Shown here: positions 1 to 64,000 of the stretch, piece after piece
How the letters are laid out: every line of letters begins with the position of its first letter
How positions within the stretch are numbered: the first letter of the stretch is position 1
Assembly: GCA_035352955.1 (NCBI GenBank)
Contig: DAOPYQ010000003.1
Span: forward strand, 76,901-140,900
Source of the DNA: Candidatus Omnitrophota bacterium
Lineage (GTDB): Bacteria > Omnitrophota > Omnitrophia > Omnitrophales > Aquincolibacteriaceae
Direction: 5' to 3'
Length of the DNA stretch: 64,000 nucleotides
Made by a program: the position numbers and the translations under genes
Notes under the pieces: model-generated
Told to the model about the DNA's origin: nothing
Databases searched by the model: none
The model's input: the letters and a program-made list of their open reading frames with translations, nothing else

Positions 1-706
1 GTTTCCGGTTCTTGATACACCAGAAGTCGAACAGATCACCCTGTTTGGCCACCCAGTTCCCCACCGGCCGCATCCGGCGCCGTGCCACGACCGGAAGTTT
101 TTTCTCCTCACCGTGGGCGAGCGTCATCTTGGCATAGTCCCCGCGCGGGATAAAATCCATCGCACGGTCCACGGCCTTCTGGGCCAGTTCCGCCCACGAG
201 AGGCTCAACGTCAACTCCTCCGCGAGTTTGCGGAGATTGTAGTAGGTTGAATATTTCTCGAAAAACGTGCTGATGCCTTCGCCTTTGGCCTTAAAGATCA
301 CTTCGAGGTCGTTCGTCTCGTCCTGATATTTTTCCTGCTCGACGCCAAGCATGGCGATCTGACCTTCGAAAAATCCCTCGACCCGGTGAAGCACGATCAT
401 GAGCGCGACATAGAAAAGGAAGATCCAGAAAAAAACGGGCAACTTCGTGATCGAGACGATGAAAAGGACGAGCGGGATCAGGTAGGCGAACATGAGGACG
501 TTCAAGCCGGCCCATTTAAAACGCCACCAGACCGAAAAGACCACGAGCGAAAAAGCGACCAGGAGGATGGCAATGCGAAGAAGGTAGATCTCGGGAGAAA
601 CGGTGCCCTTCAGCTGGGACAGCGAAAGAACGATCAGGTAGGTCAGAAGAAAAGCGACCCCGAGGCCGATCGCAAAGACAACTCGCCGCAGGGTCAGTAA
701 ACCCAT
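1..706 (-). CDS. membrane-anchored sensory protein, N-terminal part (gene runs off the window start)
   Basis: My own reverse-complement translation from the ATG at 704-706 is stop-free down to position 2 (235 codons). It is absent from the ORF track because it has no stop in the window. It starts MGLLTLRRVVFAIGLGVAFLL, has several hydrophobic helices, then a soluble part ending GDLFDFWCIKNRK that looks like a GAF-type sensor. The function is inference. Confidence 0.6.
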   Translation of the reverse strand, partial: MGLLTLRRVVFAIGLGVAFLLTYLIVLSLSQLKGTVSPEIYLLRIAILLVAFSLVVFSVWWRFKWAGLNVLMFAYLIPLVLFIVSITKLPVFFWIFLFYVALMIVLHRVEGFFEGQIAMLGVEQEKYQDETNDLEVIFKAKGEGISTFFEKYSTYYNLRKLAEELTLSLSWAELAQKAVDRAMDFIPRGDYAKMTLAHGEEKKLPVVARRRMRPVGNWVAKQGDLFDFWCIKNRK

Positions 707-723
707 TATTACACCATGATCAT

Positions 724-1830
724 CTAAGAAACCGCGATCCCCGTCTGAGGATCAAAGAAATGCGCTTTACTCATATCGAACACCACCTGCAGATCCTGGT
801 TCATGGCCGCCGTATCCTGGTTGGAGACGCGCACGACGAAATTATTGCCGCCGCAGGTCAGGTACAAAAAGATCTCGGACCCCATCGGCTCGACGACATC
901 GACCGTCGCCATGATCGTAAATTCCGGACGCGCGTCCTGGGCGAAAATCTTATCGTAAATGTCCTCGGGACGGATGCCCATCGTGAGGGTCTGGCCTTTG
1001 AACGCCGCGATCCTGGAATAAAAATGCGGCAGGATCCGGAGTTTGATCCCGCGGTCCTGGAAGAAATAATCCCCTTCTTCGGCGACGATCGTCCCTTTAA
1101 GAAAATTCATCGGAGGCGACCCGATAAAACCGGCGACGAACTTGTTGTTTGGGCGTTCGTAAAGATTCACGGGATCGGCGACCTGCTGGACGTTCCCCTT
1201 CAACATGACAACGATCCGGTCCCCGAGCGTGAGCGCCTCGACCTGGTCGTGCGTAACGTAGATCATCGTGCAACGCAGGCGGTTGTGCAGCTTCTGCAAT
1301 TCCATGCGCATCTGGACCCGGAGCTTCGCGTCGAGATTGCTCAGCGGCTCGTCAAAGAGAAAGACCTTCGGTTTGCGGACGATCGCCCGGCCGACCGCGA
1401 CACGCTGGCGCTCCCCGCCGGAAAGTTCCTTGGGCCGGCGTTTCAGCATCTCGACCGTGAGGCCGAGGATCTCGGCGGCCTCGTGGACACGCCGCTCGAT
1501 CTCTTTTTTGGGATAATGCCGGAGTTTGAGACCGAACGCGAGGTTCTCGTAAACGGTCATATGCGGGTAAAGGGCGTAATTCTGGAACACCATCGCGATG
1601 TCGCGGTTCTTGGCCGGAACGTCGTTGACGAGCATTCCGTCGATATAGATCTCGCCTTCGGAGATCTCTTCAAGCCCCGCGATCATCCGGAGCGTCGTGG
1701 ACTTCCCGCAGCCCGAGGGGCCGACCAGCACGACAAACTCGCGGTCCTGGATCTCGAGGCTGACGTTATTGACGGCGCGGACGTCATCCTTGTAGATTTT
1801 CGAGACGTTCTTCAGCGTAACATGCGCCAA
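724..1830 (-). CDS. ABC transporter ATP-binding protein, sugar/glycerol-3-phosphate (MalK/UgpC/MsmX) type
   Basis: 368 aa. Walker A GPSGCGKST, signature LSGGERQRVAVGRA, Walker B VFLFDEPLSNLD, and a MalK-like C-terminal regulatory domain. No permease gene lies next to it. Confidence 0.9.
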   Translation of the reverse strand: MAHVTLKNVSKIYKDDVRAVNNVSLEIQDREFVVLVGPSGCGKSTTLRMIAGLEEISEGEIYIDGMLVNDVPAKNRDIAMVFQNYALYPHMTVYENLAFGLKLRHYPKKEIERRVHEAAEILGLTVEMLKRRPKELSGGERQRVAVGRAIVRKPKVFLFDEPLSNLDAKLRVQMRMELQKLHNRLRCTMIYVTHDQVEALTLGDRIVVMLKGNVQQVADPVNLYERPNNKFVAGFIGSPPMNFLKGTIVAEEGDYFFQDRGIKLRILPHFYSRIAAFKGQTLTMGIRPEDIYDKIFAQDARPEFTIMATVDVVEPMGSEIFLYLTCGGNNFVVRVSNQDTAAMNQDLQVVFDMSKAHFFDPQTGIAVS

Positions 1831-1851
1831 GGGGTTTCTCCGATTTGGGAT

Positions 1852-2688
1852 CTAGGCTAGATATTCGAGCAACAGTGCAAGTTTTTGTTTCAGGTCCGCG
1901 CGGTTAACGACCATATCGATCAGCCCGTGGTCCAGCAGGAACTCGGACGTCTGGAAATCCGCCGGGAGTTTCTGTCGGATGGTCTGCTCGATCACCCGCG
2001 GCCCGGCGAACCCGAGAAGCGCACGGGGCTCGGCCACGATCACGTCGCCGATCGACGCAAAACTCGCCATCACGCCGCCCATCGTCGGGTTGGTGAGGAC
2101 CGAAATAAAGGGAAGCCGTTCTTTCTGGTAACGCGTCAACGCCACACAGGTCTTGGCCATTTGCATGAGGCTCAGGGCGCCCTCGTACATCCGCGCGCCG
2201 CCGCCGGACCCGGAAACCACGATCAGCGGAAGTTTGTTCTCAAGGGCGTGTTCGATCAGGCGCGTGATCTTCTCCCCGACCACCGACCCCATCGACCCCA
2301 TGATGAACCGCGAATCCGTCACGCCCAGCGCGCAACTTTTACCGAGGATCTTCGCCTCGCCGGTCAGGCAGGCGTCCTTGAGGCCGGTCTTTTTCTGGTC
2401 CTGCTTGATCTTTTCGGGATAGGCCTTCACGGCGGAGAATTTCAGAGGATCTTCGGAGCAAAGGTTGGCGTCCATCTCCTTGAACGTGCCTTCATCGGCG
2501 AGCTGGTGGAGGCGGTCCCAGGCCCCCATGATGAAATGGTAGGAGCATTTGGTGCAAACAAGCAGGTTTTCTTTGAGGGTCTTGTTGAACATCACCGTTT
2601 GACAGCTCGGACACTTGGTCCAGAGACCGGCGGGGATACTTTTCTTCCTGAGTCCCTTCGTGACCATCAACGCGGGCGCCTGCGACAT
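1852..2688 (-). CDS. accD: acetyl-CoA carboxylase carboxyltransferase beta subunit
   Basis: Zn-ribbon CPSCQ...CTKC, then GSMGSVVGEK and VSGSGGARMYEG. The track ORF extends to the ATG at 2802. The ATG at 2688 (MSQAPALMVTKG, AGGAA 7 nt upstream) gives the normal AccD N-terminus. Confidence 0.9.
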   Translation of the reverse strand: MSQAPALMVTKGLRKKSIPAGLWTKCPSCQTVMFNKTLKENLLVCTKCSYHFIMGAWDRLHQLADEGTFKEMDANLCSEDPLKFSAVKAYPEKIKQDQKKTGLKDACLTGEAKILGKSCALGVTDSRFIMGSMGSVVGEKITRLIEHALENKLPLIVVSGSGGGARMYEGALSLMQMAKTCVALTRYQKERLPFISVLTNPTMGGVMASFASIGDVIVAEPRALLGFAGPRVIEQTIRQKLPADFQTSEFLLDHGLIDMVVNRADLKQKLALLLEYLA

Positions 2689-2883
2689 AGGATCATTCCT
2701 CGACTTGTTGTATTCCGGAGAGACCGCCTTATAAAAATGCCACGGAAGAGTTCTTGGCACCGGATCCCATTCCGTGGCGGACCATGACGAAAACTGCTCC
2801 ATTATAAAAAATCCTCCTGGTGTGTCAATCGGTTTCTTCCCCCTAAGTGCCGAAATCTCCTGGCTTTACAACATTTTTCCTGC

Positions 2884-4335
2884 ATGGTATGTTGGCGCAT
2901 GGATCCGCAAATCCGTCAAACCCAATCCCAAAAGATGGTCCTCTCCCCGCAAATGCGGGAGTATCTCCGCCTGCTGCATCTTCCTCTCGCGGACCTCCGC
3001 CAGGCCGTCGAAAGCGCCCTGGAGGAAAACCCGCTGCTGGAAGAAACTCCCGGCAAAGAGGAAGAAGAGGCCGTCGAACCCGCGCCCGTTTCTCCCGTGA
3101 TGGAAAGCGACGACGAGATCGATGAAACCGAAGCCGCCCTTCCGGAATGGGCCCGAAAAGAACCGCTTTCCTTCACGCAATCCCCGTCGGACCTGGCGCG
3201 ACGCGATCCTGGGGACGCGAAAAAGATCCGGAATTTCCAGGAAACTCTCATCACCCGACCCGAAAGCCTCTTCGATTATCTCGAGTGGCAGCTCCCCTTC
3301 CTGGCACTCGACAAGTCCGAACAGAAGATCGCCGAAGAGATCCTCGGGAACATCGACCCGGACGGTTACTTGACCGCCTCCTTGGCGGAGATCGCCGCCG
3401 CCACGCACGGCACGTCGGAGCAGGTCGAAGAAGTCCTCCGGAAGGTCCAGCAACTGGATCCGCCGGGCGTCGGGGCGCGCAACCTCCGGGAAGCGCTTTT
3501 GATCCAGCTCGAGAGGAAAGGAACCCCGGTCGCTTTGGCCACAGAGATCGTCCGGGACCATCTGGACCTGCTGGCGAAAAAGGACTGGAAAATGCTGGAG
3601 CGGATCTTCAACGCAAGCGGGCCGGACATCAAAAAAGCGGTGGAGGTCGTCTCCCGGCTCGAGCCAAAACCGGGGCGCAGTTTTTATACCGAGGAAGCGA
3701 TCGCCGTCACGCCGGACGCAACGGTCTCGATCAAGGACGGTACGAATGACGGCCTGGAAATCGACCTCCATAAGGAATTCATTCCCGAGATCCGGATCAA
3801 CCCGGAATACCGGCGAATGCTCCGCGAAAAAGACACCGATGCCCAGACCCGGGAGTTCCTGAAAATGCGGCTTGCGAGCGGCCAGGATTTTTTGAAGGCG
3901 TTGGAGCAACGGAAATCGACGCTCCGTGCGATCACAGAAGAACTCGTCCGGGCCCAGCCGCTCTTTTTCACGCGCGGGTTTTCCGAGCTTCGTCCCCTGC
4001 GCCTCAAGGATATCGCCGAACGGTTGGGGCTCCATGAATCCACCGTCAGCCGCGCGATCCACGGGAAATACCTCAAGACCCCGCAGGGCACGATCCCGTA
4101 CAAAAGTTTCTTTTCAAAAAAACTTGAAACCGCGGACGGAGAAGGCGAATCCCAGAAAAGCATCCTGGAGAGGATCCGTTCGCTGGTCGAAAAGGAAGAT
4201 CCGAAAAAACCGCTGAGCGATCAGGCGCTCCTCAAGGCGCTTGAAGAAAGCGGGATCCGGATCGCGCGCCGCACGGTCGCCAAGTACCGCGACCTCCTGA
4301 AGATCCTCCCCACCCATCTCCGCAGGCAACGGTAG
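2884..4335 (+). CDS. rpoN: RNA polymerase sigma-54 factor
   Basis: N-terminal Q/L-rich region (QKMVLSPQMREYLRLLHLP), an HTH, and the C-terminal RpoN box ARRTVAKYR. The second ATG at 2899 (MDPQIRQ) is an equally plausible start. Confidence 0.95.
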   Translation: MVCWRMDPQIRQTQSQKMVLSPQMREYLRLLHLPLADLRQAVESALEENPLLEETPGKEEEEAVEPAPVSPVMESDDEIDETEAALPEWARKEPLSFTQSPSDLARRDPGDAKKIRNFQETLITRPESLFDYLEWQLPFLALDKSEQKIAEEILGNIDPDGYLTASLAEIAAATHGTSEQVEEVLRKVQQLDPPGVGARNLREALLIQLERKGTPVALATEIVRDHLDLLAKKDWKMLERIFNASGPDIKKAVEVVSRLEPKPGRSFYTEEAIAVTPDATVSIKDGTNDGLEIDLHKEFIPEIRINPEYRRMLREKDTDAQTREFLKMRLASGQDFLKALEQRKSTLRAITEELVRAQPLFFTRGFSELRPLRLKDIAERLGLHESTVSRAIHGKYLKTPQGTIPYKSFFSKKLETADGEGESQKSILERIRSLVEKEDPKKPLSDQALLKALEESGIRIARRTVAKYRDLLKILPTHLRRQR

Positions 4336-4362
4336 CCCGCCCCAAAAACAGGACCTCTTTTC

Positions 4363-5115
4363 CTATTTCGGAAGGGTCCGGTAGGCGTCGCGGATCACGT
4401 TCGAAGCGATCGCCAAGGCTGCGTTATCGCCGCCCCGGCGGCCGCCGCTCACAAGTCCCAACAAATACCCTTTCCGGTCCAGGATCGGCGACCCGCTGTC
4501 GCCGCTATAAAGATGAAAACCGAAACGCACCTGCACGAAGGCCGGCCGGACCCCCTGGGGAGCGGGTTGTTTTAAAACAGCGCTGACCTCCCCGCCGAAA
4601 AGCGACCGGTTGTGGTCGAGGGCGTGCCCCATGCAATAGACTTTTGCTCCTGGCAAAAGACCGTCGGAATTCGCAAGCGGCACATAAGCGAGCGGAAACG
4701 GCGGCACGATGGAGAGAAAGGCGATATCGGTTTCCGGGATCACCTGAAGGATCCGCCCTTCGGCGCGGGTCCCATCAAAAAGTTTCACGGAGACCCCGGC
4801 CGCATCCCGGACGATATGGGCGTTGGTGACAAGGATCCCTCGCGGGTCGATAATGACACCGCTGCCGCTCCGCGCGTACTTGACGATCCTGCCGGGATTC
4901 CGGCTGAGGAAAAGCGCCGCCGTACCACTATAAGCGCCTGCTTTTTGTACGCCGGGTCCGGCCGCATTAACGCTTTCGATCGTCACCAAAGCCGCCGACG
5001 GTTGGGAGGACGCGGACCGCCCGGGAGCGCAGACCCCGGCCGACGCCCCCTCCAAGAGAAAAAAGACAAGGCACAGCAGCGCACAGACCTTCTTTGGCTT
5101 AGACAAAAGGATCAT
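4363..5115 (-). CDS. secreted trypsin-like (S1C/HtrA-fold) serine protease without a PDZ domain
   Basis: Signal peptide MILLSKPKKVCALLCLVFFLLEGASA. Catalytic motifs TNAHIV, a candidate catalytic Asp in ETDIAFL (assignment not verified by alignment), and GDSGSPI. Confidence 0.8.
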   Translation of the reverse strand: MILLSKPKKVCALLCLVFFLLEGASAGVCAPGRSASSQPSAALVTIESVNAAGPGVQKAGAYSGTAALFLSRNPGRIVKYARSGSGVIIDPRGILVTNAHIVRDAAGVSVKLFDGTRAEGRILQVIPETDIAFLSIVPPFPLAYVPLANSDGLLPGAKVYCMGHALDHNRSLFGGEVSAVLKQPAPQGVRPAFVQVRFGFHLYSGDSGSPILDRKGYLLGLVSGGRRGGDNAALAIASNVIRDAYRTLPK

Positions 5116-5185
5116 GCCTAATATTTCGACCGGGTATGCGCGAGACTTGAAACTGAAGCAGCCATGGAGAGAAGAAAACGCGATA

Positions 5186-5258
5186 AGCTGGTGGTCAGAA
5201 TCGAACTGACGACCTGCTGTTTACGAAACAGCTGCTCTACCAACTGAGCTACACCAGC
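5186..5258 (-). tRNA. tRNA-Thr (anticodon CGU)
   Basis: Hand-folded cloverleaf: GCTGGTG/CACCAGC acceptor, GCTC/GAGC D stem, anticodon loop TTCGTAA, T arm GTCAG-TTCGATT-CTGAC. CCA is not encoded. Confidence 0.9.
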
Positions 5259-5287
5259 ATGTCACGTTTTTGAAAAAGCAGGTGGGG

Positions 5288-5296
5288 ATTATACCA
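5288..5296 (-). promoter_or_regulatory. candidate extended -10 promoter (TGgTATAAT) for tRNA-Thr
   Basis: The minus strand reads ...tttggTATAATcc about 25-30 nt upstream of the tRNA 5' end. The -35 is weak. Confidence 0.35.
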
Positions 5297-5316
5297 AAAA
5301 GCCGCAGCAAATCGAG

Positions 5317-6744
5317 TTAAGATTTGAGAAAAACGTCGACCGCCTGCGCAGCCTGGCGACCCTGGCTGATCGCCCAGACCACGAGCGACGCGCCCCGGAC
5401 CGTGTCGCCCGCCGCGAACACACCCGGCGCCGAACTCAGGAAGTTACCGTTCGTCAGCACGTTCCCACGCGCATCGAACTGCACGCCGAGGTCCGTGAAA
5501 AGCTTCGAATGTTCCACGTGCACGAACCCCATCGCAAGGAGCACCAGATCGGCCTGGAGGACGAATTCGGCCCCGGGGATCTCTTTCATCGAATACTGCC
5601 CGGTCGTCTTGTCGAGCGACCATTCCACACGCGCACAATGCGCTTCATGGACGTTCCCGTCCCTGGCGGTGAATCGTTTCGTGGTGATCGCCCAGTCGCG
5701 CTCGCAACCTTCCTCGTGCGACGTGGAGTTCCGCAGGATCTGCGGCCAGTTCGGCCATACCGGATTCCACGGTTCTTTCCATTCCCGCGGCTTCGGGAGG
5801 ATCTCGTACTGATAAACTTTCTTGGCCCCCTGGCGGTTCGACGTTCCCACGCAGTCGGAACCCGTGTCCCCGCCCCCGATCACAAGCACCGTTTTCCCCT
5901 TCGCGGAGATCGCCGGCGCGGCAGAGGCCTCGCCCGAGACCCGACGATTCGAAAGCGTCAGGAATTCCATCGCAAAATGGACCCCCGGAAGTTCCCGGCC
6001 CGGGATCTTGAGGTCGCGCGGTTCCCCGGCACCCATCGTGAGCAGGATCGCGTCAAAATCCTTTTTGAGCTGGGCGGCCGTGACCGTCTCGCCAGCATTC
6101 ACGTTCATTTCAAATTTCACGCCTTCGGCTTTCATCTGTTCGATCCGGCGGTCGAGGACCCATTTTTCCAGTTTGAAATCCGGGATCCCGTAGCGGAGGA
6201 TGCCCCCCGCCTTCGCCGATTTTTCAAATAGCGTCACCTGGTGGCCCCTCCGGCGGAGCTGCTGCGCAGAAGTGAGTCCGGCCGGACCGGAGCCGATCAC
6301 GGCAACGCGCTTGGCGGTCTCGGTTTGCGGCGGCTGCGGTTTCACCCACCCTTCGGCGAACGCCCGTTCGACGATCGCGAGCTCGATCTGCTCGATCGTG
6401 ACCGGCGCCGAATTGATCGAAAGCGTGCACGCCGCTTCGCACGGTGCGGGACAAACGCGCCCCGTCACCTCGGGAAGATTGTTCGTCAGCGAAAGCCGCT
6501 CGTACGCATCGCGCCACTGCCCGCGGTAGACCGCGTCGTTCCACTCCGGGATAAGATTGTAGACCGGGCAGCCGATCGCATGGCAGTACGGAATACCGCA
6601 ATCCATGCACCGGGCCCCCTGTTTTTTCAGGTCCTCGGGAGACAATCGCTGCGGGATCTCTTTATAATCCTTCAGCCGCTCCGCGACCGGTCGCTTCGCC
6701 CCGAGCGCCCGCTGATATTCCAAAAATCCCTCTGGCTTACCCAT
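5317..6744 (-). CDS. gltD: glutamate synthase (NADPH) small subunit
   Basis: 475 aa. Fe-S cysteine clusters (CMDCGIPYC, CPAPCEAAC) and the dinucleotide fold VAVIGSGPAGL. The start overlaps the gltB stop at 6744. Confidence 0.93.
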   Translation of the reverse strand: MGKPEGFLEYQRALGAKRPVAERLKDYKEIPQRLSPEDLKKQGARCMDCGIPYCHAIGCPVYNLIPEWNDAVYRGQWRDAYERLSLTNNLPEVTGRVCPAPCEAACTLSINSAPVTIEQIELAIVERAFAEGWVKPQPPQTETAKRVAVIGSGPAGLTSAQQLRRRGHQVTLFEKSAKAGGILRYGIPDFKLEKWVLDRRIEQMKAEGVKFEMNVNAGETVTAAQLKKDFDAILLTMGAGEPRDLKIPGRELPGVHFAMEFLTLSNRRVSGEASAAPAISAKGKTVLVIGGGDTGSDCVGTSNRQGAKKVYQYEILPKPREWKEPWNPVWPNWPQILRNSTSHEEGCERDWAITTKRFTARDGNVHEAHCARVEWSLDKTTGQYSMKEIPGAEFVLQADLVLLAMGFVHVEHSKLFTDLGVQFDARGNVLTNGNFLSSAPGVFAAGDTVRGASLVVWAISQGRQAAQAVDVFLKS

Positions 6745-9700
6745 CAGATGAAAACCTCCTCGGTCATGTCCGCGGTCTCAGAACCCCGCGTCTGGCGCTC
6801 CCGGAGCTTCTCGAGCGCCTTTTTATAATCCATCGGCATCACCTTCACAAAGCGCGGCAACATCTCATCCCAACTCGCAAGGACCGCCTTCGCAAATTTA
6901 CTCCCGGTGAACTTCGCATGCCGCTCGATGGAGGTCCTGAGAAACGTCGTGTCCTCCGCCTCGACCACCGGCTCCAGATCCACCATTTCAAGATTGCAGC
7001 GCGTGTCAAAAAGCTGGTTCTCATCCAGCACGTACGCGATCCCGCCGCTCATCCCCGCGGCAAAATTCACGCCCGTCTCGCCCAGGATCACGACCCGCCC
7101 GCCCGTCATGTATTCACATCCGTGGTCGCCGACCCCCTCAACGACCGCGATCGCGCCGCTGTTCCGGACACAGAACCGCTCGCCCGCGCGGCCGTGGATA
7201 TAAACCTCTCCGCTCGTCGCGCCGAACAGGTTCACGTTCCCCGTGATCATGTTGTCCTGCGGCCTGAACGTCGACGACTGCGGCGGGTACACGATCATCC
7301 GGCCGCCCGAAAGCCCCTTCCCGAAATAATCGTTCGCGTCACCTTCCAACTCGAACGTGATCCCGTGCGCCAGGAACGCCCCGAAACTCTGTCCCGCCGA
7401 ACCCTCGAACTTGATGTGCAGCGTATCTTCCGGAAGCCCCGCAAGACCGTACCGTTTTGCAACCTCGTAACTAAGCGTCGCCCCGACCGTGCGGTTACAA
7501 TTACGGATCTTCTGTTGAAGCACGACCGGCTGCTTGACCTCAAGCGCGGCCTTCGCCTTCTTGACCAGGTCCGGATCAAGCGACAGTGAAAGATCATGTT
7601 GCTGCTTCGACACGCATCGGATCGATCCGCCCTCCGGCACTTCCGCCTTCGCAAGAACCTTCGAAAAATCCAGCCCCTTGGTCTTGTAATGCTCGATCGC
7701 GTGATTCACCTCCAGCCGCTCCACGTGACCGACCATGTCCTCAAATTTCCTGAACCCGAGTTCCGCCATCCATTCCCGGACCTCCTGGGCCACGAACCGC
7801 ATAAAATTCATCAACGACTCCGGTTTCCCGGCAAAACGCTTGCGGAGCTCCGGATTCTGCGTCGCCACGCCGACCGGGCAGGTGTTCAGATGACACTTGC
7901 GCATCATGATGCAACCGAGCGTCACGACCGTCGAAGTCCCGAAACCGAATTCTTCGGCGCCAAGCAACGCGGCGATCACCACGTCGCGGCCCGTCTTCAG
8001 CTGGCCGTCGGTCTGCACGCGGATCCTGTCACGAAGCTTGTTCATCACGAGCACCTGTTGGGCTTCGGCGAGACCGATCTCCCACGGAGAGCCGGCGTAT
8101 TTGATCGACGAGATCGGCGATGCACCCGTCCCGCCATCGTGCCCGCTGATCAGGACCATGTCCGCTTTTCCCTTCGCAACGCCGGCCGCGACCGTCCCGA
8201 CCCCGACCTCAGAGACGAGCTTCACGGAAACCCGCGCTTCGGGATTGGCGTTCTTCAGATCAAAAATAAGCTGGGCCAGGTCTTCGATGGAATAAATATC
8301 ATGGTGCGGCGGCGGCGAAATGAGCATCACCCCCGGCGTCGAATGGCGAACCTTCGCGATCATCGCGTCCACCTTGTGTCCCGGCAGCTGTCCGCCCTCG
8401 CCCGGCTTCGCCCCCTGCGCCATCTTGATCTGTAGCTCTTTAGAATTCGCCAGATAATGGATCGTCACGCCGAAACGCGCCGAAGCGACCTGCTTGATCA
8501 TGCTCTTTGCGGAATCGCCGTTCGGAAGCGGCAAGTAGCGAGACTCATCTTCCCCGCCCTCGCCGGAATTGCTCGCGGCGCCGAGACGGTTCATGGCGAT
8601 CGCGATCGTTTCGTGGGTTTCCTTACTGATCGACCCAAACGACATCGCCGACGACACGAACCGTTTCACGATGGACTCGACCGGCTCGACCTCGTCGATG
8701 GGCACGGACGCGCCGGGCTTGAATTTAAAAAGGCCGCGGAGCGTACAGAGATTCCGGCTGATATCATTGACCTCGGCCGAATATTTTTTGAACGTCGCGT
8801 AATCGTTCTCGCGCGTTGCCTTCTGGAGAAGCGTGACCGCCATCGGCGACCAGAGATGTTTCTCGGAAAACAGGCGGTAGTGGTACTTGCCGCCGGAGTT
8901 GAGCGAATCCGCCACCGTCTCCCGGACCTGGAAAGCGCTCCGGAACCGTTCGACCGTCTCGCGCTCCACCGCCTCGATCCCGATCCCGTTGATCCGGGAC
9001 GCCGTACCCGGGAAATAGGTCGCTATAAAGTCGTCGTTCAACCCGACCGCCTCGAAGATCTGCGCGCCCCGGTAACTCCGGATCGTCGAGATCCCCATCT
9101 TCGACATGACCTTCAGCAGGCCCTTCTTGACCGCGGTGATGTAATTTTCGATCGCCGTTTCGATCGTGATCTTCCCGGACAGGCACCCGCGCCGCTTCAG
9201 ATCCGCCAGCGTCTCGAAGACAAGGTAGGGATTGATCGCGTTCACGCCGTAGCCGACCAGACACGCAAAATGCTGGACTTCGCGGGCTTCACCGGTTTCA
9301 AGCACCAGCCCTCCGAGGTAACGTTTCCCCACCCGGATCAGATGCTGATGGACCGCCGTTGCCGCCAACAGGGCCGGGATCGGCGCCTGGTCCGCGGAAG
9401 CCCCGCGATCGCTCAGAATGACCAGCGAATGACCTTCATCGATCTTTTTCTCGACGTTCTCGCAGAGTCCCTTGACCGCCTTGGGAAGATCCCCCGCGGC
9501 CGCAGGATTAAAAAGCATGGGAACCGTGGCGACACGAAAACTGCTGAGGTTCGAGGTCTTCAAACGGTCGATATCGTCGTTCGTCAGAACCGGATGGGAA
9601 AGCTTCAGCTGGTGACAGTGCTCCGGCCTCTCCTCCAGAAGATTCCCCTGGCGCCCCACGAAGCTCATCAGCGACATGACCAGGTTCTCGCGGTACGGAT

Positions 9701-11264
9701 CGATCGGCGGATTGGTCACCTGCGCAAAGAGCTGGCGGAAATAATTGTAAAGAAGCTGAGGTCGCTCGGAAAGGACGGCCAGCGCCGCGTCATTGCCCAT
9801 CGAGCCGACCGGTTCCTGGGCATTCTCGGCCATCGGCTGGAGGATCATCTTCTCGTCTTCAAGCGTGTAGCCAAAAATACGCTGGCGCAACGCGAGCGTC
9901 TTCTCGTCCACATCGACCGGGCCCGGGACCTGCAGCAGCCCCTTGAGCTCGATCCGGTTCTCCTCAAGCCACCGGCGGTACGGCTTACGGCGGGAGATGG
10001 CCGACTTGATCTCATTATCCTTGATGACGCGTTTGGCCGCCGTGTCGATCAGGAACATTTTTCCGGGGGCAAGCCGCCCTTTTTCAAGGACGTCCGGCGG
10101 ATTAATATCGAGCACACCGACCTCGGAAGCCATCACGACAAGACCGCTTTTGGTGATCACGTACCGTGCCGGCCGCAGCCCGTTCCGGTCCAGGATCGCG
10201 CCGACTTTCACGCCGTCGGTGAATGCGATCGCCGCAGGCCCGTCCCAAGGTTCCATGATCGCCGCATGGTATTCAAAGAAGGCGCGTTTCGCTTCGCTAA
10301 TGTGGTATTTGCTCCCGAACGCCTCCGGTACCATCATCATCATCGCATGCTCGAGCGAGCGGCCGCCAAGCGTCAAAAGTTCATAGACCGTATCAAATGT
10401 GGCGGAGTCGCTCAGCTGGGTATTGATGATCGGGAGAAGCTTTTTGATCTCCGGGCCGAAGAACTCGGAAGAGATCCGGACTTCGCGGGCCATCATCTTG
10501 TTGATGTTGCCGCGGAGCGTGTTGATCTCACCGTTGTGGGCCATGAAGCGGAACGGGTGCGCGAGAGGCCAGGACGGAAATGTGTTCGTGGAGTAACGTT
10601 GGTGGACCACCGCGAGAGCGCTGACAAAATCCTTTTCGGAAAGGTCGGGATAAAAAACTTCAAACTGCGGTGCGGCGAACATCCCCTTATAAACGATCTT
10701 GGAACAGGAAAGCGAAACAACGTAAAAATCCTCGATCGGCCATCCCGTCGCGAGCGCTTCGTTCTCAAAGACCTTGCGGAGCACATAAAGTTTCCGCTCC
10801 AAAGCGATCCCCTCAAGCCCGTCAAAAGCCACGAAAACTTGCCAGATGGAGGGCATGGATTCCCGGGCCATTTCGCCGAGACATTCCGGATGGACCGGCA
10901 CTTCCCGCCACCCGAGGAGCTTCCCGCCTTCGGCCGCGATCTTGGTTTCGATCATCTTCCGGGCCCGCGCGGAATCCTTCTCATTTTGCGGCAGAAACAG
11001 CATGCCGGCGCCGTAATGACCTTCCGCCGGCAGCTTGAATTTCAAAACCCGCGCGAAGAACTGGTGCGGGATCTGGAGGATCATCCCCGCGCCGTCGCCG
11101 GTCTTCTGATCGCCGCCGACCGCGCCACGATGGACGAGGTTGCAAAGGATCTGCACGCCGTCCCGGACGATCCGGTGGGAACGGGTCCCGTCGATCTTGG
11201 CGACGAACCCGACCCCGCAAGCGTCATGCTCCTGGCTGGGGTGATATAAACCGAATTCTTTCAT
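6744..11264 (-). CDS. gltB: glutamate synthase large subunit
   Basis: 1,506 aa. Ntn amidotransferase start (MKEFGLYHPSQEHDACGVGF), central, FMN and C-terminal GXGXG domains. Confidence 0.97.
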   Translation of the reverse strand: MKEFGLYHPSQEHDACGVGFVAKIDGTRSHRIVRDGVQILCNLVHRGAVGGDQKTGDGAGMILQIPHQFFARVLKFKLPAEGHYGAGMLFLPQNEKDSARARKMIETKIAAEGGKLLGWREVPVHPECLGEMARESMPSIWQVFVAFDGLEGIALERKLYVLRKVFENEALATGWPIEDFYVVSLSCSKIVYKGMFAAPQFEVFYPDLSEKDFVSALAVVHQRYSTNTFPSWPLAHPFRFMAHNGEINTLRGNINKMMAREVRISSEFFGPEIKKLLPIINTQLSDSATFDTVYELLTLGGRSLEHAMMMMVPEAFGSKYHISEAKRAFFEYHAAIMEPWDGPAAIAFTDGVKVGAILDRNGLRPARYVITKSGLVVMASEVGVLDINPPDVLEKGRLAPGKMFLIDTAAKRVIKDNEIKSAISRRKPYRRWLEENRIELKGLLQVPGPVDVDEKTLALRQRIFGYTLEDEKMILQPMAENAQEPVGSMGNDAALAVLSERPQLLYNYFRQLFAQVTNPPIDPYRENLVMSLMSFVGRQGNLLEERPEHCHQLKLSHPVLTNDDIDRLKTSNLSSFRVATVPMLFNPAAAGDLPKAVKGLCENVEKKIDEGHSLVILSDRGASADQAPIPALLAATAVHQHLIRVGKRYLGGLVLETGEAREVQHFACLVGYGVNAINPYLVFETLADLKRRGCLSGKITIETAIENYITAVKKGLLKVMSKMGISTIRSYRGAQIFEAVGLNDDFIATYFPGTASRINGIGIEAVERETVERFRSAFQVRETVADSLNSGGKYHYRLFSEKHLWSPMAVTLLQKATRENDYATFKKYSAEVNDISRNLCTLRGLFKFKPGASVPIDEVEPVESIVKRFVSSAMSFGSISKETHETIAIAMNRLGAASNSGEGGEDESRYLPLPNGDSAKSMIKQVASARFGVTIHYLANSKELQIKMAQGAKPGEGGQLPGHKVDAMIAKVRHSTPGVMLISPPPHHDIYSIEDLAQLIFDLKNANPEARVSVKLVSEVGVGTVAAGVAKGKADMVLISGHDGGTGASPISSIKYAGSPWEIGLAEAQQVLVMNKLRDRIRVQTDGQLKTGRDVVIAALLGAEEFGFGTSTVVTLGCIMMRKCHLNTCPVGVATQNPELRKRFAGKPESLMNFMRFVAQEVREWMAELGFRKFEDMVGHVERLEVNHAIEHYKTKGLDFSKVLAKAEVPEGGSIRCVSKQQHDLSLSLDPDLVKKAKAALEVKQPVVLQQKIRNCNRTVGATLSYEVAKRYGLAGLPEDTLHIKFEGSAGQSFGAFLAHGITFELEGDANDYFGKGLSGGRMIVYPPQSSTFRPQDNMITGNVNLFGATSGEVYIHGRAGERFCVRNSGAIAVVEGVGDHGCEYMTGGRVVILGETGVNFAAGMSGGIAYVLDENQLFDTRCNLEMVDLEPVVEAEDTTFLRTSIERHAKFTGSKFAKAVLASWDEMLPRFVKVMPMDYKKALEKLRERQTRGSETADMTEEVFI

Positions 11265-11363
11265 AGAGATCCCTCACGCTCCGTTGGGCCGCGGCACACG
11301 CGGGCACACGTAAACCTTCGAAATTAAGGTCATTAAGCTAGGGCAAGGCAGGCGATTCGTATT

Positions 11364-11903
11364 CTACTGATTTTGGAGAGTTTTCAAATAAAAAAAACCG
11401 ATAATCGTCTTTCCATCCACGATCTGCTTGCGCCGTATCATCCGGCCCAATTCAGCCAGGCTGAACTCTCCCAATTCAAAATCCTCGTCTTCATCCTTGG
11501 GCGCATGCGCCGGCACCATCCGGTCCGCGAGAAACACATGCATTTTCTCTCCGGAAACGCCCGGCGTCGGGTAGAACTCCAAAAGTTTTTTGAGCCGGCC
11601 GGGCTTCCTCCCGACCTCTTCCATCAATTCCCGTTTGGCCGCCGCCGGAAACGTCTCGCGTGGCTCCCGCCCTCCCGCCGGAAATTCCCAAAGATGCCGG
11701 CCCAGCGGAAAACGGTACTGCTTCACGAGAAGATATTTCCCCGACTTCGTCCTCGGAATGATCACGACGCATCCCGGATGTTCCAGGATCTGGCGCGACA
11801 GGACTTTCCCGTGGGGCGTGTGGATATCACAATCCACCAACCGGATCGGCCCCTTGGAAAAAATGACCTTTTTTTTGAGCGTCCTGTATTTTTTCTGGCT
11901 CAT
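11364..11903 (-). CDS. NUDIX hydrolase (ADP-ribose pyrophosphatase-like)
   Basis: Nudix box GGREPRETFPAAAKRELMEEVG. Confidence 0.85.
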   Translation of the reverse strand: MSQKKYRTLKKKVIFSKGPIRLVDCDIHTPHGKVLSRQILEHPGCVVIIPRTKSGKYLLVKQYRFPLGRHLWEFPAGGREPRETFPAAAKRELMEEVGRKPGRLKKLLEFYPTPGVSGEKMHVFLADRMVPAHAPKDEDEDFELGEFSLAELGRMIRRKQIVDGKTIIGFFYLKTLQNQ

Positions 11904-11965
11904 AAAGAAAAACGGCTCGCTGTCCTTATCGGGGCGAGCCTCACTTCAACATTTCGAAGAAAATT

Positions 11966-12063
11966 TGGAGCGGGATACGGGAATCCCAATGCCCGTGCAT
12001 TGGGACTGCAAACGGATCAAAACTTGACGTTTTGATCCGCGGTCTTCTCTTCCCGTATCTCCC
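11966..12063 (-). other. structured ~98-nt element carrying a copy of the tRNA-Gly 3' end
   Basis: A 13-bp closing helix (with a 4-nt bulge) encloses two perfect hairpins: ggatcaaaac/gttttgatcc and cccaatgc/gcattggg. On the minus strand it ends ...GATTCCCGTATCCCGCTCCA, which matches the tRNA-Gly T-stem, acceptor and discriminator, plus CCA. Confidence 0.4.
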
Positions 12064-12129
12064 AAAAAGCGCGGTGCCGTACACGGCTTTCCTAAAAAGT
12101 GACGGCACCGTGCTGATTCATAAAGAATC

Positions 12130-12200
12130 AGCGGGATACGGGAATCGAACCCGTCTGACCAGCTTGGGAAGCTGGGACATTACCACTATGCTAATCCCGC
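12130..12200 (-). tRNA. tRNA-Gly (anticodon CCC)
   Basis: Hand-folded: acceptor GCGGGAT/ATCCCGC, anticodon loop TTCCCAA, T arm ACGGG-TTCGATT-CCCGT, 4-nt variable loop, discriminator U. Confidence 0.9.
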
Positions 12201-12223
12201 ACAAGATGTCAAAAATGCAACGC

Positions 12224-13138
12224 TCAGATTTTACAGATTTTTTTCAAAACTTCCAGCCGTTTGTCAAAGTCCGCGCGCTTCACTTCCCTGAGCCTCTGGA
12301 GCCCGAATTTCTCCACGGTGAACGACGCAACGATGGTTCCATAGGCGATGGCGGTCTTCATGGTCTTCAGGCTAACCTTCCGCGCCGCGGCCAAATACCC
12401 CATCACGCCGCCGGCAAAACTGTCTCCCGCGCCGGTCGGGTCGTACACGCTTTCAAGCGGGTACGCGGGATAAATGAAAACACCCTCGTGACTGTAAAGC
12501 AGCGCGCCATGCTCCCCTTTTTTGACGATGACATATTCGGGGCCCATATTGTGGATATGCTGCGCCGCCTTGATCAAATTTACCTCCCCGGTCAGTTGGC
12601 GCGCCTCGCCGTCATTCATGAACACCGCATGCACGCGACTGAGAACCTTCAGCACGGCATCACGTTTGTTCTGGATCCAAAAGTTCATGGTATCGCAGGC
12701 AACGAATTTAAGCGTCGAACCGTGCACCTGATCCAACACGGAAAGCTGGAGGTCCGGATCCACATTCGCCAAAAACACGAATTCCGGCATCTTGTCATAA
12801 TTCACTTTCGGTTTGAAATCCAACAGGACGTTCAAATCGGTCTGAAGCGTGATCGCCGAATTCATATCGGCTTCATACTTCCCCTTCCAGTGAAAGGTCT
12901 TGCCCGGCAGCGTCAAGAGGTGGCTGAGATCGATCTCGCGTTCCGTGAGGACCTTGCGGTACTCTTCCGGAAAATCCTTACCCACGACCGCCACCACACC
13001 AACGCGCGTAAAAAAGCTGGCCGCGTACGAAAAGAACGATGCAGATCCTCCAAAGACCGTCTGCTGGACGCCAAAAGGCGTCGAAAGCTCATCAATGGCA
13101 ACGGTTCCGATCACGATCAGATAAGGCGGCTTTGACAT
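12224..13138 (-). CDS. PfkB-family carbohydrate/nucleoside kinase
   Basis: 304 aa. N-terminal GG motif (VFGGSASFFS) and the C-terminal PfkB signature DPTGAGDSFAGG. The substrate cannot be called from sequence alone. Confidence 0.85.
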   Translation of the reverse strand: MSKPPYLIVIGTVAIDELSTPFGVQQTVFGGSASFFSYAASFFTRVGVVAVVGKDFPEEYRKVLTEREIDLSHLLTLPGKTFHWKGKYEADMNSAITLQTDLNVLLDFKPKVNYDKMPEFVFLANVDPDLQLSVLDQVHGSTLKFVACDTMNFWIQNKRDAVLKVLSRVHAVFMNDGEARQLTGEVNLIKAAQHIHNMGPEYVIVKKGEHGALLYSHEGVFIYPAYPLESVYDPTGAGDSFAGGVMGYLAAARKVSLKTMKTAIAYGTIVASFTVEKFGLQRLREVKRADFDKRLEVLKKICKI

Positions 13139-13142
13139 GGTT

Positions 13143-13787
13143 TTATCCTTTGAGTATGTCCTTCAATTGTTGTGCGGCTTTTCCCGTATCCTTCGCCGCA
13201 AATAAGGCCCTGACAACAGCAACGCGGGTCGCCCCCGCATTCATGACCGAGCGAACATTTTCAAGATCGATCCCCCCGATCGCGACCCAGGGGATCCGGA
13301 CACTCCCCGCAACCTGGCGGACAAACTTCAACCCGAGCGCGTTCGCGTCCGGCTTGGTGGGCGTCGTAAATACCGCGCCGACCCCGATATAATCGGCCTT
13401 TTCACGTTGCGCCTCAAGCGCCTGCCGGAGATTATGGGTCGATTTTCCGATCCAGAGCTTCCGCCCGGCCTCGCGGATCAGCTGCCGCGCCGCCGGAACG
13501 GGCAAATCACCCTGCCCGAGGTGGACCCCGTCCGCTCCCGCAGCAAGCGCCAGATCCACACGGTCATTCACAAAAAATAATTTCCTGAAACGCGCCGCGA
13601 TCTTGCGGATCCTGAGACCCGCCCGGAGCATCACAGCATCCGTCAGGACCTTCGAGCGCAGCTGAACGATATCCGTCCCGCCGCGGAAGGCTTGTTCGAC
13701 TTTCCTGAAAAGATCCCCGCGTTCTTCCGCGAGATCCGTGACAGCGTAAAGACTAAAACTCCTGAAAACGTTTTCTTGCCAACCCAT
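13143..13787 (-). CDS. thiE: thiamine-phosphate synthase
   Basis: LYAVTD...IVQLRSK...FFVNDRVDLALAAGADGVHLGQGD...IGVGAVFTTPTK...VAIGGI. The track ORF extends to 14003, but that part overlaps the upstream gene. The ATG at 13787 sits directly after the upstream stop. Confidence 0.9.
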   Translation of the reverse strand: MGWQENVFRSFSLYAVTDLAEERGDLFRKVEQAFRGGTDIVQLRSKVLTDAVMLRAGLRIRKIAARFRKLFFVNDRVDLALAAGADGVHLGQGDLPVPAARQLIREAGRKLWIGKSTHNLRQALEAQREKADYIGVGAVFTTPTKPDANALGLKFVRQVAGSVRIPWVAIGGIDLENVRSVMNAGATRVAVVRALFAAKDTGKAAQQLKDILKG

Positions 13788-13789
13788 AC

Positions 13790-14263
13790 CTAGGCCAGTT
13801 TCAGAGCCTTGATCACACGCGTCGACGACCGCCCCGGGACCATCGGGATCCGCTTCACCTTCCCGCCCCAGGAGAGAACTTCCTTCGCCCCGACGATATC
13901 CTTCAAGGCCCAGTCCGCGCCTTTCACGAGCACGCGAGGCCGGATCGCAAGAATCAGCTTCAGAGGGGTCGGGTCCCCGAAAAGGATCGCATAATCCACG
14001 CACGCAAGCGCCGTCAGGACCTTGATACGGTCCCGCTCGGGATTGACGGGACGGCTGGGATCTTTGTAGGACTTAACGGACTTGTCGGTATTCACGCCGA
14101 CGATCAGGACATCCCCGGCCGCTTTCGCTTTCTGGAGATAGGTCACGTGTCCGAGATGGAGGATATCGAACGTGCCGTTGGTAAAAACGACACGCTTGCC
14201 CCGCGCCCGCATACGGCGGACCCATCCGGGAAGTGTTTTATCGTTGAGGATCTTGGAAGACAT
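13790..14263 (-). CDS. rfaE2: D-glycero-beta-D-manno-heptose-1-phosphate adenylyltransferase (RfaE domain II type)
   Basis: Cytidylyltransferase motif VFTNGTFDILHLGH. I prefer the start at 14263 (MSSKILN, AAAGAGG 9 nt upstream) over the track start at 14332, which overlaps gmhA. Confidence 0.88.
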   Translation of the reverse strand: MSSKILNDKTLPGWVRRMRARGKRVVFTNGTFDILHLGHVTYLQKAKAAGDVLIVGVNTDKSVKSYKDPSRPVNPERDRIKVLTALACVDYAILFGDPTPLKLILAIRPRVLVKGADWALKDIVGAKEVLSWGGKVKRIPMVPGRSSTRVIKALKLA

Positions 14264-14291
14264 CGTACCGGCCTCTTTCGGAAACGTCCGT

Positions 14292-14864
14292 TTATCCGAA
14301 CAGGATCTTTTCCACGACCTCGCACACCGCATGGAGCGCGGTGATATGCATCTCCTGCACGTGCGTCGTTTTGTTAGTCTTGGCGATAAAGCAGTGGCTC
14401 ACGGCGTCTTTCATCGTGCCGCCGTCCTTACCGGTAAAACCTACCGTCAAGATCCCCTGCTGCTTGGCCTGTCCGATCGCCTCGAGAATATTGGGCGAAC
14501 GCCCGCTCGTGGAGATCACGATCAGCACATCGCCTTTTTTCCCAAGCCCCTCGATCTGCCTGGAAAAAACCTTGTCATACCCGAAATCATTCCCGATCGC
14601 CGTCACCGCCGCCATGTCCGCGTTCAACGCGATCGCCGGAAGGCTGACCCGGTCCTTTTCAAACCGGCCGACGAATTCCGCCGCAATGTGCAGCGCGTCG
14701 GAGGCCGACCCGCCGTTCCCGCACAGAAGGACCTTGTTGCCGGCCTTCAAAGCGAGAATGATCGCGTGCGCGATCGAGTTCAACACCTCGATCTGAGCGG
14801 GCGTAAAAGATTTCTGGAAGGCGTCCTGATGTCCCTGAAAGATCGCTTCAAAATGATTTTTCAT
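14292..14864 (-). CDS. gmhA: phosphoheptose isomerase (SIS domain)
   Basis: LLCGNGGSASDALHIAAEF...VISTSGRSPNIL. Confidence 0.92.
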   Translation of the reverse strand: MKNHFEAIFQGHQDAFQKSFTPAQIEVLNSIAHAIILALKAGNKVLLCGNGGSASDALHIAAEFVGRFEKDRVSLPAIALNADMAAVTAIGNDFGYDKVFSRQIEGLGKKGDVLIVISTSGRSPNILEAIGQAKQQGILTVGFTGKDGGTMKDAVSHCFIAKTNKTTHVQEMHITALHAVCEVVEKILFG

Positions 14865-14867
14865 GGG

Positions 14868-15896
14868 CTAACCAAAGAATTTCTTGGCAAGTTCGTAAAG
14901 CTCCGGCGGAACCGTCTTGAGTTCCCCGACCGCTTCCTGAAGCGGCACCGCGACGATCTCGCGGCCGCGCAAACTCACCATTTTTCCAAATTGACCCTGT
15001 TCAATAAGTTCCACGGCTTTCACGCCGAAACGGGTGCCGAGAATACGGTCGAACGCCGTCGGAGTGCCGCCGCGCTGAATGTGGCCGAGCACGGTCGAAC
15101 GGGTCTCGATCCCGGTCTTCTTTTCGATCAATTTCGCGAGCCGGTCACCGATGCCGCCAAGACGGACGTGGCCAAACGCATCCAGTTCTTTCTGCGTGGT
15201 CGCAATATCTTCACCTTTGATCGAAAAACCTTCCGAAACGGCCACCACGCCAAAACGTTTGCCGCGCGCCAGACGCTTCATCAAGGGTGCGCAGATCTCA
15301 TCCGCGGTCATGGAAACCTCGGGGATCAACACGACATCCGCGGCTCCCGCGATGCCCGATTCCAAGGCGATCCAGCCCGCGTGGCGGCCCATGATCTCGG
15401 CCACGATGACACGTTCGTGCGATTCAGCCGTCGTGCGGAGCCTGTCCAGACAGTCCGTCGCGATGCCGAGCGCCGTATCGTAGCCAAAGGTATAATCGGT
15501 CGCGTTCAGATCGTTATCGATGGTTTTCGGAACGCCGACAACGTGCACGCCGTCCTTGAAAAGCTTGTTCCCGGCGCCCAGCGTATCCTCACCGCCGACC
15601 GCCACCAGCGCGTCAAGCTTGTTCTTCGCCATGGTGGCACGGACCTTCTGGACATCGCCTTCCTTCTTGTAAGGATTCGTGCGAGACGTCCCGAGGATCG
15701 TGCCGCCACGCTGAAGGATCCCGGCGACCGAATCATTCGACAATTCGACGAAATCATTCTCAATGATGCCCTTCCACCCGCGTTTAAAACCGATCACCGT
15801 CCAACCGTGAAGCTTTGCCGCGCGGACCACCGCGCGAATCACGGGGTTAAGACCTGGGCAATCGCCGCCGCCCGTAAGTATACCGATACGTTTCAT
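14868..15896 (-). CDS. pfkA: 6-phosphofructokinase (ATP- or PPi-dependent)
   Basis: GILTGGGDCPGLN, PKTIDND, MGRHAG. GGEDT in place of GGDGS hints at the PPi-dependent type. That hint is inference. Confidence 0.92.
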   Translation of the reverse strand: MKRIGILTGGGDCPGLNPVIRAVVRAAKLHGWTVIGFKRGWKGIIENDFVELSNDSVAGILQRGGTILGTSRTNPYKKEGDVQKVRATMAKNKLDALVAVGGEDTLGAGNKLFKDGVHVVGVPKTIDNDLNATDYTFGYDTALGIATDCLDRLRTTAESHERVIVAEIMGRHAGWIALESGIAGAADVVLIPEVSMTADEICAPLMKRLARGKRFGVVAVSEGFSIKGEDIATTQKELDAFGHVRLGGIGDRLAKLIEKKTGIETRSTVLGHIQRGGTPTAFDRILGTRFGVKAVELIEQGQFGKMVSLRGREIVAVPLQEAVGELKTVPPELYELAKKFFG

Positions 15897-15940
15897 TTTC
15901 CTGCTCCTATGTTTTAATGTTTTAGTGATTTAAAAATACT

Positions 15941-16486
15941 TCAAACCTGCGGCGCACCGACTTCTTCGATCCCCTTCACATCACAGATCACCGTGACCTG
16001 GTTGTCGGCGCCCAAAAGCCGTTTCACCCGCTCATACACTTCCTGCTGCATCTCGGAAAGAAGCGATGCCACCTGCCCGCCGGCCCACAGAACCAGCCGC
16101 AACTTCACTTCCACGCTCTTCCCGCTGATAATGACCTTGACCTTCGCGTTTTTAACGAGCGTAAAGTGCTTCAAAGCCTTGAGCGAAGCGTTCTCGATCG
16201 TCCCCATAGAGACCACCACGGCCCCCGCGTCGCTATGAAAGATCACCGCTTCATTCGGCCGGCCGGACTTCACCAGCATTTTGGAAAACGAAAGCCCCAA
16301 GACGATAAAAATGATCCCGACAACCCCCACCTGCACCGACCGCCACGGATTTTGATAAATCTCCTGGAGCCGCAGAATAGCGTCGTCAAACGCCAGCAAA
16401 TGAAGCGACATGATGATCAGCAAACTTCCCAACGTCAAAAAGGAGAAGATCGCGAAGAGCTGAGCGAAGGCATTGCCGACTTTCAT
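15941..16486 (-). CDS. membrane protein, Asp23/AmaP-like (alkaline-shock membrane anchor), tentative
   Basis: Two N-terminal transmembrane helices, then an Asp23-like beta-rich domain (KVKVIISGKSVEVKLRLVLWAGGQV...VTVICDVKGI). Confidence 0.55.
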   Translation of the reverse strand: MKVGNAFAQLFAIFSFLTLGSLLIIMSLHLLAFDDAILRLQEIYQNPWRSVQVGVVGIIFIVLGLSFSKMLVKSGRPNEAVIFHSDAGAVVVSMGTIENASLKALKHFTLVKNAKVKVIISGKSVEVKLRLVLWAGGQVASLLSEMQQEVYERVKRLLGADNQVTVICDVKGIEEVGAPQV

Positions 16487-16489
16487 GGA

Positions 16490-17872
16490 TTACTTCTTGG
16501 TCTTTTCCCCGTCGGGGACTTCAACCTTGCCCACTTCGAGGATGGATTCGATGAACTTCGTGTTGATCCCGCCCTGCCGGAACTTCGGATTGCTCAGGAT
16601 CTTCTGCTGAAGCGGAATGGTGCTCTTGATCGGACCGATCTGCATTTCATAAAGCGCCCGCAGCATCACGCTGATGGCCTCCTGACGGTTCCGCCCGTGA
16701 ACGATGAGCTTGGCGAGCATCGAATCGTAGAACGGCGGCACCGCATATCCGACGTAACCGTGGCTGTCGACGCGCACATGGGGCCCGCCCGGCATCAACC
16801 AGTTGTCGATCTTTCCGGGGCACGGCATAAAATTATTCGCCGGATCTTCGGCATTGATACGGCACTCGATCGCGTGCCCGGTAAATTTGACGTCTTCCTG
16901 CGTTAAGCTGAGCTTTTCGCCCGCCGCCACGAGAAGCTGCTCTTTCACAAGATCCAGCCCCGTCACCATTTCCGTGACAGGATGTTCGACCTGCAGTCGC
17001 GTATTCATTTCCATAAAATAAAAGTTCTCGTCCTTGTCGAGCAGAAACTCGATCGTACCGGCATTCTCGTATTTGAAAGCCTTGGCCGCCCGGATCGCCG
17101 CTTCGCCGATCTTCCTGCGGATCTTCAGGCTCAGGCCCGGCGCGGGAGATTCTTCGACAAGCTTCTGGTGGCGGCGCTGGACCGAGCAGTCACGTTCGCC
17201 CAGGTGCACCACGTTGCCAAAGCTGTCGGCCATGATCTGGACCTCGATATGGCGGGGTTCTTCGATGCATTTTTCAACATAGACGTCCCGGTTACCGAAC
17301 GCGGCCTCGGCCTCGGTCTGGGCCGTCAGAAACGCGCTGATGAGTTTACCATCGTTGTGAGCGATCTTGATCCCCTTACCGCCGCCACCCGCCGACGCCT
17401 TCACGATGACCGGATAGCCGAGCTTCTTGGCAAGGCGAAGGGCGTCTTCCTGGTCCGTCACCACCCCTTTGCTTCCGGGAATAATGGGAACTCCGGCCTT
17501 CTTCATTTCAAGGCGCGCGACGGACTTGTCGCCCGCAAGCCGGATGCTTTCCGGCCGCGGCCCGATGAATTTGATCTGGCAGGATTCGCAAATTTCGGCA
17601 AAATGCGCGTTTTCGGCCAAAAACCCGTAACCGGGGTGGATGGCCTCGACGTCCGCGATCTCCGCCGCGGAGATCAGCGCCGGAATATTGAGATAGCTTT
17701 CAGAACTCGGGGCTTCGCCGATGCAAATAGCTTCGTCCGCCAACTTGACGTGAAGGGACCCTCGGTCAGCCTTCGAGAACACCGCCACCGTCTGAATGCC
17801 CATTTCCCGGCAGGCGCGGATCACACGCACCGCAATTTCACCGCGATTCGCAATCATGATTTTTGAGAACAT
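16490..17872 (-). CDS. accC: acetyl-CoA carboxylase biotin carboxylase subunit
   Basis: 460 aa ATP-grasp protein: [21 protein letters not shown]...GGGGKGI...[14 protein letters not shown]. Confidence 0.96.
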
Positions 17873-17912
17873 ACCGTCTTCCCGTCTAAAAGGTTAAGAG
17901 GTTGAGGAAAGA

Positions 17913-18383
17913 TTACTTCCGGATCTTCAGGATCGGCTGATCGTATTCCACGGTCTGGCCGTTTTGGACCAGGATTTCGACGACCGTTCCGCCCGTCTCA
18001 GCTTTGATCTCGTTCATAAGCTTCATGGCTTCAATGATGCAAAGAACATCGCCTTCTTTGACCGCCTGATTGACCGACACATACGGCGGCTGGTCCGGCG
18101 CAGGCGCGGCATAAAACGTCCCAACCATCGGTGAGCGAACGATCGTCACGCCTTCTTCGACGGCGGCCGGCGCGGCCGCGGCGACAGAAGCCACAGGCGC
18201 CGCCTGCATGATCGGCGCCAGGGGCGCCATCATAGCCCCCATCGAATGACCGCCATCCACCACGATCCTGCCGTTCGGCTGCTTGCGGAGCTTGATCCTC
18301 ATGTTGTCTTTTTCAATCTCGACCTCGTTGACGTTGTGTTCCGCCATGAGTTCCAGAAGTTCTTTGATCTCTTTAATGTTCAT
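17913..18383 (-). CDS. accB: biotin carboxyl carrier protein
   Basis: Biotinylation motif EAMKLMNEI. The ATG at 18383 forms an ATGA overlap with the aroQ stop. The track start at 18434 would overlap aroQ by 55 nt. Confidence 0.92.
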
Positions 18384-18856
18384 TTGCTTTTCCTTGTCGC
18401 ATGGACTTTCTTCTTGGGTTTGATTTTCGAACAATAGGCCACCAGCCCCATCAGCCCGAGGAAATAGCTGTCTTTCCCGAGCCCCGTCACCTGCGCCACA
18501 CAGGCTGGTGCGGTCATGGAGTGTTGCCTGAAATCTTCACGCTTGTAGATATGACTGAGATGGACCTCGACGGCCGGAAGGCCGGAGGCAGCGAGGGCGT
18601 CACGGATCGCAACGCTGGTGTGGGTATATGCGGCGGGATTGATCAGGATCCCGTCATAACGGCCTCGGGCGCCGCCGATCCTGTCGACCATCACGCCCTC
18701 GTGGTTGCTTTGTTCGATGTCGAGCGAAACGCCGAGGATCTTCGCTTCCCGCTCAAGCCCCTGATTGATCTCGCGGAGCGTCACTTTCCCGTAAACCGAA
18801 ACCTCCCGCTCTCCGAGGAGCTGCAGGTTCGGTCCATGGATCACAAGTATCTTCAT
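18380..18856 (-). CDS. aroQ: type II 3-dehydroquinate dehydratase
   Basis: [18 protein letters not shown]...QSNHEG...[16 protein letters not shown]...[12 protein letters not shown]. Confidence 0.93.
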
Positions 18857-18892
18857 ATAAAGAATAATTCCTTAGATGATTGCGGCTTCCGG

Positions 18893-19885
18893 TTAATTTG
18901 CCGACCCCGGCATCATTTCTTTCTCGGCGGAAGCCTGTTCCTTCAGCCCGCCGCAGAAGGCGTACACAACCCCCGCGCCGACGCTGAACGAATAGATCAG
19001 GATGTCCATCAGAAGCGTCAGGGCTAGCGCCCGCTCCGCCGGCAAATAGCGGCTAAAAAGGTAAAGGACACTCGCTTCGCGCACGCCAAGTCCGCCGATG
19101 GACGGAGCCATACTAACGATGCTGATGACGGGTATCAAGATAAAAAATTTCCAGAAGTTGATATCGACACCAAGACTGACCGCGATCAGGTAGTTCACGG
19201 CGATAAAAACCGCTTGCCCGACGAACGACAGCAGGATCGCGACCAGGACCGGCCCCCGGTGGTGCCGGTAACCGTAGATCGCATGATAAACCTCCGCAAG
19301 ACGATGTTTCAGCTTCTCGCTCGGGACCAAAATTTTGAGCCCCTTGAACAGACGGGCGAAACGTTTGCTGGCAAAGAACACGACGAAAAAACCGAGCACG
19401 ACACAGGCCCCGTAAACCGCATATTCGATATAAGGGTTCGAGGCCTCCTTACTAAAATACATCATCCCGAAGACAGCCATCGAGATCGTCGCGAGGAACC
19501 CCAGTAACCGGTCCAGAAGGATCGAGGTCGCGGATTCGATCTTCTTCCCGGAATGCTTATAAGCGTAATAGGCCCGGACCACGTCCCCGCCAAGCGCTGA
19601 CGGTAAGAACAGGTTATAAAAAAGCCCCACAAAGGTGAGGTAATAGCATTCCCCAAACTTCATCCGGATCTCCTGGACGCGGAAAACCCACTGGATACGC
19701 TCCGAGACAATGGCCAGACCGATGAAATATCCGACCACGGCAAAGCCGAACCACTCCCAACGGACCTCGCTCTTGAGGATCCCGAGGGATTCGTGAAGCT
19801 TGTCTCGCATAAGAAAAATCACGAGGCCGAGAACGGCGAAACTGATAAAAAAACGGAGGATCTTGCCCCGGAGACCGTTCTTCAT
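18893..19885 (-). CDS. flippase-like / lysylphosphatidylglycerol-synthase transmembrane-domain family membrane protein
   Basis: Polytopic membrane protein with FYNLFLPSALGGDVVRAYY. The start at 19885 (MKNGLRGK) avoids overlap with the upstream gene. Confidence 0.75.
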   Translation of the reverse strand: MKNGLRGKILRFFISFAVLGLVIFLMRDKLHESLGILKSEVRWEWFGFAVVGYFIGLAIVSERIQWVFRVQEIRMKFGECYYLTFVGLFYNLFLPSALGGDVVRAYYAYKHSGKKIESATSILLDRLLGFLATISMAVFGMMYFSKEASNPYIEYAVYGACVVLGFFVVFFASKRFARLFKGLKILVPSEKLKHRLAEVYHAIYGYRHHRGPVLVAILLSFVGQAVFIAVNYLIAVSLGVDINFWKFFILIPVISIVSMAPSIGGLGVREASVLYLFSRYLPAERALALTLLMDILIYSFSVGAGVVYAFCGGLKEQASAEKEMMPGSAN

Positions 19886-19904
19886 GAGAGAAAGGAAGCG
19901 CCGG

Positions 19905-20273
19905 TCATACGCTCTGGGAAAACTTGATCTGGAGTTGGCTAACGAGGGTTTCAAGCATTTTCTTTTCGTCGTCACTCAGGTTGCCCTGGGTCTTTTCACG
20001 AAGCGCAACCAGGATATCGATCGCTTCCTTCGCTCCTTCGGGATTGAGCTCGGTCTGCTGGGTCATGGGATTGGGAATGTCCCCGAGGTTCATCAGGGCC
20101 TGGTAGCCGAGGGACTGGACCAGGGAAAGAAAGGCCTTGGAAATCGAGGCCGGGGCTTTGGATTTCTCCGCGGGAGGGACAGGTGCGGCCTTAGCCTTGA
20201 CGTTTTCGACCTGCTCTTTCCAGCTGTCGTCGACCTTCTTTTCCGTAAACCGGATATCTTTATTCTTTTCCAT
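19905..20273 (-). CDS. DUF1844-like small protein
   Basis: Pattern FLSLVQSLGYQALMNLGDIPNP...AIDILVALREKTQGNLSDDE. The track start at 20303 is a TTG, so I prefer the ATG at 20273. Confidence 0.65.
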   Translation of the reverse strand: MEKNKDIRFTEKKVDDSWKEQVENVKAKAAPVPPAEKSKAPASISKAFLSLVQSLGYQALMNLGDIPNPMTQQTELNPEGAKEAIDILVALREKTQGNLSDDEKKMLETLVSQLQIKFSQSV

Positions 20274-20452
20274 GACCCCTACGCTTCCGTTTGACCGGTC
20301 CAACCCCCTGGGTTAGACGACTCATTTCGCGCCATTGTAACCGATTTCCTATAAACCTTTCAACCTTTCACAACTTTTCCGTCTAAAACCCACTTCGGAG
20401 ACCCGGTCTCCGAGGCGGTGGGTACGCCGTTCGAAAAAAAACGCCCACGGAT

Positions 20453-20536
20453 AAAAAAAAAGAGGTTCGTGACCGAGTGGGGATCTTTGTGGCCACGAAC
20501 CTCTGCAGGTGAGTCGAGACCCGTAAGTCTCGCAAT
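20453..20536 (-). ncRNA. candidate ~84-nt small RNA (promoter-to-terminator unit)
   Basis: It begins about 7 nt after a TTGACA-N17-TATAGT promoter. It contains hairpin CGAGAC-UUACGG-GUCUCG and a 10-bp terminator stem (gaggttcgtg/cacgaacctc) followed by U9. I recognise no known RNA family. Confidence 0.4.
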
Positions 20537-20542
20537 GAAGAT

Positions 20543-20571
20543 ACTATACTCCCAAAATTCCGGACTGTCAA
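20543..20571 (-). promoter_or_regulatory. near-consensus sigma-70 promoter
   Basis: The minus strand reads TTGACA gtccggaattttgggag TATAGT. The spacer is exactly 17 nt by my count. Confidence 0.5.
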
Positions 20572-20656
20572 CGGCGCGGCCCGCCTTCTCACCCCATATT
20601 TTCATTGCAAAAACCCCAAGTAAAACCCGGCCTTGCTAGAATGACGGGCAGGAAAA

Positions 20657-20698
20657 TAAAAAAAAAAAGAAGGGGCACGGTTTTCCCATATCCCCTTC
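20657..20698 (-). terminator. rho-independent terminator of the giant gene
   Basis: Minus strand: GAAGGGG-atatgggaaaaccgtg-CCCCTTC followed by T11, about 35 nt after the stop at 20734. Confidence 0.7.
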
Positions 20699-20733
20699 TT
20701 TGGTAAAGCCTTACGCCGCGATCGCAACCGGCT

Positions 20734-23700
20734 TTAAGCGGCCGACGCGATCCTCTGGAACGCTTCGAACAGCACCTGCATGTTCTGCAGCATGCCATCG
20801 ATACTCTTCTTCGTGATCGCCAAACCCGAGGCGCCTTCTTTTTCAAAACCCGGCATTTTCAACAAAAGATCGGCCATCTGCTCCGGCGTCATTCCGCTCA
20901 GATTCCAGATCTTCTGGGCGCCGCGCATAGCCACACGACCCACCGCAGCCTGCGAAACGGCCCCCTGAACATTGTCCGCTTCGCGAACCACCACCCCGGT
21001 GACAAAGCTAAGATTCAGAAAGCTCAGAGCATTCGCCGTACCGGTCAAGACATACCCTTTCCCTTTAACCAGGGCCAGGAACTCCGCTGCCTTGGAATTA
21101 AAATCGTGCGCTTGAGGATCAAAAACCCTGATATCCACCTGGCTGATGAACGCCGGCCGGTGGATCTTATTGGCCCACGCCGCAAAATCCAGGAGAACCT
21201 GACGCACCGCGGCAGCATCGATCCCCGAGCCCAGCACCATCGTATCAAACCGCATATTGGGGTTCAGAAGCAGATTAAACTTCAAGAGAGCCAGAAACAC
21301 CTTCGGGTCCTTGAAGCCTTCGATCACTTTCACCAGACGGCCCGCATCCCCGCTGATCGGCAGAGGCATATTCGGCACCGCATTCTGCAACTGCTCCGTC
21401 AGACCCGTAATGGTCCGCTCATCGACAAGCAATGAGATCGCGATGATCACCGGCGCGAGAGCTTCCATATTGTCGCGTGCAATCCCCTCCGTCAGCGCCA
21501 CCGCCACCTTAAGCGCCGGCGTTTTGAGCTCAGATTCCGGGATCCCCATCGCCTTCAGCGCTTCCCGTGTCGTCTCCATCGCCGTCCGGACCTGCTGCTT
21601 TGTAAAATTCTGTTCGACCCACTTGGCTACGGCAAGCTGCCTTTCGGAAACAGAAACGTCCCGGCGTTCGGCGCGCCCGGCTTCGGCGGCCTTGACCTTT
21701 GCAGCCTCCTCGAGACGCTCAGCCTTAGCCTTCGCCGCGAGAGCGAGAGCGATCGCCCGCATCTCATCAAAAGTCGCGCCCCGGTCGATCGCCGTCTTGA
21801 TCGCCACACGCCCGGCGCCCTCAATTTCAGCCAGCGACACCACCGCCGAAAGCAAGAGAACCTCCCGCTCATCCGACGTGGTCGCCTTGTCCGTAATAAT
21901 GTCGCGAAGCGAACGGAAACCAACGATTTCCCGGCCCTCGGCATCGCGGGCGGGAGCATCAAAACTATTAAAGAAATCCGTGTACTTCTGATATCGAGTG
22001 TCCGTCTGTCCCAGAATGAGCCCGGCCGCATCGGGCTTGGCATCCGCGGGAATCTTCAACACGTTCCAGAAGGCGTGACTGACCTGGTGCTTGGATTTTG
22101 CAGCCGCATTCCACACCTTGAAGTCCGCGATGTTATTGTTGTCCTCAAGCGCCAGACCCGGCACCTCGCGGCTCAGAATCTCAAGAGCTTTGTCCGAGGT
22201 CATTTCCAATTTCCCGGCGCGCGGCGACAAAGCCGTACGAACGGACGGCGCTTCGATCCTAGTGACAGCCTCCTCGCTCAGAACCCACTCCTGGGGAAAC
22301 GTATTGATCCCGGAAGTCAATTTTGTGAGATCCAGATCCTTCGGGATCATGACATTCTGCGGCGCGATCCCCCGCACCAGGTGGCGGATGTAAAGATTTC
22401 CTTCAAACGCGAACACCGCAACCACAAAATTCGCATCCAGAACAAACTGCGGATCGTTCGAGCTGACCCGGATCTCCACTTTTTTCTTGTCACCGCTCAA
22501 GCGCACATTGATACGGCTCGGAACACCTTCCAGGTCCGTCCTCGCGGCATTCACGGAAGTTTCGAGAGCCGTCGCCTCCAGTACTTCGGACTGGATCGCC
22601 AACGCCTGCTCCTTCGTGTATGTTTTGAGGCTCCGGATAAGCTCCTGAAGCTCGGTTTTCGTAGCACCTTCGGGGAACCCATACGTTTCAACGATCGTCT
22701 CCAACGTCCGCACAAGCTCCGGCCTTGAATTTTTCATGAAATACGCATTCTCAAACGCACGCACTCTCAAACCCAAATTGGTATCTTGCGGCGTGAACGA
22801 CCGCTGTCTTATAATGGAAGTCAAACGGAAAGCCTCGTCCAATTCGTTCAACGTCATCTCCCGCTTCTCTGCGCGGAGGGTGGAAAGGGCCAGCGACGAA
22901 AACAACCGGAAAGCCTCGTCGGCGCGGGCCTGATCCTCCGGAGCAACGGTAAAGAGTTTCGTTTTGATCGATCTCAGGGTCATGGAGGTATCATCCCCAT
23001 CGTCGTACTTTTGTTTCGCCATCTGGATGATCCCGACGAGGTCCATCGTCGTGATCCCCCGAGCCACACTCTCAGCTTCCGTCAAAGCGCTCAGGATCTG
23101 CGGAGGATCGATCACCCTTGAAAGATCCGAAGCCGTCAAGATGGGCTCTTCCTGTCCGACAACCGTTGGCGTCCTCTGAGCCGCAGTAGAAACCCTGATC
23201 GCTGAAGCCAGCGGCGGCACATTCGCCGCCATGGGAACATCCCGCTTCTCACTGTTGGCGCGAAGTTCCTTCGAAACAGCGGCCTTCGCGGCTTCCGAGA
23301 ATTTCCCGGTAAAAAACGGATTCAATTCCGCGAAAGTATCGCGACTGACCGAGGGCCTCCGGGCCTTCCGGTACAATTGCCACGCGCCATAGATCGCCTT
23401 AACCAACGATTCGTTGCCGGTGGCACTCTGGGTAGCCGCCCAAAACGCGGCATCGATCTCTCTGTCCGTTAAAGTCCCCTGTTGAACAACCTGCAGCGCT
23501 GTCCAATTCACCGTGGGGTCACCCTCCTCCGTCAGACCACGCTTCTCCGCGCGGATTTCTTTGCGCGACGCGGCATCGAGCATGGGACGAAGCCCGTCCA
23601 AATAGTGTTTCACGGCCGCATTGTAGGCCTTGGCTTTGAAAACGCTTGTATTGGCATAAAGATCCTTAACCGTTTTAAGAGCATCCCGGTCCAGCGGCGT

Positions 23701-26700
23701 GTCCACCGGTGTCGCGCTATCAAGTCCGACGCCTCCGTTCCGTCCTTTCCCCAAATCCGCGGCCTCGCTCCGCACCGCAGCGCCGCCGGCGTTAAACCGG
23801 TAGAAAGAGATCAGATCATCGAACAGCGCCATCCATTTTTCGGCACGCACAGCCTGCGAATTCTTGGGATCCAAGGCTCCCGCAAGAAGATCTTCCAAAA
23901 CAACGTGCTTGCGCGCGCGAACGATCTTGACAAGATCCTCAACCGTTTTCGGGGCTTCGACCAGCGCCCCAGCCGTCACAACGGTCCCCGTGGGAGTCAC
24001 GACCATCCCGGCCGTCGCAGCAACCGGAACCGACGTCATGAGCAGACCCGCAGCCGCCAGTTCCTGGATTCCGAGCCGCTTTTCCGCCCGGGTGATGTCC
24101 ACGATCTCGTTAGAACCAAGTAAAACCACCATCACACGGCCTGTTACCTGCCGGACCTCGGTACTGTTCGCGTTCAAGCCGGGCATGTGCTCGTCCCAAA
24201 GTTGACGCAAGATCGGAAAGACAATCCGCGAATTGACCGCGTAGAAATCAAGCCCTTTGAATGCGCCGACACCTTTACGCGCAACGATGGCATTCGCAAG
24301 CGCTTCGATCAGCCGGTCCTGCTCATCAGCGGCAGTAGCCAGACGCAATCTCGTCGCTAAATCAATGACCTCGGGCGCTGTGCTTAAGAATTCTATAGCT
24401 TCCAGATTTATTCCCTTCACCTCCGAGCGGGCGGGAGGACGGACCCCGAGCCGCTTTTCCGCCCGGGTGATGTCCGCGATCTCGTTAGAACCAAGTTTGA
24501 TCCGGTGAGTCACGGGACTCATGGCCCGGTTAATGACGACCCTGTAGGAAACTCCCGTCTTCAATTGTCCTTTGAGGAGCTCCTGCCAACGGAAAGTCCG
24601 ATCATCGAAAACAATCGTCGGCCCATCCGTCGTAACATGCACCGTCATCCCGATCCCCTTTGACGCATTCTTTTCCAAACGTCCCGCCAGGAAAGGAACA
24701 ACCTGGTCGGCGGAAAGTACTTCAGTCGCCAACTGGCGCGCGGCAACGACAACGTCGCGATTAGCCTCAACATGGGCAGTCTCGATCTTCCGCGCCAGAT
24801 CCTCTTTCTGAAGATCGTCGTAGAATTCGGCTCCCAACACGCCCTGCGAAATCTCCGCCGCGGAATAGCCCTTCGAATCGGACTGTTTGATCAGCTCGAT
24901 CTGCGCCGCATTCAAGCCGAAACTCTCAAGGCCCTCGGCCAACCTCGCCATAAGCTCGAAATTAACACCTCGCAGCGTCAGCGCAAGCTGCAACGTCTCA
25001 CGCTGGATCGCCAACGCGAGCCGCTGTCTCGCGCTTTTGATCCGGCCTTTAACAAGATCCCGGTCGATCGACAGGAAATCCTCGGCAAGCTCCGCGGTGG
25101 ACGCACGGTCCAACTCACTGAGCCTCTTAAACTGCGGAACCGCGCCCGTCCAGAGACGCAGCTGCAATTCGATACGTTCGGGGCTGGTTGTGAGCCACCG
25201 TTTAAGAGACTCACTCTGCTTCGGAAAAAGCGTCACAAAAGATTCGGCCAGATCCCTGAAAAGTCCGGTAAAGAGCATCGCCAAAGGTAAAAACAAAGCG
25301 ATCCCCCCCACCGCCAACGCGTACACCGGGATCCCGAGAGATGCATTAGCGAACGCCACCGCCGCCGCCACAGACACTCCGGCACTCAGGGCGAGACTCC
25401 CCCCGCGGATAACCTGCATAGTCTTTTCAGAAAGCGGTGACACCGAAGGCTCTTCGAGGGAAGATTGGTAGACCGCTGACCAGACGAACTTGAGGACTGC
25501 GCGGATCACGGTCGTAGAACCGGCCGCGATCAGCAAAAACACTGCGATAGTCGGCAGAACCGCCAGCGTACCGACTGCTGCTGCCAATGCCTGCAGAAAG
25601 AAAAACGCCGGGATCAACGCCAGCATCCAGCTGGCCGTTTCCAGGCTTCCACGAATCCCGGCTTCCCTGTCCTCACGGGCCTGTTCGGCTTGCATCGCTA
25701 CGGACATCGCCGGATTGAGCGCCGCGTTTGCGAGATTCACCTGACGGCGTTCCGCGACACGCGCGGCTTCTCCCGAGACGTAATAAGAGATCTGGTCATA
25801 AATAACCGCAAGCGACGGGATCGCAAGTGTCGCCGCGACGATCAGGGGCATGATAAAAATCCCGGTCACCCCGGCCAACACTCCGCTGATGAACGGATAC
25901 ACAAGACCGGCGATCGACGTCGCTCCGGCGGCGATATTCGCGCCCAGGGACGTTCCGATCGTCATAAAATCCTTTTTCTCGCCGCGCTTTTCCGCGCGGA
26001 TAGAAAAAGCAAAAGCATTGAAAGCTCTTTCAGCGACCGCAACGGTGATCCTGCCATCATCATCCACCTGCGGGGCGAAAAGAAGCTCCCACAAACGCGT
26101 CAGATCCGGATTAGCAGACATCTTCGGGATTTTCCCTGTCGCCCGCACCATGACCCCCTGACGTTGATGATAAGCCTCCCAGGCCGCCTGGAGGACATTC
26201 CAAACATTTTTGTCGCGTTCCACCGCCTGAGTAAGAACAGCCCTATGAAAAGCCGACTCGATCTCCACCGGGGTCGGCTTAAAATCCATCCCCATCGGAT
26301 CCTTGGCATACGCCTCAACAACCCGGGCAAAGGTTTCTTCGAGAATAGCCGCGTCCTTGATCCTTTTAGGGTCAAAACACTGCGTCTTAAGCGTCGCCAG
26401 GTCCATGTTGGCGGGCGTTCCCAGGCGCTTTTGTTCCTCTAGCCATTTGGAGTACTGTCCCATGGCTGAATCAAGAGCATCCTGGATCTTAGAGATCTTT
26501 ATTTTCTCAGGGGACTCCTCGGCCGCGTTCCGGAACGATGAGCTTTCAATTTCGGCGGCCAATTGGACCCTTTCAAAAGCCCTCCGGATCTGGAAAGATT
26601 CCAGATCCGCCCGCAGGTCCGCGCCGCGTCTTTCCGAGCGCAGACTGGACACGAACAGATCATAGGCCTCATCCACATCCGCCTGCGTGATCCGGGGTTC

Positions 26701-29700
26701 CGCGGTTTTGGGTTGACGGCCCGTCTGTTCGGTAAAAAACGACTTCATGCCGGACAACGTTAAGGCGGCTATTTTCTTGTAAGCTTCCGCTTGTCCCCGG
26801 GCAAGTGTCACCTCTTTGTTGTAAGCCTCCCAAGCCTGTTCGAGAACATTCAACGCGGAACCCGTCGCAAGGGCTGACGCCCGGTTAAAAGCGAACCACG
26901 CCCGAAGACCATTCACCGGCGTTTGCGGATTTACTCCGGTCGTTTCTTCGGCGCGTTTTTCCTGGCGCGACGCAGGCAGGCTCAATGGCTTGAGGATCCA
27001 AAGAACGCCGGCCACAGTGATGGTCGCGTTGGAAGTCGCTGTGGTGGCCCGGAGAATTATCGGCGTTTTGCGGTGACGAACCTCCATAAGAACGGCGTTA
27101 ACGCCCTGGAATTCCTCGTCGGTTAAAAACCGTCCGAGGCTCCCGCCTTTTTTACCATCCTCATATTGAACCACCGGATATTTCGCAAGGACCGCTTCAA
27201 GACGGCTCTGTTCCGCAACATTGTTGGTTTGCTGGGCCTGCGTAAGGGCTTCGGCGATCTGACCGATCTGGACCCGGACCTGGTCGGCGTCGACCTGGAG
27301 GAACTTCGCAAGATCCGCGACCTGCTTCTCGGTAAATACTATCTTCTGCTCCCCGGCAAGCTGCGTCGCCCGTTTTTCTTGGCGTCCGGCAAGTGTCACC
27401 GGGACGGAAAAAAGCGGCCGTATCTCGATCGCATTGTCCTTCATACTCACCGAATATGTTTTTTCCATCGTCTCGGGAATCGAGTCGGGAAGATCCATCT
27501 GAAGCTTGAACTGCGCCAATTCCCCGAGATTTAAACTGTTTTTCGTCAACATCTGATCGTCCCCGGAATAGTTCCCCTCAAAAATGGGGTCTTTTCCGAC
27601 GAGATCGCTGTCCCCGAATCCGAAGATCCGGAGGGCCACGGAAGTCCTGCGGCCTTTATTTCCACGCGCGGTCAGCGTCCAAAGAGTATTCACCACGCGC
27701 GGAATGTTCTCCAATTGCGTTCCGCGGAGCTCCTTGCGGCCAGCGGCATTGAGAAACCCATTCGTCCCGCCAATGATCCCGGCAAAAAGTGTCGGAGAAT
27801 TGAGAAAAGCATTTGTCATGATCGTGTAGCTCGGCGTTTGGGGAGTCGCCTGAAAACCCCGGCTCACGACCGCCCAACCATTCGTATCGGTCAACCGATT
27901 GTTCGCGACAATATAAAAAACCATGTTGGTAATGTCCGAGGAAGTCCCCATCGTCCAACCCGCGAGAACCCCAGTGGGGGTTTTCTCAAGAAAATTCATG
28001 CGAGGAGAAGCCTCAGTGGTCTCGCCTTTACCAAACGAAACAAGTTGCGTCCCCACAGGCACTTCATTTGTTGTAAAAGCACCCGCCACACTCGCTATCG
28101 AGAGAGCAAAGATCAACCCAAGTGCGCGCCACATAGCCGGCAACATTTTCAAATTAACGGGCCCGCGTTCTGACGGCGTTCCGCGGAGCTCCTTGCGGCC
28201 AGCGGCATTGAGAAACCCATTCGTCCCGCCAATGATCCCGGCAAAAAGTGTCGGAGAATTGAGAAAAGCATTTGTCATGATCGTGTAGCTCGGCGTTTGG
28301 GGAGTCGCCTGAAAACCCCGGCTCACGACCGCCCAACCATTCGTATCGGTCAACCGATTGTTCGCGACAATATAAAAAACCATGTTGGTAATGTCCGAGG
28401 AAGTCCCCATCGTCCAACCCGCGAGAACCCCAGTGGGGGTTTTCTCAAGAAAATTCATGCGAGGAGAAGCCTCAGTGGTCTCGCCTTTACCAAACGAAAC
28501 AAGTTGCGTCCCCACAGGCACTTCATTCGTCGTGAAAGCTCTCGCCGAGAGCACTGCCCCAAACGCGAGAGACACGGCCAGCAAAATCGATTGTAATCCC
28601 CGGGAAATATAGATCGGCGATTTCACAACGGGCGCCGTTTCCTCAACGCCGAGGCCAAGCGCTGTAAAAAAGTTCATACCCAACCTGACCCCCAGCGCGC
28701 TAAGCGACCTCATCAGAGTGACATCCGTAAGCACCGGCATCACGGCCAAAAAGTCCCGGATCTCCTGCGTCAAACCCGGTTCGAGCGGACGTGTCGCGAT
28801 AATGTTATTCAACTCGGCAGCGATCTTTTCTTCCTTCTGGGCCCGCGTCATGCGCTTTTCCGCGCGGGTGTACGTGACCAGGATCGCCGGATTCCCAAAC
28901 CTGGAAGGACGGATTTGCACAACAAACGGCCCCTTACCGTTAACAGCCGCTAAAGCGTTCGTCAGGCTTTCCGGACCGGAATAATTGACCGGTTGCTCCG
29001 CCGTATCGCCGCCCATGATGAGAAAAACTCTTGCGGAAGGATTCAGTTCGACAAGACGGGCCACGGCTTCACGGACCCCGTCCAGATTGTCCACCTGCTT
29101 GGGTCCACGATAGTCCCGCCCGTCGATCACAGCGTCCACCTCGCCCCTCTTTTCCGCGCGGGGAGTACCCACGTCCCGATCGTCTTGAATCACGCCACCC
29201 GCAACCGGACCCATTTTTAGTAGATTCATATCCCCCGTAGGAATTTCCGGGGATTTCATCCGCGTGGCGGGTCCGTCCGGAAAGATACTTTTGGAAAGAC
29301 TCGCTCTCTCGTTCCTGTTGCGGATCCAGCGGGCGGCCGAAACCGCTCCGGCGACAACCCCCACGCCAAGGATCACGGCGAGAGACACGCCGGTCGTAAG
29401 AAAAGCCAGTCCTGCCGCCGCCAACGCGATCGCGACGCCGCCGAGAACAATGCTGTCTTTCCAGGCAGGCTGAAAATAAACCATCGAAATTTTGGAGAAA
29501 TCGAACTTCCCCGACGTGAGATCAGGGATCTTCCACTCGGCCAGCATTCTCTTGGCCAGTGTTTCCCTTTCATTAATACTAAAAAGCCTGTCTTGTAGCA
29601 AATGGTGTGCGAAGTTCGTCCTCTCGTCCTGCAGCAGCCACGGACTTTGGGCGGTCTGGGGAAGCTCCCGCTTTTGGTCCTCAGACTTCCCGCCGTTAAT

Positions 29701-31788
29701 GGCAAGAAGCCGCATAAGCTCGTTAACTTTCTCGGGAGTGTAGATCGCGTTAAGCTTTTCGATCGCAGCCTGGCGGACCGCCGGATCCTCACTTCCCAGA
29801 TCCCTTAGCGATGCCGCGGCAATTTCATTTCCCTTGTCCAAGGTCGGCGCAAGCATCTCAGGCAAAATCTGCCCCATTTGAACGGCAATCGTGTCGTCGA
29901 CTATGGCAGTCGCACCGTCGATCCCGACCTGGTCGGGACTGACCTTGCGAAGAACGCGGTACGTTTCACCGCCCTCTTTCGCTTGGACGAGCCGCAACTC
30001 ATTGCGACGAGCCATGGGCCCGTCATTCACGTCAGGAAGGATCCCGGCAGGTGTTGGGACTTCTGCCACTTTGGTTGCGGTCGCAAGTAATTTGCCCAGG
30101 ACCCCCAGTTCCCCAACACCCTGCGCATCCTGGCCGACAGGTCCTTTGAGCGGCTGAGCGAGAAGGGTTTTTTCGACAAAAGACAGCTCGAAATTCTGCT
30201 TTCCGTCCTGGAGCATGGTGGAGCGGTAAAGTCTCTCGTCGGATTTTTCACTAAGGCGCGGGGTGACGATCCCATAGCTCACGGAATTTTCGCGGAAAAG
30301 GTCGCTCATGCCGTCCGTGTGAAAACCGCCCGTGATAAGGACGGCCTTCGTGATCTTGCGCTGGCTCATGGCGTTCTGCATTTCTTTATAGAAGACGCCT
30401 TCACGCTGACGGGCGAAACCGTAGAACTCAAGGCCGGTCTTGAACAGCTCGGTCATCTTTCCGCTAAAAGCCTTGGGCATGACCTCCTGGTCTTTGCGGA
30501 CCGAGGTATCCCCCGCGGCAATGATCGCGGTCTTCAGGCGTTCGACAAGGTTCGTCACGGTCACACGATCCCCGGCATCGACCAGCTCGCGCCACTGCGT
30601 GCGGCTCAACTCCAGATGCAAAAGCTTACGCAAAAGCTCACCGTCCCTGTAAAGGGCAAGGAGGGCCTTCTGCTGAGGCTCCTTGGCTAAGGCATCGAGC
30701 ATCTGCGTAAAAAGGTATTCAATCTCCGCGAACAGGACCTTGGGGTCAAGTTCGGCCCGGAGCGTCACGTAACCGGCAAAAAGGCTGAACGCAGGATAAT
30801 CGCTGAATTTGAATCCTTTGGGGGCGACTTCAGCGGCAAGGCGCTCGAGCACGTCGCGCGGAGAAACTTCCTGCGCGGATTTTCCGACGGAGATGCTCCC
30901 TTCATTGAAACTTTCAAGCGCGGCAAGAAGTTCTTTCGAGACGCCCTTCGTTTTGAGCATTTTGAGAAGCGCGGCCTTTTCTTCGAGTCCCTTGGCTTTG
31001 TCCAGGGACTTTTCCATTTCCTGGATGGCCAGAAGGCGCGTGATCTGCGGCCAGCCGGCCTGGGCGAAAAGGCTGTTAAGATCGACATCGAGGATTCTCC
31101 TGGACTGTTTGGCGAGCTGCTGAACGAAAGGCATGAATTCGCGGCGGCCCAGCTCGAAACGTTTCCAGTCGGCGATCAGGGCGCGCGTCTCGGGCGTAAA
31201 GACCTTGGAGGCGGCCCGGTCGAGCTTCTGATCAAATCCCTGAAAGAAACGGTTGACGTCGGGTTCGGCGCCGAACACTTTCTTCAGCGCTTCGTAGTTG
31301 GCCTTGTAAAGAGGCGCCTGCTCGATGCCGAGTGCTTCGACGTTCTTCTCGTTCTCCATCAGGAACAGTTCGGAACCGGTCAGCTCGCCCTGCTTGGCGA
31401 GTTCGTCGCACAGTTTAAGATTGCGTTCTTCATCGGGAAAAAGGCGGAGATAATCCGCATCGAGTTTGGTCGAGGCCCCTTCCACAAAAATGGTCGTGAA
31501 TCCGTATTTCTTGTTCATGTGCTCCAGAAGTTGCTTGATCTTCATCTGGGCTTGATAATTGGCGTGCGCGTTCTGGATATGAAGGATGAATTGCGGTGCA
31601 GTAGATGCGGGCGCTTCGTAAAGAGCATCGACGGTGCCGAGATCCACGGGAACATCAATGCTTAAATAAGTGGGCAGTTCTCTCTTGGACGCAATTTCGA
31701 TATTAGCACCGGGGGCCCCCCATGCGATCTGTGTCGTGAGAAAGCAAACCACGGTCGCCGCCGCGATCACCTTCAGGCCCTTTTTCAT
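20734..31788 (-). CDS. giant modular secreted/membrane-associated protein (3,684 aa), function unknown
   Basis: One uninterrupted ORF with an ATG start and GGAGGA 8 nt upstream. Signal peptide MKKGLKVIAAATVVCFLTTQIAWGA. Hydrophobic clusters are encoded near 29335-29460, 28540-28600, 28075-28146 and 25240-25980. Contains the repeated RAEKR motif and internal tandem duplications. Confidence 0.9.
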   Translation of the reverse strand: MKKGLKVIAAATVVCFLTTQIAWGAPGANIEIASKRELPTYLSIDVPVDLGTVDALYEAPASTAPQFILHIQNAHANYQAQMKIKQLLEHMNKKYGFTTIFVEGASTKLDADYLRLFPDEERNLKLCDELAKQGELTGSELFLMENEKNVEALGIEQAPLYKANYEALKKVFGAEPDVNRFFQGFDQKLDRAASKVFTPETRALIADWKRFELGRREFMPFVQQLAKQSRRILDVDLNSLFAQAGWPQITRLLAIQEMEKSLDKAKGLEEKAALLKMLKTKGVSKELLAALESFNEGSISVGKSAQEVSPRDVLERLAAEVAPKGFKFSDYPAFSLFAGYVTLRAELDPKVLFAEIEYLFTQMLDALAKEPQQKALLALYRDGELLRKLLHLELSRTQWRELVDAGDRVTVTNLVERLKTAIIAAGDTSVRKDQEVMPKAFSGKMTELFKTGLEFYGFARQREGVFYKEMQNAMSQRKITKAVLITGGFHTDGMSDLFRENSVSYGIVTPRLSEKSDERLYRSTMLQDGKQNFELSFVEKTLLAQPLKGPVGQDAQGVGELGVLGKLLATATKVAEVPTPAGILPDVNDGPMARRNELRLVQAKEGGETYRVLRKVSPDQVGIDGATAIVDDTIAVQMGQILPEMLAPTLDKGNEIAAASLRDLGSEDPAVRQAAIEKLNAIYTPEKVNELMRLLAINGGKSEDQKRELPQTAQSPWLLQDERTNFAHHLLQDRLFSINERETLAKRMLAEWKIPDLTSGKFDFSKISMVYFQPAWKDSIVLGGVAIALAAAGLAFLTTGVSLAVILGVGVVAGAVSAARWIRNRNERASLSKSIFPDGPATRMKSPEIPTGDMNLLKMGPVAGGVIQDDRDVGTPRAEKRGEVDAVIDGRDYRGPKQVDNLDGVREAVARLVELNPSARVFLIMGGDTAEQPVNYSGPESLTNALAAVNGKGPFVVQIRPSRFGNPAILVTYTRAEKRMTRAQKEEKIAAELNNIIATRPLEPGLTQEIRDFLAVMPVLTDVTLMRSLSALGVRLGMNFFTALGLGVEETAPVVKSPIYISRGLQSILLAVSLAFGAVLSARAFTTNEVPVGTQLVSFGKGETTEASPRMNFLEKTPTGVLAGWTMGTSSDITNMVFYIVANNRLTDTNGWAVVSRGFQATPQTPSYTIMTNAFLNSPTLFAGIIGGTNGFLNAAGRKELRGTPSERGPVNLKMLPAMWRALGLIFALSIASVAGAFTTNEVPVGTQLVSFGKGETTEASPRMNFLEKTPTGVLAGWTMGTSSDITNMVFYIVANNRLTDTNGWAVVSRGFQATPQTPSYTIMTNAFLNSPTLFAGIIGGTNGFLNAAGRKELRGTQLENIPRVVNTLWTLTARGNKGRRTSVALRIFGFGDSDLVGKDPIFEGNYSGDDQMLTKNSLNLGELAQFKLQMDLPDSIPETMEKTYSVSMKDNAIEIRPLFSVPVTLAGRQEKRATQLAGEQKIVFTEKQVADLAKFLQVDADQVRVQIGQIAEALTQAQQTNNVAEQSRLEAVLAKYPVVQYEDGKKGGSLGRFLTDEEFQGVNAVLMEVRHRKTPIILRATTATSNATITVAGVLWILKPLSLPASRQEKRAEETTGVNPQTPVNGLRAWFAFNRASALATGSALNVLEQAWEAYNKEVTLARGQAEAYKKIAALTLSGMKSFFTEQTGRQPKTAEPRITQADVDEAYDLFVSSLRSERRGADLRADLESFQIRRAFERVQLAAEIESSSFRNAAEESPEKIKISKIQDALDSAMGQYSKWLEEQKRLGTPANMDLATLKTQCFDPKRIKDAAILEETFARVVEAYAKDPMGMDFKPTPVEIESAFHRAVLTQAVERDKNVWNVLQAAWEAYHQRQGVMVRATGKIPKMSANPDLTRLWELLFAPQVDDDGRITVAVAERAFNAFAFSIRAEKRGEKKDFMTIGTSLGANIAAGATSIAGLVYPFISGVLAGVTGIFIMPLIVAATLAIPSLAVIYDQISYYVSGEAARVAERRQVNLANAALNPAMSVAMQAEQAREDREAGIRGSLETASWMLALIPAFFFLQALAAAVGTLAVLPTIAVFLLIAAGSTTVIRAVLKFVWSAVYQSSLEEPSVSPLSEKTMQVIRGGSLALSAGVSVAAAVAFANASLGIPVYALAVGGIALFLPLAMLFTGLFRDLAESFVTLFPKQSESLKRWLTTSPERIELQLRLWTGAVPQFKRLSELDRASTAELAEDFLSIDRDLVKGRIKSARQRLALAIQRETLQLALTLRGVNFELMARLAEGLESFGLNAAQIELIKQSDSKGYSAAEISQGVLGAEFYDDLQKEDLARKIETAHVEANRDVVVAARQLATEVLSADQVVPFLAGRLEKNASKGIGMTVHVTTDGPTIVFDDRTFRWQELLKGQLKTGVSYRVVINRAMSPVTHRIKLGSNEIADITRAEKRLGVRPPARSEVKGINLEAIEFLSTAPEVIDLATRLRLATAADEQDRLIEALANAIVARKGVGAFKGLDFYAVNSRIVFPILRQLWDEHMPGLNANSTEVRQVTGRVMVVLLGSNEIVDITRAEKRLGIQELAAAGLLMTSVPVAATAGMVVTPTGTVVTAGALVEAPKTVEDLVKIVRARKHVVLEDLLAGALDPKNSQAVRAEKWMALFDDLISFYRFNAGGAAVRSEAADLGKGRNGGVGLDSATPVDTPLDRDALKTVKDLYANTSVFKAKAYNAAVKHYLDGLRPMLDAASRKEIRAEKRGLTEEGDPTVNWTALQVVQQGTLTDREIDAAFWAATQSATGNESLVKAIYGAWQLYRKARRPSVSRDTFAELNPFFTGKFSEAAKAAVSKELRANSEKRDVPMAANVPPLASAIRVSTAAQRTPTVVGQEEPILTASDLSRVIDPPQILSALTEAESVARGITTMDLVGIIQMAKQKYDDGDDTSMTLRSIKTKLFTVAPEDQARADEAFRLFSSLALSTLRAEKREMTLNELDEAFRLTSIIRQRSFTPQDTNLGLRVRAFENAYFMKNSRPELVRTLETIVETYGFPEGATKTELQELIRSLKTYTKEQALAIQSEVLEATALETSVNAARTDLEGVPSRINVRLSGDKKKVEIRVSSNDPQFVLDANFVVAVFAFEGNLYIRHLVRGIAPQNVMIPKDLDLTKLTSGINTFPQEWVLSEEAVTRIEAPSVRTALSPRAGKLEMTSDKALEILSREVPGLALEDNNNIADFKVWNAAAKSKHQVSHAFWNVLKIPADAKPDAAGLILGQTDTRYQKYTDFFNSFDAPARDAEGREIVGFRSLRDIITDKATTSDEREVLLLSAVVSLAEIEGAGRVAIKTAIDRGATFDEMRAIALALAAKAKAERLEEAAKVKAAEAGRAERRDVSVSERQLAVAKWVEQNFTKQQVRTAMETTREALKAMGIPESELKTPALKVAVALTEGIARDNMEALAPVIIAISLLVDERTITGLTEQLQNAVPNMPLPISGDAGRLVKVIEGFKDPKVFLALLKFNLLLNPNMRFDTMVLGSGIDAAAVRQVLLDFAAWANKIHRPAFISQVDIRVFDPQAHDFNSKAAEFLALVKGKGYVLTGTANALSFLNLSFVTGVVVREADNVQGAVSQAAVGRVAMRGAQKIWNLSGMTPEQMADLLLKMPGFEKEGASGLAITKKSIDGMLQNMQVLFEAFQRIASAA
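24071..24496. repeat. intragenic dispersed repeat: two 51-nt copies (50/51 identical) 375 bp apart
   Basis: 24071..24121 and 24446..24496 both read ccgagccgcttttccgcccgggtgatgtcc[a/g]cgatctcgttagaaccaagt. They encode LGSNEI[V/A]DITRAEKRLG. Confidence 0.85.
27717..28527. repeat. intragenic tandem duplication, period 459 bp, with a 352-bp core that is 100% identical
   Basis: 27717..28068 equals 28176..28527 base for base in my line-by-line comparison. Similarity decays after that (ttgtaaaagc versus tcgtgaaagc). The antisense track ORFs 27656..27958 and 28154..28417 share identical peptides. Confidence 0.95.
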
Positions 31789-31850
31789 GTTTTGTATCCT
31801 CCTCGGATCAGATTATGAACCCTTTTTAAAAGATTAAAAAACATAAAGAA

Positions 31851-31878
31851 AATGTAACATATCACGGCCAGTTTGCAA
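31851..31878 (-). promoter_or_regulatory. candidate sigma-70 promoter directly upstream of the giant gene
   Basis: The minus strand reads TTGCAA-N16-TACATT, about 60 nt upstream of the ATG at 31788. Confidence 0.3.
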
Positions 31879-31960
31879 GCCTAAAAATCCCCTCAAGAGG
31901 ACTTTTTTAAGATTTATTGTAAGTCTAACCGAATCAACCATTTGCACAGTTTTTCTCCGC

Positions 31961-32689
31961 TTAAATGGTTACGAATTCAACGCCAAAACCAAGTTGCTCC
32001 TTGCGAACTTCCTCTCGACGGATCTTCCCGGCAACCTGGTACTCCTCCGGAAAATTGGCACTTGGGAAGATATGAATGTCGACCTTGAGTCCCGCAAGGG
32101 GCCCAAGAGCCGAGATCCGATGCGCCGCACCAAGGTCCAAATACTCCGCAAACAGCCCTCCTTCGCTGATATTGGTCGCGATGGCGCGCGTTTGGAGAAC
32201 CTCCCCCTTCGGGCTTGTGATCGTGAGCTTCAGCGGGATCGCCACATGCATACGATGACTGCGGCGCTTTTCGAGCTGGTGCCCCGGCGAATCCTGCGGG
32301 TTTTTTACCCCCGGCGCCATGATGCGCTTTTCCGCGTCCTTGTCAAAAAGGAACGGCCCGAAACTTTCCGCCACTTCCTTTTCGTCCGCGCACACGTCGA
32401 CCTTCCCGGTAAAGCAATTATCCTCGAGATAATGGGCCATCTCCGCGGAGGCCCCATAGATCACACTGTGCTTGGGGCGGATGCAGACCGTCAGCAGCCT
32501 TCGCAGACCGATCGCGTCAAGCGCTCCGGCCTCCTGGAAATTCAAAATGATCCTCTGCAGACGGTGGCGCCGAATGTTCTTCTGGATCTTCCAGGCAACC
32601 TCCTGCACGGATTCAAAGGTCGGCTCTCCTTTCAAGTCAAAGACAGCGACCCCTCCGATCTCTCTGGTGGAATAGTGGAATTTGCTCAT
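31961..32689 (-). CDS. STAS domain - PilZ domain fusion protein (putative c-di-GMP receptor)
   Basis: The N-terminal STAS fold (VAVFDLKGEPTF...IILNFQEAGALDAIGLRRLL) has Ala where SpoIIAA-type proteins carry the phospho-Ser (DAIG versus DSSG). The C-terminal PilZ motifs are RRSHR (RxxxR) and NISEGG (D/N-x-S-x-x-G), about 30 aa apart. Confidence 0.85.
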   Translation of the reverse strand: MSKFHYSTREIGGVAVFDLKGEPTFESVQEVAWKIQKNIRRHRLQRIILNFQEAGALDAIGLRRLLTVCIRPKHSVIYGASAEMAHYLEDNCFTGKVDVCADEKEVAESFGPFLFDKDAEKRIMAPGVKNPQDSPGHQLEKRRSHRMHVAIPLKLTITSPKGEVLQTRAIATNISEGGLFAEYLDLGAAHRISALGPLAGLKVDIHIFPSANFPEEYQVAGKIRREEVRKEQLGFGVEFVTI

Positions 32690-32924
32690 GACAGATTTTT
32701 CCTCTTTTTACTGCGTTCGATCCTTCTGAGGTTCCTGTGAAGTCTCGGGTACATATAACCCGATAACAAATCACCCCGCAAGATCACACAAGGAACGTGA
32801 GGACCTCCTTTCCCATTCATCATTCTCAAGCCTTTCATCACGCTCAAATCATGCGTCATTTTCCGTATCTCCCTTTTTCAAGATTATCAGTCGTTTTACT
32901 ATGCTTTTTTTCACTTCTACATGA

Positions 32925-32953
32925 AACATAACTCAATACAATACTTTTGTCAA
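32925..32953 (-). promoter_or_regulatory. candidate sigma-70 promoter inside the AT-rich island
   Basis: The minus strand reads TTGACA aaagtattgtattgagt TATGTT with a 17-nt spacer. This implies a leader of about 230 nt before the STAS-PilZ ATG. Confidence 0.4.
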
Positions 32954-33170
32954 TATCTTAAATAAATAAATAAGTATTAGATTTAATTAAGTCTTATGTT
33001 TATCAATATATAACAAGTTTAATCAATAATATACTTAGCGCGAGCCATTTCGACACACATTTTAAATATCACCAATGGAAACCAACGGGAGAGAAAAACA
33101 GCGGATTTCAACAGCCCAGGGTCAGCAAAAAGCCTCAGTTCACCCTGGCTCGAAAGAAAGAAACAACACT

Positions 33171-34577
33171 TTAAGCGACCGGCCCCCTCGGAGACTTCCG
33201 AAAAAACTTAATGCGCTCGATCAGCGTTTTTTCGAAACCGATAGGTTTGGGGATGTAATACTGCGCGGATTTATCGAGATAGACTTGGCCTCTGGCTTCC
33301 TCCGGCTTGTCGTGCGGATAAATATATCCGACCCCATGACCGAGATCCTTGGCGCCGGAATACGCGCTACTGCGGAGATGCTGCGGCACCTGCTCGAACT
33401 TTTTGGTCTTGATGTCCTCGGTAGCGGTTTCAATTGCCATGTAACTCGCATTGCTTTTCGGCGCGAGCGCGAGATACGTCACGAGCTGCGAAAGAATGAT
33501 ACGGGCTTCCGGCATTCCGACAAACTCCACGGCCGTAAAACCGCTCGACGCGAGGATGAGCGCCTGAGGGTCCGCGTTCCCGATGTCCTCACTGGCGAAG
33601 ATCACGAGACGGCGCACGATAAACCTGGGATCCTCGCCCGCGTAAAGCATCTTCGCAAGCCAGTAAACCGCCGCGTCCACATCCGAACCGCGAAGGCTCT
33701 TGATGAAGGCGCTGATCGTATCGTAATGCTGATCCTCGTCCCAGTCGTAATGGACGATCTTTTTCTGGCAGGATTCTTCGGCGACCTCCGGCGTAAAATG
33801 AACGATCCCCTTCTCATCCGGCGGCGTCGTCAGGACGCCCACCTCGAGGGCGTTCAATGCGCGCCGGGCATCTCCGGAGGCTTGCCGGGCAATGTGCGCG
33901 AGCGCCTCGGGGGCCGCCTCGATCTTCAAGTTCCCGAACCCTCGGTCCTTGTCGGCAAGCGCCCTCTTCATCAGCGCGATCAGATGGGATTCTTCGTGAG
34001 GCTTCAATTCACAGACCAGGGAGCGGGACAGAAGCGGGCCGCGGATCGCGAACGTCGGGTTTTGCGTCGTCGCGCCGATCAGGATAATGACGCCGGACTC
34101 GACGTCGGGCATCAGGATGTCCTGCTGGGCCTTGTTGAAACGGTGCATCTCATCGATAAAAAGAACGGTCTTGCGGCGCGATTGACGAAGCAACTTCCGC
34201 GCCTCGTCCTGGATCTTCCGCATCTCGGCGACGTTGCTCAACACCGCATTAATCGAGACATAACGCGCGGCGGTCATGCGGGCGATCACCAGCGCAAGCG
34301 TCGTTTTGCCGATGCCGGGCGGGCCGTAAAGGATCAGCGAAGTCAGCCGGTCGGATTCGAGGGTGCGGCGGAGAAGTTTTCCGGGCCCGAGAAGATGGTC
34401 CTGCCCCAGGATCTCCCCGAGGGTCGCCGGCCGCATCCGGACGGCCAGCGGCGCGCCATGCGGGACCTGCAGGGAATCGTCGACTTCGGATTGATGGAAT
34501 AATTCGTCAGAAAAGCCGGAGGAAGGATAACGGATGGAGGACGAAGCTTCGGCTTTCAGTTTTTCGTCATCCTTCAT
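33171..34577 (-). CDS. rarA: replication-associated recombination protein A (AAA+ ATPase)
   Basis: LILYGPPGIGKTTLA, VLFIDEMHRFNKAQQD, and the C-terminal MgsA domain (YDTISAFIKSLRGSDVDAAVYWLA). Confidence 0.93.
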   Translation of the reverse strand: MKDDEKLKAEASSSIRYPSSGFSDELFHQSEVDDSLQVPHGAPLAVRMRPATLGEILGQDHLLGPGKLLRRTLESDRLTSLILYGPPGIGKTTLALVIARMTAARYVSINAVLSNVAEMRKIQDEARKLLRQSRRKTVLFIDEMHRFNKAQQDILMPDVESGVIILIGATTQNPTFAIRGPLLSRSLVCELKPHEESHLIALMKRALADKDRGFGNLKIEAAPEALAHIARQASGDARRALNALEVGVLTTPPDEKGIVHFTPEVAEESCQKKIVHYDWDEDQHYDTISAFIKSLRGSDVDAAVYWLAKMLYAGEDPRFIVRRLVIFASEDIGNADPQALILASSGFTAVEFVGMPEARIILSQLVTYLALAPKSNASYMAIETATEDIKTKKFEQVPQHLRSSAYSGAKDLGHGVGYIYPHDKPEEARGQVYLDKSAQYYIPKPIGFEKTLIERIKFFRKSPRGPVA

Positions 34578-34588
34578 CCGTCATCCTA

Positions 34589-36655
34589 TTAGCTCTGAAA
34601 AGACGCCTGATATTTTTCGACCAGCGTGCGGGCGATCGTATCGTGGATTTTCTGAACTTCGTCGGAAACGAGGGTGCGAACGGGCGACTGATAGATCACG
34701 CGGAACGCGAGGTTCTTGCAGCCTGAGGGAACGCGCTTGCCGCGAAAAAGATCGAACAAAACGACGTCCCGGATCAGCCCCTGCCCGAGGCCGCGGATCT
34801 CGCCCGTCAGATCCCCGCTTTTGACGGAGTCCTTCACAACGATCGAAAGGTCGCGTTCGATCGCGGGATATTTCGGCCATTCCTCGAATTTCCGAACCCC
34901 CCGGGCGTGCTCCAGAAGTTTCTCGAGCGACACTTCCGCGTAATACACCGGCTCCTTAAGATCCCATAGCTTCAAGAGTGCCGCGGACACCTCTCCCATA
35001 AAAGCCACCGGCGTCTGCCAAACGCGGAGCTCCTCGGCGATCCCGGGCGCGAAATAACTTTTTTCGGATTTTGCGACGCAAAGCTCCGTCGCTCCGGCGA
35101 TCCGGAGAATCGCCTCAACACACCCCTTGAGATCATAGAACGTCGCAGGCCTCGCCTGATCGAGCCAGGTCTGCGCCGCTTTCTTGCCGTAAAGGGCGAT
35201 GGCACAAATACACTCTTCCACGGGGTGTTTGTGACTATCGGGCATCGCATAGATATTGGCGATCTCGAACACAGCGACCGAATCAGCGCCCCCGGCATTC
35301 ACGTTCGTCCGGATCACGTTGAGGAGGCTCGTCACCATGGTCGGCCGCATCCAGTGGAGCCCATGCTGAAGCGGATTCACGATCTGCACGGCATGTTTCA
35401 GGTCTTTTTCGGGATCCAACCCGTCTTCGGCGATAAGGCTGAACGTCACGGTCTCGGAAAGCCCCGCGCCGCTTAGCTGCTGACGGACCTTCTGCTCGAG
35501 CGCGAGCCTCGGATTTTCGTTCACGGCGATCGGTGCCCTGGCCGGAAGCGTTTCGGGAATGTTCTCAAAACCGTAGATCCGCGCGATCTCTTCAACAAGG
35601 TCAACCGGACGCGTCAGGTCCGGCCGGAACGAAGGGATGCCGACGGTCCATACTTCGGCGGAATGCTGTTTCACGTCGAGGCCGAGCCTTCCCAGGATGA
35701 GCGAGATCTGGCTCGACTTGATCTCCACACCGAGAACCGACTTCACATCGTCGCTGCGGAGCGAAACGGTCTTGACGGCAAGCTGGGGCTTCTCCCCCGC
35801 CTTGATCATCGCGCTGATGTGGCGCGGCTTGGCGTACTTTTTGATGAGCGCGAGCGCGCGGCGGCTGCCGAGGTCCACGGCTTCGGGGTCCACCCGGCGT
35901 TCAAACCGGTACGAAGAATCGGACGATAACTGGTGCCGGCGCGAAGTCGCCCGGACGCGTCCGGGATTGAAGAAAGCGGATTCGAGGAAAACATTCCGCG
36001 TGCGATCCGTGATCTCGGAATCCTTACCGCCCATGACCCCGGCCAGGGCGACCGCGTGATCGCTGTCGGCAATGACCAGATCGTCGGGTTTGAGTTCAAG
36101 GGAACTGCCGTCGATCATCAAAAGTTTCTCGCCGGCCTTGGCCTTGCGAACCTGGACTTCTTTGCCCTTCAGCAGATCAGCGTCGAACGCGTGGAGCGGC
36201 TGGCCGACCTCAAACAAAACATAGTTCGTGATATCGACAATGAGGTTGATGCTGCGGACACCGCACGCGAGGAGACGGTCCACAATAAAATCCGGCGTCT
36301 TGGTCTCCGTGATCCCTTCGATCAGGACCCCGGTATAATACGGACAGCCTTCGACATCCTTGATCTTGATGTCCCATCCAGGCGGCGGCACACTGCGACC
36401 CGCCTCGGGATCAACCGCAGGACCTTTGACGGAGATATTCTCGACCGCGGCGATCTCGCGCGCGACACCCCAATGGGAAAGCCAGTCGGGACGGTTCGAG
36501 GTGATCTCGATCTCGAAGAGCGTGTCCGAGGGACTCTTGAGCGTCTCGCATTTTTTGACCTCGAGACCGGCAAGCGTCAGACGCTCGGCGATCCGCGAAA
36601 GCGGCGGCGCCAACGTGATGAAATCCTTCAACCAGTTTGTCGATATTTTCATCAA
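34589..36655 (-). CDS. pheT: phenylalanine--tRNA ligase beta subunit
   Basis: MMKISTNWLKDFI..., followed by B3/4, B5 and FDX-ACB-like regions. It lies directly after pheS. Confidence 0.93.
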   Translation of the reverse strand: MMKISTNWLKDFITLAPPLSRIAERLTLAGLEVKKCETLKSPSDTLFEIEITSNRPDWLSHWGVAREIAAVENISVKGPAVDPEAGRSVPPPGWDIKIKDVEGCPYYTGVLIEGITETKTPDFIVDRLLACGVRSINLIVDITNYVLFEVGQPLHAFDADLLKGKEVQVRKAKAGEKLLMIDGSSLELKPDDLVIADSDHAVALAGVMGGKDSEITDRTRNVFLESAFFNPGRVRATSRRHQLSSDSSYRFERRVDPEAVDLGSRRALALIKKYAKPRHISAMIKAGEKPQLAVKTVSLRSDDVKSVLGVEIKSSQISLILGRLGLDVKQHSAEVWTVGIPSFRPDLTRPVDLVEEIARIYGFENIPETLPARAPIAVNENPRLALEQKVRQQLSGAGLSETVTFSLIAEDGLDPEKDLKHAVQIVNPLQHGLHWMRPTMVTSLLNVIRTNVNAGGADSVAVFEIANIYAMPDSHKHPVEECICAIALYGKKAAQTWLDQARPATFYDLKGCVEAILRIAGATELCVAKSEKSYFAPGIAEELRVWQTPVAFMGEVSAALLKLWDLKEPVYYAEVSLEKLLEHARGVRKFEEWPKYPAIERDLSIVVKDSVKSGDLTGEIRGLGQGLIRDVVLFDLFRGKRVPSGCKNLAFRVIYQSPVRTLVSDEVQKIHDTIARTLVEKYQASFQS

Positions 36656-36700
36656 AACCTTTCGACCCGGATCAAAACCCGGTCTTGCAGAAGTTATGCA

Positions 36701-36835
36701 AATTGTCCTCGCGCCAATGCGCGAGGACTATCGCGTGCGGCCCTACGGACAACCCGCTACGCGAATTGCCTTCGCGCCAATGCGCGAGGACTATCGCGTG
36801 CGGCCCTACGGACAACCCGCTACGCGAATTGCCTC
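36701..36835. repeat. 63-bp tandem repeat (2.1 copies) in the pheS-pheT spacer
   Basis: Units start at about 36701 and 36764, with a partial third from 36827. Each contains the palindrome tcctcgcgc-caat-gcgcgagga and a second imperfect stem. The last unit overlaps the pheS stop codon and its final codons. Confidence 0.9.
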
Positions 36836-37794
36836 AAAAACCGCAGATCGTTCTCGTAAAAATGGCGGATATCGTTGATGCCGTGGCGAAGCATGGCAAT
36901 ACGCTCGACGCCCATACCGAACGCGAACCCCTTGGTCACGCTCTTGTCATAGCCGACCTCATCAAAAACGTTCGGGTCCACGCTCCCCGCGCCGAGGATC
37001 TCAAGCCACCCCTTCCCCCACTGGATATCGATCTCAACGCTCGGTTCGGTAAACGGAAAAAAGTGCGGGCGGAAACGGATCTTGGTTGAAGATCCGAAAA
37101 GTTCGCGCAGAAAAAGATGGAGCACGCCCTTCAGATCGCTGAACGTGACGGCGCCGTCGACCATCAGGCCCTCGATCTGGTGGAACATGAACGAATGGCT
37201 CGCGTCGACGGTGTCCGGGCGGTACACGCGTCCCGGTGCGATGATCTTAAGGGGCGGTTTCCGGTCTTTCATCACGCGGATCTGTACGGTCGACGTTTGG
37301 GACCGGAGCAGTTGTCCCCGTGGCGTATAGAACGTATCAAAGGAATCGCGCGAGGGATGGTCCAGCGGGATATTGAGTGCCGTAAAATTATGAAATTCAG
37401 TCTCGATCTCGGGGCCTTCGACGGTTGCGAACCCCATCCGGTGAAAGATCGCCGAAATTTCGCGGATCGTCTGTTGAAGGATGTGGATGCTCCCCTTGGG
37501 AAGCGGAACTCCGGGAAGCGTCGGGTCGAAAATCTCCCCGGAAGCCCCCGCTTGCGGCGCCTTGGCGCGTTGCTCCTCGACCGCGGCCTCAAGCCATTGT
37601 TTCACGCGGTTAAGTTCGGCACCGACCGCCTTTTTTTCTTCGGCCGGAACCGCACCAAGCTGCTTGAAAAGTTCGGTGAGTTTTCCTTTTTTTCCGAGGT
37701 AGGCGACGCGGAAAGCCTCGATCCCGTCCGGGGAATTCGCACGGGCAAGAGCCTCCCGCGCTTCATTTTCCAATTGGACGATCCGGTCTTTCAT
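36820..37794 (-). CDS. pheS: phenylalanine--tRNA ligase alpha subunit
   Basis: 324 aa class II aaRS: FRPHFFPFTEPSVEID, GAGSVDPNV, AFGMGVERIAMLRHGI. Confidence 0.95.
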   Translation of the reverse strand: MKDRIVQLENEAREALARANSPDGIEAFRVAYLGKKGKLTELFKQLGAVPAEEKKAVGAELNRVKQWLEAAVEEQRAKAPQAGASGEIFDPTLPGVPLPKGSIHILQQTIREISAIFHRMGFATVEGPEIETEFHNFTALNIPLDHPSRDSFDTFYTPRGQLLRSQTSTVQIRVMKDRKPPLKIIAPGRVYRPDTVDASHSFMFHQIEGLMVDGAVTFSDLKGVLHLFLRELFGSSTKIRFRPHFFPFTEPSVEIDIQWGKGWLEILGAGSVDPNVFDEVGYDKSVTKGFAFGMGVERIAMLRHGINDIRHFYENDLRFLRQFA

Positions 37795-37809
37795 GGGGAC
37801 ACCGTTTCA

Positions 37810-37842
37810 CGGACCGGGTTCGTGACTCGCGAACCCGGTCCG
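37810..37842 (-). promoter_or_regulatory. perfect 13-bp stem / 7-nt loop hairpin between rplT and pheS
   Basis: cggaccgggttcg-tgactcg-cgaacccggtccg. No U-tract follows on the transcribed strand. Confidence 0.45.
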
Positions 37843-37855
37843 CGGATGGGTACTG

Positions 37856-38206
37856 CTAGGCTTTTTTGACGAACTTAATGATCTCTTGAAACGTCTTTTC
37901 ATCCCGCGCCGCGATCTCGGCCAGGGACTTCCGGTTCAGCGTGATCTTCGCCTTTTTGAGCGCGTCGATCAGGCGCGAGTAGGTCATCCCGTTAGCACGG
38001 CACGCCGCATTAATACGGGCGTTCCAAAGCTGACGAAACTGGCGCTTGCGCTGTTTGCGGTCGCGGGTCGCGAACGCCATCGCGCGGGCCACGGTCTCTT
38101 TCGCGGTCCGGAGCAATTTCCGGCGGCCGCTGAAGAACCCCTTGGCGCGTTTGAAGATCTTTTTCTTTTTCTTGCGGGATGCTACGGTATTGGTTGTCCT
38201 TGGCAT
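37856..38206 (-). CDS. rplT: 50S ribosomal protein L20
   Basis: MPRTTNTVASRKKKKKIFKRAKGFFSGRRKLLRTAKE... Confidence 0.97.
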   Translation of the reverse strand: MPRTTNTVASRKKKKKIFKRAKGFFSGRRKLLRTAKETVARAMAFATRDRKQRKRQFRQLWNARINAACRANGMTYSRLIDALKKAKITLNRKSLAEIAARDEKTFQEIIKFVKKA

Positions 38207-38277
38207 ACATGACTCCTTCTAAACCATCAGTGATTGGGCAACGAGTTGTGCGTCACTCGCCGCTCGTGACTAAACTT

Positions 38278-38478
38278 TCAACGATCGTACGGCATGCAGC
38301 GCTTGATCGCGTTGCAATGCATCGCTTCCACCTGGAGCGGACGGCGGGACTGGCGCTTGCTCTTCGGCGAGCGGTCCGCCATCATGTGACGCCGCTTCGA
38401 GCGCGGGGCGATCACTTTCCCGCTGCTGGTGATACGGTAACGCTTCTTCATTGCTTTCTTGGTTTTTAATTTTGGCAT
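38278..38478 (-). CDS. rpmI: 50S ribosomal protein L35
   Basis: MPKLKTKKAMKKRYRITSSGKV... Confidence 0.95.
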   Translation of the reverse strand: MPKLKTKKAMKKRYRITSSGKVIAPRSKRRHMMADRSPKSKRQSRRPLQVEAMHCNAIKRCMPYDR

Positions 38479-38488
38479 TTTATTTTCC

Positions 38489-39085
38489 TCATGCTGTCTT
38501 CTGCGGCGGCGGAGTTGCCGGCGCCGTGGGTTGGGATGAAGCCGATACAGCTTCTTTTTTCTTCACGGGCGCGATCTTGGTCAGGTAGACCTGAATGGCC
38601 TTCCCTTCCAACCCGACGTTGCGTTCGATCATCGCGATATCCGAGAGGTCTAGCACAAAACGGTTCACAAGTTGGCGGCCCTTGTCCACGTACACGATCT
38701 CGCGACCCCGGAAGAAGACCGTCAGCTTCACCTTGTCGCCGCGTTCGATGAAACCGCGCGCGTTGCGGAGCTTGGTCTGGTAATCGTGGTCCCCGATTTT
38801 GGTCGTCATTTTGACTTCCTTGATATCGATGACCTTCTGCTTCTTGCGGGACTCTTTTTCCTTCTTCTCAAGCATGTACAGGTATTTCCCGAGATCCATG
38901 ATGCGGCAGACCGGAGGGGTCGTCGTTCCCGCGACTTCCACGAGGTCGAGCCCGGCATCCTGCGCCTTCTGAAGCCCTTCCTGCGATGTCACGATCCCGA
39001 ACTGTTCCCCGGCAGCCCCGATCAAACGGATCTGCGGCGAGCGGATACGCTCGTTTGCCCGAACTTTCTGTGAACTGAGTGCCAA
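38489..39085 (-). CDS. infC: translation initiation factor IF-3
   Basis: ANERIRSPQIRLIGAAGEQFGIV...DLVEV...PPVCRIMDLGKY. The start codon at 39083-39085 is TTG, with GGAGG 4 nt upstream. Confidence 0.93.
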   Translation of the reverse strand: MALSSQKVRANERIRSPQIRLIGAAGEQFGIVTSQEGLQKAQDAGLDLVEVAGTTTPPVCRIMDLGKYLYMLEKKEKESRKKQKVIDIKEVKMTTKIGDHDYQTKLRNARGFIERGDKVKLTVFFRGREIVYVDKGRQLVNRFVLDLSDIAMIERNVGLEGKAIQVYLTKIAPVKKKEAVSASSQPTAPATPPPQKTA

Positions 39086-39111
39086 TGCGCCTCCTTATGG
39101 GTTATACAGAA

Positions 39112-40848
39112 TTAAATTCTTTGCGCGATTTCCTGGCGAATACGCTGGATCATCGCTTCCGGGGCCTGCACCCCGAGGTCCTGACGCCCGCGCCCGCGGA
39201 CCGCGACCTGCCCTGCTTCCATTTCTTTGTCACCAATGACAAAGACATAGGGAATCTTCAACATTTCGGCTTCGCGAATCTTGTAACCGATCTTCTCGGA
39301 CCGGAAGTCCGAATCCACGCGAAGGCCCGACTGCTTCAACTTCTCGACGATCGTCCCGGCAAAGGCTTCCTGCTTCTCCGAGATCGTCGTGACACGAACC
39401 TGAACCGGCGACAACCACACCGGAAAAGCACCCGCGTAATGTTCGACCAATATCCCGATAAAACGTTCCAGACTTCCGAAGATCGCCCGGTGGAGCATAA
39501 TCACGCGATGCTCCCGGCCGTCCTCGCCGACATAATTCAGATCGAACCGCTCCGGGAGGTTCATATCCAGCTGGATCGTCCCGCACTGGAGCGTCCGCCC
39601 GATCGCATCCTTGAGATGAAAATCGATCTTCGGCCCGTAAAACGCGCCGTCCGCCTCATTGACCTTGTAAGGCATCTTCATTTCATCAAGCGCGTCTTTG
39701 AGTCCCGCCGTCGCGACCGCCCACTGCTCCTCGGTCCCGATCGATTTCGGAGGTCTCGTAGAAAGCTCCACATGATAATCAAAACCGAACGTTTTGTACA
39801 CTTCATCCGTAAACCGGATGATCTCGATCACGCTCGCCTTGAGGTTCTCCGGCGTCGCGAACACATGCGCGTCATCCTGCGTAAAACCGCGGACGCGGAA
39901 AAGACCGGCCAGCACGCCGGACCGCTCGTAGCGGTGTACTTTTCCGAACTCCGCCACCTTAAGCGGTAGTTCACGGTAGGAATGCTTTTCCTCCTTGTAC
40001 ATCAGCATGCCCCCCGGACAATTCATCGGCTTCAGCGCGTAGATCTCCTTCTCACGCTCGAGAAAGAACATGTTTTCGCGGTAATTGTCCCAGTGGCCCG
40101 AAATCTTCCAAAGTTGCTCACGGAGGATCGTCGGAGTTTCGACCTCCACATAGCCAAACGCGGAAAGCTTCTCCCTCATGAACGCGATCAAGAGATTCTT
40201 AAGGAGCAACCCCTTCGGTTTCCAGAACGGAAGCCCCGGACCTTCTTCATGAAAGCTGAAAAGTCCGAGCTGCTTGCCGACTTTGCGGTGATCACGTTTG
40301 AGCGCTTCTTCCTGCTGTTTCAGGTACGCGTCGAGCTCTTTCTGGGAGAAGAACGCTGTTCCGTAGATCCGCTGAAGCATTGCATTGTTCTCGTTCCCGC
40401 GCCAGTAAGCGCCTGCGACGGAAAGAAGCTTGAAGGCTTTAACCTCGTCGCTATTGAGAACATGCCCGCCCTCGCAAAGATCCGTGAACGGCCCATTCTG
40501 CACCAGGTTGACCGTCGCGCCGGGGATCCCGTCGATGATCTCAAGCTTGTACCGCTGCCCTTTATCACCGAAAAACTTGCGGGCCTCTTCTTTGGACACC
40601 GACCATTGTTTGAACGCCTGGCGTTCCTTCACGATCGCTCGCATGCGTTCTTCGATCTTCGGAAGATCCTCTTCCTGGAACGTCACCGACGACTCGAAAT
40701 CATAGTAAAACCCTTCATCGATAACGGGACCAATGGCGAATTTCGTGCCGGGATAGAGTTCAAGAACAGCTTGGGCGAGGATGTGCGATGCAGAATGCCG
40801 CAACCTGTAGAGCGGTTCGTAGTTTTTATCGTCTGACATATCTGACAA
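39112..40848 (-). CDS. thrS: threonine--tRNA ligase (short form, no N-terminal TGS domain)
   Basis: It begins in the editing-domain region (RHSASHILAQAV), then has the class II core and the anticodon-binding domain. The track start at 40848 is a TTG; an ATG at 40839 is the alternative. Confidence 0.93.
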   Translation of the reverse strand: MSDMSDDKNYEPLYRLRHSASHILAQAVLELYPGTKFAIGPVIDEGFYYDFESSVTFQEEDLPKIEERMRAIVKERQAFKQWSVSKEEARKFFGDKGQRYKLEIIDGIPGATVNLVQNGPFTDLCEGGHVLNSDEVKAFKLLSVAGAYWRGNENNAMLQRIYGTAFFSQKELDAYLKQQEEALKRDHRKVGKQLGLFSFHEEGPGLPFWKPKGLLLKNLLIAFMREKLSAFGYVEVETPTILREQLWKISGHWDNYRENMFFLEREKEIYALKPMNCPGGMLMYKEEKHSYRELPLKVAEFGKVHRYERSGVLAGLFRVRGFTQDDAHVFATPENLKASVIEIIRFTDEVYKTFGFDYHVELSTRPPKSIGTEEQWAVATAGLKDALDEMKMPYKVNEADGAFYGPKIDFHLKDAIGRTLQCGTIQLDMNLPERFDLNYVGEDGREHRVIMLHRAIFGSLERFIGILVEHYAGAFPVWLSPVQVRVTTISEKQEAFAGTIVEKLKQSGLRVDSDFRSEKIGYKIREAEMLKIPYVFVIGDKEMEAGQVAVRGRGRQDLGVQAPEAMIQRIRQEIAQRI

Positions 40849-41119
40849 ATCTTGAAAAAAATTTCCTCCGTAATAATGGTGAAAGAGGCCGTATTGTACA
40901 ATCGAGGCTCAAAACCCGCAACTCTTTTCCTAACTTGTTGTCCGCTCTTGAATTAGGTCGTCTTGAAACACGCCGGCATGATTTGTTTTTGTTTCCGCCT
41001 TCCTTTCTCTGTGAATTTTTTTCACAAAAAATTGTGCCATTTTTAAACGCGACACACCCGGCGCATAAATCGCCTTCTCGTAACCTATTTAATACAAATA
41101 GGTTATGGGATTTAAATTC

Positions 41120-41134
41120 TGGCACGAAAACTGC
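41120..41134 (+). promoter_or_regulatory. sigma-54 (-24/-12) promoter upstream of hsp20
   Basis: TGGCACGaaaaCTGC against the consensus TGGCACG-N4-TTGC. GG-N10-GC spacing is correct. The -12 element lies 54 nt upstream of the ATG at 41188. Confidence 0.6.
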
Positions 41135-41187
41135 CACATAAAGAGCAGGAAGTTCAAACATCAACTTATTAAAAGGGAGGAAATACC

Positions 41188-41643
41188 ATGAACCCACTGA
41201 CCAAATATCAAAGCCACTGGTTCGATCCGCTCGAAACGATGTCGGACCTTCAAGGGGATATCAACCGCCTTTTCTCAACCTCGCTCCGGAGAAGCCAGCC
41301 GGGATTCGCCGCAGATTATTTTCCGGCAGTCGATCTCCATGAGTCGGAGACTCAATACGCCCTTTCCATGGACGTGCCCGGGATGGAACGGAAAGACCTG
41401 GACATCTCCGTAACCGGCAACACGCTCACGGTCAAAGGCGAGCGGAAGAGCGAGGAAAAAAAGAAAGAAAAGGGATGGTTCTATTCCGAACGGAAATACG
41501 GATTTTTCCAGCGATCGATCGAACTCCCGACCGAAGTGGACGGGGACAAAATCACCGCCACCTACAAGGACGGGGTGCTTGAGTTGCTCGTTCCGAAATC
41601 GGAAAAAGCCCGGCCCAAACAGATCCGGGTCGATGTAAAATAA
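41188..41643 (+). CDS. Hsp20/alpha-crystallin small heat-shock protein
   Basis: The alpha-crystallin domain reads PAVDLHESETQYALSMDVPGMERKDLDISV...GVLELLVPK. RBS GGGAGG. Confidence 0.93.
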   Translation: MNPLTKYQSHWFDPLETMSDLQGDINRLFSTSLRRSQPGFAADYFPAVDLHESETQYALSMDVPGMERKDLDISVTGNTLTVKGERKSEEKKKEKGWFYSERKYGFFQRSIELPTEVDGDKITATYKDGVLELLVPKSEKARPKQIRVDVK

Positions 41644-41650
41644 ACGCCCG

Positions 41651-41694
41651 GGGGACAGGTTCCTGTGACCGACCTGTCCCCTGCGGATTTTTTG
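41651..41694 (+). terminator. rho-independent terminator (possibly partial) after the first hsp20
   Basis: ggggacaggt-tcctgtgaccg-acctgtcccc followed by tgcggatttttt. Confidence 0.65.
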
Positions 41695-41740
41695 TGTTCG
41701 CCAGGAGTGACTCAAAGAAGTAAACAGAGGAGGTTCTTCC

Positions 41741-42454
41741 ATGACTGAATCCGATACGCCCCAAAAGAAGATCCAGGCATCCCATGTAATAATCGCGTTG
41801 CTTATTCTCGTCGTTTTGCTGCAAACGGCGGTCCTTCTGCACCAAAACCGCCGGCAGGCCTCGCTCGAACGGCAGCAACGCAAAGAGACTTACGAAGCCG
41901 TTCTTCCACGCCCTCCTTTCAGAGGGCACGCATTGGCAGCGAACCGCGCGACGCCGCAACCGGTCGCAGCCAATCCCGCCGCAAGTTTTTTCGAGGAAGA
42001 TCCGTTCGAGGAATTCGACGCGGTGTCGCGGAGGATAAGCAATATGATGCGGAGCGCCATGATGTTCAGCGCCCCGGCACTGCAAAGCATGCGGCAGGCG
42101 ATGAACCAGGACCTTGGCTCCGCGTTCTCGCCGTCGGTCGATCTTGAAGAAACGGAAAAATCTTATATCGTGCGGAGCGATCTTCCGGGTCTCGAAAAGG
42201 ACAAGATCAATCTGACGGTCCGGGATAACGCTCTCACGATCGAGGGTATGCGCGAAACGAGCCAGGAAACCCAGGACACGAGCAGCGGTTTTTACGCTCA
42301 CGAAAGGAGCTATGGCTCCTTCTCGCGGACCGTCCCCCTCCCCGGCCCGGTGGATGAGTCAAAGATCGCCGCCGAATACAAAAACGGCGTCTTAACGATC
42401 ACCTTGCCGAAGATCAAGGGGCAAACGAACGTGCAAAAAGTCCCGATCCAATAA
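41741..42454 (+). CDS. Hsp20-family protein with an N-terminal transmembrane anchor
   Basis: The N-terminus SHVIIALLILVVLLQTAVLL is hydrophobic. The C-terminal alpha-crystallin domain reads PSVDLEETEKSYIVRSDLPGLEKDKINLTV...GVLTITLPK. Confidence 0.88.
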   Translation: MTESDTPQKKIQASHVIIALLILVVLLQTAVLLHQNRRQASLERQQRKETYEAVLPRPPFRGHALAANRATPQPVAANPAASFFEEDPFEEFDAVSRRISNMMRSAMMFSAPALQSMRQAMNQDLGSAFSPSVDLEETEKSYIVRSDLPGLEKDKINLTVRDNALTIEGMRETSQETQDTSSGFYAHERSYGSFSRTVPLPGPVDESKIAAEYKNGVLTITLPKIKGQTNVQKVPIQ

Positions 42455-42459
42455 GAAAA

Positions 42460-42502
42460 GGCCAGGCATCCTTTTCCTAAGAGGATGCCTGGCCTCCCTT
42501 TT
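42460..42502. terminator. bidirectional terminator hairpin between convergent genes
   Basis: 12-bp stem ggccaggcatcc/ggatgcctggcc with a T-run on plus (cccttttt) and an A-run before it. The stop of the minus-strand VanZ-like gene lies inside it. Confidence 0.7.
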
Positions 42503-42896
42503 TCCGCGGACCTTCCTGATGCTTCCGTAGCAAGATCACGTCGTCATAGAAAAAAACACCCAAGACGGCATAAGCCGCGTCAAAAAAAACTGTCTCGATC
42601 TGGGCATGACGGCCGGGAACGAAGCTCTGCCGCCATTCGTCAAAGCAGGCGAAAAGAACGATCAGGACTACGGAAAGAAGCGAAAGCGTCCAGACATTCA
42701 GTTTAATATTCAGGTGGGCCAGCGCCCGCGCCAACAGGACCCCGAAAACCGTGTATTCCACCCAATGCGCTGCCTGATGGGCCCAGTAGCTTCGCGGGAG
42801 GTACTGCCCGGGGATCGACGAAAGGCCCGCAATGATCAACATCCACAAGATGGGCGGAAAACCGAAAACCCAAAAACGCCTTTTCCATGCTTCCAT
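42477..42896 (-). CDS. VanZ-like family membrane protein
   Basis: FACFDEWRQSFVPGRHAQIETVFFDAAYAVLG. I prefer the start at 42896 (MEAWKRRF). The track extension to 43133 runs into the tRNA-Val gene. Confidence 0.7.
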   Translation of the reverse strand: MEAWKRRFWVFGFPPILWMLIIAGLSSIPGQYLPRSYWAHQAAHWVEYTVFGVLLARALAHLNIKLNVWTLSLLSVVLIVLFACFDEWRQSFVPGRHAQIETVFFDAAYAVLGVFFYDDVILLRKHQEGPRKKGGQASS

Positions 42897-43096
42897 ACGT
42901 TGTCTCCGGAAGGGTCTTATGAAAACGACCGGCAGTGAAATGAAACTTTGACCGCCCCAGCAGCATCCATCGTCCTGCCGGGGACCCCGCGGATGATCGG
43001 AAATATAAAAGGCCTGCGCTGTCCCAATACCGATCATCCCGCCAGCGGCGGGATGGGGCTGCGCAAATCTCCATTGATAAAAGGAAAATAAAGACT

Positions 43097-43170
43097 TGCG
43101 CTGTAGAGGATTCGAACCTCTGACCCCTACCATGTCAAGGTAGTGCTCTAACCAACTGAGCTAACAGCGC
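43097..43170 (-). tRNA. tRNA-Val (anticodon GAC)
   Basis: Hand-folded: GCGCTGT/ACAGCGC acceptor, anticodon loop TTGACAT, T arm AGAGG-TTCGAAT-CCTCT, discriminator A. Confidence 0.92.
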
Positions 43171-43230
43171 TTGTAAAGAAAACTCCTGGAAGGACGCACA
43201 TCTTAAACTGCCGCCTCGGGGAATTCAACG

Positions 43231-43250
43231 AAAAAAGAGGTCCGACCTCT
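43231..43250 (-). terminator. small terminator at the end of the pilus cluster
   Basis: Minus strand: AGAGG-tcgga-CCTCT followed by T6. It overlaps the TAG stop of the last gene. Confidence 0.45.
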
Positions 43251-43713
43251 AAAGATCGAGTTTGCGGGTCGTCTGGTCTTTAAGATTCGTGACAATGACC
43301 GAATCGGGAGCGATCGAAGTGACTTCATAATCCCCGATCCGGCCCTTGGGCTCGATCATCTGTCCGTTGAGGATCGCAAACGGCTGCGTGGGATTGTAAA
43401 TAATCCCTTCGAGAACGATCCCCGCCACGACGGGAGCTGCCGGGGGCGTAACGACATGGGACACCGCAACCGAAGGTTTCGGAATCCGGACCGGACGATT
43501 CCCGGCAAGGCTCGCCTCCCCCTTCACGATAAAAACATAAGCCCCGGCCGCCACAAAAATACCCCCCATAAAAAGAAAAACGATAAGTCTCCAGTTGTTT
43601 TTTTTCCGGACAACTTCGATTTTCGGCATCGAAACGTCCCGCACCGGAACGACCGGCGCTTCGGATTCCTTCGTCGCCTGGATCTGTTTCAGGTAATCAT
43701 AAACAATGCTCAT
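43249..43713 (-). CDS. GspB/PilP-like bitopic protein (T2SS protein B-like C-terminal domain)
   Basis: I prefer the ATG at 43713, which forms an ATGA overlap with the ExeA-like stop. One transmembrane helix (WRLIVFLFMGGIFVAAGAYVFIV). C-terminal LEGIIYNPTQPFAILNGQMIEPKGRIGDYEVTSIAPDSVIV. Confidence 0.6.
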   Translation of the reverse strand: MSIVYDYLKQIQATKESEAPVVPVRDVSMPKIEVVRKKNNWRLIVFLFMGGIFVAAGAYVFIVKGEASLAGNRPVRIPKPSVAVSHVVTPPAAPVVAGIVLEGIIYNPTQPFAILNGQMIEPKGRIGDYEVTSIAPDSVIVTNLKDQTTRKLDL

Positions 43714-44516
43714 TGGATCTCTTCCATCGAAGCGAGCAGGATATCCTGGTCGAGCACCTTCTGTTTTCGGACGAATCCGAGCAACAGCGCGCGATCGCAA
43801 AGAAGATTGATCAGACGCGGAACACCTTTCGAAAAGTCGTTGATCACCTGGTACGCCTCCGGCGTCACCATGACTCCTTCCGCCCCCGATCGGGAAAGGC
43901 GGAAATCCACGTAGGCCTTTACATCGCCGGAGTCGAGCGGCTGAAGGTCATATTTGATCACGACGCGCTGATAGATCTGACGGAGGTCATAACGGCGAAG
44001 GTTGGCCTTGAGCTCCGGCTGCCCCACCAGAACGATCTGGAGCAACTTGCCGTGCTTCGTCTCGAGATTCGACAAAAGGCGTATCTGCTCGAGCTGGCGC
44101 GGCTTCAGGTTCTGTGCCTCATCGATCACGAGCACCGCGTTCCCCTGCTGCAGGCTCAGATCGATCAAGAATGCATCGAGTTTTTTTACAATATCAAGGC
44201 GGGTCTTTTTCTCGGCTTCAAGCCCGAAATCCTCAACGATCGCCTGCAAAAGCTGGATATCGCTGAAGTAAGGGCTCAGGATCAGCGAGGTCCGGACGGT
44301 CTTGGGAAGGCGTTCCATAAGCGCTTTGCAAAGCGTGGTTTTCCCCGTCCCGACTTCCCCGGTGATCAAAAGAAGTCCCTTACGTTCTTCGATCCCGTAC
44401 ATCAGGGACCCGAGGGCTTCCTGATGGGAACGGCTTTCAAAAAAGAGATCGGCGTCGGTCGTGATGTGAAAAGGCTGGGTCTTGAATCCGTAAAACTCGC
44501 AAAGGGCCGTGGTCAT
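43710..44516 (-). CDS. ExeA/GspA/MshM-family AAA ATPase
   Basis: ITGEVGTGKTTLC, VLVIDEAQNL, LVGQPEL, PRLINLLCDRALL. ATGA overlap with the secretin stop. Confidence 0.88.
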   Translation of the reverse strand: MTTALCEFYGFKTQPFHITTDADLFFESRSHQEALGSLMYGIEERKGLLLITGEVGTGKTTLCKALMERLPKTVRTSLILSPYFSDIQLLQAIVEDFGLEAEKKTRLDIVKKLDAFLIDLSLQQGNAVLVIDEAQNLKPRQLEQIRLLSNLETKHGKLLQIVLVGQPELKANLRRYDLRQIYQRVVIKYDLQPLDSGDVKAYVDFRLSRSGAEGVMVTPEAYQVINDFSKGVPRLINLLCDRALLLGFVRKQKVLDQDILLASMEEIQ

Positions 44517-46054
44517 ATGCCTTGCATTTTTTGATCGATCTTGGTCCGGTCCAGAACATCCGCCGGAAGCACGGTCGAAGGTTTCACGATCTTCACCGTC
44601 AGAAAAATAACGAGATCCGTTTTCAACCCGTTATTGGTGTTCCGGTCGAAGATCTTCCCCAAAAGGGGTATCTTACTCAAATAAGGGACTCCCCCGACCT
44701 CGGTCGTCTTCGCATCGCTCAGAAGCCCGCCCATCACCGCCGTATCCCCATCATCAACGACCATTTGCGTCTCGGCCTCACGGGTATCGATGATCGGATA
44801 GGAGGCGATCGTCGCCGTGCCCAGCGTTCCGCCTTTAACGTCCACCGTGCCATTTTGATTGGAAACCGTCGGATGCACGATCAGATTGACCTTGTCCTCA
44901 TTGTCGCCGACGATCTGGGGAACCACCTTGAGCTGAATGCCGATATTCTGATAATACGAAAGCGAGCCACCGACCGTGTTGTTGACATTCGTGCTCGACG
45001 TAGTCTCCAGGATCGGGTACTGCTTACCAACCAGGATCGTCGCCTCGCGCCCATCCATCGTCAAAACGGTCGGCGTAGACAACGTGTTGGTATTTTCATC
45101 CTGTTGAAGCGCGTGCAAAACCATTTGAAATTTCGTCCCATTCACCTTGGCGAGATTGAATTCAAGACCTGAATTCGCGGCAGTCGTCCCGGTCTCCATG
45201 GGAACAAAAGCATCCGGAGTGACAGACGTCGGAAAACGACTCCCGAGCCCCGCGGTAAAATCCTTGTTGAAGATTGAGGCGCTCCCGGGCGTTTCCGTCG
45301 GCGTCCCGAAGTTGATCCCGAGATCAAAAAGCTTCTGCGCCGTCACTTCCAGAATGACTCCCCGGATCAGGACCTGTTTCGGCGCAACATCCATTTCGAC
45401 GATAAGCTTCGCGATCTGACGGACCACGGTCGGTGTATCGGAGACCGCCAGGATCTTTGTGCGGGTCATTTTTGTCGTGTTGGCCGGCGCCGTCGGCGGC
45501 GTATAAGTGCTGCTGCCGGAAGAACTGTCCGGGACACTCATCAAACCGCTCGTCGACGCGGAAAACCCCCAGCCTTGCTTGTTCACGACATCAAGCACCG
45601 AAACCTTGCCGTCCTTGGTCAAGAACGGCTGGATCATTTTTGCGACATCCGCGGCCTCGATATGCGTCAGTTTGAAAGCCTCGATCTTCATGCCGCCGGA
45701 GGCGAACAACGCATCATCCTCTTTTTTCTGGTCTTCCTGCAGTTTCGTGAGAGTCGAAACGGTCAGGATACCCCCGTCCTGGGTATAACCGAGATCGTAC
45801 ATCTTGAGAATGATCTTGAGCGCGGTCTTCCAGTCCACATTCTCGAGATCCACCGTCACGAGCCCGAACACTTCAGGCGTCGTCACGATATCGATCTTCT
45901 TCCCCTCCTGCTCGGCCTTCTTCTCGATGGCCTTGAGAACGGTCGCGATATCCGTATCCTTGAACTTAAGGCTTCCCAACTCGGCCGCAAAGGCCGCGGA
46001 CGTCGCGGCGCACAGAACCAACGCTGCGATCACGATGATGGTTCGGACCTTCAT
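44513..46054 (-). CDS. type II/IV secretin (PilQ/GspD/MshL family)
   Basis: C-terminal secretin domain ...GGVPYLSKIPLLGKIFDRNTNNGLKTDLVIFLTVKIV. Signal peptide MKVRTIIVIAALVLCAATSAAFA from the ATG at 46054 (GGAGGA upstream). The track start at 46069 is a GTG. Confidence 0.92.
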   Translation of the reverse strand: MKVRTIIVIAALVLCAATSAAFAAELGSLKFKDTDIATVLKAIEKKAEQEGKKIDIVTTPEVFGLVTVDLENVDWKTALKIILKMYDLGYTQDGGILTVSTLTKLQEDQKKEDDALFASGGMKIEAFKLTHIEAADVAKMIQPFLTKDGKVSVLDVVNKQGWGFSASTSGLMSVPDSSSGSSTYTPPTAPANTTKMTRTKILAVSDTPTVVRQIAKLIVEMDVAPKQVLIRGVILEVTAQKLFDLGINFGTPTETPGSASIFNKDFTAGLGSRFPTSVTPDAFVPMETGTTAANSGLEFNLAKVNGTKFQMVLHALQQDENTNTLSTPTVLTMDGREATILVGKQYPILETTSSTNVNNTVGGSLSYYQNIGIQLKVVPQIVGDNEDKVNLIVHPTVSNQNGTVDVKGGTLGTATIASYPIIDTREAETQMVVDDGDTAVMGGLLSDAKTTEVGGVPYLSKIPLLGKIFDRNTNNGLKTDLVIFLTVKIVKPSTVLPADVLDRTKIDQKMQGI

Positions 46055-46074
46055 GATTCCTCCGTTCACTCTGC

Positions 46075-46548
46075 CTATTTCAGATGAAGTTCAAATTCCG
46101 ATGTTTTATCTTTAAGTTTCACACTATCGGGCTGTATCTTGACTACCTGAAACCCGTTCAGGGTGTCCCCTTCTTTCAGAAAAGTCTGATTAATGACCGC
46201 CGTGGGGATCTTGTCACCCCACAGGATGCCTTCCAGAACCAGCATGCTCCGGGGATCTCTCGGGCCGATCTGTCCCCCCACGAACGGATCACGCTCAACG
46301 GAAAGCGCGTCCGTCACTCCGTTAAATCTCCCAAAAAAACTATCGTCCAAAACCGGCTTTCTCTTGACCAGAGAAGGAACAGAAACGGTCCCACCCTGAA
46401 ATGAGACGGATGCGGCAACGTTCGGAGCCGGGAGCGGCAAAACCCGCTTCGCAGCGTTGATCTTTTTGACAAGAGAACCCGTCGCCGACACCAAGAGAAG
46501 TGCCGTGACGACCACGACCCCGAGTTCAATGATCTCTTTTTTTCTCAT
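46075..46548 (-). CDS. PilP/MshK/GspC-like pilus assembly protein
   Basis: An N-terminal transmembrane helix and C-terminal LEGILWGDKIPTAVINQTFLKEGDTLNGFQVVKIQPDSVKL. The ATG at 46548 has GGAG 5 nt upstream; a GTG at 46554 is the alternative. Confidence 0.6.
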   Translation of the reverse strand: MRKKEIIELGVVVVTALLLVSATGSLVKKINAAKRVLPLPAPNVAASVSFQGGTVSVPSLVKRKPVLDDSFFGRFNGVTDALSVERDPFVGGQIGPRDPRSMLVLEGILWGDKIPTAVINQTFLKEGDTLNGFQVVKIQPDSVKLKDKTSEFELHLK

Positions 46549-46550
46549 GG

Positions 46551-47138
46551 TCACTCCAAAAAAAACAGGCTGAGTTCAAGGACGGCCGAAAGAGGCGGCG
46601 AATCCGCGGACCGTCTAACGACATCCAGACGTTCCACCGCCATGTACGCCGGCAAGATTTTTCGCAAAGCCTCGATATACCGGATCAGGTTCAGGTACTC
46701 GCATTTCACGGTCATGGTAACCAGCTGAACCTTCGCGGGCTTCCCGTCCACGCGCAGGACCTCGCCGCGGCTGTCTCTGAAATTCCCGGCAGGCTTCGTC
46801 GTAATTTTGTCCACCTTGATCTGGAATTTGTAGGCGTATTCCGTAAGCATCAAAAGAGACTTCGCCTCCTCGGCCGGAAATCTCCGCAAAAGCTCCTGGC
46901 GGATTTTCATGAAATAGGCGGCCGCCTGGTCCGGATTCTTCTGTTCCCGGATCACTTGTCCGACCCATTTAAGCTGTTCCTCGACCAAATGATATTTTCT
47001 CCGAAGAGAGATCAGTCGCTCGTCCGTCTTCCAATCGACGAACACCTGGAAGGCCAGGGCCAGAGCCAGGACGGCGAGGCTGCCGGCAAAGATAGCGACT
47101 TGCGACGCTGATATTTTAGGCTTTCCGACTTCAATCAT
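46551..47138 (-). CDS. PilO/MshJ/GspM-like pilus assembly protein
   Basis: I prefer the start MIEVGKPKISASQVAIFAGSLAVLALALAF at 47138. One transmembrane helix, a coiled segment, then a ferredoxin-like C-terminal part. The assignment rests on position and topology. Confidence 0.55.
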   Translation of the reverse strand: MIEVGKPKISASQVAIFAGSLAVLALALAFQVFVDWKTDERLISLRRKYHLVEEQLKWVGQVIREQKNPDQAAAYFMKIRQELLRRFPAEEAKSLLMLTEYAYKFQIKVDKITTKPAGNFRDSRGEVLRVDGKPAKVQLVTMTVKCEYLNLIRYIEALRKILPAYMAVERLDVVRRSADSPPLSAVLELSLFFLE

Positions 47139-48702
47139 TTTTAAACACGCCCCTGATACGGAATTCGGACCCCGAAACGGGTTCCGCATAAACATTCCCA
47201 AAAAAAGACGACCCTTTGAGCCTTTTGACGAGCGCTTCGGCCGCACCAGCCCGCTGCAATTCGGGAAGGTTTACCGTCACCTCAAGCGCCAATCGACGCC
47301 CCGCGGCATCGAGATCAAAACGCTTGAGCACGAGCTCCGGCGGCAGCAGGTACCCCAAAAGTTTAAGCATCTTTTCAGCCGGAACGACGCCGCGGTCGAT
47401 TTCGCGCGTCAAAAAATACCGGGGAAACGCCGCGGACGAAAGGTCGGAAAACGTCCCCAGGGTTTGCAAGTGACGCTTGGCAAACGCGAGACGGTCCAAA
47501 TAATAACCGGTCTCGATCTTCGCGAAAAAAAACGGCGTTGCGAGAATCGCCGCCATAGCGAGCGTCCCCAAAGCCAGAAATTTCCTCTGCATCGCCTCAA
47601 ACTTCGCGGTACGGAACTCATACGGGAGAAAATTCACGGTTTCATGTCCTCCGAGCACTCCTGCGATCCCGCTGACACACTGACTCAGACGAACTGGGTC
47701 CTGAACGCCCTCCCCTTGTTTGCATTGAATCGTCGGAGGAAGAAGAAAATGATGGACGCCGATCCCGAGCTCGCGCCCCAGAAAAACATCGAGGTTCTTA
47801 AACTTCGTCCCGTGGCCGGTCAGATAAAGCGCGACGGGCTTTTCATCCTTAAGGTTCGTCATGAAGTACGTGAAGGAATAACGGACCTCACGGACCAGCC
47901 CCTCGAGAAGCGGCCGCAATAAATTGAAAAATTTGGCCTCCCGGCCCTCCCCGCTCCCGACCGGAGACTCTTCGAGAGGAACGCCGATCGACAGCACCGC
48001 GGCTTCGATCTCGCTATCGGCCTCGGGGGTCTGGAATTTTGTTCCAAGAAACAAGGGATCATTCAGGATCAGTTGGACCTTAGAGTACGAAAAACCCAGT
48101 GTCCGGATAAAGATCAGCTTCCCTTTGACGTAGATGGAAAGGGTCGAATCACCGTATCCGAGATCCAGCACCGCCTGAGGGGCTGACCCCTGCCCGTAGT
48201 TTTCGAGGATCTTCGCGTTGTTCAGAGGCGCAGCGGTAACCTGCGCCACTTCGTACCCGAACCGTCCGAGCATGCGGACATAGTCACTCAAAAGTTTTCG
48301 GTTCACGACCGAATAAAGCGCCACCTCTTGTTTAGCGCCTTCCTCATCGGAAAATTCTTTAACAACGTCGTAATTAAAAAAAACATTCTCTTGGCTAAGC
48401 GCCCCGTCCTCCTTCGCCTGCCAAGCGATCGCGGAGGCAAGTTCTTTGGGGGGCATTGCGGGAAGTATCGTGGCCTTGACGGTGATCACCCGGGGATCGG
48501 AAATGGTGAGGTAAACCTTCCGAGCGTTCACTTTATTCTCTTTGACAAACTGACGGAGGGTTTCGCTGATCCGGGACTTGAGGTCTTCCGTCGGAGGAAT
48601 CGTCAGAACCTTCTCCTGACGGATCACGAGAGACGGACCATCCTTGTCTAACAGAAGCACCTTCAGCCGGTGCCGTCCGATCTCAAGTGACAAAAATTGC
48701 AT
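47131..48702 (-). CDS. PilM-PilN fusion (MshI-like) pilus assembly protein
   Basis: An actin-like ATPase-fold N-terminal part (LSLEIGRHRLKVLLLD...) followed by a PilN-like segment (NFLPYEFRTAKFEAMQRKFLALGTLAMAAILATPFF). Confidence 0.75.
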   Translation of the reverse strand: MQFLSLEIGRHRLKVLLLDKDGPSLVIRQEKVLTIPPTEDLKSRISETLRQFVKENKVNARKVYLTISDPRVITVKATILPAMPPKELASAIAWQAKEDGALSQENVFFNYDVVKEFSDEEGAKQEVALYSVVNRKLLSDYVRMLGRFGYEVAQVTAAPLNNAKILENYGQGSAPQAVLDLGYGDSTLSIYVKGKLIFIRTLGFSYSKVQLILNDPLFLGTKFQTPEADSEIEAAVLSIGVPLEESPVGSGEGREAKFFNLLRPLLEGLVREVRYSFTYFMTNLKDEKPVALYLTGHGTKFKNLDVFLGRELGIGVHHFLLPPTIQCKQGEGVQDPVRLSQCVSGIAGVLGGHETVNFLPYEFRTAKFEAMQRKFLALGTLAMAAILATPFFFAKIETGYYLDRLAFAKRHLQTLGTFSDLSSAAFPRYFLTREIDRGVVPAEKMLKLLGYLLPPELVLKRFDLDAAGRRLALEVTVNLPELQRAGAAEALVKRLKGSSFFGNVYAEPVSGSEFRIRGVFKND

Positions 48703-48719
48703 GAACCGCCTTCGTTCGC

Positions 48720-49274
48720 TTAAAGGTACTTGTTCACTTTAACGGAAGAACTTTGCGTGCTAGTCCCATCTAGTGTATCGGACGAACCCGTCCCGTTTTT
48801 AGCGATTAAATCGACCTTTATTCGCCGGACATTGGCCGGTGTCACGGGCTGGGTCAAGGGCGCGTCGCTGGCATCGGTGTAAGTGAAAAGCGATCCTCCG
48901 ACGCCCGCAATCGTCATGTCCGCAGGCATGTAATACGGCACAAGGGCATCGGCCCCGGTAGCGATCTTCCGGTACAGTTTCCCCGCCGTCAATCGGTATT
49001 CGATCGTCTGGTCATCCTGATTCGTCACGATAACTTGGTTCGCGCCGGCCGTGGTGACGGCTTTGCAGAAACGAAGCCCCTTCGCGGTCTTATCCCCTTC
49101 TGTCAGGATCTCAAGGGCGTCGGCCGCAAGCGTGTCGGCCCGAACCTGGTTGGGAAGATAAAAAGTGGTCTTCGTAACAAACCCCAGGATATGAAGACCG
49201 CCCACGACGAGCAAGGCGGCGATCAGCGTCACCATCACCAGCTCGATCAATGTAAATCCCGATTGTTTTTTCAT
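48720..49274 (-). CDS. minor pilin (prepilin-type N-terminal cleavage/methylation domain)
   Basis: MKKQSG|FTLIELVMVTLIAALLVVGG. ATGA overlap with the upstream gene. Confidence 0.8.
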   Translation of the reverse strand: MKKQSGFTLIELVMVTLIAALLVVGGLHILGFVTKTTFYLPNQVRADTLAADALEILTEGDKTAKGLRFCKAVTTAGANQVIVTNQDDQTIEYRLTAGKLYRKIATGADALVPYYMPADMTIAGVGGSLFTYTDASDAPLTQPVTPANVRRIKVDLIAKNGTGSSDTLDGTSTQSSSVKVNKYL

Positions 49275-49642
49275 GGCGCGTACGTCACATCTTTGGCGAT
49301 GGAACCGTAAAGCGTTGCCAGGACCGCCGAAGTCCCCGAACGCTTAGCGGTCAGCACGATGTCTTTCCTTTCCGCACCGTTGCTTCCTGTCACCGTCGTC
49401 ACCGTCCAGTTAACGATCATGGAGTTGATCGTGGAACTTCCCGTCGCCACGGAGGCATACGCCGTGTTATTCAGCCGCTCCATTTCACTGCGCGCCGCGT
49501 TGCCGGCAATGGTCAAATCTCCGGACGATATCGTCCCCTGAACCTGCTGGCCGATCATATACCCGACCGGGATCGCGATAAGCGTCAGGATGATCATCGC
49601 CATGATCAATTCAATCAGGGTGACTCCTCGTCGGCAATTCAT
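49271..49642 (-). CDS. minor pilin (prepilin-type N-terminal cleavage/methylation domain)
   Basis: MNCRRG|VTLIELIMAMIILTLIAIP. Confidence 0.8.
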   Translation of the reverse strand: MNCRRGVTLIELIMAMIILTLIAIPVGYMIGQQVQGTISSGDLTIAGNAARSEMERLNNTAYASVATGSSTINSMIVNWTVTTVTGSNGAERKDIVLTAKRSGTSAVLATLYGSIAKDVTYAP

Positions 49643-49657
49643 TTTTCGCTTCCCACC

Positions 49658-50686
49658 TCAGCACCCCGTTCCGATCTTCACTTCATCGATTGAGATAGGT
49701 TCTTTACCGCTTGCGTTATTTGTATACTTCGTACCGAATTGAAGCGTCCCGGTCGTATTCCGGACCGTCACAACCGTCGTGTTGGAATTTTTCAGCACCC
49801 CGTCCACATAGATCCTCATACCCGAACTGCCCCAAGCGCCTTGCACAAGATACCACGTCCCCAAAACCGGGGTAACGTTACTGTTCAAAACCGTGGTCAC
49901 TCCTCCCGAATTTGTAAGTTCAAGCGCGAATTTTCCGCCATTGAAAGTGATCCCGTACGCCGTCACCGAATTGTTTGAAAGATGCCCCTTGAAAACAATG
50001 CCCCCGCTGGCACCGACCGAACCATCCACACGGACACGCACAAGGATCGAACCGCTCGTGGTCAAATCCAGCCCGGAGCTATCCGCGACCCAGGCATACG
50101 TATGGGTATTCGAAATATTGAACTTCAGGGCATAATCCAAAGCGCCGTCCGGGCCGGCCACCCACGCCGTCTGGGACGGCTGGTTTCCCATGATGGTCGC
50201 CTGATAAGTTCCGGAGGTCGGAGAACTGCTGCCGGAACCTTCCGGAAATTCCCAGTCATAGACCGCAGTTCCCGTTCCGGCCGGAGGCGGAGGGATCCCG
50301 GTACCGTCGCCTTCCATGTAGATCTGCACTTTGTTCGAGGCCAACTCATACTGGGCAAAAACGGTCCGCGAAATCGAACCAGCGGGCGAGACGGAAGTTC
50401 CGGTACATTTGAGTTGATAGATCCCGCAGCCGGATGCCACTTGCACCAGATTGATCTGGTTATTCGCGTCGATGTTCGAAACGGGAAGCGCCGCGCCGGT
50501 CGATCTCAGGTTGAAGATCCCTCGATGGATACCGGCCTGCGCAAGATAAAGCGCGTCCATGTTCCGGTTCTGGGATTCGTTGCGGGTGACACTGTTGGTG
50601 ATGTAAAACGTAGCACCGAAGACAATGATGGGGACAAGAATAACGATTAACAGAACAGCCGGCAGAGCAAAACCCCTGCTCTTCAA
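49658..50686 (-). CDS. PilX/GspK-like minor pilin with a C-terminal LamG/concanavalin-A-like lectin domain
   Basis: TTG start. The N-terminus MKSRGFALPAVLLIVILVPIIVFG is PilX_N-like and lacks Glu5. The C-terminal region ...LTTSGSILVRVRVDG...GTWYLVQGAWGSSGMRIYVDGVLKN...GTKYTNNASGKEPISIDEVKIG follows the LamG pattern. Confidence 0.7.
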   Translation of the reverse strand: MKSRGFALPAVLLIVILVPIIVFGATFYITNSVTRNESQNRNMDALYLAQAGIHRGIFNLRSTGAALPVSNIDANNQINLVQVASGCGIYQLKCTGTSVSPAGSISRTVFAQYELASNKVQIYMEGDGTGIPPPPAGTGTAVYDWEFPEGSGSSSPTSGTYQATIMGNQPSQTAWVAGPDGALDYALKFNISNTHTYAWVADSSGLDLTTSGSILVRVRVDGSVGASGGIVFKGHLSNNSVTAYGITFNGGKFALELTNSGGVTTVLNSNVTPVLGTWYLVQGAWGSSGMRIYVDGVLKNSNTTVVTVRNTTGTLQFGTKYTNNASGKEPISIDEVKIGTGC

Positions 50687-50705
50687 TGGAACCCCCGCGA
50701 AAGGA

Positions 50706-50740
50706 GCGTGAGCGGCAGCCGCTTTGGCCGCCGCTCACGC
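50706..50740 (-). promoter_or_regulatory. 11-bp hairpin directly after the major pilin gene (attenuator/stabiliser candidate)
   Basis: gcgtgagcggc ... gccgctcacgc. On the transcribed strand a T8 run precedes it, and no U-tract follows. Confidence 0.4.
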
Positions 50741-50762
50741 ATTACGAAAAAAAAGGCGACAA

Positions 50763-51131
50763 CTAGTCTGTAAAAGAGCCGGTCGTGCTGTTGTAAACGT
50801 AGGCGCCATTGGCAGGCCCTGTATAGCCCGTGGCAGTCTTGGTCCAGTCCTGCTGGATCCCGTCCTGATCCAGGACCGTCGTGAAGCACTTATTGGTCTT
50901 TGAACAAGCTCCGTTGGAAGCACTGTCCAGCGTTGCGGGATAAGCCTTGTTCTTCGCGAAATAGGTGTAAATGCCGGAACGAACGCCGCCCACGACCCCC
51001 TGCTCGGCTGCCGTCTTCGCATCCGTCTGGAGATCATAGTATTTGGGAATGGCCACAACCGCCAGAAGCCCCAACAAAACAATCACCATGATCAATTCAA
51101 TGAGCGTAAAGCCTCTTTTATTCATCAACAT
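50763..51131 (-). CDS. type IV major pilin
   Basis: MLMNKRG|FTLIELIMVIVLLGLLAVVAIPKY from the ATG at 51131 (AAGGAGA 6 nt upstream). Two Cys residues lie in the C-terminal part (GACSKTNKC). Confidence 0.88.
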   Translation of the reverse strand: MLMNKRGFTLIELIMVIVLLGLLAVVAIPKYYDLQTDAKTAAEQGVVGGVRSGIYTYFAKNKAYPATLDSASNGACSKTNKCFTTVLDQDGIQQDWTKTATGYTGPANGAYVYNSTTGSFTD

Positions 51132-51179
51132 TTTCGTTCTCCTTTCGCTGAACTGCTGCACTCAATTAACAACTTTAGA

Positions 51180-52394
51180 CTAACGGCGGAAAAGACTGAT
51201 CATATTCCACATCGGGAGGAACATCCCGAGCGCCAGCACCAGGACCATCAGACCGAGGATCACGATCAGCATCGGTTCGATCAAAACCATCAGATTGCTA
51301 ACAATGTAATCCACCTGCATATCATAATAGTCCGAGACCTTCAAAAGCAACTCATCTATTTTTCCGGTCTCTTCCCCCACCCGGACCATCCGCACCACCG
51401 ACGGAGGGAAAATACCGCTCTCCTTCATCGGCTGTGTCATCCCGGTACCTTCGGTCACGCTGACCCGGATCTTTTCGATCGCCCCGGCGACGACGCGGTT
51501 GTCGGCGCTTCCGTAAGCGATTTCGAGAGCCTTGAGCGCCGCGATCCCGCTTTGCAAAAGAATGGCCATCACCCTGGCAAAACGGGACATCTCGGCCTTG
51601 AGGATTAACGGACCCAACACAGGGACCTTGAGCCACACGCGGTCAAAAAGAAGTTTCCCCGAAGGGGTTTGCGCAAACCTTACGATCAAGATCCCCGCCG
51701 CGACCGCACCGATCGCGATAAAGACACCGTAGTGCTGCATCACATCGTGGATGCCGAGCAGGATCCGGGTCGGGAGCGGCAATTCGACATTGCTCTGTGC
51801 AAAAAGTTTCGCAAAGCGCGGGATGATAAAATTCGTCAGCGCAAGAAACGCGAGCACGATCGCGCTCAGCACGATCGTCGGATAACGCAACGCGGATTTC
51901 ACGCGCAACCGCAGCTTTTCTTCCGCCTCGCCGAGATACATCAGCCGCTCCAGGATCTCCTCAATCCGGCCCGACGTTTCCCCGGCACGGAACATGTTCA
52001 CATAAAGAGGCGTAAAGATCTTGGGATAGCGCGCCAGACTGTCTGAGATGCTCGCGCCCCCGCGAATGCTCGTGATCAACCCGTCGACCATACGTTTCAG
52101 CACGGGATTGCGGTCCTGCTCGCTGATCACCTCCAGCGACGCAATGGCCGTAAGACCCGCTTTGATAAGCGTGTAAAATTCGCGGGTAAACGCGTTGATA
52201 TCGGCGATCTTGAGACGGCGGAATTTTAAAAGAAATTCCGTGGAGAGGTCCGCGCCTTCCGGGCGTATCCATACGGGGGTCATCCCCTGCTGCCGGAGCT
52301 TGGCCGAAACATCGAGATCGGAGTCGGCCGTCATTTTCCCTTCCGTGACATTTCCGAAATTATCGCGGGCCTTATAGAGGAAGGAAGCTTCCAT
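51180..52394 (-). CDS. type II secretion / type IV pilus platform protein (GspF/PilC/MshG family)
   Basis: 404 aa with two T2SSF repeats and three transmembrane segments. The TAATG junction overlaps the ATPase stop. Confidence 0.93.
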   Translation of the reverse strand: MEASFLYKARDNFGNVTEGKMTADSDLDVSAKLRQQGMTPVWIRPEGADLSTEFLLKFRRLKIADINAFTREFYTLIKAGLTAIASLEVISEQDRNPVLKRMVDGLITSIRGGASISDSLARYPKIFTPLYVNMFRAGETSGRIEEILERLMYLGEAEEKLRLRVKSALRYPTIVLSAIVLAFLALTNFIIPRFAKLFAQSNVELPLPTRILLGIHDVMQHYGVFIAIGAVAAGILIVRFAQTPSGKLLFDRVWLKVPVLGPLILKAEMSRFARVMAILLQSGIAALKALEIAYGSADNRVVAGAIEKIRVSVTEGTGMTQPMKESGIFPPSVVRMVRVGEETGKIDELLLKVSDYYDMQVDYIVSNLMVLIEPMLIVILGLMVLVLALGMFLPMWNMISLFRR

Positions 52395-54064
52395 TATTCG
52401 ATCTCGGTGACCCGGAGGACCTCTTCCAGCGTAGTGATCCCACGCTGAAGTTTCTCGAATCCGTCCTGCCTCAAGGTCTTCATTCCCTGTTCAATGGCCT
52501 TTTTGCGGATATCGGTGGAGGGCCGCTTGGCATCAACCATGCTTTTGATCTCGTCGGTCATCAGCATCAACTCAAAAATACCGGTACGGCCGAGGAACCC
52601 GGTCTGATTGCAACGAGAGCATCCCTTGCCGCGGATCAACTGAGTGCCCTCGGGAAGCCCCGCGTTCTTAAGCGCCGCAGGAGAGGGCGAATACTGCTCA
52701 CGGCATTTCGTGCAGTTCTCGCGAACGAGCCGCTGCGCGAGAATAGCCACGACGGTGCTCGAAATAAGGAACGGTTCGATCCCCATATCGATCAGACGCG
52801 TCAGAGCCGACGGCGCATCGTTCGTATGCAACGTCGAAAAAACAAGGTGCCCCGTAAGAGACGACTGAATCGCCACTTCAACCGTTTCGCGGTCGCGGAT
52901 CTCACCCACCATCATCACATCGGGGTCCTGGCGGAGAAACCCGCGAAGACCGTTGGCGAACGTGATCCCGGCCTTGGCATTAACCTGAGTTTGACGGACA
53001 CGCGGGATAACGAACTCCACCGGGTCCTCGATCGTCACGATATTCTTGTCCTCGGTATTGATCCGGGAGATCGCGGAATAAAGAGTCGTCGTTTTACCGC
53101 TTCCCGTCGGGCCTGTCACGAGAATGATGCCAAACGGCCGGGCAATAAGTTTCGTAAAGACCTCCAGGTTCTCTTTCGAAAAACCGAGTTCGCCAAGATT
53201 CGGGAGCATCGCACGCTTGTCGAGAAGGCGAAGGACCACGTTCTCCCCGAAAACCGTCGGAAAAGTCGACACGCGAATATCCAGATCCTTACCTTCCAAC
53301 TCCATGTGGATCTTGCCATCCTGAGGCTTGCGGTTCTCCGTAATATCCATTCCGGAGAGGATTTTGACCCTCGAAACAACGGCGCTGTGGATCGGCAAAG
53401 GAAAGGTCGTGATCTGTTGAAGCAGTCCGTCCACGCGGAAACGCACCGAAACGATACCCTCCTCAGGTTCAATGTGAATATCGGACGCACGGGCCTGAAC
53501 GGCCTGGGAAAGAAGGCTGTCCACAAGCTTGCTAACGGGTGTCTGCTCCGAGATCTCCCCCATCAGAGTTTCCTGCATGCTCGGAGCTTTTCCCTTTTCG
53601 AGCGATTTTACGATCTCCGCGACCGAACCGAAAGAACGGTAATAGGCATTGAACGCCTTCTGAAAACCGGACGAGGAAACCAAGATCGGATCGACCGCGT
53701 CATACGGGGTACTCTTCCGGACAAAGTCGATGGCGACAATGTTCTGGGGATCAACCATCCCGACGGAGATCGTCTTGCCCGTCGTGAAAAGCGGAATCAT
53801 GGCATATTTCTTGGCGGCGCTCTCGGGGATCAGTTTGACAAGGGAACGGTCGAGGCGATAACTGCTGAGATCGATATAAGGAATACCGAGGATCGCAGCC
53901 TTGATATTGGCGACGTCTTCTTCGGTCACAAAACCATTCCTGACGAGCACCACTTCGAGAGGCTGCCCGACGCGCGAGGCTTCTTTTTGCGCCTTTTCAG
54001 CTTGGTCCGGCTGGAGAAGTTCCTGCTTCAGTAACAACTCGAGGATCTTCGCCTGCGGAACCAT
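52394..54064 (-). CDS. type II secretion / type IV pilus assembly ATPase (GspE/PilB/MshE family)
   Basis: N-terminal T2SSE_N domain, Walker A GPTGSGKTTT, Asp box, Walker B MVGEIRD, His box, and the tetracysteine motif CTKC...CSRC. Confidence 0.95.
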   Translation of the reverse strand: MVPQAKILELLLKQELLQPDQAEKAQKEASRVGQPLEVVLVRNGFVTEEDVANIKAAILGIPYIDLSSYRLDRSLVKLIPESAAKKYAMIPLFTTGKTISVGMVDPQNIVAIDFVRKSTPYDAVDPILVSSSGFQKAFNAYYRSFGSVAEIVKSLEKGKAPSMQETLMGEISEQTPVSKLVDSLLSQAVQARASDIHIEPEEGIVSVRFRVDGLLQQITTFPLPIHSAVVSRVKILSGMDITENRKPQDGKIHMELEGKDLDIRVSTFPTVFGENVVLRLLDKRAMLPNLGELGFSKENLEVFTKLIARPFGIILVTGPTGSGKTTTLYSAISRINTEDKNIVTIEDPVEFVIPRVRQTQVNAKAGITFANGLRGFLRQDPDVMMVGEIRDRETVEVAIQSSLTGHLVFSTLHTNDAPSALTRLIDMGIEPFLISSTVVAILAQRLVRENCTKCREQYSPSPAALKNAGLPEGTQLIRGKGCSRCNQTGFLGRTGIFELMLMTDEIKSMVDAKRPSTDIRKKAIEQGMKTLRQDGFEKLQRGITTLEEVLRVTEIE

Positions 54065-54098
54065 AGGTCCTCCGGAAGCAGCCGGCTGAAATGCGCGC

Positions 54099-54467
54099 CT
54101 AGCTTCCTATCAGTTTCTGAATGGTTTGTTTGAACGTTTCCTGATTGAACGGCTTCGTCAGGTAGGCATCGGCGCCGACTTCTTCGGCCATTTTCTTGTC
54201 GGCCACGCTTCCTTTTGCGGAAAAAATAACAATGGGAATGTGGTCATACGTCTTGTCGAACTTGAGCATCCGGCAAACCTTGTAACCGTCCAACTTGGGA
54301 AGCATCAGATCGAGAAGGATCATATCGGGACTTTCCTTGCGGGCCGTATTGAGCCCTTCCTGCCCGTCCCTCGCCGTCAGGACCTCGTAGCCGAGCGCGA
54401 TGAGGCGCGCCTCCACGATCGAAAGAATGTCCGGCTCATCGTCCACAACCAAAATTCTTTTTTTCAT
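54099..54467 (-). CDS. single-domain response regulator (CheY/PilH-like receiver)
   Basis: ILVVDDEPD...ILLDLMLPKLDG...FSAKG...YLTKPF. No output domain. Confidence 0.92.
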   Translation of the reverse strand: MKKRILVVDDEPDILSIVEARLIALGYEVLTARDGQEGLNTARKESPDMILLDLMLPKLDGYKVCRMLKFDKTYDHIPIVIFSAKGSVADKKMAEEVGADAYLTKPFNQETFKQTIQKLIGS

Positions 54468-54584
54468 TGTTCGCTCCGTCCTTTATCTTATCAAGAGAAC
54501 ATACGGAATACCACACTGCCGGAAACCCAAGTCCCCGGTCGACCCCAGATGAAATATCGACACAACCGACGCGAACTGAATCAA

Positions 54585-55199
54585 TTACGAACGCTTGGCG
54601 AGATACGCTTCGAGGAGCTTCCGGAGCTTGGAAAAAGCCTTCCCGCGGTGGGACACGACATGTTTCATCACCGGAGGCACTTCACCAAACGTTTTCTGGT
54701 ACGGCGGATAGAAAAAAAGAGGGTCGTAACCGAATCCCCCGGCACCTTGCAACTCGCGCGTGATCAGGCCATGAACTTGCCCGCGAACGACCCCGACCAG
54801 TCGGTCGGGTTCCGCAAGCGCGATAGCGGATTCGTAATACGCCGTACGTTTTTCATCGGGTACGTCCTTGAGGGAAGCGAGAAGCTTTTCATTATTGGAC
54901 TCATCCGTGCGATACTCGGAGAACCGGGCAGAAAAAACGCCAGGGGCCCCGCCGAGAGCTTCGCAGCAGATCCCGGAATCCTCTCCGATCGTGAGCATCC
55001 CGGTTTGTTCGGCATAGCCGAGCGCCTTGATCTTGGCGTTCTCTTCAAACGTCCTTCCGGTCTCTTCGACACTGGACACTTGCGGGAAGTCCTTGAGACT
55101 GAGACAGCGGACCGGGAGACCGACCACAAGGTCCTGGAGTTCCTTGAGCTTTTTCAGGTTCGACGTGGCCAACAAAAGCCGGACGGGTTCCTCAGACAT
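54585..55199 (-). CDS. rdgB: non-canonical purine NTP (dITP/XTP) pyrophosphatase
   Basis: [14 protein letters not shown]...[21 protein letters not shown]...GFGYDPLF...HRGKA. The start at 55199 overlaps the rph stop by 8 nt. Confidence 0.9.
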
Positions 55200-55902
55200 T
55201 TTTTTTCTGGATCGCCGAAAGTTCGCGGATCCCTTTTTTGCCAAGTTTCAGGAGCTGCATGAGTTTCGCCTCGGAAAAGGGTTTTCCCTCGGCCGTCCCC
55301 TGGACTTCCACCAGCTTGCCGGAGCCCGTCATGACAACATTCATATCGACCTCGGCCGTGGAATCTTCCGCATAACAAAGGTCGAGCACGGCATTCCCGT
55401 TCACCACTCCGACGCTCACGGCCGCAACGGAATCAAGGACCGGACTTTTTTTGAGAAGCCCCTGGTCCATCAGCTTTTTCACGGCATGCATCAGGGCGAT
55501 ATAACAGCCGGTGATCGACGCGGTACGCGTCCCGCCGTCGCCCTGAATCACGTCCGCATCAAGCCAGATCGTCCTCTCGCCGAGATTTTTAAGGTCCACG
55601 ATCGAACGAAGGCTCCGCCCGATCAACCGCTGGATCTCCTGCGTGCGACCCGAGAGTTTTCCTTTGGCGGCTTCGCGCGCGATACGTTCATTGCACGACG
55701 CGGGCAACATCCCGTACTCCGCAGTCACCCAGCCCTTTCCCTCAACCTTGCAGAAAAAAGGGACTTTTTCCTCAACCGAAGCCGTGCAGATCACCTTGGT
55801 GTCGCCCATCTCGATCAGACAGGAACCGTGCGCGTTCTTCAGATAATTTGTCCGGACGGTCACGTTGCGAAGCTGGTCGTTTTTGCGTTTATCGATCCTC
55901 AA
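55192..55902 (-). CDS. rph: ribonuclease PH
   Basis: [32 protein letters not shown]...[15 protein letters not shown]...[19 protein letters not shown] pattern. Confidence 0.95.
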
Positions 55903-55911
55903 GAGATCCTC

Positions 55912-56625
55912 CTATCGGATGTTAAGTACTTTATGGAGCTGGACGCCGACCCGCACGTCCGGAAGCCGGCGGCTCCCAAAACGTTGCAGGGTGTTCAAAA
56001 GTTTCATCAGTCGAGGATCGTCGTACCCTTCCCGCCCCCGGCTCGCGGGCTGTAAAAAAACAGGAGTCGCGGGCGCAACGGCCGCCACCATACAAAGGTG
56101 ATCATCATACTCGATCTCATCAATGTCTTTGGAGACCACGATCTTCAGATAGGTCTCCTTCCCCCGCGCAATCTTAAGGAATTTCGCGTGATCATCAAGA
56201 AAATCCTTTTCATGGCTGACGCTTGAAAGCTTGAGGTCCATCGCGATCAAGTCGCAATCTTTCACCACGTCTTCGAGCGCCTGCCAAAGGATCCCGTTCG
56301 TTTCGAGCAAAATCTTGTAATGTTTCTCGCGGAGACGGTGACAGAGCGGTTTCAGGAACGGCACGTAAAGGAGCGGCTCGCCGCCGGTGAGGCTCACGTA
56401 AGCGTGCGGCCCCGCCTCCGTCTCAAGCCGGTCAATCTCGGCCACCACTTCATCGACCGACATCTCCCGGCCTTCCCGGCCGAGTTCATCGCAGTATTCG
56501 CATTCTATGTGGCATTCTTCGAACCGGACGAACAGATGCCGCTCTCCCATTCTCGGGCCTTCGCCCTGAAGCGAGGAAAAGATCTCGGTGATACGCGCCC
56601 GGTCAGCGGTCGGAGGGTGTTTCAT
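55912..56625 (-). CDS. queE: 7-carboxy-7-deazaguanine synthase (radical SAM)
   Basis: ITEIFSSLQGEGPRMGERHLFVRFEECHIECEYCD. I prefer the ATG at 56625; the track start at 56661 is a TTG deep inside queC. Confidence 0.9.
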   Translation of the reverse strand: MKHPPTADRARITEIFSSLQGEGPRMGERHLFVRFEECHIECEYCDELGREGREMSVDEVVAEIDRLETEAGPHAYVSLTGGEPLLYVPFLKPLCHRLREKHYKILLETNGILWQALEDVVKDCDLIAMDLKLSSVSHEKDFLDDHAKFLKIARGKETYLKIVVSKDIDEIEYDDHLCMVAAVAPATPVFLQPASRGREGYDDPRLMKLLNTLQRFGSRRLPDVRVGVQLHKVLNIR

Positions 56626-57295
56626 AAGATAAGAGCGGATCCGCAAACCCTGCTTCCGCAAAGCCTTTAGCGCGGAGCAAGCAGGAGTCGCACTCTCCGC
56701 AGGGCTTGTCGCTTCCTTCGTAGCAAGACCACGTCCGCTCGAAAGGAACGCCGAGTTTTTGACCGAGAAGGACGATCTCCTTTTTGGATAATCGGATGAG
56801 CGGCGCCTTGATCTCGATGCGTTTGCCTTCGATGCCAGCCCGAGTCCCGAGATTCACGGCATCCGCAAACGCTTGGAGATACTCCGGACGGCAATCCGGA
56901 TAACCGCTGTAATCCAGCGCGTTGACCCCGATGAAAACAGTACCGGCCTGAACGATCTCCGCGCAAGAAATGGCCATGGCAAGAAACACGCTGTTCCGCC
57001 CTGGGACGTACGTCGCCGGGATCCCGCCGCCGGAGATCGTCGCCGCGTCCCGGTGCTTCGGAAGCGGCGCTTTTTCGTCCAGGAGCGCGCTCCCCTTCCA
57101 CGGCATGCTGAGCGACGCGAAGTAGTGCTTGAGTCCGAGCGATCGCGTCATGTTCTGGGCGAGGGATATTTCCTTGTAATGACGCTGGCCGTACTCGATC
57201 GAAAGCGCGACGGGTTCGAAGCCCTCCCGGCGCGCGGCATACAAAGTGACGGTCGAATCGAGCCCTCCGGACAAAAGACAAACAGCCCGGTTCAT
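56603..57295 (-). CDS. queC: 7-cyano-7-deazaguanine synthase
   Basis: AVCLLSGGLDSTV and the C-terminal Zn cysteines CYEGSDKPCGECDSCLLR. Confidence 0.94.
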   Translation of the reverse strand: MNRAVCLLSGGLDSTVTLYAARREGFEPVALSIEYGQRHYKEISLAQNMTRSLGLKHYFASLSMPWKGSALLDEKAPLPKHRDAATISGGGIPATYVPGRNSVFLAMAISCAEIVQAGTVFIGVNALDYSGYPDCRPEYLQAFADAVNLGTRAGIEGKRIEIKAPLIRLSKKEIVLLGQKLGVPFERTWSCYEGSDKPCGECDSCLLRAKGFAEAGFADPLLSYETPSDR

Positions 57296-58161
57296 GGGAT
57301 TTTAACGACCTTGACGCTTTTGAGCTCTTCACCGAGGAACGCTTCGCCGATCCGCGCAAAATTGCGGACATAATCCGTCACACGGATCTTGAGCGGCGCA
57401 CGACGGTCCGCACGGCAGAGGATCCCCCGTCTTTCGAGGAGCGCTTTCAGCTTCAACACCGTCGGGATCGCGGAATCGATCAACCGCACCTTCGGGCCCA
57501 TCACACGGGCAATCACTTTCCCAAGCAACGGATAATGCGTGCAACCGAGGATGAGCGTGTCGATGTTCTTCCTTTTGATCGGAGCGAGATACTTTTTCGC
57601 AGTACCCAAAGCGATCGCATCCTCGAGCCAGCCTTCCTCGGCAAGGTTCACGAAAAGCGGACAGGCCTTCAAAAAATATTCTGCGTCGATGGCGCGGTCC
57701 GTTAACGCTTTGGCGTAACTTCCGCTTTCGATCGTGGCGTTCGTGGCAATCACCCCGATACGGCGGTTGCTCGTGGAAGCCAGCGCTTCTTCCGCGGCAG
57801 GCGTGATCACATCAAGGACCGGAACGGGAAGCGTCCGGCAAAGGGTCTTATACGCAACGCTGGAGGCAGAGTTACATGCGATGACAAGCGCCTTGACCTT
57901 CTGCTTGAGAAGGTAACGGGCGCACTCTTCAGAGCGTCGGCGGATTTCATCCGTGGACTTGGTGCCGTAAGGAAGATGGGCCAGATCGCCCAGATAAAGA
58001 ATCTCCTCGGCAGGAAGCATCCGGCGAAGCTGCCGGACAACGGTCAGGCCGCCGAGGCCCGAATCAAAAACACCAATGGGCCGCTTCGAGAAACGGGCGG
58101 ACATCGCCTTCGCTTCTGATTTTGTCGCGGGCCGAAAAACAACGGAAGGCATGCGAGACAC
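57292..58161 (-). CDS. murI: glutamate racemase
   Basis: IGVFDSGLGGLTV...ACNSAS...LGCTHYPLL. The start at 58161 is a GTG. The ATGs at 58152 or 58104 (MSARFSKRPIGVFDSG) are alternatives. Confidence 0.92.
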   Translation of the reverse strand: MSRMPSVVFRPATKSEAKAMSARFSKRPIGVFDSGLGGLTVVRQLRRMLPAEEILYLGDLAHLPYGTKSTDEIRRRSEECARYLLKQKVKALVIACNSASSVAYKTLCRTLPVPVLDVITPAAEEALASTSNRRIGVIATNATIESGSYAKALTDRAIDAEYFLKACPLFVNLAEEGWLEDAIALGTAKKYLAPIKRKNIDTLILGCTHYPLLGKVIARVMGPKVRLIDSAIPTVLKLKALLERRGILCRADRRAPLKIRVTDYVRNFARIGEAFLGEELKSVKVVKIP

Positions 58162-58185
58162 CTTAATTCGTCCGGGGCGGCAACA

Positions 58186-59253
58186 TCACAGGACGCTCAC
58201 TTTTTTCATCGCGTCTTTGATACGGCCCAGACCTTCTTCCATTTGCTTGATATCAAGGGCATAACTGAGACGCAGTCGCTCGGGCGCCCCGAACCATTCT
58301 CCCAAATAGGCGATAACTTTGTATTCCTGAACCAGGACGCTCAGGAACTTGCGCGCATTATTGCACTTGGGCAGCACATAAAAAGCGCCTTCCGGTTTCC
58401 AAAGGTCAAAGCCGAGATTCAAAAGCCCCTGGTAAATAAAATCCCGCCGCTCGCGCCAGACAAGTTGCTGCTTCTTGATATAGTCCTTGGGCGCTTTCAT
58501 GGCATGGAGGGCCATGTCCTGTCCGACAAGGTTGGTATTCATGGAAGTATGGGTTTTTTCTTCGCAGACATCCTCCACCACCTTCTTGTCCGCGCTCCAT
58601 AAATAGCCGACCCGCACTCCGCACATGCAATAGGTCTTGGAAAAGGAATTGACCGTAATCACATGATCGCCCTGGAGATGATAATTTTCGCGTTCATAGA
58701 TCAGGTCCTTATAAACTTCGTCCGAGACCACATAAACACCGAGCTTTTGCGTAACCCGTTCGATCTCCTTAAGCGTTTCGATCGACTCCACGCACCCCGT
58801 GGGATTGGAAGGTGAGTTAATGAGCACGGCTTTACATCCCACAACCTTCTTTTTAAAATCCTCGATATCGATCCGTCCCCCAACCAGGTCTGTATAGACA
58901 GGAACCATGCCGGCCATTTCGATAATGGGAGGATAAGAATAGTAGTAAGGCCGGGGCAAAAGAATCTTCCCGCCTTTGCCCCAACTCCGGAAAATAAGGT
59001 CCAGCGCCTCGGAAGCGCCGTTTGTGATGACGAAGTTTTCGGCCGTAGATCCGGAATATTCATGGCTCAGGGCTTCTCTCAATTTGAACTCGCCCTGGAT
59101 AAGCCCGTAACGAAGATCCCTTTTTAAATGAATGCCCTCAAAGGCTTCGCTGGGAGGAGGCAGATCGGGCTGACCGGACCCGAAACTGATGTATCCCTGG
59201 CCTTGCTTGCCGATAAAATCCGCCGGACTTTTAAGTTTAAGAAGTTCAGACAT
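58186..59253 (-). CDS. pyridoxal-phosphate-dependent aminotransferase (class I/II)
   Basis: NPTG, and SFSKTYCMCGVRVGY (the PLP lysine motif). Confidence 0.88.
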   Translation of the reverse strand: MSELLKLKSPADFIGKQGQGYISFGSGQPDLPPPSEAFEGIHLKRDLRYGLIQGEFKLREALSHEYSGSTAENFVITNGASEALDLIFRSWGKGGKILLPRPYYYSYPPIIEMAGMVPVYTDLVGGRIDIEDFKKKVVGCKAVLINSPSNPTGCVESIETLKEIERVTQKLGVYVVSDEVYKDLIYERENYHLQGDHVITVNSFSKTYCMCGVRVGYLWSADKKVVEDVCEEKTHTSMNTNLVGQDMALHAMKAPKDYIKKQQLVWRERRDFIYQGLLNLGFDLWKPEGAFYVLPKCNNARKFLSVLVQEYKVIAYLGEWFGAPERLRLSYALDIKQMEEGLGRIKDAMKKVSVL

Positions 59254-59380
59254 GGCAGAACCCGAATTCCGGCAGCGACTCGAGCCGAACAGGCACTGTC
59301 CGATACGCTTCGTTCATCAACATGACATCCCACGCTCTTTCCGAGAAATGATTCTCATAAGTTCATCCGTTAAGACAACG

Positions 59381-59665
59381 TTACTTCTCATCTTCATCAT
59401 CGTCCGCTTCCTCGTCTTCCATTTCCGGCGCCTCGTCATCGATGATGCAAATCACTTCGTCCCGCTGCACTGTTTCGTCTTCGTCAAAATAAACTTCGGT
59501 GAGGATCCCCGAAGCCGGCGCCGAGATCACCACGACCGAATCCTCGGTCACAAGCTCGACCAGATCGTCACCCTCATTCACCGGATCCCCTTCTTCAATG
59601 AACCACTTCTTGATGGCAGCCTCGTCAACTTTCGAACCAAGACCTTTTGCAAGGACTTCAATCAT
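59381..59665 (-). CDS. lipoyl/biotinyl-domain-like small protein lacking the modifiable lysine, with an acidic tail
   Basis: 94 aa. The fold pattern ...GDDLVELVTEDSVVVISAPASGILTEVYF...DEVICII aligns to lipoyl/BCCP domains. Asp/Ser sits where the DKA/MKM lysine belongs. The C-terminus is EMEDEEADDDEDEK. RBS AAGGGAGA; 37 nt downstream of lipA. Confidence 0.7.
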   Translation of the reverse strand: MIEVLAKGLGSKVDEAAIKKWFIEEGDPVNEGDDLVELVTEDSVVVISAPASGILTEVYFDEDETVQRDEVICIIDDEAPEMEDEEADDDEDEK

Positions 59666-59702
59666 CTTCCGATCTCCCTTTTATTGGAATTTTTAGGACC
59701 GG

Positions 59703-60605
59703 TCAGATACCGGTCTGCGTTTCCGCCGTCCCAAGGGTCCGCTCCGCGCCGGGGCCCGCAAAGGTTTCCTTCGCATGATATGAACTCCTCACGTACGCCC
59801 CGGAAGAAACCTTGTCGAACCCCATGGCCCGAAGCTTCCGGGCCAGGTCTTCAAATTTCTCCGGTGAAACATATTCTTGCACTTCAATGTTTTTGGGTCC
59901 CGGCTGGAGATACTGCCCAAGCGTCAGAATGCTAACGCCCACGGAAAGCAGGTGCCGGCCGGTTTCAAGGATTTCAGGAACGGTTTCACCGAGCCCCAAC
60001 ATCAGGCCGCTTTTTGTGACCCGCTCCGGCGCCAAGCGTTTGGCGGTCTCAAGCGTCTTCAGAGAACACTGATAATCCGCCTGAGGCCGGACGAACGCCT
60101 GAAGGCGCTCGACCGTCTCAAGATTATGATTAAAAACGTCGGGCGCGGACTCCACCACGCGACCGATCAGCGCTTCGCGCGCATGGAAATCCGGTGTCAG
60201 CACCTCAACCCGCGAATCGGGAATTTCCCGTTTCACGGCGCCGACCGTTTCGGCATAATGACCCGAACCTTCGTCCGCAAGGTCATCCCGCGTGACAGAA
60301 GTGATCACCACATATTTCAGCCCCAACTCCTTGGCCGCAAAAGCAACGCGCTCCGGCTCATCCGCCCGCAACATCTCCGGACGGCCGGTCCGCACGGCAC
60401 AAAAACCGCAGTGGCGCGTGCAAATCTCTCCGAGGATCATAAACGTGGCCGTATCCCGGGCGTAACATTCGTGGCAGTTCGGACACCTCGCGGAGCGGCA
60501 CACGGTGTTCAGCTGATATTTTTTCAGGATCGCGTGCGTCTTCTCGGCAGAGTCTTCAGGCAGAGAACGCCTCAACCAATCGGGGAATCTTCTAAAGGAA
60601 CGCAC
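59703..60605 (-). CDS. lipA: lipoyl synthase
   Basis: Two cysteine clusters, CRSARCPNCHEC and CTRHCGFC (radical SAM CxxxCxxC). Confidence 0.95.
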   Translation of the reverse strand: MRSFRRFPDWLRRSLPEDSAEKTHAILKKYQLNTVCRSARCPNCHECYARDTATFMILGEICTRHCGFCAVRTGRPEMLRADEPERVAFAAKELGLKYVVITSVTRDDLADEGSGHYAETVGAVKREIPDSRVEVLTPDFHAREALIGRVVESAPDVFNHNLETVERLQAFVRPQADYQCSLKTLETAKRLAPERVTKSGLMLGLGETVPEILETGRHLLSVGVSILTLGQYLQPGPKNIEVQEYVSPEKFEDLARKLRAMGFDKVSSGAYVRSSYHAKETFAGPGAERTLGTAETQTGI

Positions 60606-60732
60606 CAGAGGTCCTTTACATTAAACCGGGTTCACAACGCGAAATGAGTGTGGATTTTAATCGGAAAACTCCCGGGGTGTCAAGAGCAACAGACGGCCGG
60701 GAAAGACTCGCAACTCTTTTAAAAAAAACGGT

Positions 60733-61401
60733 TTAACGCAGGAACGGCACAAGCAACGGCCGGGGAATCCCGATATCGGCCACTTCGATCTTTCCGGCAT
60801 GCGCCGGACCTTCCTGGCGGGTCAATCCACGCTTCGGAAGCCCCAGCGTCACGGTCCGTTCTGCCGTCACCGCATCCCCGTGAATTTCCCCCGTATCCGC
60901 GTCAAGACCTGAGGGAATATCAATACTCACGACCGGCCGGCCGCTCCGGCGAATCGCCCGGATCGCGGAAGCGAACACCCCGCGGACCGGGCTGTTAAGG
61001 CCAATCCCGAAGATCGCATCCACAATCACCGCCGCCTTCCGGCTACAGGCTTCGAAAACACGTTCTGTCATTTTGGGACGAGCCAACGTCATCGGGATCT
61101 TCATTTTCCGGGCGATCCTGAAATTAAGAAGCGGGTCGGGTTTCAATTGCTCAGGATCCTCGAGAAGAACGACGCGCACGGGACTGCCGTGATTGACCAG
61201 ATCGCGGGCAACCACAAGACCGTCGCCTCCGTTATTCCCCTTCCCCGCAAAGACCAGGACCGGGCAGTTTCCGTATTCACGGATCACGGCACTCGCAACC
61301 GCGCGACCGGCGTTCTCCATTAAGAGAATGGAAGGAATGGAATATTTCTCGATCGAGGCCTGATCAAGACGCCTCATCTGCTCCGATGTGACGGCTTTCA
61401 C
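60733..61401 (-). CDS. nnrE: NAD(P)H-hydrate epimerase (YjeF N-terminal domain only)
   Basis: LMENAGRAV...VFAGKGNNGGDGLVVARDL...DAIFGIGL. Confidence 0.88.
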   Translation of the reverse strand: MKAVTSEQMRRLDQASIEKYSIPSILLMENAGRAVASAVIREYGNCPVLVFAGKGNNGGDGLVVARDLVNHGSPVRVVLLEDPEQLKPDPLLNFRIARKMKIPMTLARPKMTERVFEACSRKAAVIVDAIFGIGLNSPVRGVFASAIRAIRRSGRPVVSIDIPSGLDADTGEIHGDAVTAERTVTLGLPKRGLTRQEGPAHAGKIEVADIGIPRPLLVPFLR

Positions 61402-61410
61402 GCCGGCCTC

Positions 61411-62865
61411 TTACGGATTCTTTTTTTCCGGAGAAACCGAAGGACGCCCGACAGGTCCGCGGACGGCGGGTTTTGCTCCAGTATCCATCACGGCTGATTC
61501 GTTGCCGAGAAAAACCGTCAATTTCTGAAACCCCAGCCGGAGCGTGTCAAGACTCCGGCCCCAGGTCCCGAGTTCGCGGGTCGCGGCCGTGATCTTCCGC
61601 TCCATGCGACTCCGATAACGGCGGTGTTCTTCCTCGATTTTTCCGCACCGGGTTTCGAAATCCAAAAGCTTCGCTTCGTAGGCCTTCCGCTCCTGCGTCA
61701 ACCGGGTATACTCCAGACGCAAGGCATCGCACTCCTGAGCCTTCGCGGCAAGCTCCCCCACCCGTTTTTCCAAAGCCACCAGAGCGTTATCCCTCGCGCG
61801 GAGCGCTTCCTCCTTGACCCGAAGTTCTTCCGCGACGACCGCGGAATTCCGCTCAAACGCGTCAATCTTTTTCAAAGCTTCTCTTTCGCGTTCTTGGATG
61901 CTGCTCAGTTCCCGGGACAAAAGTTCCATGGCCTTGGATTTTTCAACGATCTCGTTTTCAAACGTCTGCGCTTTGTCCATCCAGCGTTGTACTTCAGACT
62001 GTTTCGCGTTGGACTCCGATTCCTTCTGGGTTAAAAGCCGTTCCAGCTCCTCGGCCCGCGCGGCAGATTCCCGGATCTTTTCTAATTCAGCGGACAGCTG
62101 CGCCAGCTCTTCCGTTTTCCTCGCGAGCGCATCTTCGAGCTCATAGACCCGGTCGCCGAGCGCCGTTGCCTTAAACCGCCATTCGTCAGACTCCTCTTTC
62201 TTCTGGGCCTCGCGACGCCGCATCTCCTCCCGAAGGCCTTCATCGTCTTGCGCGGGCACTTCGTGAACAGACGGCTCCGGCGCCGAAGCGGGTGCCTCAA
62301 AAACCTGCGGCGGGGCCTCCTGGATCTTTTCGAGCTTTTCCGAAAGATCTTTCGCCCGCTTTTTCCAATCCGCATCTTCAGCGACCGGCGGCACGGGAGA
62401 AATCCCGGACGCTTCCTGAGAGGTCTTCGACGGAACCTTGGGTTCCTCCTGAGAGATCTCCGGAGAGAAAGACCGGGGGGTCTCACCCTCAACAGGCACC
62501 GATGGAACCGGAGCGGCTTTTCCGGAAGCGGGCTTGGTGCCGTCTTTCAGAAAATAGGAAAGGTCCGGCTTCTGCGGCCAGAGGATCTGATAACAGTTTT
62601 TTTTGATCACTTCGTGGTTAGAGATCTCGGTCACGGTGCCGAGTTTCTGAAAAAAACCTTTGATCCGCGTGGCGGCGGTAAAAGAAAGACCATCGAGAAG
62701 AATGAGGGGAAGATTCGAGATCGCCTGCTCGGCATCACTGCGGTCAAGGTCGAAGATCTCACTCAGCCGTTTGGCGAGATCTTTCTTCTTCTTTGAAGGA
62801 AAGGATTGCAGAATGACGCTCCAGTCCTCAGATTGTTGCGGAGACTTCGCTTCATCCATTGCCAT
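61411..62865 (-). CDS. hypothetical long coiled-coil protein with a small N-terminal globular domain
   Basis: The ATG at 62865 has AGAGAGG 7 nt upstream; the track start at 62928 is a TTG. A Pro/Glu-rich linker is followed by about 250 aa of heptad-like E/K/R/L-rich sequence. Confidence 0.7.
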   Translation of the reverse strand: MAMDEAKSPQQSEDWSVILQSFPSKKKKDLAKRLSEIFDLDRSDAEQAISNLPLILLDGLSFTAATRIKGFFQKLGTVTEISNHEVIKKNCYQILWPQKPDLSYFLKDGTKPASGKAAPVPSVPVEGETPRSFSPEISQEEPKVPSKTSQEASGISPVPPVAEDADWKKRAKDLSEKLEKIQEAPPQVFEAPASAPEPSVHEVPAQDDEGLREEMRRREAQKKEESDEWRFKATALGDRVYELEDALARKTEELAQLSAELEKIRESAARAEELERLLTQKESESNAKQSEVQRWMDKAQTFENEIVEKSKAMELLSRELSSIQEREREALKKIDAFERNSAVVAEELRVKEEALRARDNALVALEKRVGELAAKAQECDALRLEYTRLTQERKAYEAKLLDFETRCGKIEEEHRRYRSRMERKITAATRELGTWGRSLDTLRLGFQKLTVFLGNESAVMDTGAKPAVRGPVGRPSVSPEKKNP

Positions 62866-62962
62866 GACTCGACCTCTCTTTTTGAATTTTCGCTTCGGCC
62901 GGAAAGAGTTTACGGGTATTATACCCAAAAATCAGAAAGGCAAAAGAACATCCTCAAATTTT

Positions 62963-63925
62963 ATGCTCCGTCTCGGTTCTATTAAACTTAAAATACCGGT
63001 CTTTCAGTCCCCCATGGCAGGGTGCACCGATCCGGCCTTCCGTTTGATCGCCCGCGAACACGGACTGGAGCTCGCCTTCACCGAAATGATCTCCGCCGAA
63101 GCACTCGTCCGGGGGCACAAAACAACCGCCGCGTTCCTCCGCCGGGTCCGGGGAGACAAACCTCTCGGCGCGCAACTCGTCGGCCACAATCCAGTCTCCA
63201 TGGGCAAGGCCGCAGCGATTATCGAAGACATGGGACTGGATATCCTCGACCTCAATTGCGGCTGCCCCGTTCGGAAAGTCGTCTCCCCCGGCGCGGGATC
63301 CGCGCTTCTGCAAACTCCGGACCTTGCGAAAAAGATCTTCGCGAGCGTCATGGCACATATCAAAAAAATCCCCGTTACGGTCAAAATGCGGACCGGTTTC
63401 GAGGACGCGTCCGGAAAAGAGGCGGTCCGCCTCGCCCGGATCGCGGAAGATTGCGGGCTTTCGGCCGTCACCGTCCACGGGCGCACCCGGCTTCAGGCCT
63501 ATACCGGAAAAGCGGACTGGAACGCGATCGGCCACATCAAACGATCCGTCAAGATCCCGGTCTTCGGGAACGGCGATATTTTTGCACCCGAAGACGCGGT
63601 CCGCATGCTCGAAACCGCTGGCTGTGACGGGGTTGCCATCGGGCGCGGAGCCCTTGGAAATCCATGGCTTTACGAAGGAATCCTCGCCCTTCTGAAAGGA
63701 AAAACGCCGGCCACGCCGTCATTTGAAGAGAAAAAGCGCGTTGCTCTTAGGCACATCCGTCAGGAAGTGAAATTCGAGGGAGAAAAAACGGGGGTATTAC
63801 AGTCCCGCAAGATCGCCTGCTGGTATTTCAAGGGGTGTCCGAACGTGGCGCAGTTCCGGGAAAAGATCAACCGGGCGAACACACTCCGGGACCTGACCAA
63901 AGAGATCCGGGATTTTGGAACTTAG
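62963..63925 (+). CDS. dusB: tRNA-dihydrouridine synthase
   Basis: KIPVFQSPMAGCTDPAFR...LNCGCP...TVKMR...TVHGRT...GNGDI. I prefer the ATG at 62963. The track ORF start at 62660 is antisense to the neighbouring gene. Confidence 0.92.
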   Translation: MLRLGSIKLKIPVFQSPMAGCTDPAFRLIAREHGLELAFTEMISAEALVRGHKTTAAFLRRVRGDKPLGAQLVGHNPVSMGKAAAIIEDMGLDILDLNCGCPVRKVVSPGAGSALLQTPDLAKKIFASVMAHIKKIPVTVKMRTGFEDASGKEAVRLARIAEDCGLSAVTVHGRTRLQAYTGKADWNAIGHIKRSVKIPVFGNGDIFAPEDAVRMLETAGCDGVAIGRGALGNPWLYEGILALLKGKTPATPSFEEKKRVALRHIRQEVKFEGEKTGVLQSRKIACWYFKGCPNVAQFREKINRANTLRDLTKEIRDFGT

Positions 63926-64000
63926 CCCGGCTTATTTCGACCAGTGCCTCCGAACCCAGTCCGACGAACGGTCCGAGGAAGAACGGTAAGCGATGGAATA

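Follow-up and report, generated by a model that had tools for sequence, protein, structure and literature searches.

A conserved promoter-to-terminator RNA unit ahead of the DUF1844-accBC operon of Candidatus Omnitrophota

Results

Gene context and the predicted transcription unit

The window, that is the whole 64-kb stretch of Candidatus Omnitrophota DNA analysed here, carries on its minus strand a giant ORF, a short putative transcription unit and an operon headed by a gene of the DUF1844 family (Table 1). Within this operon, the start of the LPG_synthase_TM gene overlaps the DUF1844 stop codon as ATGA. The giant ORF encodes 3684 aa, and no Pfam domain was detected in it at E <= 0.001. After it comes a T11 terminator of its own, as a sequence-only reading of this DNA had proposed: a stem (20701..20666) that overlaps the T run (20668..20658), with a folding energy of -21.9 kcal/mol (z = -4.3), separates the giant gene from the promoter of the RNA.

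That promoter, described in the same reading as TTGACA-N17-TATAGT, was recovered by our scan of the minus strand, where it matched the consensus at 11 of 12 positions. Its spacing lies within the 16-18 nt expected of a sigma-70-type promoter, and the hexamers are placed 5' of the predicted transcript. Four promoter-like sites were detected in 19000..22000, compared to 1.4 +/- 1.1 in shuffled sequences, and the RNA promoter was the best of them. Transcription probably starts at an A at about 20536, located 7 nt past the -10 hexamer and 2-4 nt before the first hairpin (P1), while the 3' end of the transcript was placed inside the U9 run. The promoter, the fold and the match to a covariance model of the RNA (R1) together predict a length that agrees with the roughly 84 nt estimated earlier. 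R1 matched 20454..20538 with 100.9 bits (E = 5e-22), and scanning with filters off found the unit to be single-copy in the window. The 85-nt unit folded with -33.5 kcal/mol (z = -5.65), and none of 200 shuffles was equally stable.

The surroundings of the giant gene vary among relatives. Counterparts of about 3700 aa with a Response_reg match were found at two loci (L037 and L038), where an IS200/IS605-type Y1 transposase gene (PF01797; L038:2143-2799, same DNA in L037) lies between the giant gene and the RNA promoter, with about 80 nt from its end to the RNA. The gene directly before the RNA in basal lineages is a PilZ-like one of about 240 aa. In the window, it is the giant gene that has a STAS-PilZ gene upstream of it, a gene order which suggests that the giant gene was inserted between the STAS-PilZ gene and the RNA.

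Table 1 Features of the locus in the window (window coordinates).
Feature	Position	Strand	Description
accC, accB, aroQ, LPG_synthase_TM	16490..19908	-	rest of the DUF1844 operon
DUF1844 gene, 122 aa	19905..20273	-	Pfam PF08899, E = 1.5e-23; heads the operon
Second promoter-like site, TTGAAA-N18-TACAAT	20334..20363	-	10/12 consensus match; 60 nt upstream of the DUF1844 start
Nested hairpin followed by UUUU	20388..20423	-	-20.4 kcal/mol, z = -2.9; terminator-like, lineage-specific
Predicted primary transcript, about 81-84 nt	20453..20536	-	covariance-model match and fold
U9 tract	20453..20461	-	putative intrinsic terminator
P2 terminator hairpin, 14 bp, 16-nt loop	20461..20504	-	arms AGAGGUUCGUGGCC / GGUCACGAACCUCU; fold and covariation
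P2-loop motif UCCCCACU	20476..20483	-	family consensus UCCYCAC, 3' side of the loop
Linker motif ACUCACCU	20507..20514	-	single-stranded; same in 22/22 aligned sequences
P1 hairpin, CGAGAC(U)-UACG-(G)GUCUCG	20515..20532	-	fold and covariation
-10 hexamer TATAGT	20543..20548	-	TATAAT or TATAAA in relatives
-35 hexamer TTGACA	20566..20571	-	start of the 11/12 promoter match; 17 nt from the -10 hexamer
Giant-gene terminator, stem and T11	20658..20701	-	separates the giant gene from the RNA promoter
Giant ORF, 3684 aa	20734-31788	-	ends at 20734
STAS-PilZ gene	31964-32689		upstream of the giant gene

Conservation and distribution of the unit

Relatives of the DUF1844 gene with 70-84% protein identity were taken from 16 Candidatus Omnitrophota assemblies, more distant relatives (about 44-63% identical to the window protein) were located through a protein search, after which their contigs were retrieved, and a context-blind DNA pattern made of the invariant parts of the RNA alone added 12 metagenome stretches. 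Each of the resulting 41 homologous loci, as well as the window, contained exactly one unit, giving 28 distinct RNA sequences, and R1 scored 75-102 bits on all of them. The conservation in relatives on which the sequence-only reading had made its proposal depend was thus found. In the window clade (15 species), the core of 80 nt was identical or showed 1-3 differences, while the spacer within the promoter and the sequence past the U-tract diverge freely. Compared to the window copy, the RNA core of closer relatives was 92-97% identical and their DUF1844 coding DNA 62-81%; for the most distant relatives the corresponding values were 67-83% and 56-62%, and flanking DNA was 33-67% identical in closer and distant relatives. 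Family-wide, the RNA has changed less in sequence than the coding DNA of the gene next to it, and these comparisons indicate that the predicted RNA is under intense purifying selection.

The promoter was conserved as well. At all 32 distinct homologous loci the -35 hexamer was TTGACA, TTGACT, TTGACG or GTGACA, the predicted sigma-70-type promoter matched the consensus at 9-12 of 12 positions, and the distance from the end of the -10 hexamer to the start of P1 was a constant 9-11 nt. It was kept regardless of the upstream gene, which could be the giant gene, a STAS/PilZ-like gene, miaA, hflX or the gene of an IAT_beta protein. It is through conservation, not through the consensus scan, that the predicted unit is demonstrated to be beyond chance.

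No match to R1 was found in the DUF1844 loci of other phyla (L017-L036). In the Rfam scan that had been suggested along with the original reading, no Rfam 15 family reached its gathering threshold in the whole window apart from three tRNAs, and the best hit at E <= 10 in 20200..20800 was STnc390 (20.7 bits, compared to a threshold of 50 bits), which covered the generic terminator only. RsaE (RF01820), T-box, PyrR site, c-di-GMP, SAM and other riboswitches, 6S, SRP and tmRNA likewise had no Rfam match here, and ARAGORN reported no tRNA or tmRNA at the unit. Searches of the literature for small RNAs and riboswitches of Omnitrophota gave nothing relevant and no description of a regulatory RNA. 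A mobile or viral origin was also considered and rejected (0 IMG/VR matches for the DNA pattern; one copy in the window). The unit can be identified from these comparisons as a putative Omnitrophota-specific structured RNA gene, nearly invariant throughout this uncultured phylum. It is best classed as a new family within a known kind of RNA, for which neither Rfam 15 nor the literature searched has an entry.

Secondary structure and unpaired motifs

The short 5' hairpin proposed earlier corresponds to P1, in which three of seven pairs showed compensatory changes. Its stem core, GAGAC/GUCUC, is nearly invariant across the family, and its loop is variable (UUACGG, GUAA, GAAA, UUA or GCUCAG). For the terminator, the earlier reading had the position and the U9 run right, but the stem comprises 14 bp with a large conserved loop instead of 10 bp; the terminator was missed by a simple scan because the P2 loop is larger than usual. 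Across the family, P2 has a stem of 13-14 bp and a loop of 14-18 nt, with an invariant base, (A)GAGGUUC / GARCCUC(U), and a covarying upper stem. P2 alone folded with -24.0 kcal/mol (z = -6.15), and a U-run of 5-9 nt was present in every homologue, the U-tract never being missing. The modelled G+C-rich hairpin followed by a U run has the make-up of an intrinsic (Rho-independent) terminator.

Covariation, which had been named earlier as a check in relatives, was evaluated on a model-guided alignment of 22 sequences (A3). Standard pairs filled 97% of cells, and compensatory double changes occurred at 7 of 21 pairs; one P2 position, for instance, had G-C, C-G and U-A, and the following one U-A or C-G. 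The observed covariation score was reached by none of 500 shuffles, and pairing fell to 32-50% in a control in which the partners were slid by 1-3 columns. RNAalifold independently returned the same two helices. The values for P2 were equal on a plain MAFFT alignment (A1) and on the model-fitted alignment (98% of cells paired, 4 compensatory pairs), and the covariation result is therefore independent of model fitting. The sole alternative helix would join the 3' arm of P1 to the 5' base of P2 through 6 bp, including 2-3 G-U pairs; it could form in 22 of 22 sequences, showed no compensatory change and was much weaker than P1 and P2.

Between and within the hairpins lie the unpaired motifs ACUCACCU and UCCYCAC. 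The latter (UCCCCAC in the window, UCCUCAC in L046) was invariant and unpaired across the family, and the 5' half of the same loop differed in sequence and length among homologues. Both motifs are pyrimidine-rich and can form pairs neither with one another nor with the P1 loop, itself variable. Neither had a partner within the RNA or within the operon, and no conserved site complementary to them was found in the downstream operon. Pairing with the DUF1844 RBS was considered and rejected, as the duplex energies equalled those of shuffled motifs (mean z of -0.07 and +0.23, 31 loci). A ligand aptamer is also unlikely, the RNA having only two simple hairpins and the motifs no tertiary partner.

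Linkage to the DUF1844 operon

At all loci with enough downstream DNA (39 of 39), the DUF1844 gene followed on the same strand 4-351 nt past the U-tract; the 12 loci obtained with the context-blind pattern are among them. The unit had been read as standing alone; this holds for its predicted promoter and terminator, which are its own, but not for its context, as it was coupled to the DUF1844 operon at each of these loci. The operon order DUF1844, LPG_synthase_TM, sometimes Trm112, then aroQ, accB and accC was the same in all fetched relatives. In divergent lineages, whose DUF1844 proteins share 44-61% identity with that of the window, the distance from the U-tract to the start codon was 4-39 nt where start codons were located, and 11-36 nt at the same loci by tblastn projection, with an RBS only inside the gap. 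Since a gap of 4-39 nt leaves no room for a promoter, the RNA promoter would be the only plausible DUF1844 promoter in these lineages, and the operon must be transcribed through the terminator. The predicted RNA physically forms the 5' leader of the DUF1844-accBC operon, and its location in the putative 5' UTR, with a promoter that would be shared with the downstream gene, is that of a transcription attenuator or riboswitch.

Gaps in the window clade have become longer, at 30-351 nt. These spacers are mostly without a sigma-70-like site, the second promoter-like site of the window being the exception: no site as strong was found in the spacers of relatives, and it may free the operon partly from read-through in the window genome. 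The downstream nested hairpin seen in the first reading was also found, and relatives have other tandem hairpin modules in its place. Spacer growth, from about 15-40 nt to up to 351 nt, has occurred by tandem modules of about 55 nt, each with a U-rich mini-hairpin, GCGAACGGACTGATCC and a GC-rich hairpin (GATCCGCC..GGCGGAT) in this order. Expanded spacers were observed in the window (20274-20452) and at three other loci (L006:2483-2833, L016:3738-4000 and L041:2696-3000).

The AlphaFold model of the DUF1844 protein combines a disordered N-terminal part, which contains an invariant KDIRF..KKxD..WK motif, with a three-helix bundle at the C-terminal end that is modelled confidently (residues 46-121, pLDDT above 90). 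No sequence match was found in the PDB, and a Foldseek search of the model against the PDB returned non-significant helical-bundle matches only. Outside Omnitrophota, DUF1844 has other neighbours and no comparable leader; by eye, the gene was seen to follow an smpB-like gene in Phycisphaerae (L017, L023 and L025) and an ftsY-like gene in Poseidoniales / marine group II archaea (L019-L036).

Discussion

The explanation that we favour, although tentatively, is a leader that terminates transcription by default, with read-through set by a factor acting on the C-rich motifs and with release of an abundant short RNA. The unit would be the obligatory 5' leader of the DUF1844 operon; most transcripts would end at the U-tract and yield an abundant RNA of about 80 nt protected by its 5' hairpin, and the operon would be expressed by read-through only. 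The level of read-through would be set by a trans factor, most likely a single-stranded-RNA-binding protein, that recognises the P2-loop motif and/or the invariant C-rich block ACUCACCU-N3-4-GAGGUUC, a block which overlaps the 5' arm of the terminator. The released RNA would be a by-product or a second effector that may also act in trans. Strict linkage, short gaps, the conserved promoter, covariation and purifying selection all support a leader. The invariant unpaired motifs, having no partner within the RNA or the operon, point to an external partner, and the position of a strong terminator ahead of accB and accC, two genes that fatty-acid synthesis cannot do without, argues that read-through is provided for in some way.

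Several observations argue against an attenuator leader. No convincing antiterminator was found, and the terminator base and loop are among the most conserved parts of the RNA, an unusual feature in an expression platform and one that better suits a functional RNA or RNA-protein particle. The RNA has stayed invariant despite hairpin-filled spacers of 30-351 nt, and the window has a second terminator-like hairpin as well as a 10/12 promoter-like site. The linkage alone could possibly reflect the inertia of promoter sharing; an arrangement in which an RNA and a protein gene share a promoter is found in E. coli for 6S RNA and ygfA and for tRNA and tufB. The small RNA and the leader between which the sequence-only reading had left the choice are still the leading explanations. 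As regards its suggestion of a riboswitch, a metabolite aptamer appears unlikely because the unpaired motifs are both pyrimidine-rich and without a tertiary partner, and no alternative or tertiary pairing was supported.

A trans-acting small RNA, in which the terminated RNA of 80 nt would itself be the product and whose C-rich seeds (ACUCACCU and the UCCCCAC of the loop) would repress the translation of distant mRNAs at G-rich RBSs while the operon makes use of leaky read-through, is the runner-up, and we regard it as somewhat unlikely. RsaE/RoxS and the staphylococcal 'UCCC' small RNAs work in this manner. It would fit the near-consensus promoter, the strong, uninterrupted terminator and the 5' hairpin start typical of stable RNAs, and it would account for the most conserved unpaired nucleotides being C-rich and partnerless inside the RNA and the operon. 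The lack of a supported antiterminator, the conserved sequence of the terminator hairpin itself and an RNA sequence that is unchanged even where long spacers part it from the gene also speak for it. Octamers complementary to the motifs were under-represented in the window, AGGTGAGT occurring 16 times with at most one mismatch compared to 26.7 +/- 5.0 in dinucleotide shuffles, and AGTGGGGA 27 times compared to 45.8 +/- 6.9. This depletion could stem from the avoidance of off-target pairing or merely of Shine-Dalgarno-like sequences, and ACUCACCU resembles the anti-Shine-Dalgarno sequence. However, no exact complementary site was found near a start codon in the 64-kb window, nor any target there, and there was no Rfam match to RsaE or another small RNA family. 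Seed pairing also does not explain why the stems, including the terminator base, are invariant in sequence, and synteny with gaps of 4-39 nt across deep divergence is not usual for an RNA that acts purely in trans. A constitutive, unregulated leader would suit the architecture and linkage and the lack of a supported alternative structure: P1 would act as a stabiliser, P2 as a fixed partial terminator or insulator that damps the strong promoter, and the short RNA would be a by-product. Such a leader would need structure alone, yet unpaired motifs of 8 and 7 nt and the bases of both stems are invariant across genomes whose DUF1844 proteins are only 44-60% identical, and the large conserved loop would weaken a plain terminator, which makes this explanation improbable.

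We consider it quite improbable that the RNA is a subunit of a housekeeping RNA-protein particle, for instance with DUF1844, or is directed at rRNA. Conservation near position by position, with only the distal stem and loop varying, is typical of particle RNAs, and the strict adjacency to one protein gene recalls tmRNA next to smpB and Y RNA next to rsr, but DUF1844 occurs in other phyla without the RNA, and the protein is modelled as a plain three-helix bundle that bears no likeness to RNA-binding proteins. Complementarity to both motifs was present in E. coli 16S rRNA (111-118 and 356-363); these matches are not significant, as 18% and 11-43% of letter-shuffled motifs also matched E. coli 16S. 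A bolder version, a phylum-wide riboregulator acting on ribosomes either by pairing of the C-rich octamers with segments of the 16S 5' domain or as a DUF1844 particle, has very little probability in our judgement. Its 16S targets would be the universally conserved G-rich segments GGGUGAGU (E. coli 111-118) and AGUGGGGA (356-363). If true, it would imply an effect on ribosome assembly or function, as a bacterial counterpart of a snoRNA-like chaperone, and the UCCUCAC of L046 would be expected to co-vary with a AGUGAGGA variant of 16S. Least credible of all, and close to negligible, is either a small protein gene whose leaderless AUG would open the conserved block, or an element that arose by chance or acts at the DNA level. 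The block does begin with an AUG in the window clade, near the predicted transcription start, but this AUG is AUU in L005 and L014 and missing from basal lineages; any frame is broken by indels of 1-4 nt in the loops and hairpins, and substitutions preserve base pairs, not codons. The overlapping ORFs (81, 69 and 73 aa) had no Pfam match or conserved frame and the indels of homologues were not multiples of three, which bears out the earlier view that no credible ORF fits here.

The bacteria of the uncultured phylum Omnitrophota are very small and occur worldwide. Two products of the operon behind the RNA, biotin carboxylase and its carrier protein, take part in the first step of fatty-acid synthesis; the others are a shikimate-pathway enzyme and two uncharacterised proteins. 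Should the unit be a regulated attenuator, it would represent a new RNA-factor pair governing membrane-lipid supply; should it work in trans, Omnitrophota would have in it their first candidate global small RNA. On either reading, R1 offers annotators a model of the RNA, and DUF1844 gains its first conserved genetic partner.

In its proposed working, the RNA would be like a leader that contains a terminator or like a small RNA derived from a 5' UTR. Among known systems, it resembles RsaE/RoxS (RF01820) and the staphylococcal 'UCCC-motif' small RNAs in its size (about 80-100 nt), its high conservation, its end at an intrinsic terminator and its C-rich motifs exposed in a hairpin loop and a linker. 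It differs from them in having no covariance-model match at E <= 10, in belonging to another phylum and in being bound to one downstream operon. Protein-mediated antitermination is known from HutP-hut, from the RAT of LicT/SacY and from the leader hairpins of LoaP/NusG paralogues. The Omnitrophota RNA is similar to these leaders in its conserved sequence at or before the 5' arm of the terminator and in the small hairpin near its 5' end, but it contains no UAG repeats, RAT hairpin or ops-like element, and no cognate regulator gene was identified near the unit. Terminated leader products of Listeria (SreA/SreB, from SAM riboswitches) and Sinorhizobium (rnTrpL, from the trp attenuator) are also able to act in trans. 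Here the likeness lies in a promoter shared with the operon, a terminator in the 5' UTR and a short, stable terminated RNA (about 80 nt, as predicted), whereas the Omnitrophota RNA is without an aptamer, leader peptide or supported antiterminator; what it conserves is two C-rich single strands and the terminator hairpin, with no likeness to Rfam leaders. As in E. coli ssrS-ygfA and tRNA-tufB, a strong promoter would make an abundant RNA first, and the protein genes behind it would need continued transcription. The ssrS and tRNA-tufB RNAs are freed through processing and are members of known, universal families, whereas the Omnitrophota RNA would be ended by an intrinsic terminator.

Follow-up and report, generated by a model that had tools for sequence, protein, structure and literature searches.

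The window, the 64,000-nt stretch of DNA analysed here, carries on its minus strand an uninterrupted 11,055-nt open reading frame (ORF; 20734..31788) that starts with ATG, contains no internal stop codon and encodes 3,684 amino acids followed by a stop codon. A Shine–Dalgarno sequence, GGAGGA (31802..31797, minus strand), is separated by an 8-nt spacer from the ATG at 31788. Direct reading of the sequence beyond the stop codon revealed an intrinsic terminator (20658..20699, minus strand), with an 8-bp stem formed by AGAAGGGG (20699..20692) and CCCCTTCT (20675..20668), a 16-nt loop and a T11 tract; the consensus scanner did not list it because its loops are restricted to 8 nt or less. The candidate promoter TTGCAA-16-TACATT (31878..31851) is weak, matching 8 of 12 consensus positions, and was not reported by the promoter scan, while an Rfam search returned no match near the giant gene. 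The gene immediately upstream (31961..32689, minus strand) encodes a STAS+PilZ protein and is a conserved neighbour, lying a median of 181 nt upstream at 16 related context-A loci. A T2SS/T4P-type cluster annotated at about 44.5–54 kb comprises a secretin, PilM, two prepilin-type proteins, GspF and GspE. The preliminary description of this locus had spoken of a c-di-GMP-receptor-type gene next door and a type IV filament cluster nearby, and had reported the single reading frame of about 11 kb, its ribosome-binding site, the T11 terminator and the weakness of the promoter; all of these points hold, as does the proposed origin in a small-celled, probably host-dependent lineage with known giant ORFs, namely the Omnitrophota.

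A stop-free frame of 11 kb cannot have arisen by chance in DNA of 56% GC, and the giant gene is an Omnitrophota gene. Four assembled public contigs encode the identical 3,684-aa product, and the synteny comparison suggested earlier placed orthologues in the matching slot in other Omnitrophota MAGs; within one syntenic slot, orthologues have unrelated middle parts and range in length from 1,575 to >3,900 aa. That the frame is instead an assembly chimera, a fusion of genes through sequencing errors or a decaying pseudogene is extremely improbable. The source is a short-read metagenome assembly, and the gene contains a tandem duplication (27717..28527, minus strand; 459-nt spacing) in which 27717–28068 and 28176–28527 are 100% identical over 352 nt, so that the copy number of this exact repeat is not certain and may be mis-assembled. 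However, third-position differences in the 5′ part of the repeat, together with unlike leader peptides, indicate that the duplication is no simple assembly artefact; each copy encodes an ‘FTTNEVPVG...’ domain preceded by a signal-like leader that has diverged between the copies. TRF reported zero tandem repeats in the giant gene, although the 459-nt unit is present twice, because two copies are all there are. At two related loci (L039 and L076), a short gene of the family precedes a giant ORF that carries separators but lies in a different frame, which shows that frameshifts, whether genuine or erroneous, happen within the family. Against an artefact stand the proper ribosome-binding site and terminator of the frame, the four contigs with an identical product, and the recurrence of the same head–modules–tail layout across hundreds of independent assemblies, with full-length proteins of 3–7.5 kaa among them. 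Chimeras would also be unable to generate the separator statistics presented below.

The encoded protein consists of a signal peptide, a head of ~540 aa, a rapidly turning-over series of 12 unrelated modules (M2–M13) and a Rossmann-like C-terminal tail. Its N-terminus (aa 1–25, MKKGLKVIAAATVVCFLTTQIAWGA; 31714..31788, minus strand) resembles a signal peptide with a plausible SPase I site after AWG, in agreement with the Sec-type start noted earlier, and homologues keep a signal-peptide-like N-terminus with an F-x-x-TQ pattern. Searches of the whole protein against Pfam and NCBIfam returned nothing above threshold, and thus no adhesin, RTX, Rhs, PKS or NRPS domain. The preliminary description was therefore right that the classical repeats of giant proteins are missing, but its characterisation of the protein as having no recognisable parts has to be revised, since a conserved head of ~540 aa with Tiki/TraB/ChaN/EreA-like features and a conserved C-terminal domain are both present.

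The head domain (aa ~45–540; 30169..31656, minus strand) is predicted to combine a Tiki/TraB/ChaN/EreA-like alpha/beta core with a large helical insert (aa ~160–475). Its near-invariant residues are H75, Q81, E103, G104, E156, R462 and T486-G-G-F-H490, with the near-invariant His, Glu and GGFH placed after core strands. This arrangement may correspond to that of the Tiki/TraB/PrgY/GumN/ChaN/erythromycin-esterase superfamily (MEROPS M96 Tiki; PF01963, PF04187, PF05139), which has a His after the first strand, a Glu after the second and a G-x-x-H (here GGFH) after the last core strand. As in PrgY and Tiki, the N-terminal signal peptide suggests an extracytoplasmic location. In contrast to the superfamily, the core is split by a helical insertion of about 300 residues, the first motif is N-A-H rather than G-x-x-H, and no Pfam model reaches threshold: PF04187, the most recurrent match, came up in two of the 28 members with a best E of 0.006, short of the gathering score. 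Foldseek, which had been suggested together with Pfam as a check, returned only non-significant helical-protein matches when the whole head model was compared with the PDB, and a profile search of PDB sequences with the family gave no match. We conclude with moderate confidence that the head shares the alpha/beta core fold of this superfamily; it is probably an active hydrolase and probably extracytoplasmic.

At the other end of the protein lies the conserved tail domain M14 (aa 3377–3684; 20737..21660, minus strand), a Rossmann-like alpha/beta domain (model pLDDT 74) that is recognised in homologues and ends in ...FEAFQRIASAA. It occupied the extreme C-terminus in 61 of 64 occurrences, and the matches from fold searches were all generic ones of Rossmann or GT-B-like type, of which Asp1/Gap1 ranked highest but at high rmsd. 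No homologues were found for the middle modules. Regions aa 882–2447 and aa 2977–3684 had none at E ≤ 1e−3 in a set of 5.8 billion proteins, in a search whose sensitivity is limited, as it scores no more than the 8,000 candidates with the most shared words.

The modules are delimited by a short recurrent motif, hereafter the separator. The earlier suggestion to cut the protein at its RAEKR motifs proved the most fruitful lead, as RAEKR turned out to be the version used here of a separator, R-[S/A]-E-x-R, that recurs throughout the family. Its usual reading in this protein is R-[A/Q]-E-[K/R]-R, with 13–14 sites of the form R-[AQSK]-E-[KRL]-R. A degenerate first separator, RNELR (aa 595–599; 29992..30006; all separators are on the minus strand), lies where relatives have their first one. 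RAEKR then closes M1 (aa 877–881; 29146..29160) and M2 (aa 975–979; 28852..28866), and the variant RKELR closes M3 (aa 1198–1202; 28183..28197) and M4 (aa 1351–1355; 27724..27738). M5 and M6 both end in RQEKR (aa 1469–1473, 27370..27384; aa 1608–1612, 26953..26967) and M7 in RSERR (aa 1717–1721; 26626..26640). RAEKR closes each of the next five modules: M8 (aa 1931–1935; 25984..25998), M9 (aa 2442–2446; 24451..24465), M10 (aa 2567–2571; 24076..24090), M11 (aa 2746–2750; 23539..23553) and M12 (aa 2972–2976; 22861..22875). RAERR closes M13 (aa 3372–3376; 21661..21675). Hydrophobic segments are interspersed at the coordinates given earlier: aa 778–822 (29323..29457, minus strand) may form one long or two transmembrane helices, and a block of about six hydrophobic helices (aa 1956–2181; 25246..25923, minus strand) lies inside M9, starting ~20 aa after the separator that closes M8. 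Additional signal-like segments are found at aa 1064–1086 and at aa 1216–1240, the latter following the separator that closes M3 and ending in AGA|F, and a weak hydrophobic segment (aa 2579–2597) follows the one that closes M10.

The separator is genuine and selected at the peptide level. R-x-E-[KR]-R was observed 11 times in the giant protein against 0.12 expected, and R[AQ]EKR did not occur in any of the six frames of the remaining 53 kb of the window. Across family tails, R[AS]ExR was observed 327 times against 6.3 expected, whereas control variants (Lys for Arg, Asp or Gln for Glu, permuted) stayed at background, and an independent protein set yielded 612 separator sites over 276,477 residues of tail sequence, the maximum in one protein being 23. 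Pro, Ser and Ala are abundant in the flank upstream of the separator, and −1 is a small residue. Proline makes up 5.5–9.5% of residues from −8 to −1, falling to 0.9% at +1 and 2.7% at +2. In a comparison of 932 sites with other Arg residues, the +1 position was depleted of Pro (1.2% vs 3.9%, p = 1.5e−6), aromatics (1.9% vs 8.2%, p = 3e−16) and N-degron-type residues (15.8% vs 29.7%, p = 1e−22). What remains at +1 is mainly Gly, Ala, Thr and Glu, with few aromatics, a composition that would also fit a flexible linker. The x residue tends to be constant within some proteins or genomes, as with RSESR, which occurs nine times in one relative (L008) and recurs in another of the same MAG (L012), the 15 RSEVR in a third (P0148), and RAEKR here. 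A divergent subgroup without any RSExR carries [AGS][AS]SLG instead, enriched about 100-fold. The two types are mutually exclusive (110 proteins with the former, 9 with the latter and 0 with both), and in both groups the first site comes after the head domain.

Several ways in which such a motif could arise below the protein level were considered. A hairpin in RNA or DNA (CCGCGC-GGAAAA-GCGCGG) was set aside because the Ala, Glu, Lys and Arg codons of the giant-gene separators all vary synonymously. Internal translation starts behind separators were rejected, as start codons are not favoured at +1 and the giant-gene separators contain nothing resembling an SD sequence. The separators might also be mainly DNA recombination joints, that is, ~15-nt microhomologies through which modules are duplicated, swapped or inserted between head and tail, with the peptide merely tolerated. 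Codon usage fits such an origin to some degree, with CGY used for the P5 Arg in 82% of cases (39% in the background) and TCC for Ser in 57% (20%), a bias which indicates that DNA-level inheritance or recombination contributes in part. Separator regions within the giant gene form a 22-nt DNA repeat family of 77–100% identity, and both the non-colinear module order seen in 6 of 32 protein pairs with multiple HSPs, where modules behave as homology units, and the unrelated middles of orthologues in one syntenic slot are what shuffling at such joints would produce. However, the constraint on amino acids far exceeds that on nucleotides. The P1 Arg is encoded by all six codons and the x codon is free, while single-nucleotide neighbours such as Lys (AAG from AGG) and Asp are essentially absent, and the constraints on the +1 residue operate on the protein. 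We therefore regard recombination as an improbable main explanation, although it may well coexist at the separators with a function of the peptide.

Separators coincide with the boundaries of modules, which are units of homology. Of the protein–protein alignments, 46% began no more than 25 aa downstream of a separator (15 ± 5% expected), and only 25% crossed one (55 ± 7% expected). In relatives, a receiver domain (1740–1861 in L017) is flanked by RSEVR at 1722 and 1867, and a receiver domain and a HEAT array (L044) each begin 10–12 aa past a separator. Hydrophobic segments of the tails begin within 20 aa after a separator in 28% of cases against 7% by chance, while separators shortly after a transmembrane segment are depleted. 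AXA-type sites are present in many of these post-separator segments and a lipobox-like site in one, giving them the appearance of signal peptides that open separate pre-proteins. Roughly 70% of separators lack a hydrophobic segment behind them.

The separator thus has what a processing site would be expected to have: a short conserved sequence stands at every module junction, and the residue preferences (no Pro at P1′, specific P1, P3 and P5) appear to be those of a scissile bond. On this basis we propose, at about even probability, that the giant protein is a polyprotein cut at its separators, from which the modules are released. A site-specific endopeptidase would cut after the last Arg of each separator and free the modules as separate polypeptides. 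Those beginning with a signal-peptide-like or lipoprotein-like segment would be exported or inserted into the membrane individually, and the remaining ones (in relatives receiver, HEAT, methyltransferase, HATPase, sugar-isomerase and kinase modules) would act where the chain leaves them. The giant ORF could then work as an operon in a single reading frame, through which an ultra-small cell co-expresses a fast-changing set of proteins for its envelope or for interaction with a host.

The preliminary description had instead read the product as one secreted multi-transmembrane protein. Its signal-like start and alternation of soluble and hydrophobic parts stand; the single chain has become doubtful, as hydrophobic segments directly follow separators. 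In an uncleaved, membrane-anchored giant, the separators would be uncut joints between domains, serving as docking strands with R, E and R on one face, as binding sites for chaperones or the translocation machinery, or as n-regions of internal signal-anchors that restart translocation. We give this reading a lower but still substantial probability, in the region of one in four. Published work treats Omnitrophota giants as multi-transmembrane, surface-associated single proteins; many hydrophobic segments lie directly behind separators, where two Arg suit a positive-inside n-region; the linker-like flanks and the conserved neighbours, among which no protease was found, are compatible with it, and conservation of both head and tail suggests that the intact chain matters. 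Yet neither a linker nor an n-region needs an invariant Arg over Lys, Glu over Asp and a small residue at position 2, nor requires that Pro be excluded specifically at +1, and most separators are not followed by a hydrophobic segment. Threaded uncut, a polytopic chain would also place two near-identical, leader-bearing domains on opposite faces of the membrane, and the swap to the chemically unrelated [AG][AS]SLG is more readily accounted for if the recognition partner has changed.

A broader version of the polyprotein reading, which we put forward more tentatively still and judge somewhat less probable than an even bet, is a phylum-wide, lineage-tuned cleavage code, R-[S/A]-E-x-R|, with [A/G]-[A/S]-S-L-G in its place in one clade. 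Through it, a dedicated protease would free up to dozens of unrelated, independently sorted proteins, many of them with a Sec or lipoprotein signal peptide of their own. Head and tail would be the sole constant products, and the modules between separators would be the units of a very fast cassette shuffling that diversifies host- or prey-interaction proteins.

As for the protease itself, none was present among the conserved neighbours of related loci, and a secreted S1 peptidase encoded at 4363–5115, 15.6 kb from the giant gene, showed no link to it on inspection. The evidence leans against the head being the processing enzyme. RSExR-type and SLG-type proteins have the same conserved head residues and are told apart by a single column (N164 vs D), which argues against the head as a separator-specific protease; in addition, the positive-inside rule would place separators ahead of signal-like segments in the cytoplasm, while the head is probably extracytoplasmic. 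Self-cleavage by a Ser nucleophile was rejected, since 19% of sites, and nearly all of those in the giant protein, have Ala in place of Ser. To our knowledge, no described protease specificity matches a consensus of P5 Arg, P4 Ser/Ala, P3 Glu and P1 Arg, the nearest being that of factor Xa, I-E/D-G-R. Tryptic digests do not discriminate cleavage after Arg.

Polyproteins processed at recurring sites are found in viruses, in RgpA/Kgp/HagA of Porphyromonas gingivalis (cut after Arg or Lys) and in fungal Kex2 repeat proteins (cut after KR). Like these, the giant protein has many units per ORF and a short conserved site at each junction, one that ends in Arg (-K-R in this genome) and excludes Pro at P1′, and internal signal peptides open downstream units in the family as they do in flavivirus polyproteins. 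It differs in being encoded on the chromosome, in a housekeeping context, in a free bacterial genome, and the family differs in having up to 23 or more sites between unrelated modules. Processing, if true, would make this an unusually extensive use of polyprotein expression in a cellular organism and a possible reason why minimal cells retain enormous genes. The separator predicts precise neo-N-termini, and its lineage-specific forms, together with the second, exclusive motif, provide a handle on the recognition partner.

The giant gene encodes a medium-sized representative of a family that is specific to Omnitrophota and made up of modular giant proteins; we define this family here by the head residues, the recurrent separator and the tail at the extreme C-terminus; this protein has all three. 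The set of 5.8 billion proteins contained 51 homologues, all sharing only aa 1–540, and GTDB species genomes contained 386 relatives, every labelled one of which was from Omnitrophota. A profile of the head matched 9,333 cluster representatives at E ≤ 1e−3; in the best 150 of these, the head was always N-terminal and lengths reached 7,498 aa. The new family, with its >9,000 cluster representatives and probable hydrolase head, lies outside Pfam. Modules of relatives include receiver, HEAT, methyltransferase, HATPase_c, PFK and Glucosamine_iso (sugar kinase/isomerase) domains.

Membership of a known adhesin or toxin class (MARTX-like, polymorphic toxin, RTX, FhaB or Ig-repeat) or of the PL7 alginate lyases, whose active-site strand reads RSELR, is very unlikely. 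R-S/T-E-L/V-R does occur in PL7 lyases; QIH, QVH and YFKAG are absent from the giant protein and YFKAG from the whole family, and this candidate was rejected. The resemblance to MARTX lies in its logic, as conserved ends flank a variable, shuffled array of effector-type domains, which in MARTX are freed by site-specific proteolysis, and a Tiki-like fold, related to the head domain, is present in RRSP, one of the MARTX effectors. Unlike MARTX, however, the giant protein has no RTX or glycine-rich repeats and no inositol-hexakisphosphate-activated cysteine protease domain (CPD), and it has R-[S/A]-E-x-R in place of Leu-containing linkers, as well as internal signal-peptide-like segments in its array. 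C39 and S8 peptidase, Rhs, FhaB, Ig and cadherin domains were likewise absent, and the PDB profile search was negative.

Giant genes are a hallmark of Omnitrophota and other ultra-small, host-dependent microbes. Published Omnitrophota giants include an ‘Archaeovorin’-type and a multi-enzyme class (bioRxiv 10.1101/2023.11.21.568195; bioRxiv 10.64898/2026.06.07.730766; PMC10066038), and the main papers ask whether they exist as a single chain or in pieces (bioRxiv 10.1101/2023.11.21.568195). According to West-Roberts et al. 2023, their cleavage points are unknown, which blocks structure prediction and interpretation (bioRxiv 10.1101/2023.11.21.568195); the separator offers an objective cutting rule for module-wise structure prediction and annotation. 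None of these papers mentions the TraB/ChaN-like head, the conserved tail or the separator (bioRxiv 10.1101/2023.11.21.568195; bioRxiv 10.64898/2026.06.07.730766; PMC10066038). At 3.7 kaa the present protein is shorter than the published cut-offs of 10 kaa (Nielsen & Lui) and 30 kaa (West-Roberts), and, in contrast to the published giants, it lacks SecA-DEAD, C39, S8 and dockerin domains; Pfam matched no domain in it, glycosyl-transferase or hydrolase domains included. It shares with them a signal peptide, multiple hydrophobic helices, a mostly unannotatable sequence, fast divergence and the same phylum, and the domains of its relatives (methyltransferase, HATPase_c, receiver, HEAT and sugar kinase/isomerase) match theirs in kind. 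The T2SS/T4P-type cluster close to the giant gene is a further similarity, as the published authors report such clusters near many giant genes.

The 3,684-aa open reading frame (ORF) on the minus strand at 20734..31788 (hereafter the giant) had been described as a single uninterrupted frame, and it is one: it starts at an ATG that lies 8 nt behind the ribosome-binding site GGAGGA, and just past its stop codon the reported terminator is present as an 8-bp stem (AGAAGGGG/CCCCTTCT) followed by a T11 tract. The candidate promoter is as weak as the preliminary description had it, matching 8 of 12 consensus positions and being absent from the promoter scan. Since these signals hold up and an identical 3,684-aa product is present on four assembled contigs, the longest listed being ENA ERZ795026 NODE_10 (204,942 bp), the giant ORF is real, and with the same product on four contigs an artefact is essentially excluded. 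The sole reservation concerns how many copies there are of a tandem duplication within the ORF, which has a 459-nt unit and a 352-nt core (27717-28068 versus 28176-28527) of 100% identity. In the 5' part of this repeat the copies differ only at third positions, and their leaders have diverged, which argues against a simple assembly artefact; the 352-nt identity beside third-position differences suggests recent gene conversion.

The hydrophobic clusters noted earlier are in place (aa 778-822, and six helices within aa 1956-2181), and further signal-peptide-like segments occur at aa 1064-1086 and 1216-1240. Pfam and NCBIfam searches with the whole protein gave no match above threshold, in line with the claim that the usual building blocks of giant proteins are missing. 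The earlier interpretation is partly supported: it stands as regards a real giant ORF without classical blocks, and has to be amended in that conserved head and tail domains are present. Membership of a known adhesin or toxin family is essentially excluded: there was no Pfam, NCBIfam or PDB-profile match, and the signatures of PL7 alginate lyases, the only proteins returned by a literature text search for the pentapeptides described below, are absent.

The giant belongs to a very large unannotated Omnitrophota family built of a head, modules and a tail, with strict separators between modules. When aa 1-881 were used as query, 51 homologues were found, the labelled ones almost all from Candidatus Omnitrophota or Omnitrophica, and the region common to the query and all 51 was confined to aa ~1-540, the head. 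Scanning a single genome for each GTDB species yielded 386 relatives; 79 loci were kept, every labelled one from an Omnitrophota MAG, and several genomes carried multiple paralogues. When 1.84 billion cluster representatives were searched exhaustively with an HMMER profile, 9,333 proteins scored E ≤ 1e-3 (6,124 at E ≤ 1e-30), with the head always N-terminal in the matches listed and protein lengths of ~500 to 7,498 aa among the best 150 of the 9,333. Full-length giants among the fetched loci measured 3,665 aa (L003), 3,716 aa (L017) and 3,813 aa (L044), and about a dozen more exceeded 3,850 aa, these lengths being lower bounds as the ORFs run past the 10-kb flank of the loci.

No Pfam family covers the head domain; the commonest weak match over 28 heads, seen in two of them with a best E of 0.006, was PF04187 ('Haem-binding uptake, Tiki superfamily, ChaN'). 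Residues H75, Q81, E103, G104, E156, R462 and T486-G-G-F-H490 are invariant in the 28-member head alignment and essentially invariant over 81 proteins of both separator classes. Foldseek with the whole head model was uninformative because a helical insert dominates it. In our reading the head is a divergent member of the PF04187 (Tiki/ChaN) superfamily with intact His/Glu residues and hence, as a prediction, probably a hydrolase. The tail domain, the last ~300 aa of the giant (module M14), is also conserved: iterated HMM searches placed it in 64 of 168 family proteins, at the extreme C-terminus in 61 of these carriers, among which are both ~1,000-aa 'short' forms and the 7,498-aa protein P0098. 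Its model (pLDDT 74) shows a Rossmann-like alpha/beta domain with generic fold matches only. The resulting family architecture is signal peptide, head, n modules, tail.

Family genes occupy two conserved housekeeping contexts. In the first, which includes the window, thrS-infC-rpmI-rplT-pheS-pheT-mgsA and a STAS-PilZ gene precede the giant; the STAS-PilZ gene is immediately upstream in 16 loci, and orthologues in this slot range from 1,575 to >3,900 aa. The two chromosomal slots (loci L002-L026 and L046 versus L025-L073) lie, respectively, after pheST-mgsA-STAS/PilZ and directly after a UvrD-like helicase gene, in the vicinity of lplA-like and gcvP-like genes. The use of two slots implies two or more paralogous lineages of ancient origin, with module turnover independent in each. 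The family genes of L029 and L069 are tandem paralogues. At L039:13066-21615 and L076:15112-21696 a 'short' family gene is directly followed by a headless, separator-bearing giant ORF in another frame that overlaps its end, a split that could reflect a frameshift, whether programmed or due to sequencing error, or a natural head-plus-cargo arrangement.

Between head and tail the giant is hypervariable. Modules M2-M12 had no detectable homologue in a set of 5.8 billion proteins, nor did the closest relatives (head identity 71-76%) have a counterpart of them in their ORFs, where M13 and M14 alone recur. Within the giant, M3 and M4 are paralogous (83%); M7 is likewise related to the C-terminal half of M8 (31%) and M10 to the end of M9 (35%). 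Modules of relatives include known domains, namely HATPase_c, SAM methyltransferases, Glucosamine_iso, PFK, receiver and HEAT.

Each module ends in a pentapeptide separator, R-[S/A]-E-x-R. In the giant, RAEKR occurs seven times among 13 sites that include RQEKR, RSERR, RAERR and RKELR, in addition to a degenerate RNELR at aa 595; R-x-E-[KR]-R was observed 11 times against 0.12 expected, and a six-frame scan found R[AQ]EKR nowhere else in the window. The homologues carry the R-S-E-x-R form (51 sites versus 7.0 expected). Across 125,634 tail residues of the family, R[AS]ExR reached 327 against 6.3 expected and RSExR was enriched 108-fold, with the control patterns K[AS]ExK, R[AS]ExK, R[AS]DxR, R[AS]QxR and R[TG]ExR and permuted patterns all at background. 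An independent set of 117 proteins contained 612 separators (2.2 per 1,000 aa, up to 23 per protein, median spacing 237 aa). In the logo the core is strict, S (81%) or A (19%) occupying position 2 and V, A, M, S or T position x; a small residue stands at -1, the stretch upstream is Pro/Ser/Ala-rich, and G, A, T or E are enriched at +1, the residue after the last Arg. Beyond the family giant ORFs the motif occurs at background frequency; among the loci, the remaining ORFs that bear it are tandem paralogues, upstream giants truncated at a locus edge, or, right behind a 'short' family gene, continuations in another frame.

Modules are bounded by the separators. The receiver domain of L017 (1740-1861) sits exactly between RSEVR at 1722 and RSEVR at 1867, and L044 has a receiver domain and a HEAT array that both start 10-12 aa past a separator. 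Of the local alignments between different family proteins, 46% began no more than 25 aa past a separator, versus 15 ± 5% for randomised positions, and 25% spanned one, versus 55 ± 7%. The separators probably also act as recombination joints at the DNA level, contributing to module shuffling: over loci L002-L080 the first (P5) Arg codon is CGC/CGT in 82% of sites versus 39% in the background and Ser is TCC in 57% versus 20%, the last Arg favours AGG or CGG, and a 22-nt DNA repeat family (D2) runs through the giant gene (window 23533-29161). Possible sources of this codon bias are shared linker descent, microhomology for recombination, and translational accuracy or pausing. However, selection at the protein level is much stronger, so a DNA-level role is not the main constraint; in the giant itself the separator codons vary synonymously at each position, indicating that the separator is selected as a peptide.

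We infer that the giant is a polyprotein, the best-supported mechanism and one to which we give an even chance of being right. Proteolytic processing would take place at the separators, which would be cut after their last Arg, as argued from their exact chemistry, the composition at +1, the signal-like segments downstream and co-variation among lineages. The chemistry tolerates neither Lys for Arg nor Asp for Glu and requires a small residue at position 2; this exactness is left unexplained if the giant stays uncleaved and the separators serve as docking or topogenic joints, a reading we consider less likely. Pro is frequent at -8 to -1 (5.5-9.5%) and at +3 (8.5%), low at +2 (2.7%) and scarce at +1 (0.9%), and its exclusion at +1 only is again unaccounted for in an uncleaved chain. 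When 932 separator sites were compared with 26,275 residues after other Arg in the same proteins, +1 was poorer in Pro (1.2% versus 3.9%, p = 1.5e-6), aromatics (1.9% versus 8.2%, p = 3e-16) and residues of the bacterial N-degron type (15.8% versus 29.7%, p = 1e-22). Hydrophobic segments of the tails started within 20 aa after a separator in 28% of cases, against 7% by chance, and separators right behind such a segment were depleted, an association that joints in an uncleaved giant would explain as well. Many of these post-separator segments, with their AXA-type sites, resemble entire Sec signal peptides; one carries a lipobox-like LALGC. In the giant, RKELR at 1198 is followed by GTPSERGPVNLKMLPAMWRALGLIFALSIASVAGA and then by FTTNE; the FTTNE domain is duplicated, each copy behind a different signal-like leader, and an uncut, alternately threaded chain would put the two copies on opposite sides of the membrane.

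Lineage co-variation also fits processing at the separators. The x residue is uniform in some proteins or genomes: L008 has nine RSESR and L012, from the same MAG, shares this form, P0148 has 15 RSEVR, and the giant has RAEKR. A divergent clade (P0125-P0165, L079 and L080) lacks R-[S/A]-E-x-R and instead has [A/G/S][A/S]SLG, enriched ~100-fold; in P0137, for example, these SLG-type sites lie at aa 581, 2535, 2566, 3787, 4587 and 5437. The two classes are mutually exclusive (at least three RSExR in 110 proteins, at least three SLG-type sites in nine, both in none), with the first separator directly behind the head in each. Such a swap to an unrelated motif in one clade is not explained by an uncleaved giant.

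Tiki and RRSP are proteases, which makes the head an obvious candidate for the cutting enzyme. Its conserved residues are alike in RSExR- and SLG-type proteins, with a single column (N164 versus D) discriminating the groups, and this failure to track separator class speaks against such a role. The head is also less likely to be the cutter because it is probably extracytoplasmic, whereas a cytoplasmic location is expected of separators ahead of signal-like segments. The conserved neighbours in the family loci include no protease. The window does encode a secreted 250-aa trypsin-fold serine peptidase (4363-5115, minus strand; Pfam Trypsin_2) with a signal peptide and the motifs TNAH, TDIA and GDSGSP, without a PDZ domain; it could conceivably act as an Arg-directed processing enzyme, and we found no tie between it and the giant gene.

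Giant, poorly annotated, multi-transmembrane ORFs are a hallmark of Omnitrophota, and the giant is a smaller-sized case of this known phenomenon. Published giants of at least 10 kaa (Nielsen & Lui 2026, bioRxiv 10.64898/2026.06.07.730766) or >30 kaa (West-Roberts et al. 2023, bioRxiv 10.1101/2023.11.21.568195) carry C39/S8 peptidase and SecA-like domains; the HATPase_c, methyltransferase, Glucosamine_iso, PFK, receiver and HEAT domains seen in modules of relatives are also of kinds reported for published giants. Both studies raised cleavage of the products as a question, and neither refers to any recurring motif, to a TraB/ChaN-like head or to a conserved tail. New here are the definition of the family, the fold of its head and, most of all, the separator code. 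The systems nearest in mechanism are MARTX toxins and polyproteins of the viral or gingipain type, membership of any of these being unsupported.

Elsewhere in the window, a near-consensus sigma-70 promoter (TTGACA-17-TATAGT, 11 of 12 matches) lies just downstream of the giant's terminator (20450-20571, minus strand), with ~90 nt of structured sequence behind it, then a hairpin and its T9 tract, and a second T-rich stretch. This element could be a small RNA; Rfam gave no match there, and an 81-aa public gene call (20360-20605) has no Pfam match. Four ORFs of 183-505 aa (61411-62928, 41552-42301 and 43249-43800 on the minus strand, 760-1860 on the plus strand) likewise had no Pfam match, and some may be spurious frames. 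A T2SS/T4P-type cluster (44513-54467, minus strand), whose low end is overlapped by an AAA_22 ATPase gene (43710-44516), encodes a secretin, PilM, two prepilin-type (N_methyl) proteins, GspF/PilC, a stand-alone receiver protein, a 342-aa Laminin_G_3 (ConA-like lectin) protein, and GspE/PilB with a c-di-GMP-binding MshEN domain. This MshEN-bearing cluster and the STAS-PilZ gene beside the giant hint at c-di-GMP control of surface functions.

Follow-up and report, generated by a model that had tools for sequence, protein, structure and literature searches.

The pentapeptide RAEKR, which recurs along a giant protein of a Candidatus Omnitrophota bacterium, is, judging from its relatives, a lineage-specific form of a short R-[S/A]-E-x-R motif found at the junctions between modules. 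We compared the protein (3,684 aa), encoded in a window of 64,000 nucleotides (by which we mean the whole stretch of DNA analyzed), with 119 related proteins, almost all of them from Candidatus Omnitrophota. The features discussed below are collected in Table 1. No Pfam or NCBIfam family matched the giant ORF, and a description of the motif was found neither in these databases nor in the Omnitrophota giant-gene papers.

Table 1. Features of the giant protein and its gene (nucleotide positions are those of the window).
Feature	Position	Strand	Remarks
Giant ORF, 3,684 aa	20734..31788	-	member of an Omnitrophota family of large envelope proteins
Signal peptide, aa 1-25 (MKKGLKVIAAATVVCFLTTQIAWGA)	31714..31788	-	from sequence reading and hydrophobic segment; kept in homologs
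Conserved N-terminal domain, aa ~45-530	30199..31656	-	TIKI/TraB/ChaN/erythromycin-esterase-like fold
RNELR, aa 595-599, first junction motif (variant)	29992..30006	-	homologous flank: RSELR in P0017 (602) and P0039 (565)
RAEKR, aa 877	29146..29160	-	exact
RAEKR, aa 975	28852..28866	-	exact; Met immediately after
Tandem duplication, 459-nt period	27717..28475	.	300-nt cores 100% identical
RKELR, aa 1198	28183..28197	-	closes duplicated module copy A; then signal-peptide-like MWRALGLIFALSIASVAGA|FTT
RKELR, aa 1351	27724..27738	-	closes duplicated module copy B
RQEKR, aa 1469	27370..27384	-	
RQEKR, aa 1608	26953..26967	-	
AW module 1, aa 1620-1721	26626..26931	-	closes with RSERR
RSERR	26626..26640	-	end of AW module 1
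AW module 2, aa 1835-1935	25984..26286	-	closes with RAEKR; then transmembrane cluster aa 1956-2181
RAEKR, aa 1931	25984..25998	-	end of AW module 2
Module aa 2352-2446	24451..24735	-	ends ...GSNEIADIT-RAEKR
RAEKR, aa 2442	24451..24465	-	after ...GSNEIADIT
Module aa 2482-2571	24076..24345	-	paralog of aa 2352-2446; ends ...GSNEIVDIT-RAEKR; then hydrophobic aa 2579-2597
RAEKR, aa 2567	24076..24090	-	after ...GSNEIVDIT
RAEKR, aa 2746	23539..23553	-	overlaps RKEIR at aa 2742
AW module 3, aa 2760-2849	23242..23511	-	closes with weakened NSEKR
SEKR (weakened motif NSEKR)	23242..23253	-	end of AW module 3
AW module 4, aa 2885-2976	22861..23136	-	closes with RAEKR
RAEKR, aa 2972	22861..22875	-	end of AW module 4
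Sole module with detectable relatives, aa ~3061-3193	22207..22608	-	homologs close with RSEMR, RAEVR or RSEAR; window with decayed RAGKL
RAGKL, aa 3190, decayed copy	22207..22221	-	three homologs intact at same position
RAERR, aa 3372, last junction motif	21661..21675	-	
C-terminal region, aa 3377-3684	20737..21660	-	amphipathic helix and ...RIASAA-COOH (family tail signature)

The giant protein family and its motif

The members of the family share a common order, a signal peptide followed by a TIKI/TraB/Ere-like N-terminal domain, a variable number of modules and a C-terminal domain of ~310 aa. The modules are mostly orphan, and each is closed by the junction motif. The gene is a cellular bacterial one in a housekeeping neighbourhood, and an identical protein is present on 4 metagenome contigs. 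Several paralogs of the family were seen per contig. Most of the other large ORFs with multiple motif copies in these loci finish with the family C-terminal tail, and those without it (L059 and L060) are unterminated fragments from the downstream part of family genes that are split.

Translation of the giant ORF recovered all seven exact copies of RAEKR, and the close variants that a preliminary description of this DNA had listed, at the positions given there. Its statement that such a number cannot be due to chance also stands, since 0.007 copies would be expected from composition and R.E[KRL]R occurs 14 times against a mean of 0.22 in 300 shuffles (maximum 2). In the 119 relatives R[SA]E.R was found 254 times (12.1 expected). 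The enrichment is specific to the family: other genes of the window (16.8 kaa) have two R[SA]E.R, a chance level (1.0 expected), as do the other genes of the relatives' loci, and in the whole window R[AQS]E[KR]R appears only once outside the giant ORF (+ strand, frame at 16456).

Modules bounded by the motif

The segments preceding the motif had been described as a degenerate repeated domain with an AWEAY or AWQLY core. The core is real and characterizes a helical module of ~95 aa, present in four copies that each start just past the preceding motif, but most of the other motif-terminated modules are unrelated to it. Every internal repeat of the protein terminates at a motif, and the tandem duplication copies a whole unit, made up of a hydrophobic signal-like segment, a beta-rich module and RKELR. 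The motif-preceding segments (n = 78) are mostly devoid of detectable similarity among themselves, and the modules between aa 2201 and 3060 had no relatives among 1.84 billion representative proteins. Even the syntenic ortholog (P0049) has in common with the window protein, by BLAST, one module only, plus the C-terminal tail pattern. An 847-aa block common to two other proteins (L070 and L080) begins 5 aa past a motif and finishes exactly on one, and 28% of the homology blocks found by BLAST start no more than 10 aa from a motif, compared with 6% of random positions.

The motif marks the limits of modules that evolve independently of one another in the large secreted or membrane proteins of this Omnitrophota family. 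Gain and loss of modules, their duplication and their exchange are shown to occur by whole cassettes with motifs at the ends, and the motif outlives the modules that it bounds. This conservation of the boundaries across the family agrees with the original impression that it punctuates successive modules, resembling a linker or processing signal rather than a part of a repeat fold.

Variation of the motif among lineages

The family consensus is S-[AS]-[APSG]-R-[S/A]-E-x-R-[SGAN], in which R1, E3 and R5 are the conserved residues and the flanks are small or Pro-rich, linker-like. At position 4 the commonest residues are V, L, A, M and T. Whole clades of the family carry x-S-L-G (63 instances, 5.3 expected) or G-F-G (14, 0.4 expected) in place of RxExR, and their first copy is found at aa 579-703, overlapping the range of the first RxExR (aa 510-710). 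The RNELR of the window protein falls inside this same span, occupied in other relatives by the first RSExR copies, so that the first ~700 residues, which had been described as motif-free, are not entirely so.

This variability is hard to reconcile with the proposal of a dibasic site of the kexin/furin type, at which a secreted protease, for example the trypsin-fold product of the gene at 4363..5115, would cut E-K-R after KR. The window copies do close with K-R, small residues are common after R5, compatible with a cut after Arg, and the Trypsin_2 protein is encoded 16 kb from the giant ORF. However, among 244 instances in the relatives position 4 was never K and only once R, related clades have the non-basic x-SLG or GFG, and the residues conserved are R1, E3 and R5. 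No kexin-type subtilase could be linked to the motif, and nothing was found to connect the trypsin-fold gene with it: no upstream neighbour was common to more than 9 of 56 loci, and this gene lies downstream, beyond the compared stretch. We regard such a site as very improbable.

The copies of RAEKR in the window vary synonymously (CGC/CGG, GCG/GCA, GAA/GAG, AGG/CGC/CGG/CGT), and the constraint is therefore at the protein level. Different lineages use codons of both types for Ser (TCN and AGY) and for Arg (CGN and AGR), which, together with the free position 4, indicates that the amino acids are conserved and not the bases. There is nevertheless a position-specific codon bias in 16 genes, with R1 encoded by CGC or CGT in 110 of 140 cases (background 37%) and by AGR in only 8 (background 30%), and R5 by CGG in 66 of 140 (background 22%), which hints at an extra constraint on nucleic acid or translation. 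One could thus imagine a punctuation acting at that level, the peptide being partly a by-product, either because the 15 nt provide micro-homology for in-frame cassette exchange among paralogs, or because ribosomes slow down at the end of a module, owing to the codons or to the nascent peptide, and so allow folding or membrane targeting. The termination of homology blocks at motifs, the multiple paralogs on one contig, the location of some motifs directly 5' of export signals and the opening CGCTCGGAG shared by 10 of the 12 copies in L002 would fit with it. Besides the mixed codons, the nucleotide forms of the window (CGCGCGGAAAAGCGC) and L002 (CGCTCGGAGGTGAGG) have little in common, and 15 nt is short for homologous recombination. 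On balance we find it improbable that the motif works mainly in this way.

Conserved ends, hydrophobic segments and structure models

In the N-terminal domain H75, E103 and H490 are invariant and H70 nearly so. As in the TIKI/TraB/PrgY/ChaN/erythromycin-esterase superfamily, the His, Glu and His stand at strand ends, reminiscent of a 2His/2Glu site, and the domain is extracytoplasmic. Tiki and PrgY are also extracytoplasmic. There was no sequence-profile match, and the Foldseek result was not significant. The window domain departs from it by a helical insertion of ~320 aa, and no known member is joined to a string of motif-delimited modules. At the other end, the conserved C-terminal domain begins 2-8 aa past the last motif in P0049, L009 and L011; an HMM of homolog C-termini did not detect the window copy, and what this copy has in common with the family is limited to the tail pattern and to its place behind the last motif.

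Of the 48 motifs in the window protein and in the relatives close to it, 18 have a hydrophobic segment within the next 40 aa; with random placement the number was 4.9 ± 2.0, and it stayed below 18 in all 2,000 trials. Over the family at large the association is weak (11 of 150 motifs, 5.0 expected), so most modules are without an export signal of their own. Several of the segments resemble cleavable signal peptides with an AxA end, and all six internal Tat-like signals found sit 2-27 aa past a junction motif. Tat motifs inside a chain can function uncleaved; Sec and Tat cooperate in the insertion of actinobacterial Rieske proteins.

In the AF2 model of AW module 2, a 4-helix structure, the motif takes up the C-terminal end of the last helix, where confidence is low (pLDDT falls from 88 to 57 across it), and in the AF2 model of the N-terminal part RNELR stands at a helix end that leads into a strand. 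The motif thus appears unburied in both predicted models, contrary to what would be expected of a core element, although the single module model has a helix end at this place instead of a free loop.

A last helix that runs through the motif, the strand that follows RNELR and the location at module ends could also be read as an uncleaved structural or docking junction, that is, a conserved cap or latch with which the modules close (an R-E-R salt-bridge face, for instance, that binds a common partner or the conserved N- or C-terminal domain or sets the distance between modules), in a protein that acts as one membrane-threaded chain. Published analyses do handle the giant proteins as single polytopic chains. 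Along similar lines, no conserved protease gene was found among the genes upstream of the family gene in 56 loci, and a single N-domain column (N164 vs. D) separates the RxExR from the x-SLG clades, giving no sign of co-evolution of this domain with the site. On the other hand, three invariant charged residues in hundreds of unrelated contexts are rare for passive linkers, the replacement by x-SLG or GFG fits better with a changeable recognition partner than with an intrinsic fold element, and pLDDT drops over the motif. Moreover, the identical tandem modules of the window have one hydrophobic segment between them and, in an uncut chain, would end up on opposite faces of the membrane. We therefore consider a purely structural junction unlikely, though less so than the two alternatives above.

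A candidate processing site

The explanation that we favour, tentatively and with nearly as much belief as doubt, is that RAEKR marks, in a form peculiar to the clade, the points where a modular, polyprotein-like chain is processed. The junction motif would be the recognition site of a protease, and the giant protein a polyprotein that is divided at its junctions into individual module proteins, some carrying a Sec- or Tat-type export signal of their own at the start. Site and protease specificity would drift together between lineages, as with MARTX inter-effector or viral polyprotein sites. The cis-encoded TIKI-like domain might be the protease, as its superfamily includes endopeptidases, a suggestion for which the evidence is weak. 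An uncleaved topology places motif copies on both sides of the membrane, which is awkward for a single protease.

MARTX toxins are similarly very large secreted proteins in which a variable, recombining set of unrelated modules lies between conserved N- and C-terminal regions, with short sites between the modules. MARTX sites are cleaved there, after Leu, by the CPD, while in this family cleavage is only proposed. The motifs differ (here R-[SA]-E-x-R, x-SLG or GFG), there is no homology between the conserved ends of the two groups, and neither RTX repeats nor a cysteine protease domain were detected in the giant ORF. Viral polyproteins, such as those of flaviviruses with NS2B-NS3 sites and internal signals cut by signal peptidase, also have lineage-specific short junction motifs between unrelated units; as in them, some junctions here are followed by an internal signal sequence with an AxA-type end, and the window motif is dibasic with a small residue next. 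In contrast, the window gene is cellular, its chain has no chymotrypsin-like protease domain, most modules of the family are without signals, and the processing is hypothetical.

The published Omnitrophota giants (“Archaeovorins” and the dockerin-type; West-Roberts et al., 2023; Seymour et al., 2023; Nielsen and Lui, 2026) come from the same phylum and are likewise poorly conserved long ORFs in which a signal peptide and scattered TM helices are seen but few annotated domains, the window protein being smaller (3.7 kaa). Cleavage after translation has been put forward for them, but no cleavage or junction motif is given in those papers, and the cleavage points were stated to be unknown (West-Roberts et al., 2023). 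The junction motif described here may provide a concrete candidate for the cut points of giant Omnitrophota proteins.

The RAEKR copies of the giant ORF

The giant ORF of the window contains RAEKR seven times, at aa 877, 975, 1931, 2442, 2567, 2746 and 2972, exactly where the preliminary description had placed them, together with the variants that it listed (two RQEKR, two RKELR, RSERR, RAERR and SEKR). Its judgement that these copies are not due to chance is borne out, as the composition of the protein predicts 0.007 RAEKR, and the pattern R.E[KRL]R is present 14 times vs. a shuffle mean of 0.22 (maximum 2 in 300 shuffles). We found two further sites, RNELR at aa 595 and the decayed RAGKL, at a position where three homologs keep an intact motif (RSEMR, RAEVR and RSEAR), so that single junctions can evidently be lost. 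The gaps between successive motifs (98–511 aa) are domain-sized. When the window was scanned beyond the giant ORF, R[AQS]E[KR]R appeared in a single instance, in a plus strand frame at 16456, and R[SA]E.R was at chance level in the other genes (2 vs. 1.0 expected). A general proteome-wide signal was ruled out for the sampled loci, since other genes are at chance level there.

Coordinates of the features discussed (window positions, or residues in the protein of the locus named)
Feature	Position	Strand	Remarks
Giant ORF	20734..31788	minus	3,684 aa, ORF call
Trypsin_2 protein	4363-5115	minus	downstream of the giant gene
Tandem unit	27717-28016 and 28176-28475		153 aa, 459-nt period, 300 nt at 100% identity
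Decayed junction copy RAGKL	22207-22221		aa 3190
C-terminus ...FQRIASAA	20737-20790		family tail pattern
STAS + PilZ protein	31961-32689	minus	directly upstream of the giant gene, same strand; arrangement also in L001
Small uncharacterised ORF	20400-20650		between giant gene and DUF1844 gene; 81-aa ORF called in L001 13184-13429
Internal Tat-like motif, L010	aa 2124
Internal Tat-like motif, L056	aa 904
Internal Tat-like motif, L060	aa 1012
Internal Tat-like motif, L050	aa 668
Internal Tat-like motif, L055	aa 646
Internal Tat-like motif, L076	aa ~1676

A family of modular giant proteins

The window protein matched no Pfam or NCBIfam family (E<=1), and Pfam recognized none in three homologs (L002orf, P0048 and P0049). 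Its gene is flanked by housekeeping genes (PheT, MgsA, a PilZ/STAS protein, DUF1844, an LPG-synthase-like protein, BCCP, biotin carboxylase and GltBD); the STAS/PilZ neighbor may point to c-di-GMP-linked regulation or be a case of mere adjacency. An identical copy of the protein was found on four metagenome contigs. Species-representative genomes yielded a single relative, encoded in a MAG of Candidatus Omnitrophota (locus L002), with 63% identity over aa 1-572 and no relation in the remainder. With the N-terminal 780 aa as the query, 46 proteins were retrieved, typically of 1,000–1,350 aa, the named ones being nearly all from Omnitrophota/Omnitrophica, and the scan of metagenomes with a family alignment gave 477 relatives, from which 79 loci (L numbers) were kept; many of their ORFs exceed 3,800 aa and overrun the fetched DNA.

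Family proteins share a layout that opens with a signal peptide, followed by a conserved N-terminal domain of ca. 500 aa (the N-domain, conserved in >100 proteins), a variable middle and a C-terminal domain of ca. 310 aa, which is conserved together with its tail. This last domain closes with an amphipathic helix and then the tail, where the last residue is Ala and the second-to-last Ser or Ala (41 proteins tabulated; ASA, SAA, KAA and QSA are examples), and which looks, by sequence, like a recognition tag. An HMM made from the C-terminal domains of homologs did not detect the C-terminal region of the window protein. The likeness of the tail to the residues just upstream of the junctions was too weak for use. 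P0049 is a syntenic ortholog with the same downstream genes, and yet BLAST finds only the module at aa ~3061-3191 shared with the window protein, besides the C-terminal tail pattern, which means that module turnover is fast.

Several genomes carry more than one paralog, some in tandem and with differing module sets (Ga0247727_10000056, with L048, L070 and L073; L005 10001-22443; L029). At L059 and L060 the family ORF stops early and a second long motif-rich ORF follows after 87 and 13 nt, respectively; the breaks, which do not coincide with a motif, suggest frameshifts, sequencing errors or natural gene splitting. A small ORF containing …FYHLFNKSIAGFEIF…HFHFLV adjoins family genes at L005 (15924-16571) and L009 (209 nt downstream). 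It seems to resemble a REP-associated or IS200-like tyrosine transposase, and could be relevant to cassette turnover.

One motif, several clade-specific forms

In the 119 family proteins other than that of the window (206 kaa), R[SA]E.R occurs 254 times vs. 12.1 expected. Across 244 instances in relatives, position 2 is S in 163 and A in 81, and position 4 is mostly V (36%), L (17%), A (14%), M (10%) or T (9%), 86% in all, within the extended consensus S-[AS]-[APSG]-R-[SA]-E-x-R-[SGAN]. The L002 homolog has 12 RSE[VMLI]R in 3,954 aa. An exhaustive HMMER search of 1.84 billion representative proteins, with aa 2201-3400 as the query, gave only three non-self hits, all matching one module (aa ~3061-3191) and all rich in R[SA]E[VMTALQ]R. 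Single lineages favor one form, RAEVR in L047, L049 and L079, RAELR in L045, RSEVR in L080, RAEAR in L009 and RSELR in L011, and RAEKR is that of the window lineage.

This variability bears on the preliminary description, which had compared RAEKR to the dibasic sites cleaved by kexin or furin and pointed to a trypsin-fold gene in the window. The gene is real and encodes a Trypsin_2 protein, with one chance RAEGR in it, the only such protein among ten neighboring ORFs scanned with Pfam, which included no subtilase. The dibasic pair is not conserved, as in relatives K never occupies position 4 and R does so once in 244 instances. We consider a kexin- or trypsin-like processing of this kind very improbable.

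A different possibility is that the motif acts as punctuation at the level of nucleic acid or translation. In its favor is a position-specific codon bias: in the window gene, L002, L003, L004, L005 and 16 further loci, CGC or CGT encodes the first Arg in 110 of 140 copies (37% background), AGR being rare, and CGG encodes the last in 66 of 140 (22% background). Ten of the 12 L002 copies start CGCTCGGAG. On the other side, the codons vary synonymously among the window copies, and across lineages Ser is drawn from both TCN and AGY and Arg from both CGN and AGR, which indicates selection on amino acids. For the same reason, i.e., copies differing synonymously and across codon families, a DNA repeat or uptake-type signal was rejected. 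An internal Shine-Dalgarno sequence with a start codon, brought to mind by GGAGGTGA and the ATG/GTG at position 4 in L002, was discarded too, because the spacing is wrong and the window version has neither. Punctuation of this type is in our opinion improbable.

In family members that lack R[SA]E.R, other motifs recur, [AG]-[AQS]-S-L-G (x-SLG; 63 observed, 5.3 expected) and [small]-G-F-G-A (GFG; 14 observed, 0.4 expected). Their first copy lies at aa 579-703, and that of the RxExR members at aa 510-710. In a neighbor-joining tree of the N-domains the motif type is clade-specific, with at least two switches. Clade-specific switching is how a recognition site would drift together with its recogniser.

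Motifs at module boundaries

Every detectable internal repeat of the window protein ends at a motif. The tandem duplication has copied a whole unit (a hydrophobic signal-like segment, a beta-rich module and RKELR) and is either a very recent event or an assembly artefact. A pair of modules ends in GSNEI[AV]DIT-RAEKR, and a helical module of ca. 95 aa, AFxxA...AWxxY...AFxxF...R[SA]ExR (the AW module), is present four times, and in at least four copies in P0048, each copy beginning right after the preceding motif. The four AW modules are what stands of the earlier proposal of a degenerate repeated domain ending in the motif, but most motif-preceding segments are mutually unrelated: 78 such segments of 110 aa fell into clusters of at most five members, and most were singletons (E<=1e-3). 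The motif is thus more than a constituent of a single repeated domain. The motif-bearing segments are mostly not homologous to one another, as those of a tandem repeat would be, and the arrangement resembles that of a polyprotein in having a short conserved motif between independently folding units.

Homology blocks between proteins likewise open and close at motifs. L070 and L080 share an 847-aa block (89% identical) whose offset differs between the two; its start lies 5 aa beyond a motif, and its end coincides with one. Overall, 28% of the block starts are within 10 aa of a motif vs. 6% for random positions. In P0049, L009 and L011 the last motif lies 2–8 aa ahead of the start of the conserved C-terminal domain, and in the window protein the C-terminal region (aa 3377-3684) comes after RAERR (aa 3372). 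Family genes evolve as motif-bounded cassettes are gained, lost and exchanged.

AW module 2, modelled from eight sequences with a mean pLDDT of 72.6, is predicted to be a four-helix unit and has no significant fold match in the PDB (Foldseek); RAEKR lies at the C-terminal end of its last helix, where pLDDT drops from 88 to 57. In the N-terminal model, RNELR is at the end of a helix leading into a strand. As regards the exposed loop for which structure prediction had been proposed as a check, the motif is at the edge of a unit in both models and is not modelled as a free loop. A structural or docking junction that is never cleaved could occupy such a place; we regard it as rather unlikely, and the membrane topology discussed below bears on it.

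Export signals after the junctions

Hydrophobic segments tend to follow junctions in the window protein and its close relatives: for 18 of 48 motifs such a segment occurs in the next 40 aa (random expectation 4.9 ± 2.0; none of 2,000 trials reached 18), and a motif stands ahead of 19 of the 31 internal hydrophobic segments. This tendency is far weaker in the wider family (11 of 150 vs. 5.0 expected), so that a general rule of a TM or signal segment after every junction had to be dropped, and most junctions separate modules without an export signal of their own. Several of the post-junction segments resemble cleavable signal peptides with an AxA end, e.g., ...ARA|FTTNEVP and ...AGA|FTTNEVP in the window, and the homologous units RAEVR-MSVLKSVAMAAILTGALAGPAPA|LEI in P0048 and RSELR-GGLQSALMLATVAVILNAMPVRA|LEI in P0049. 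A single hydrophobic segment lies between the two identical tandem modules of the window protein, which would end up on opposite sides of the membrane if the chain remained uncut. Deep inside the giant proteins there are also canonical-looking Tat-like signals, e.g., TRRGFLK and SRRSFV, each with an h-region; all six found in the family sit 2–27 aa past a junction motif, as in RSEAR-VL-TRRGFLK of L010.

The conserved N-domain

The AlphaFold2 model of the N-domain (40-sequence alignment) has pLDDT >90 across most of aa 45-520, and the predicted fold is alpha/beta with a parallel beta-sheet core, as in Ere, ChaN, TraB, HopBA1 and RRSP. The structures compared were 2rad (erythromycin-esterase-like, score 9.3), 5t09 (HopBA1, 9.1), 6xcq (EreC, 8.9), 8bqs_DQ (TraB, 8.7), 2g5g (ChaN, 8.6), 2qgm (erythromycin-esterase-like, 8.5) and the MARTX effector RRSP (7.3). 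Conservation is complete at H75, E103, H490 and E156 and almost complete at H70, the first three following the core strands 67-73, 99-102 and 481-487 of the model. The TIKI/TraB/ChaN/erythromycin-esterase superfamily, for which a 2His/2Glu site is described, includes the endopeptidases Tiki and RRSP (PMC6254334), and in the model the invariant H75/E103/H490 would fit such a site. The N-domain had no match to the superfamily profiles (Pfam TraB, ChaN and erythromycin esterase) or elsewhere in Pfam/NCBIfam (E<=1), the family A1 profile found nothing among PDB sequences at E<=10, and Foldseek gave no significant PDB match for the model. Coevolution of the N-domain with the motif type was rejected, only one alignment column discriminating RxExR-type from x-SLG-type N-domains, with no co-variation with the type of site. 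That the N-domain might cut the junctions in cis is only a lead, because of these negative searches and the single column. Comparison of upstream flanks found no conserved protease gene beside the family gene.

A junction signal and the products of giant genes

The reading that we tentatively favor is that of a clade-specific junction signal in a cassette-built modular protein, most likely a protease recognition site, as in a polyprotein. We do not hold it more firmly because no protease was found, because motifs would be on both sides of the membrane if the chain were uncut, and because most modules have no export signals. Its fuller version, possible if doubtful, is that of true bacterial polyproteins with clade-specific cut sites: the giant ORF would be translated whole and then cut at the R-[SA]-E-x-R, x-SLG or GFG junctions into many separate proteins, some carrying their own Sec or Tat signals, by the cis-encoded TIKI-like domain or by a new enzyme. 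The Omnitrophota family would thereby work like MARTX toxins or viral polyproteins, being a member of neither. With MARTX it shares conserved termini flanking variable, exchangeable modules, an analogy and not homology; Pfam did not find the RTX glycine-rich repeats or the inositol-phosphate-activated cysteine protease domain of MARTX in the window protein, L002orf, P0048 or P0049.

Some of the longest known genes are found in Omnitrophota. The general kind, a large modular protein with inter-module sites, is already known; what appear to be new are the junction motif, the forms it takes in different clades and the TIKI-headed family. The motif is not described in Pfam, NCBIfam, West-Roberts et al. 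(2023) or Seymour et al. (2023), the text of Nielsen and Lui (2026) does not contain “motif,” “cleav” or “linker,” and a full-text literature search for the peptide strings returned only unrelated text. The cleavage points of giant proteins are unknown, and for this reason their piecewise structure prediction has been blocked (West-Roberts et al., 2023).

Our results bear on whether the products of the giant genes of Omnitrophota act as one chain or are cut, by adding a short, statistically overwhelming and family-wide motif exactly at module boundaries, whose form changes between clades. The junction motif gives predicted termini to seek in metaproteomes and a principled way to split giant proteins for structure prediction and annotation, and its cassettes offer a view of how giant genes evolve. 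If processing is true, a cellular organism would be using a polyprotein strategy that has a recognition code of its own, and the motif would be a general rule for dissecting the giant genes of the phylum into functional units.
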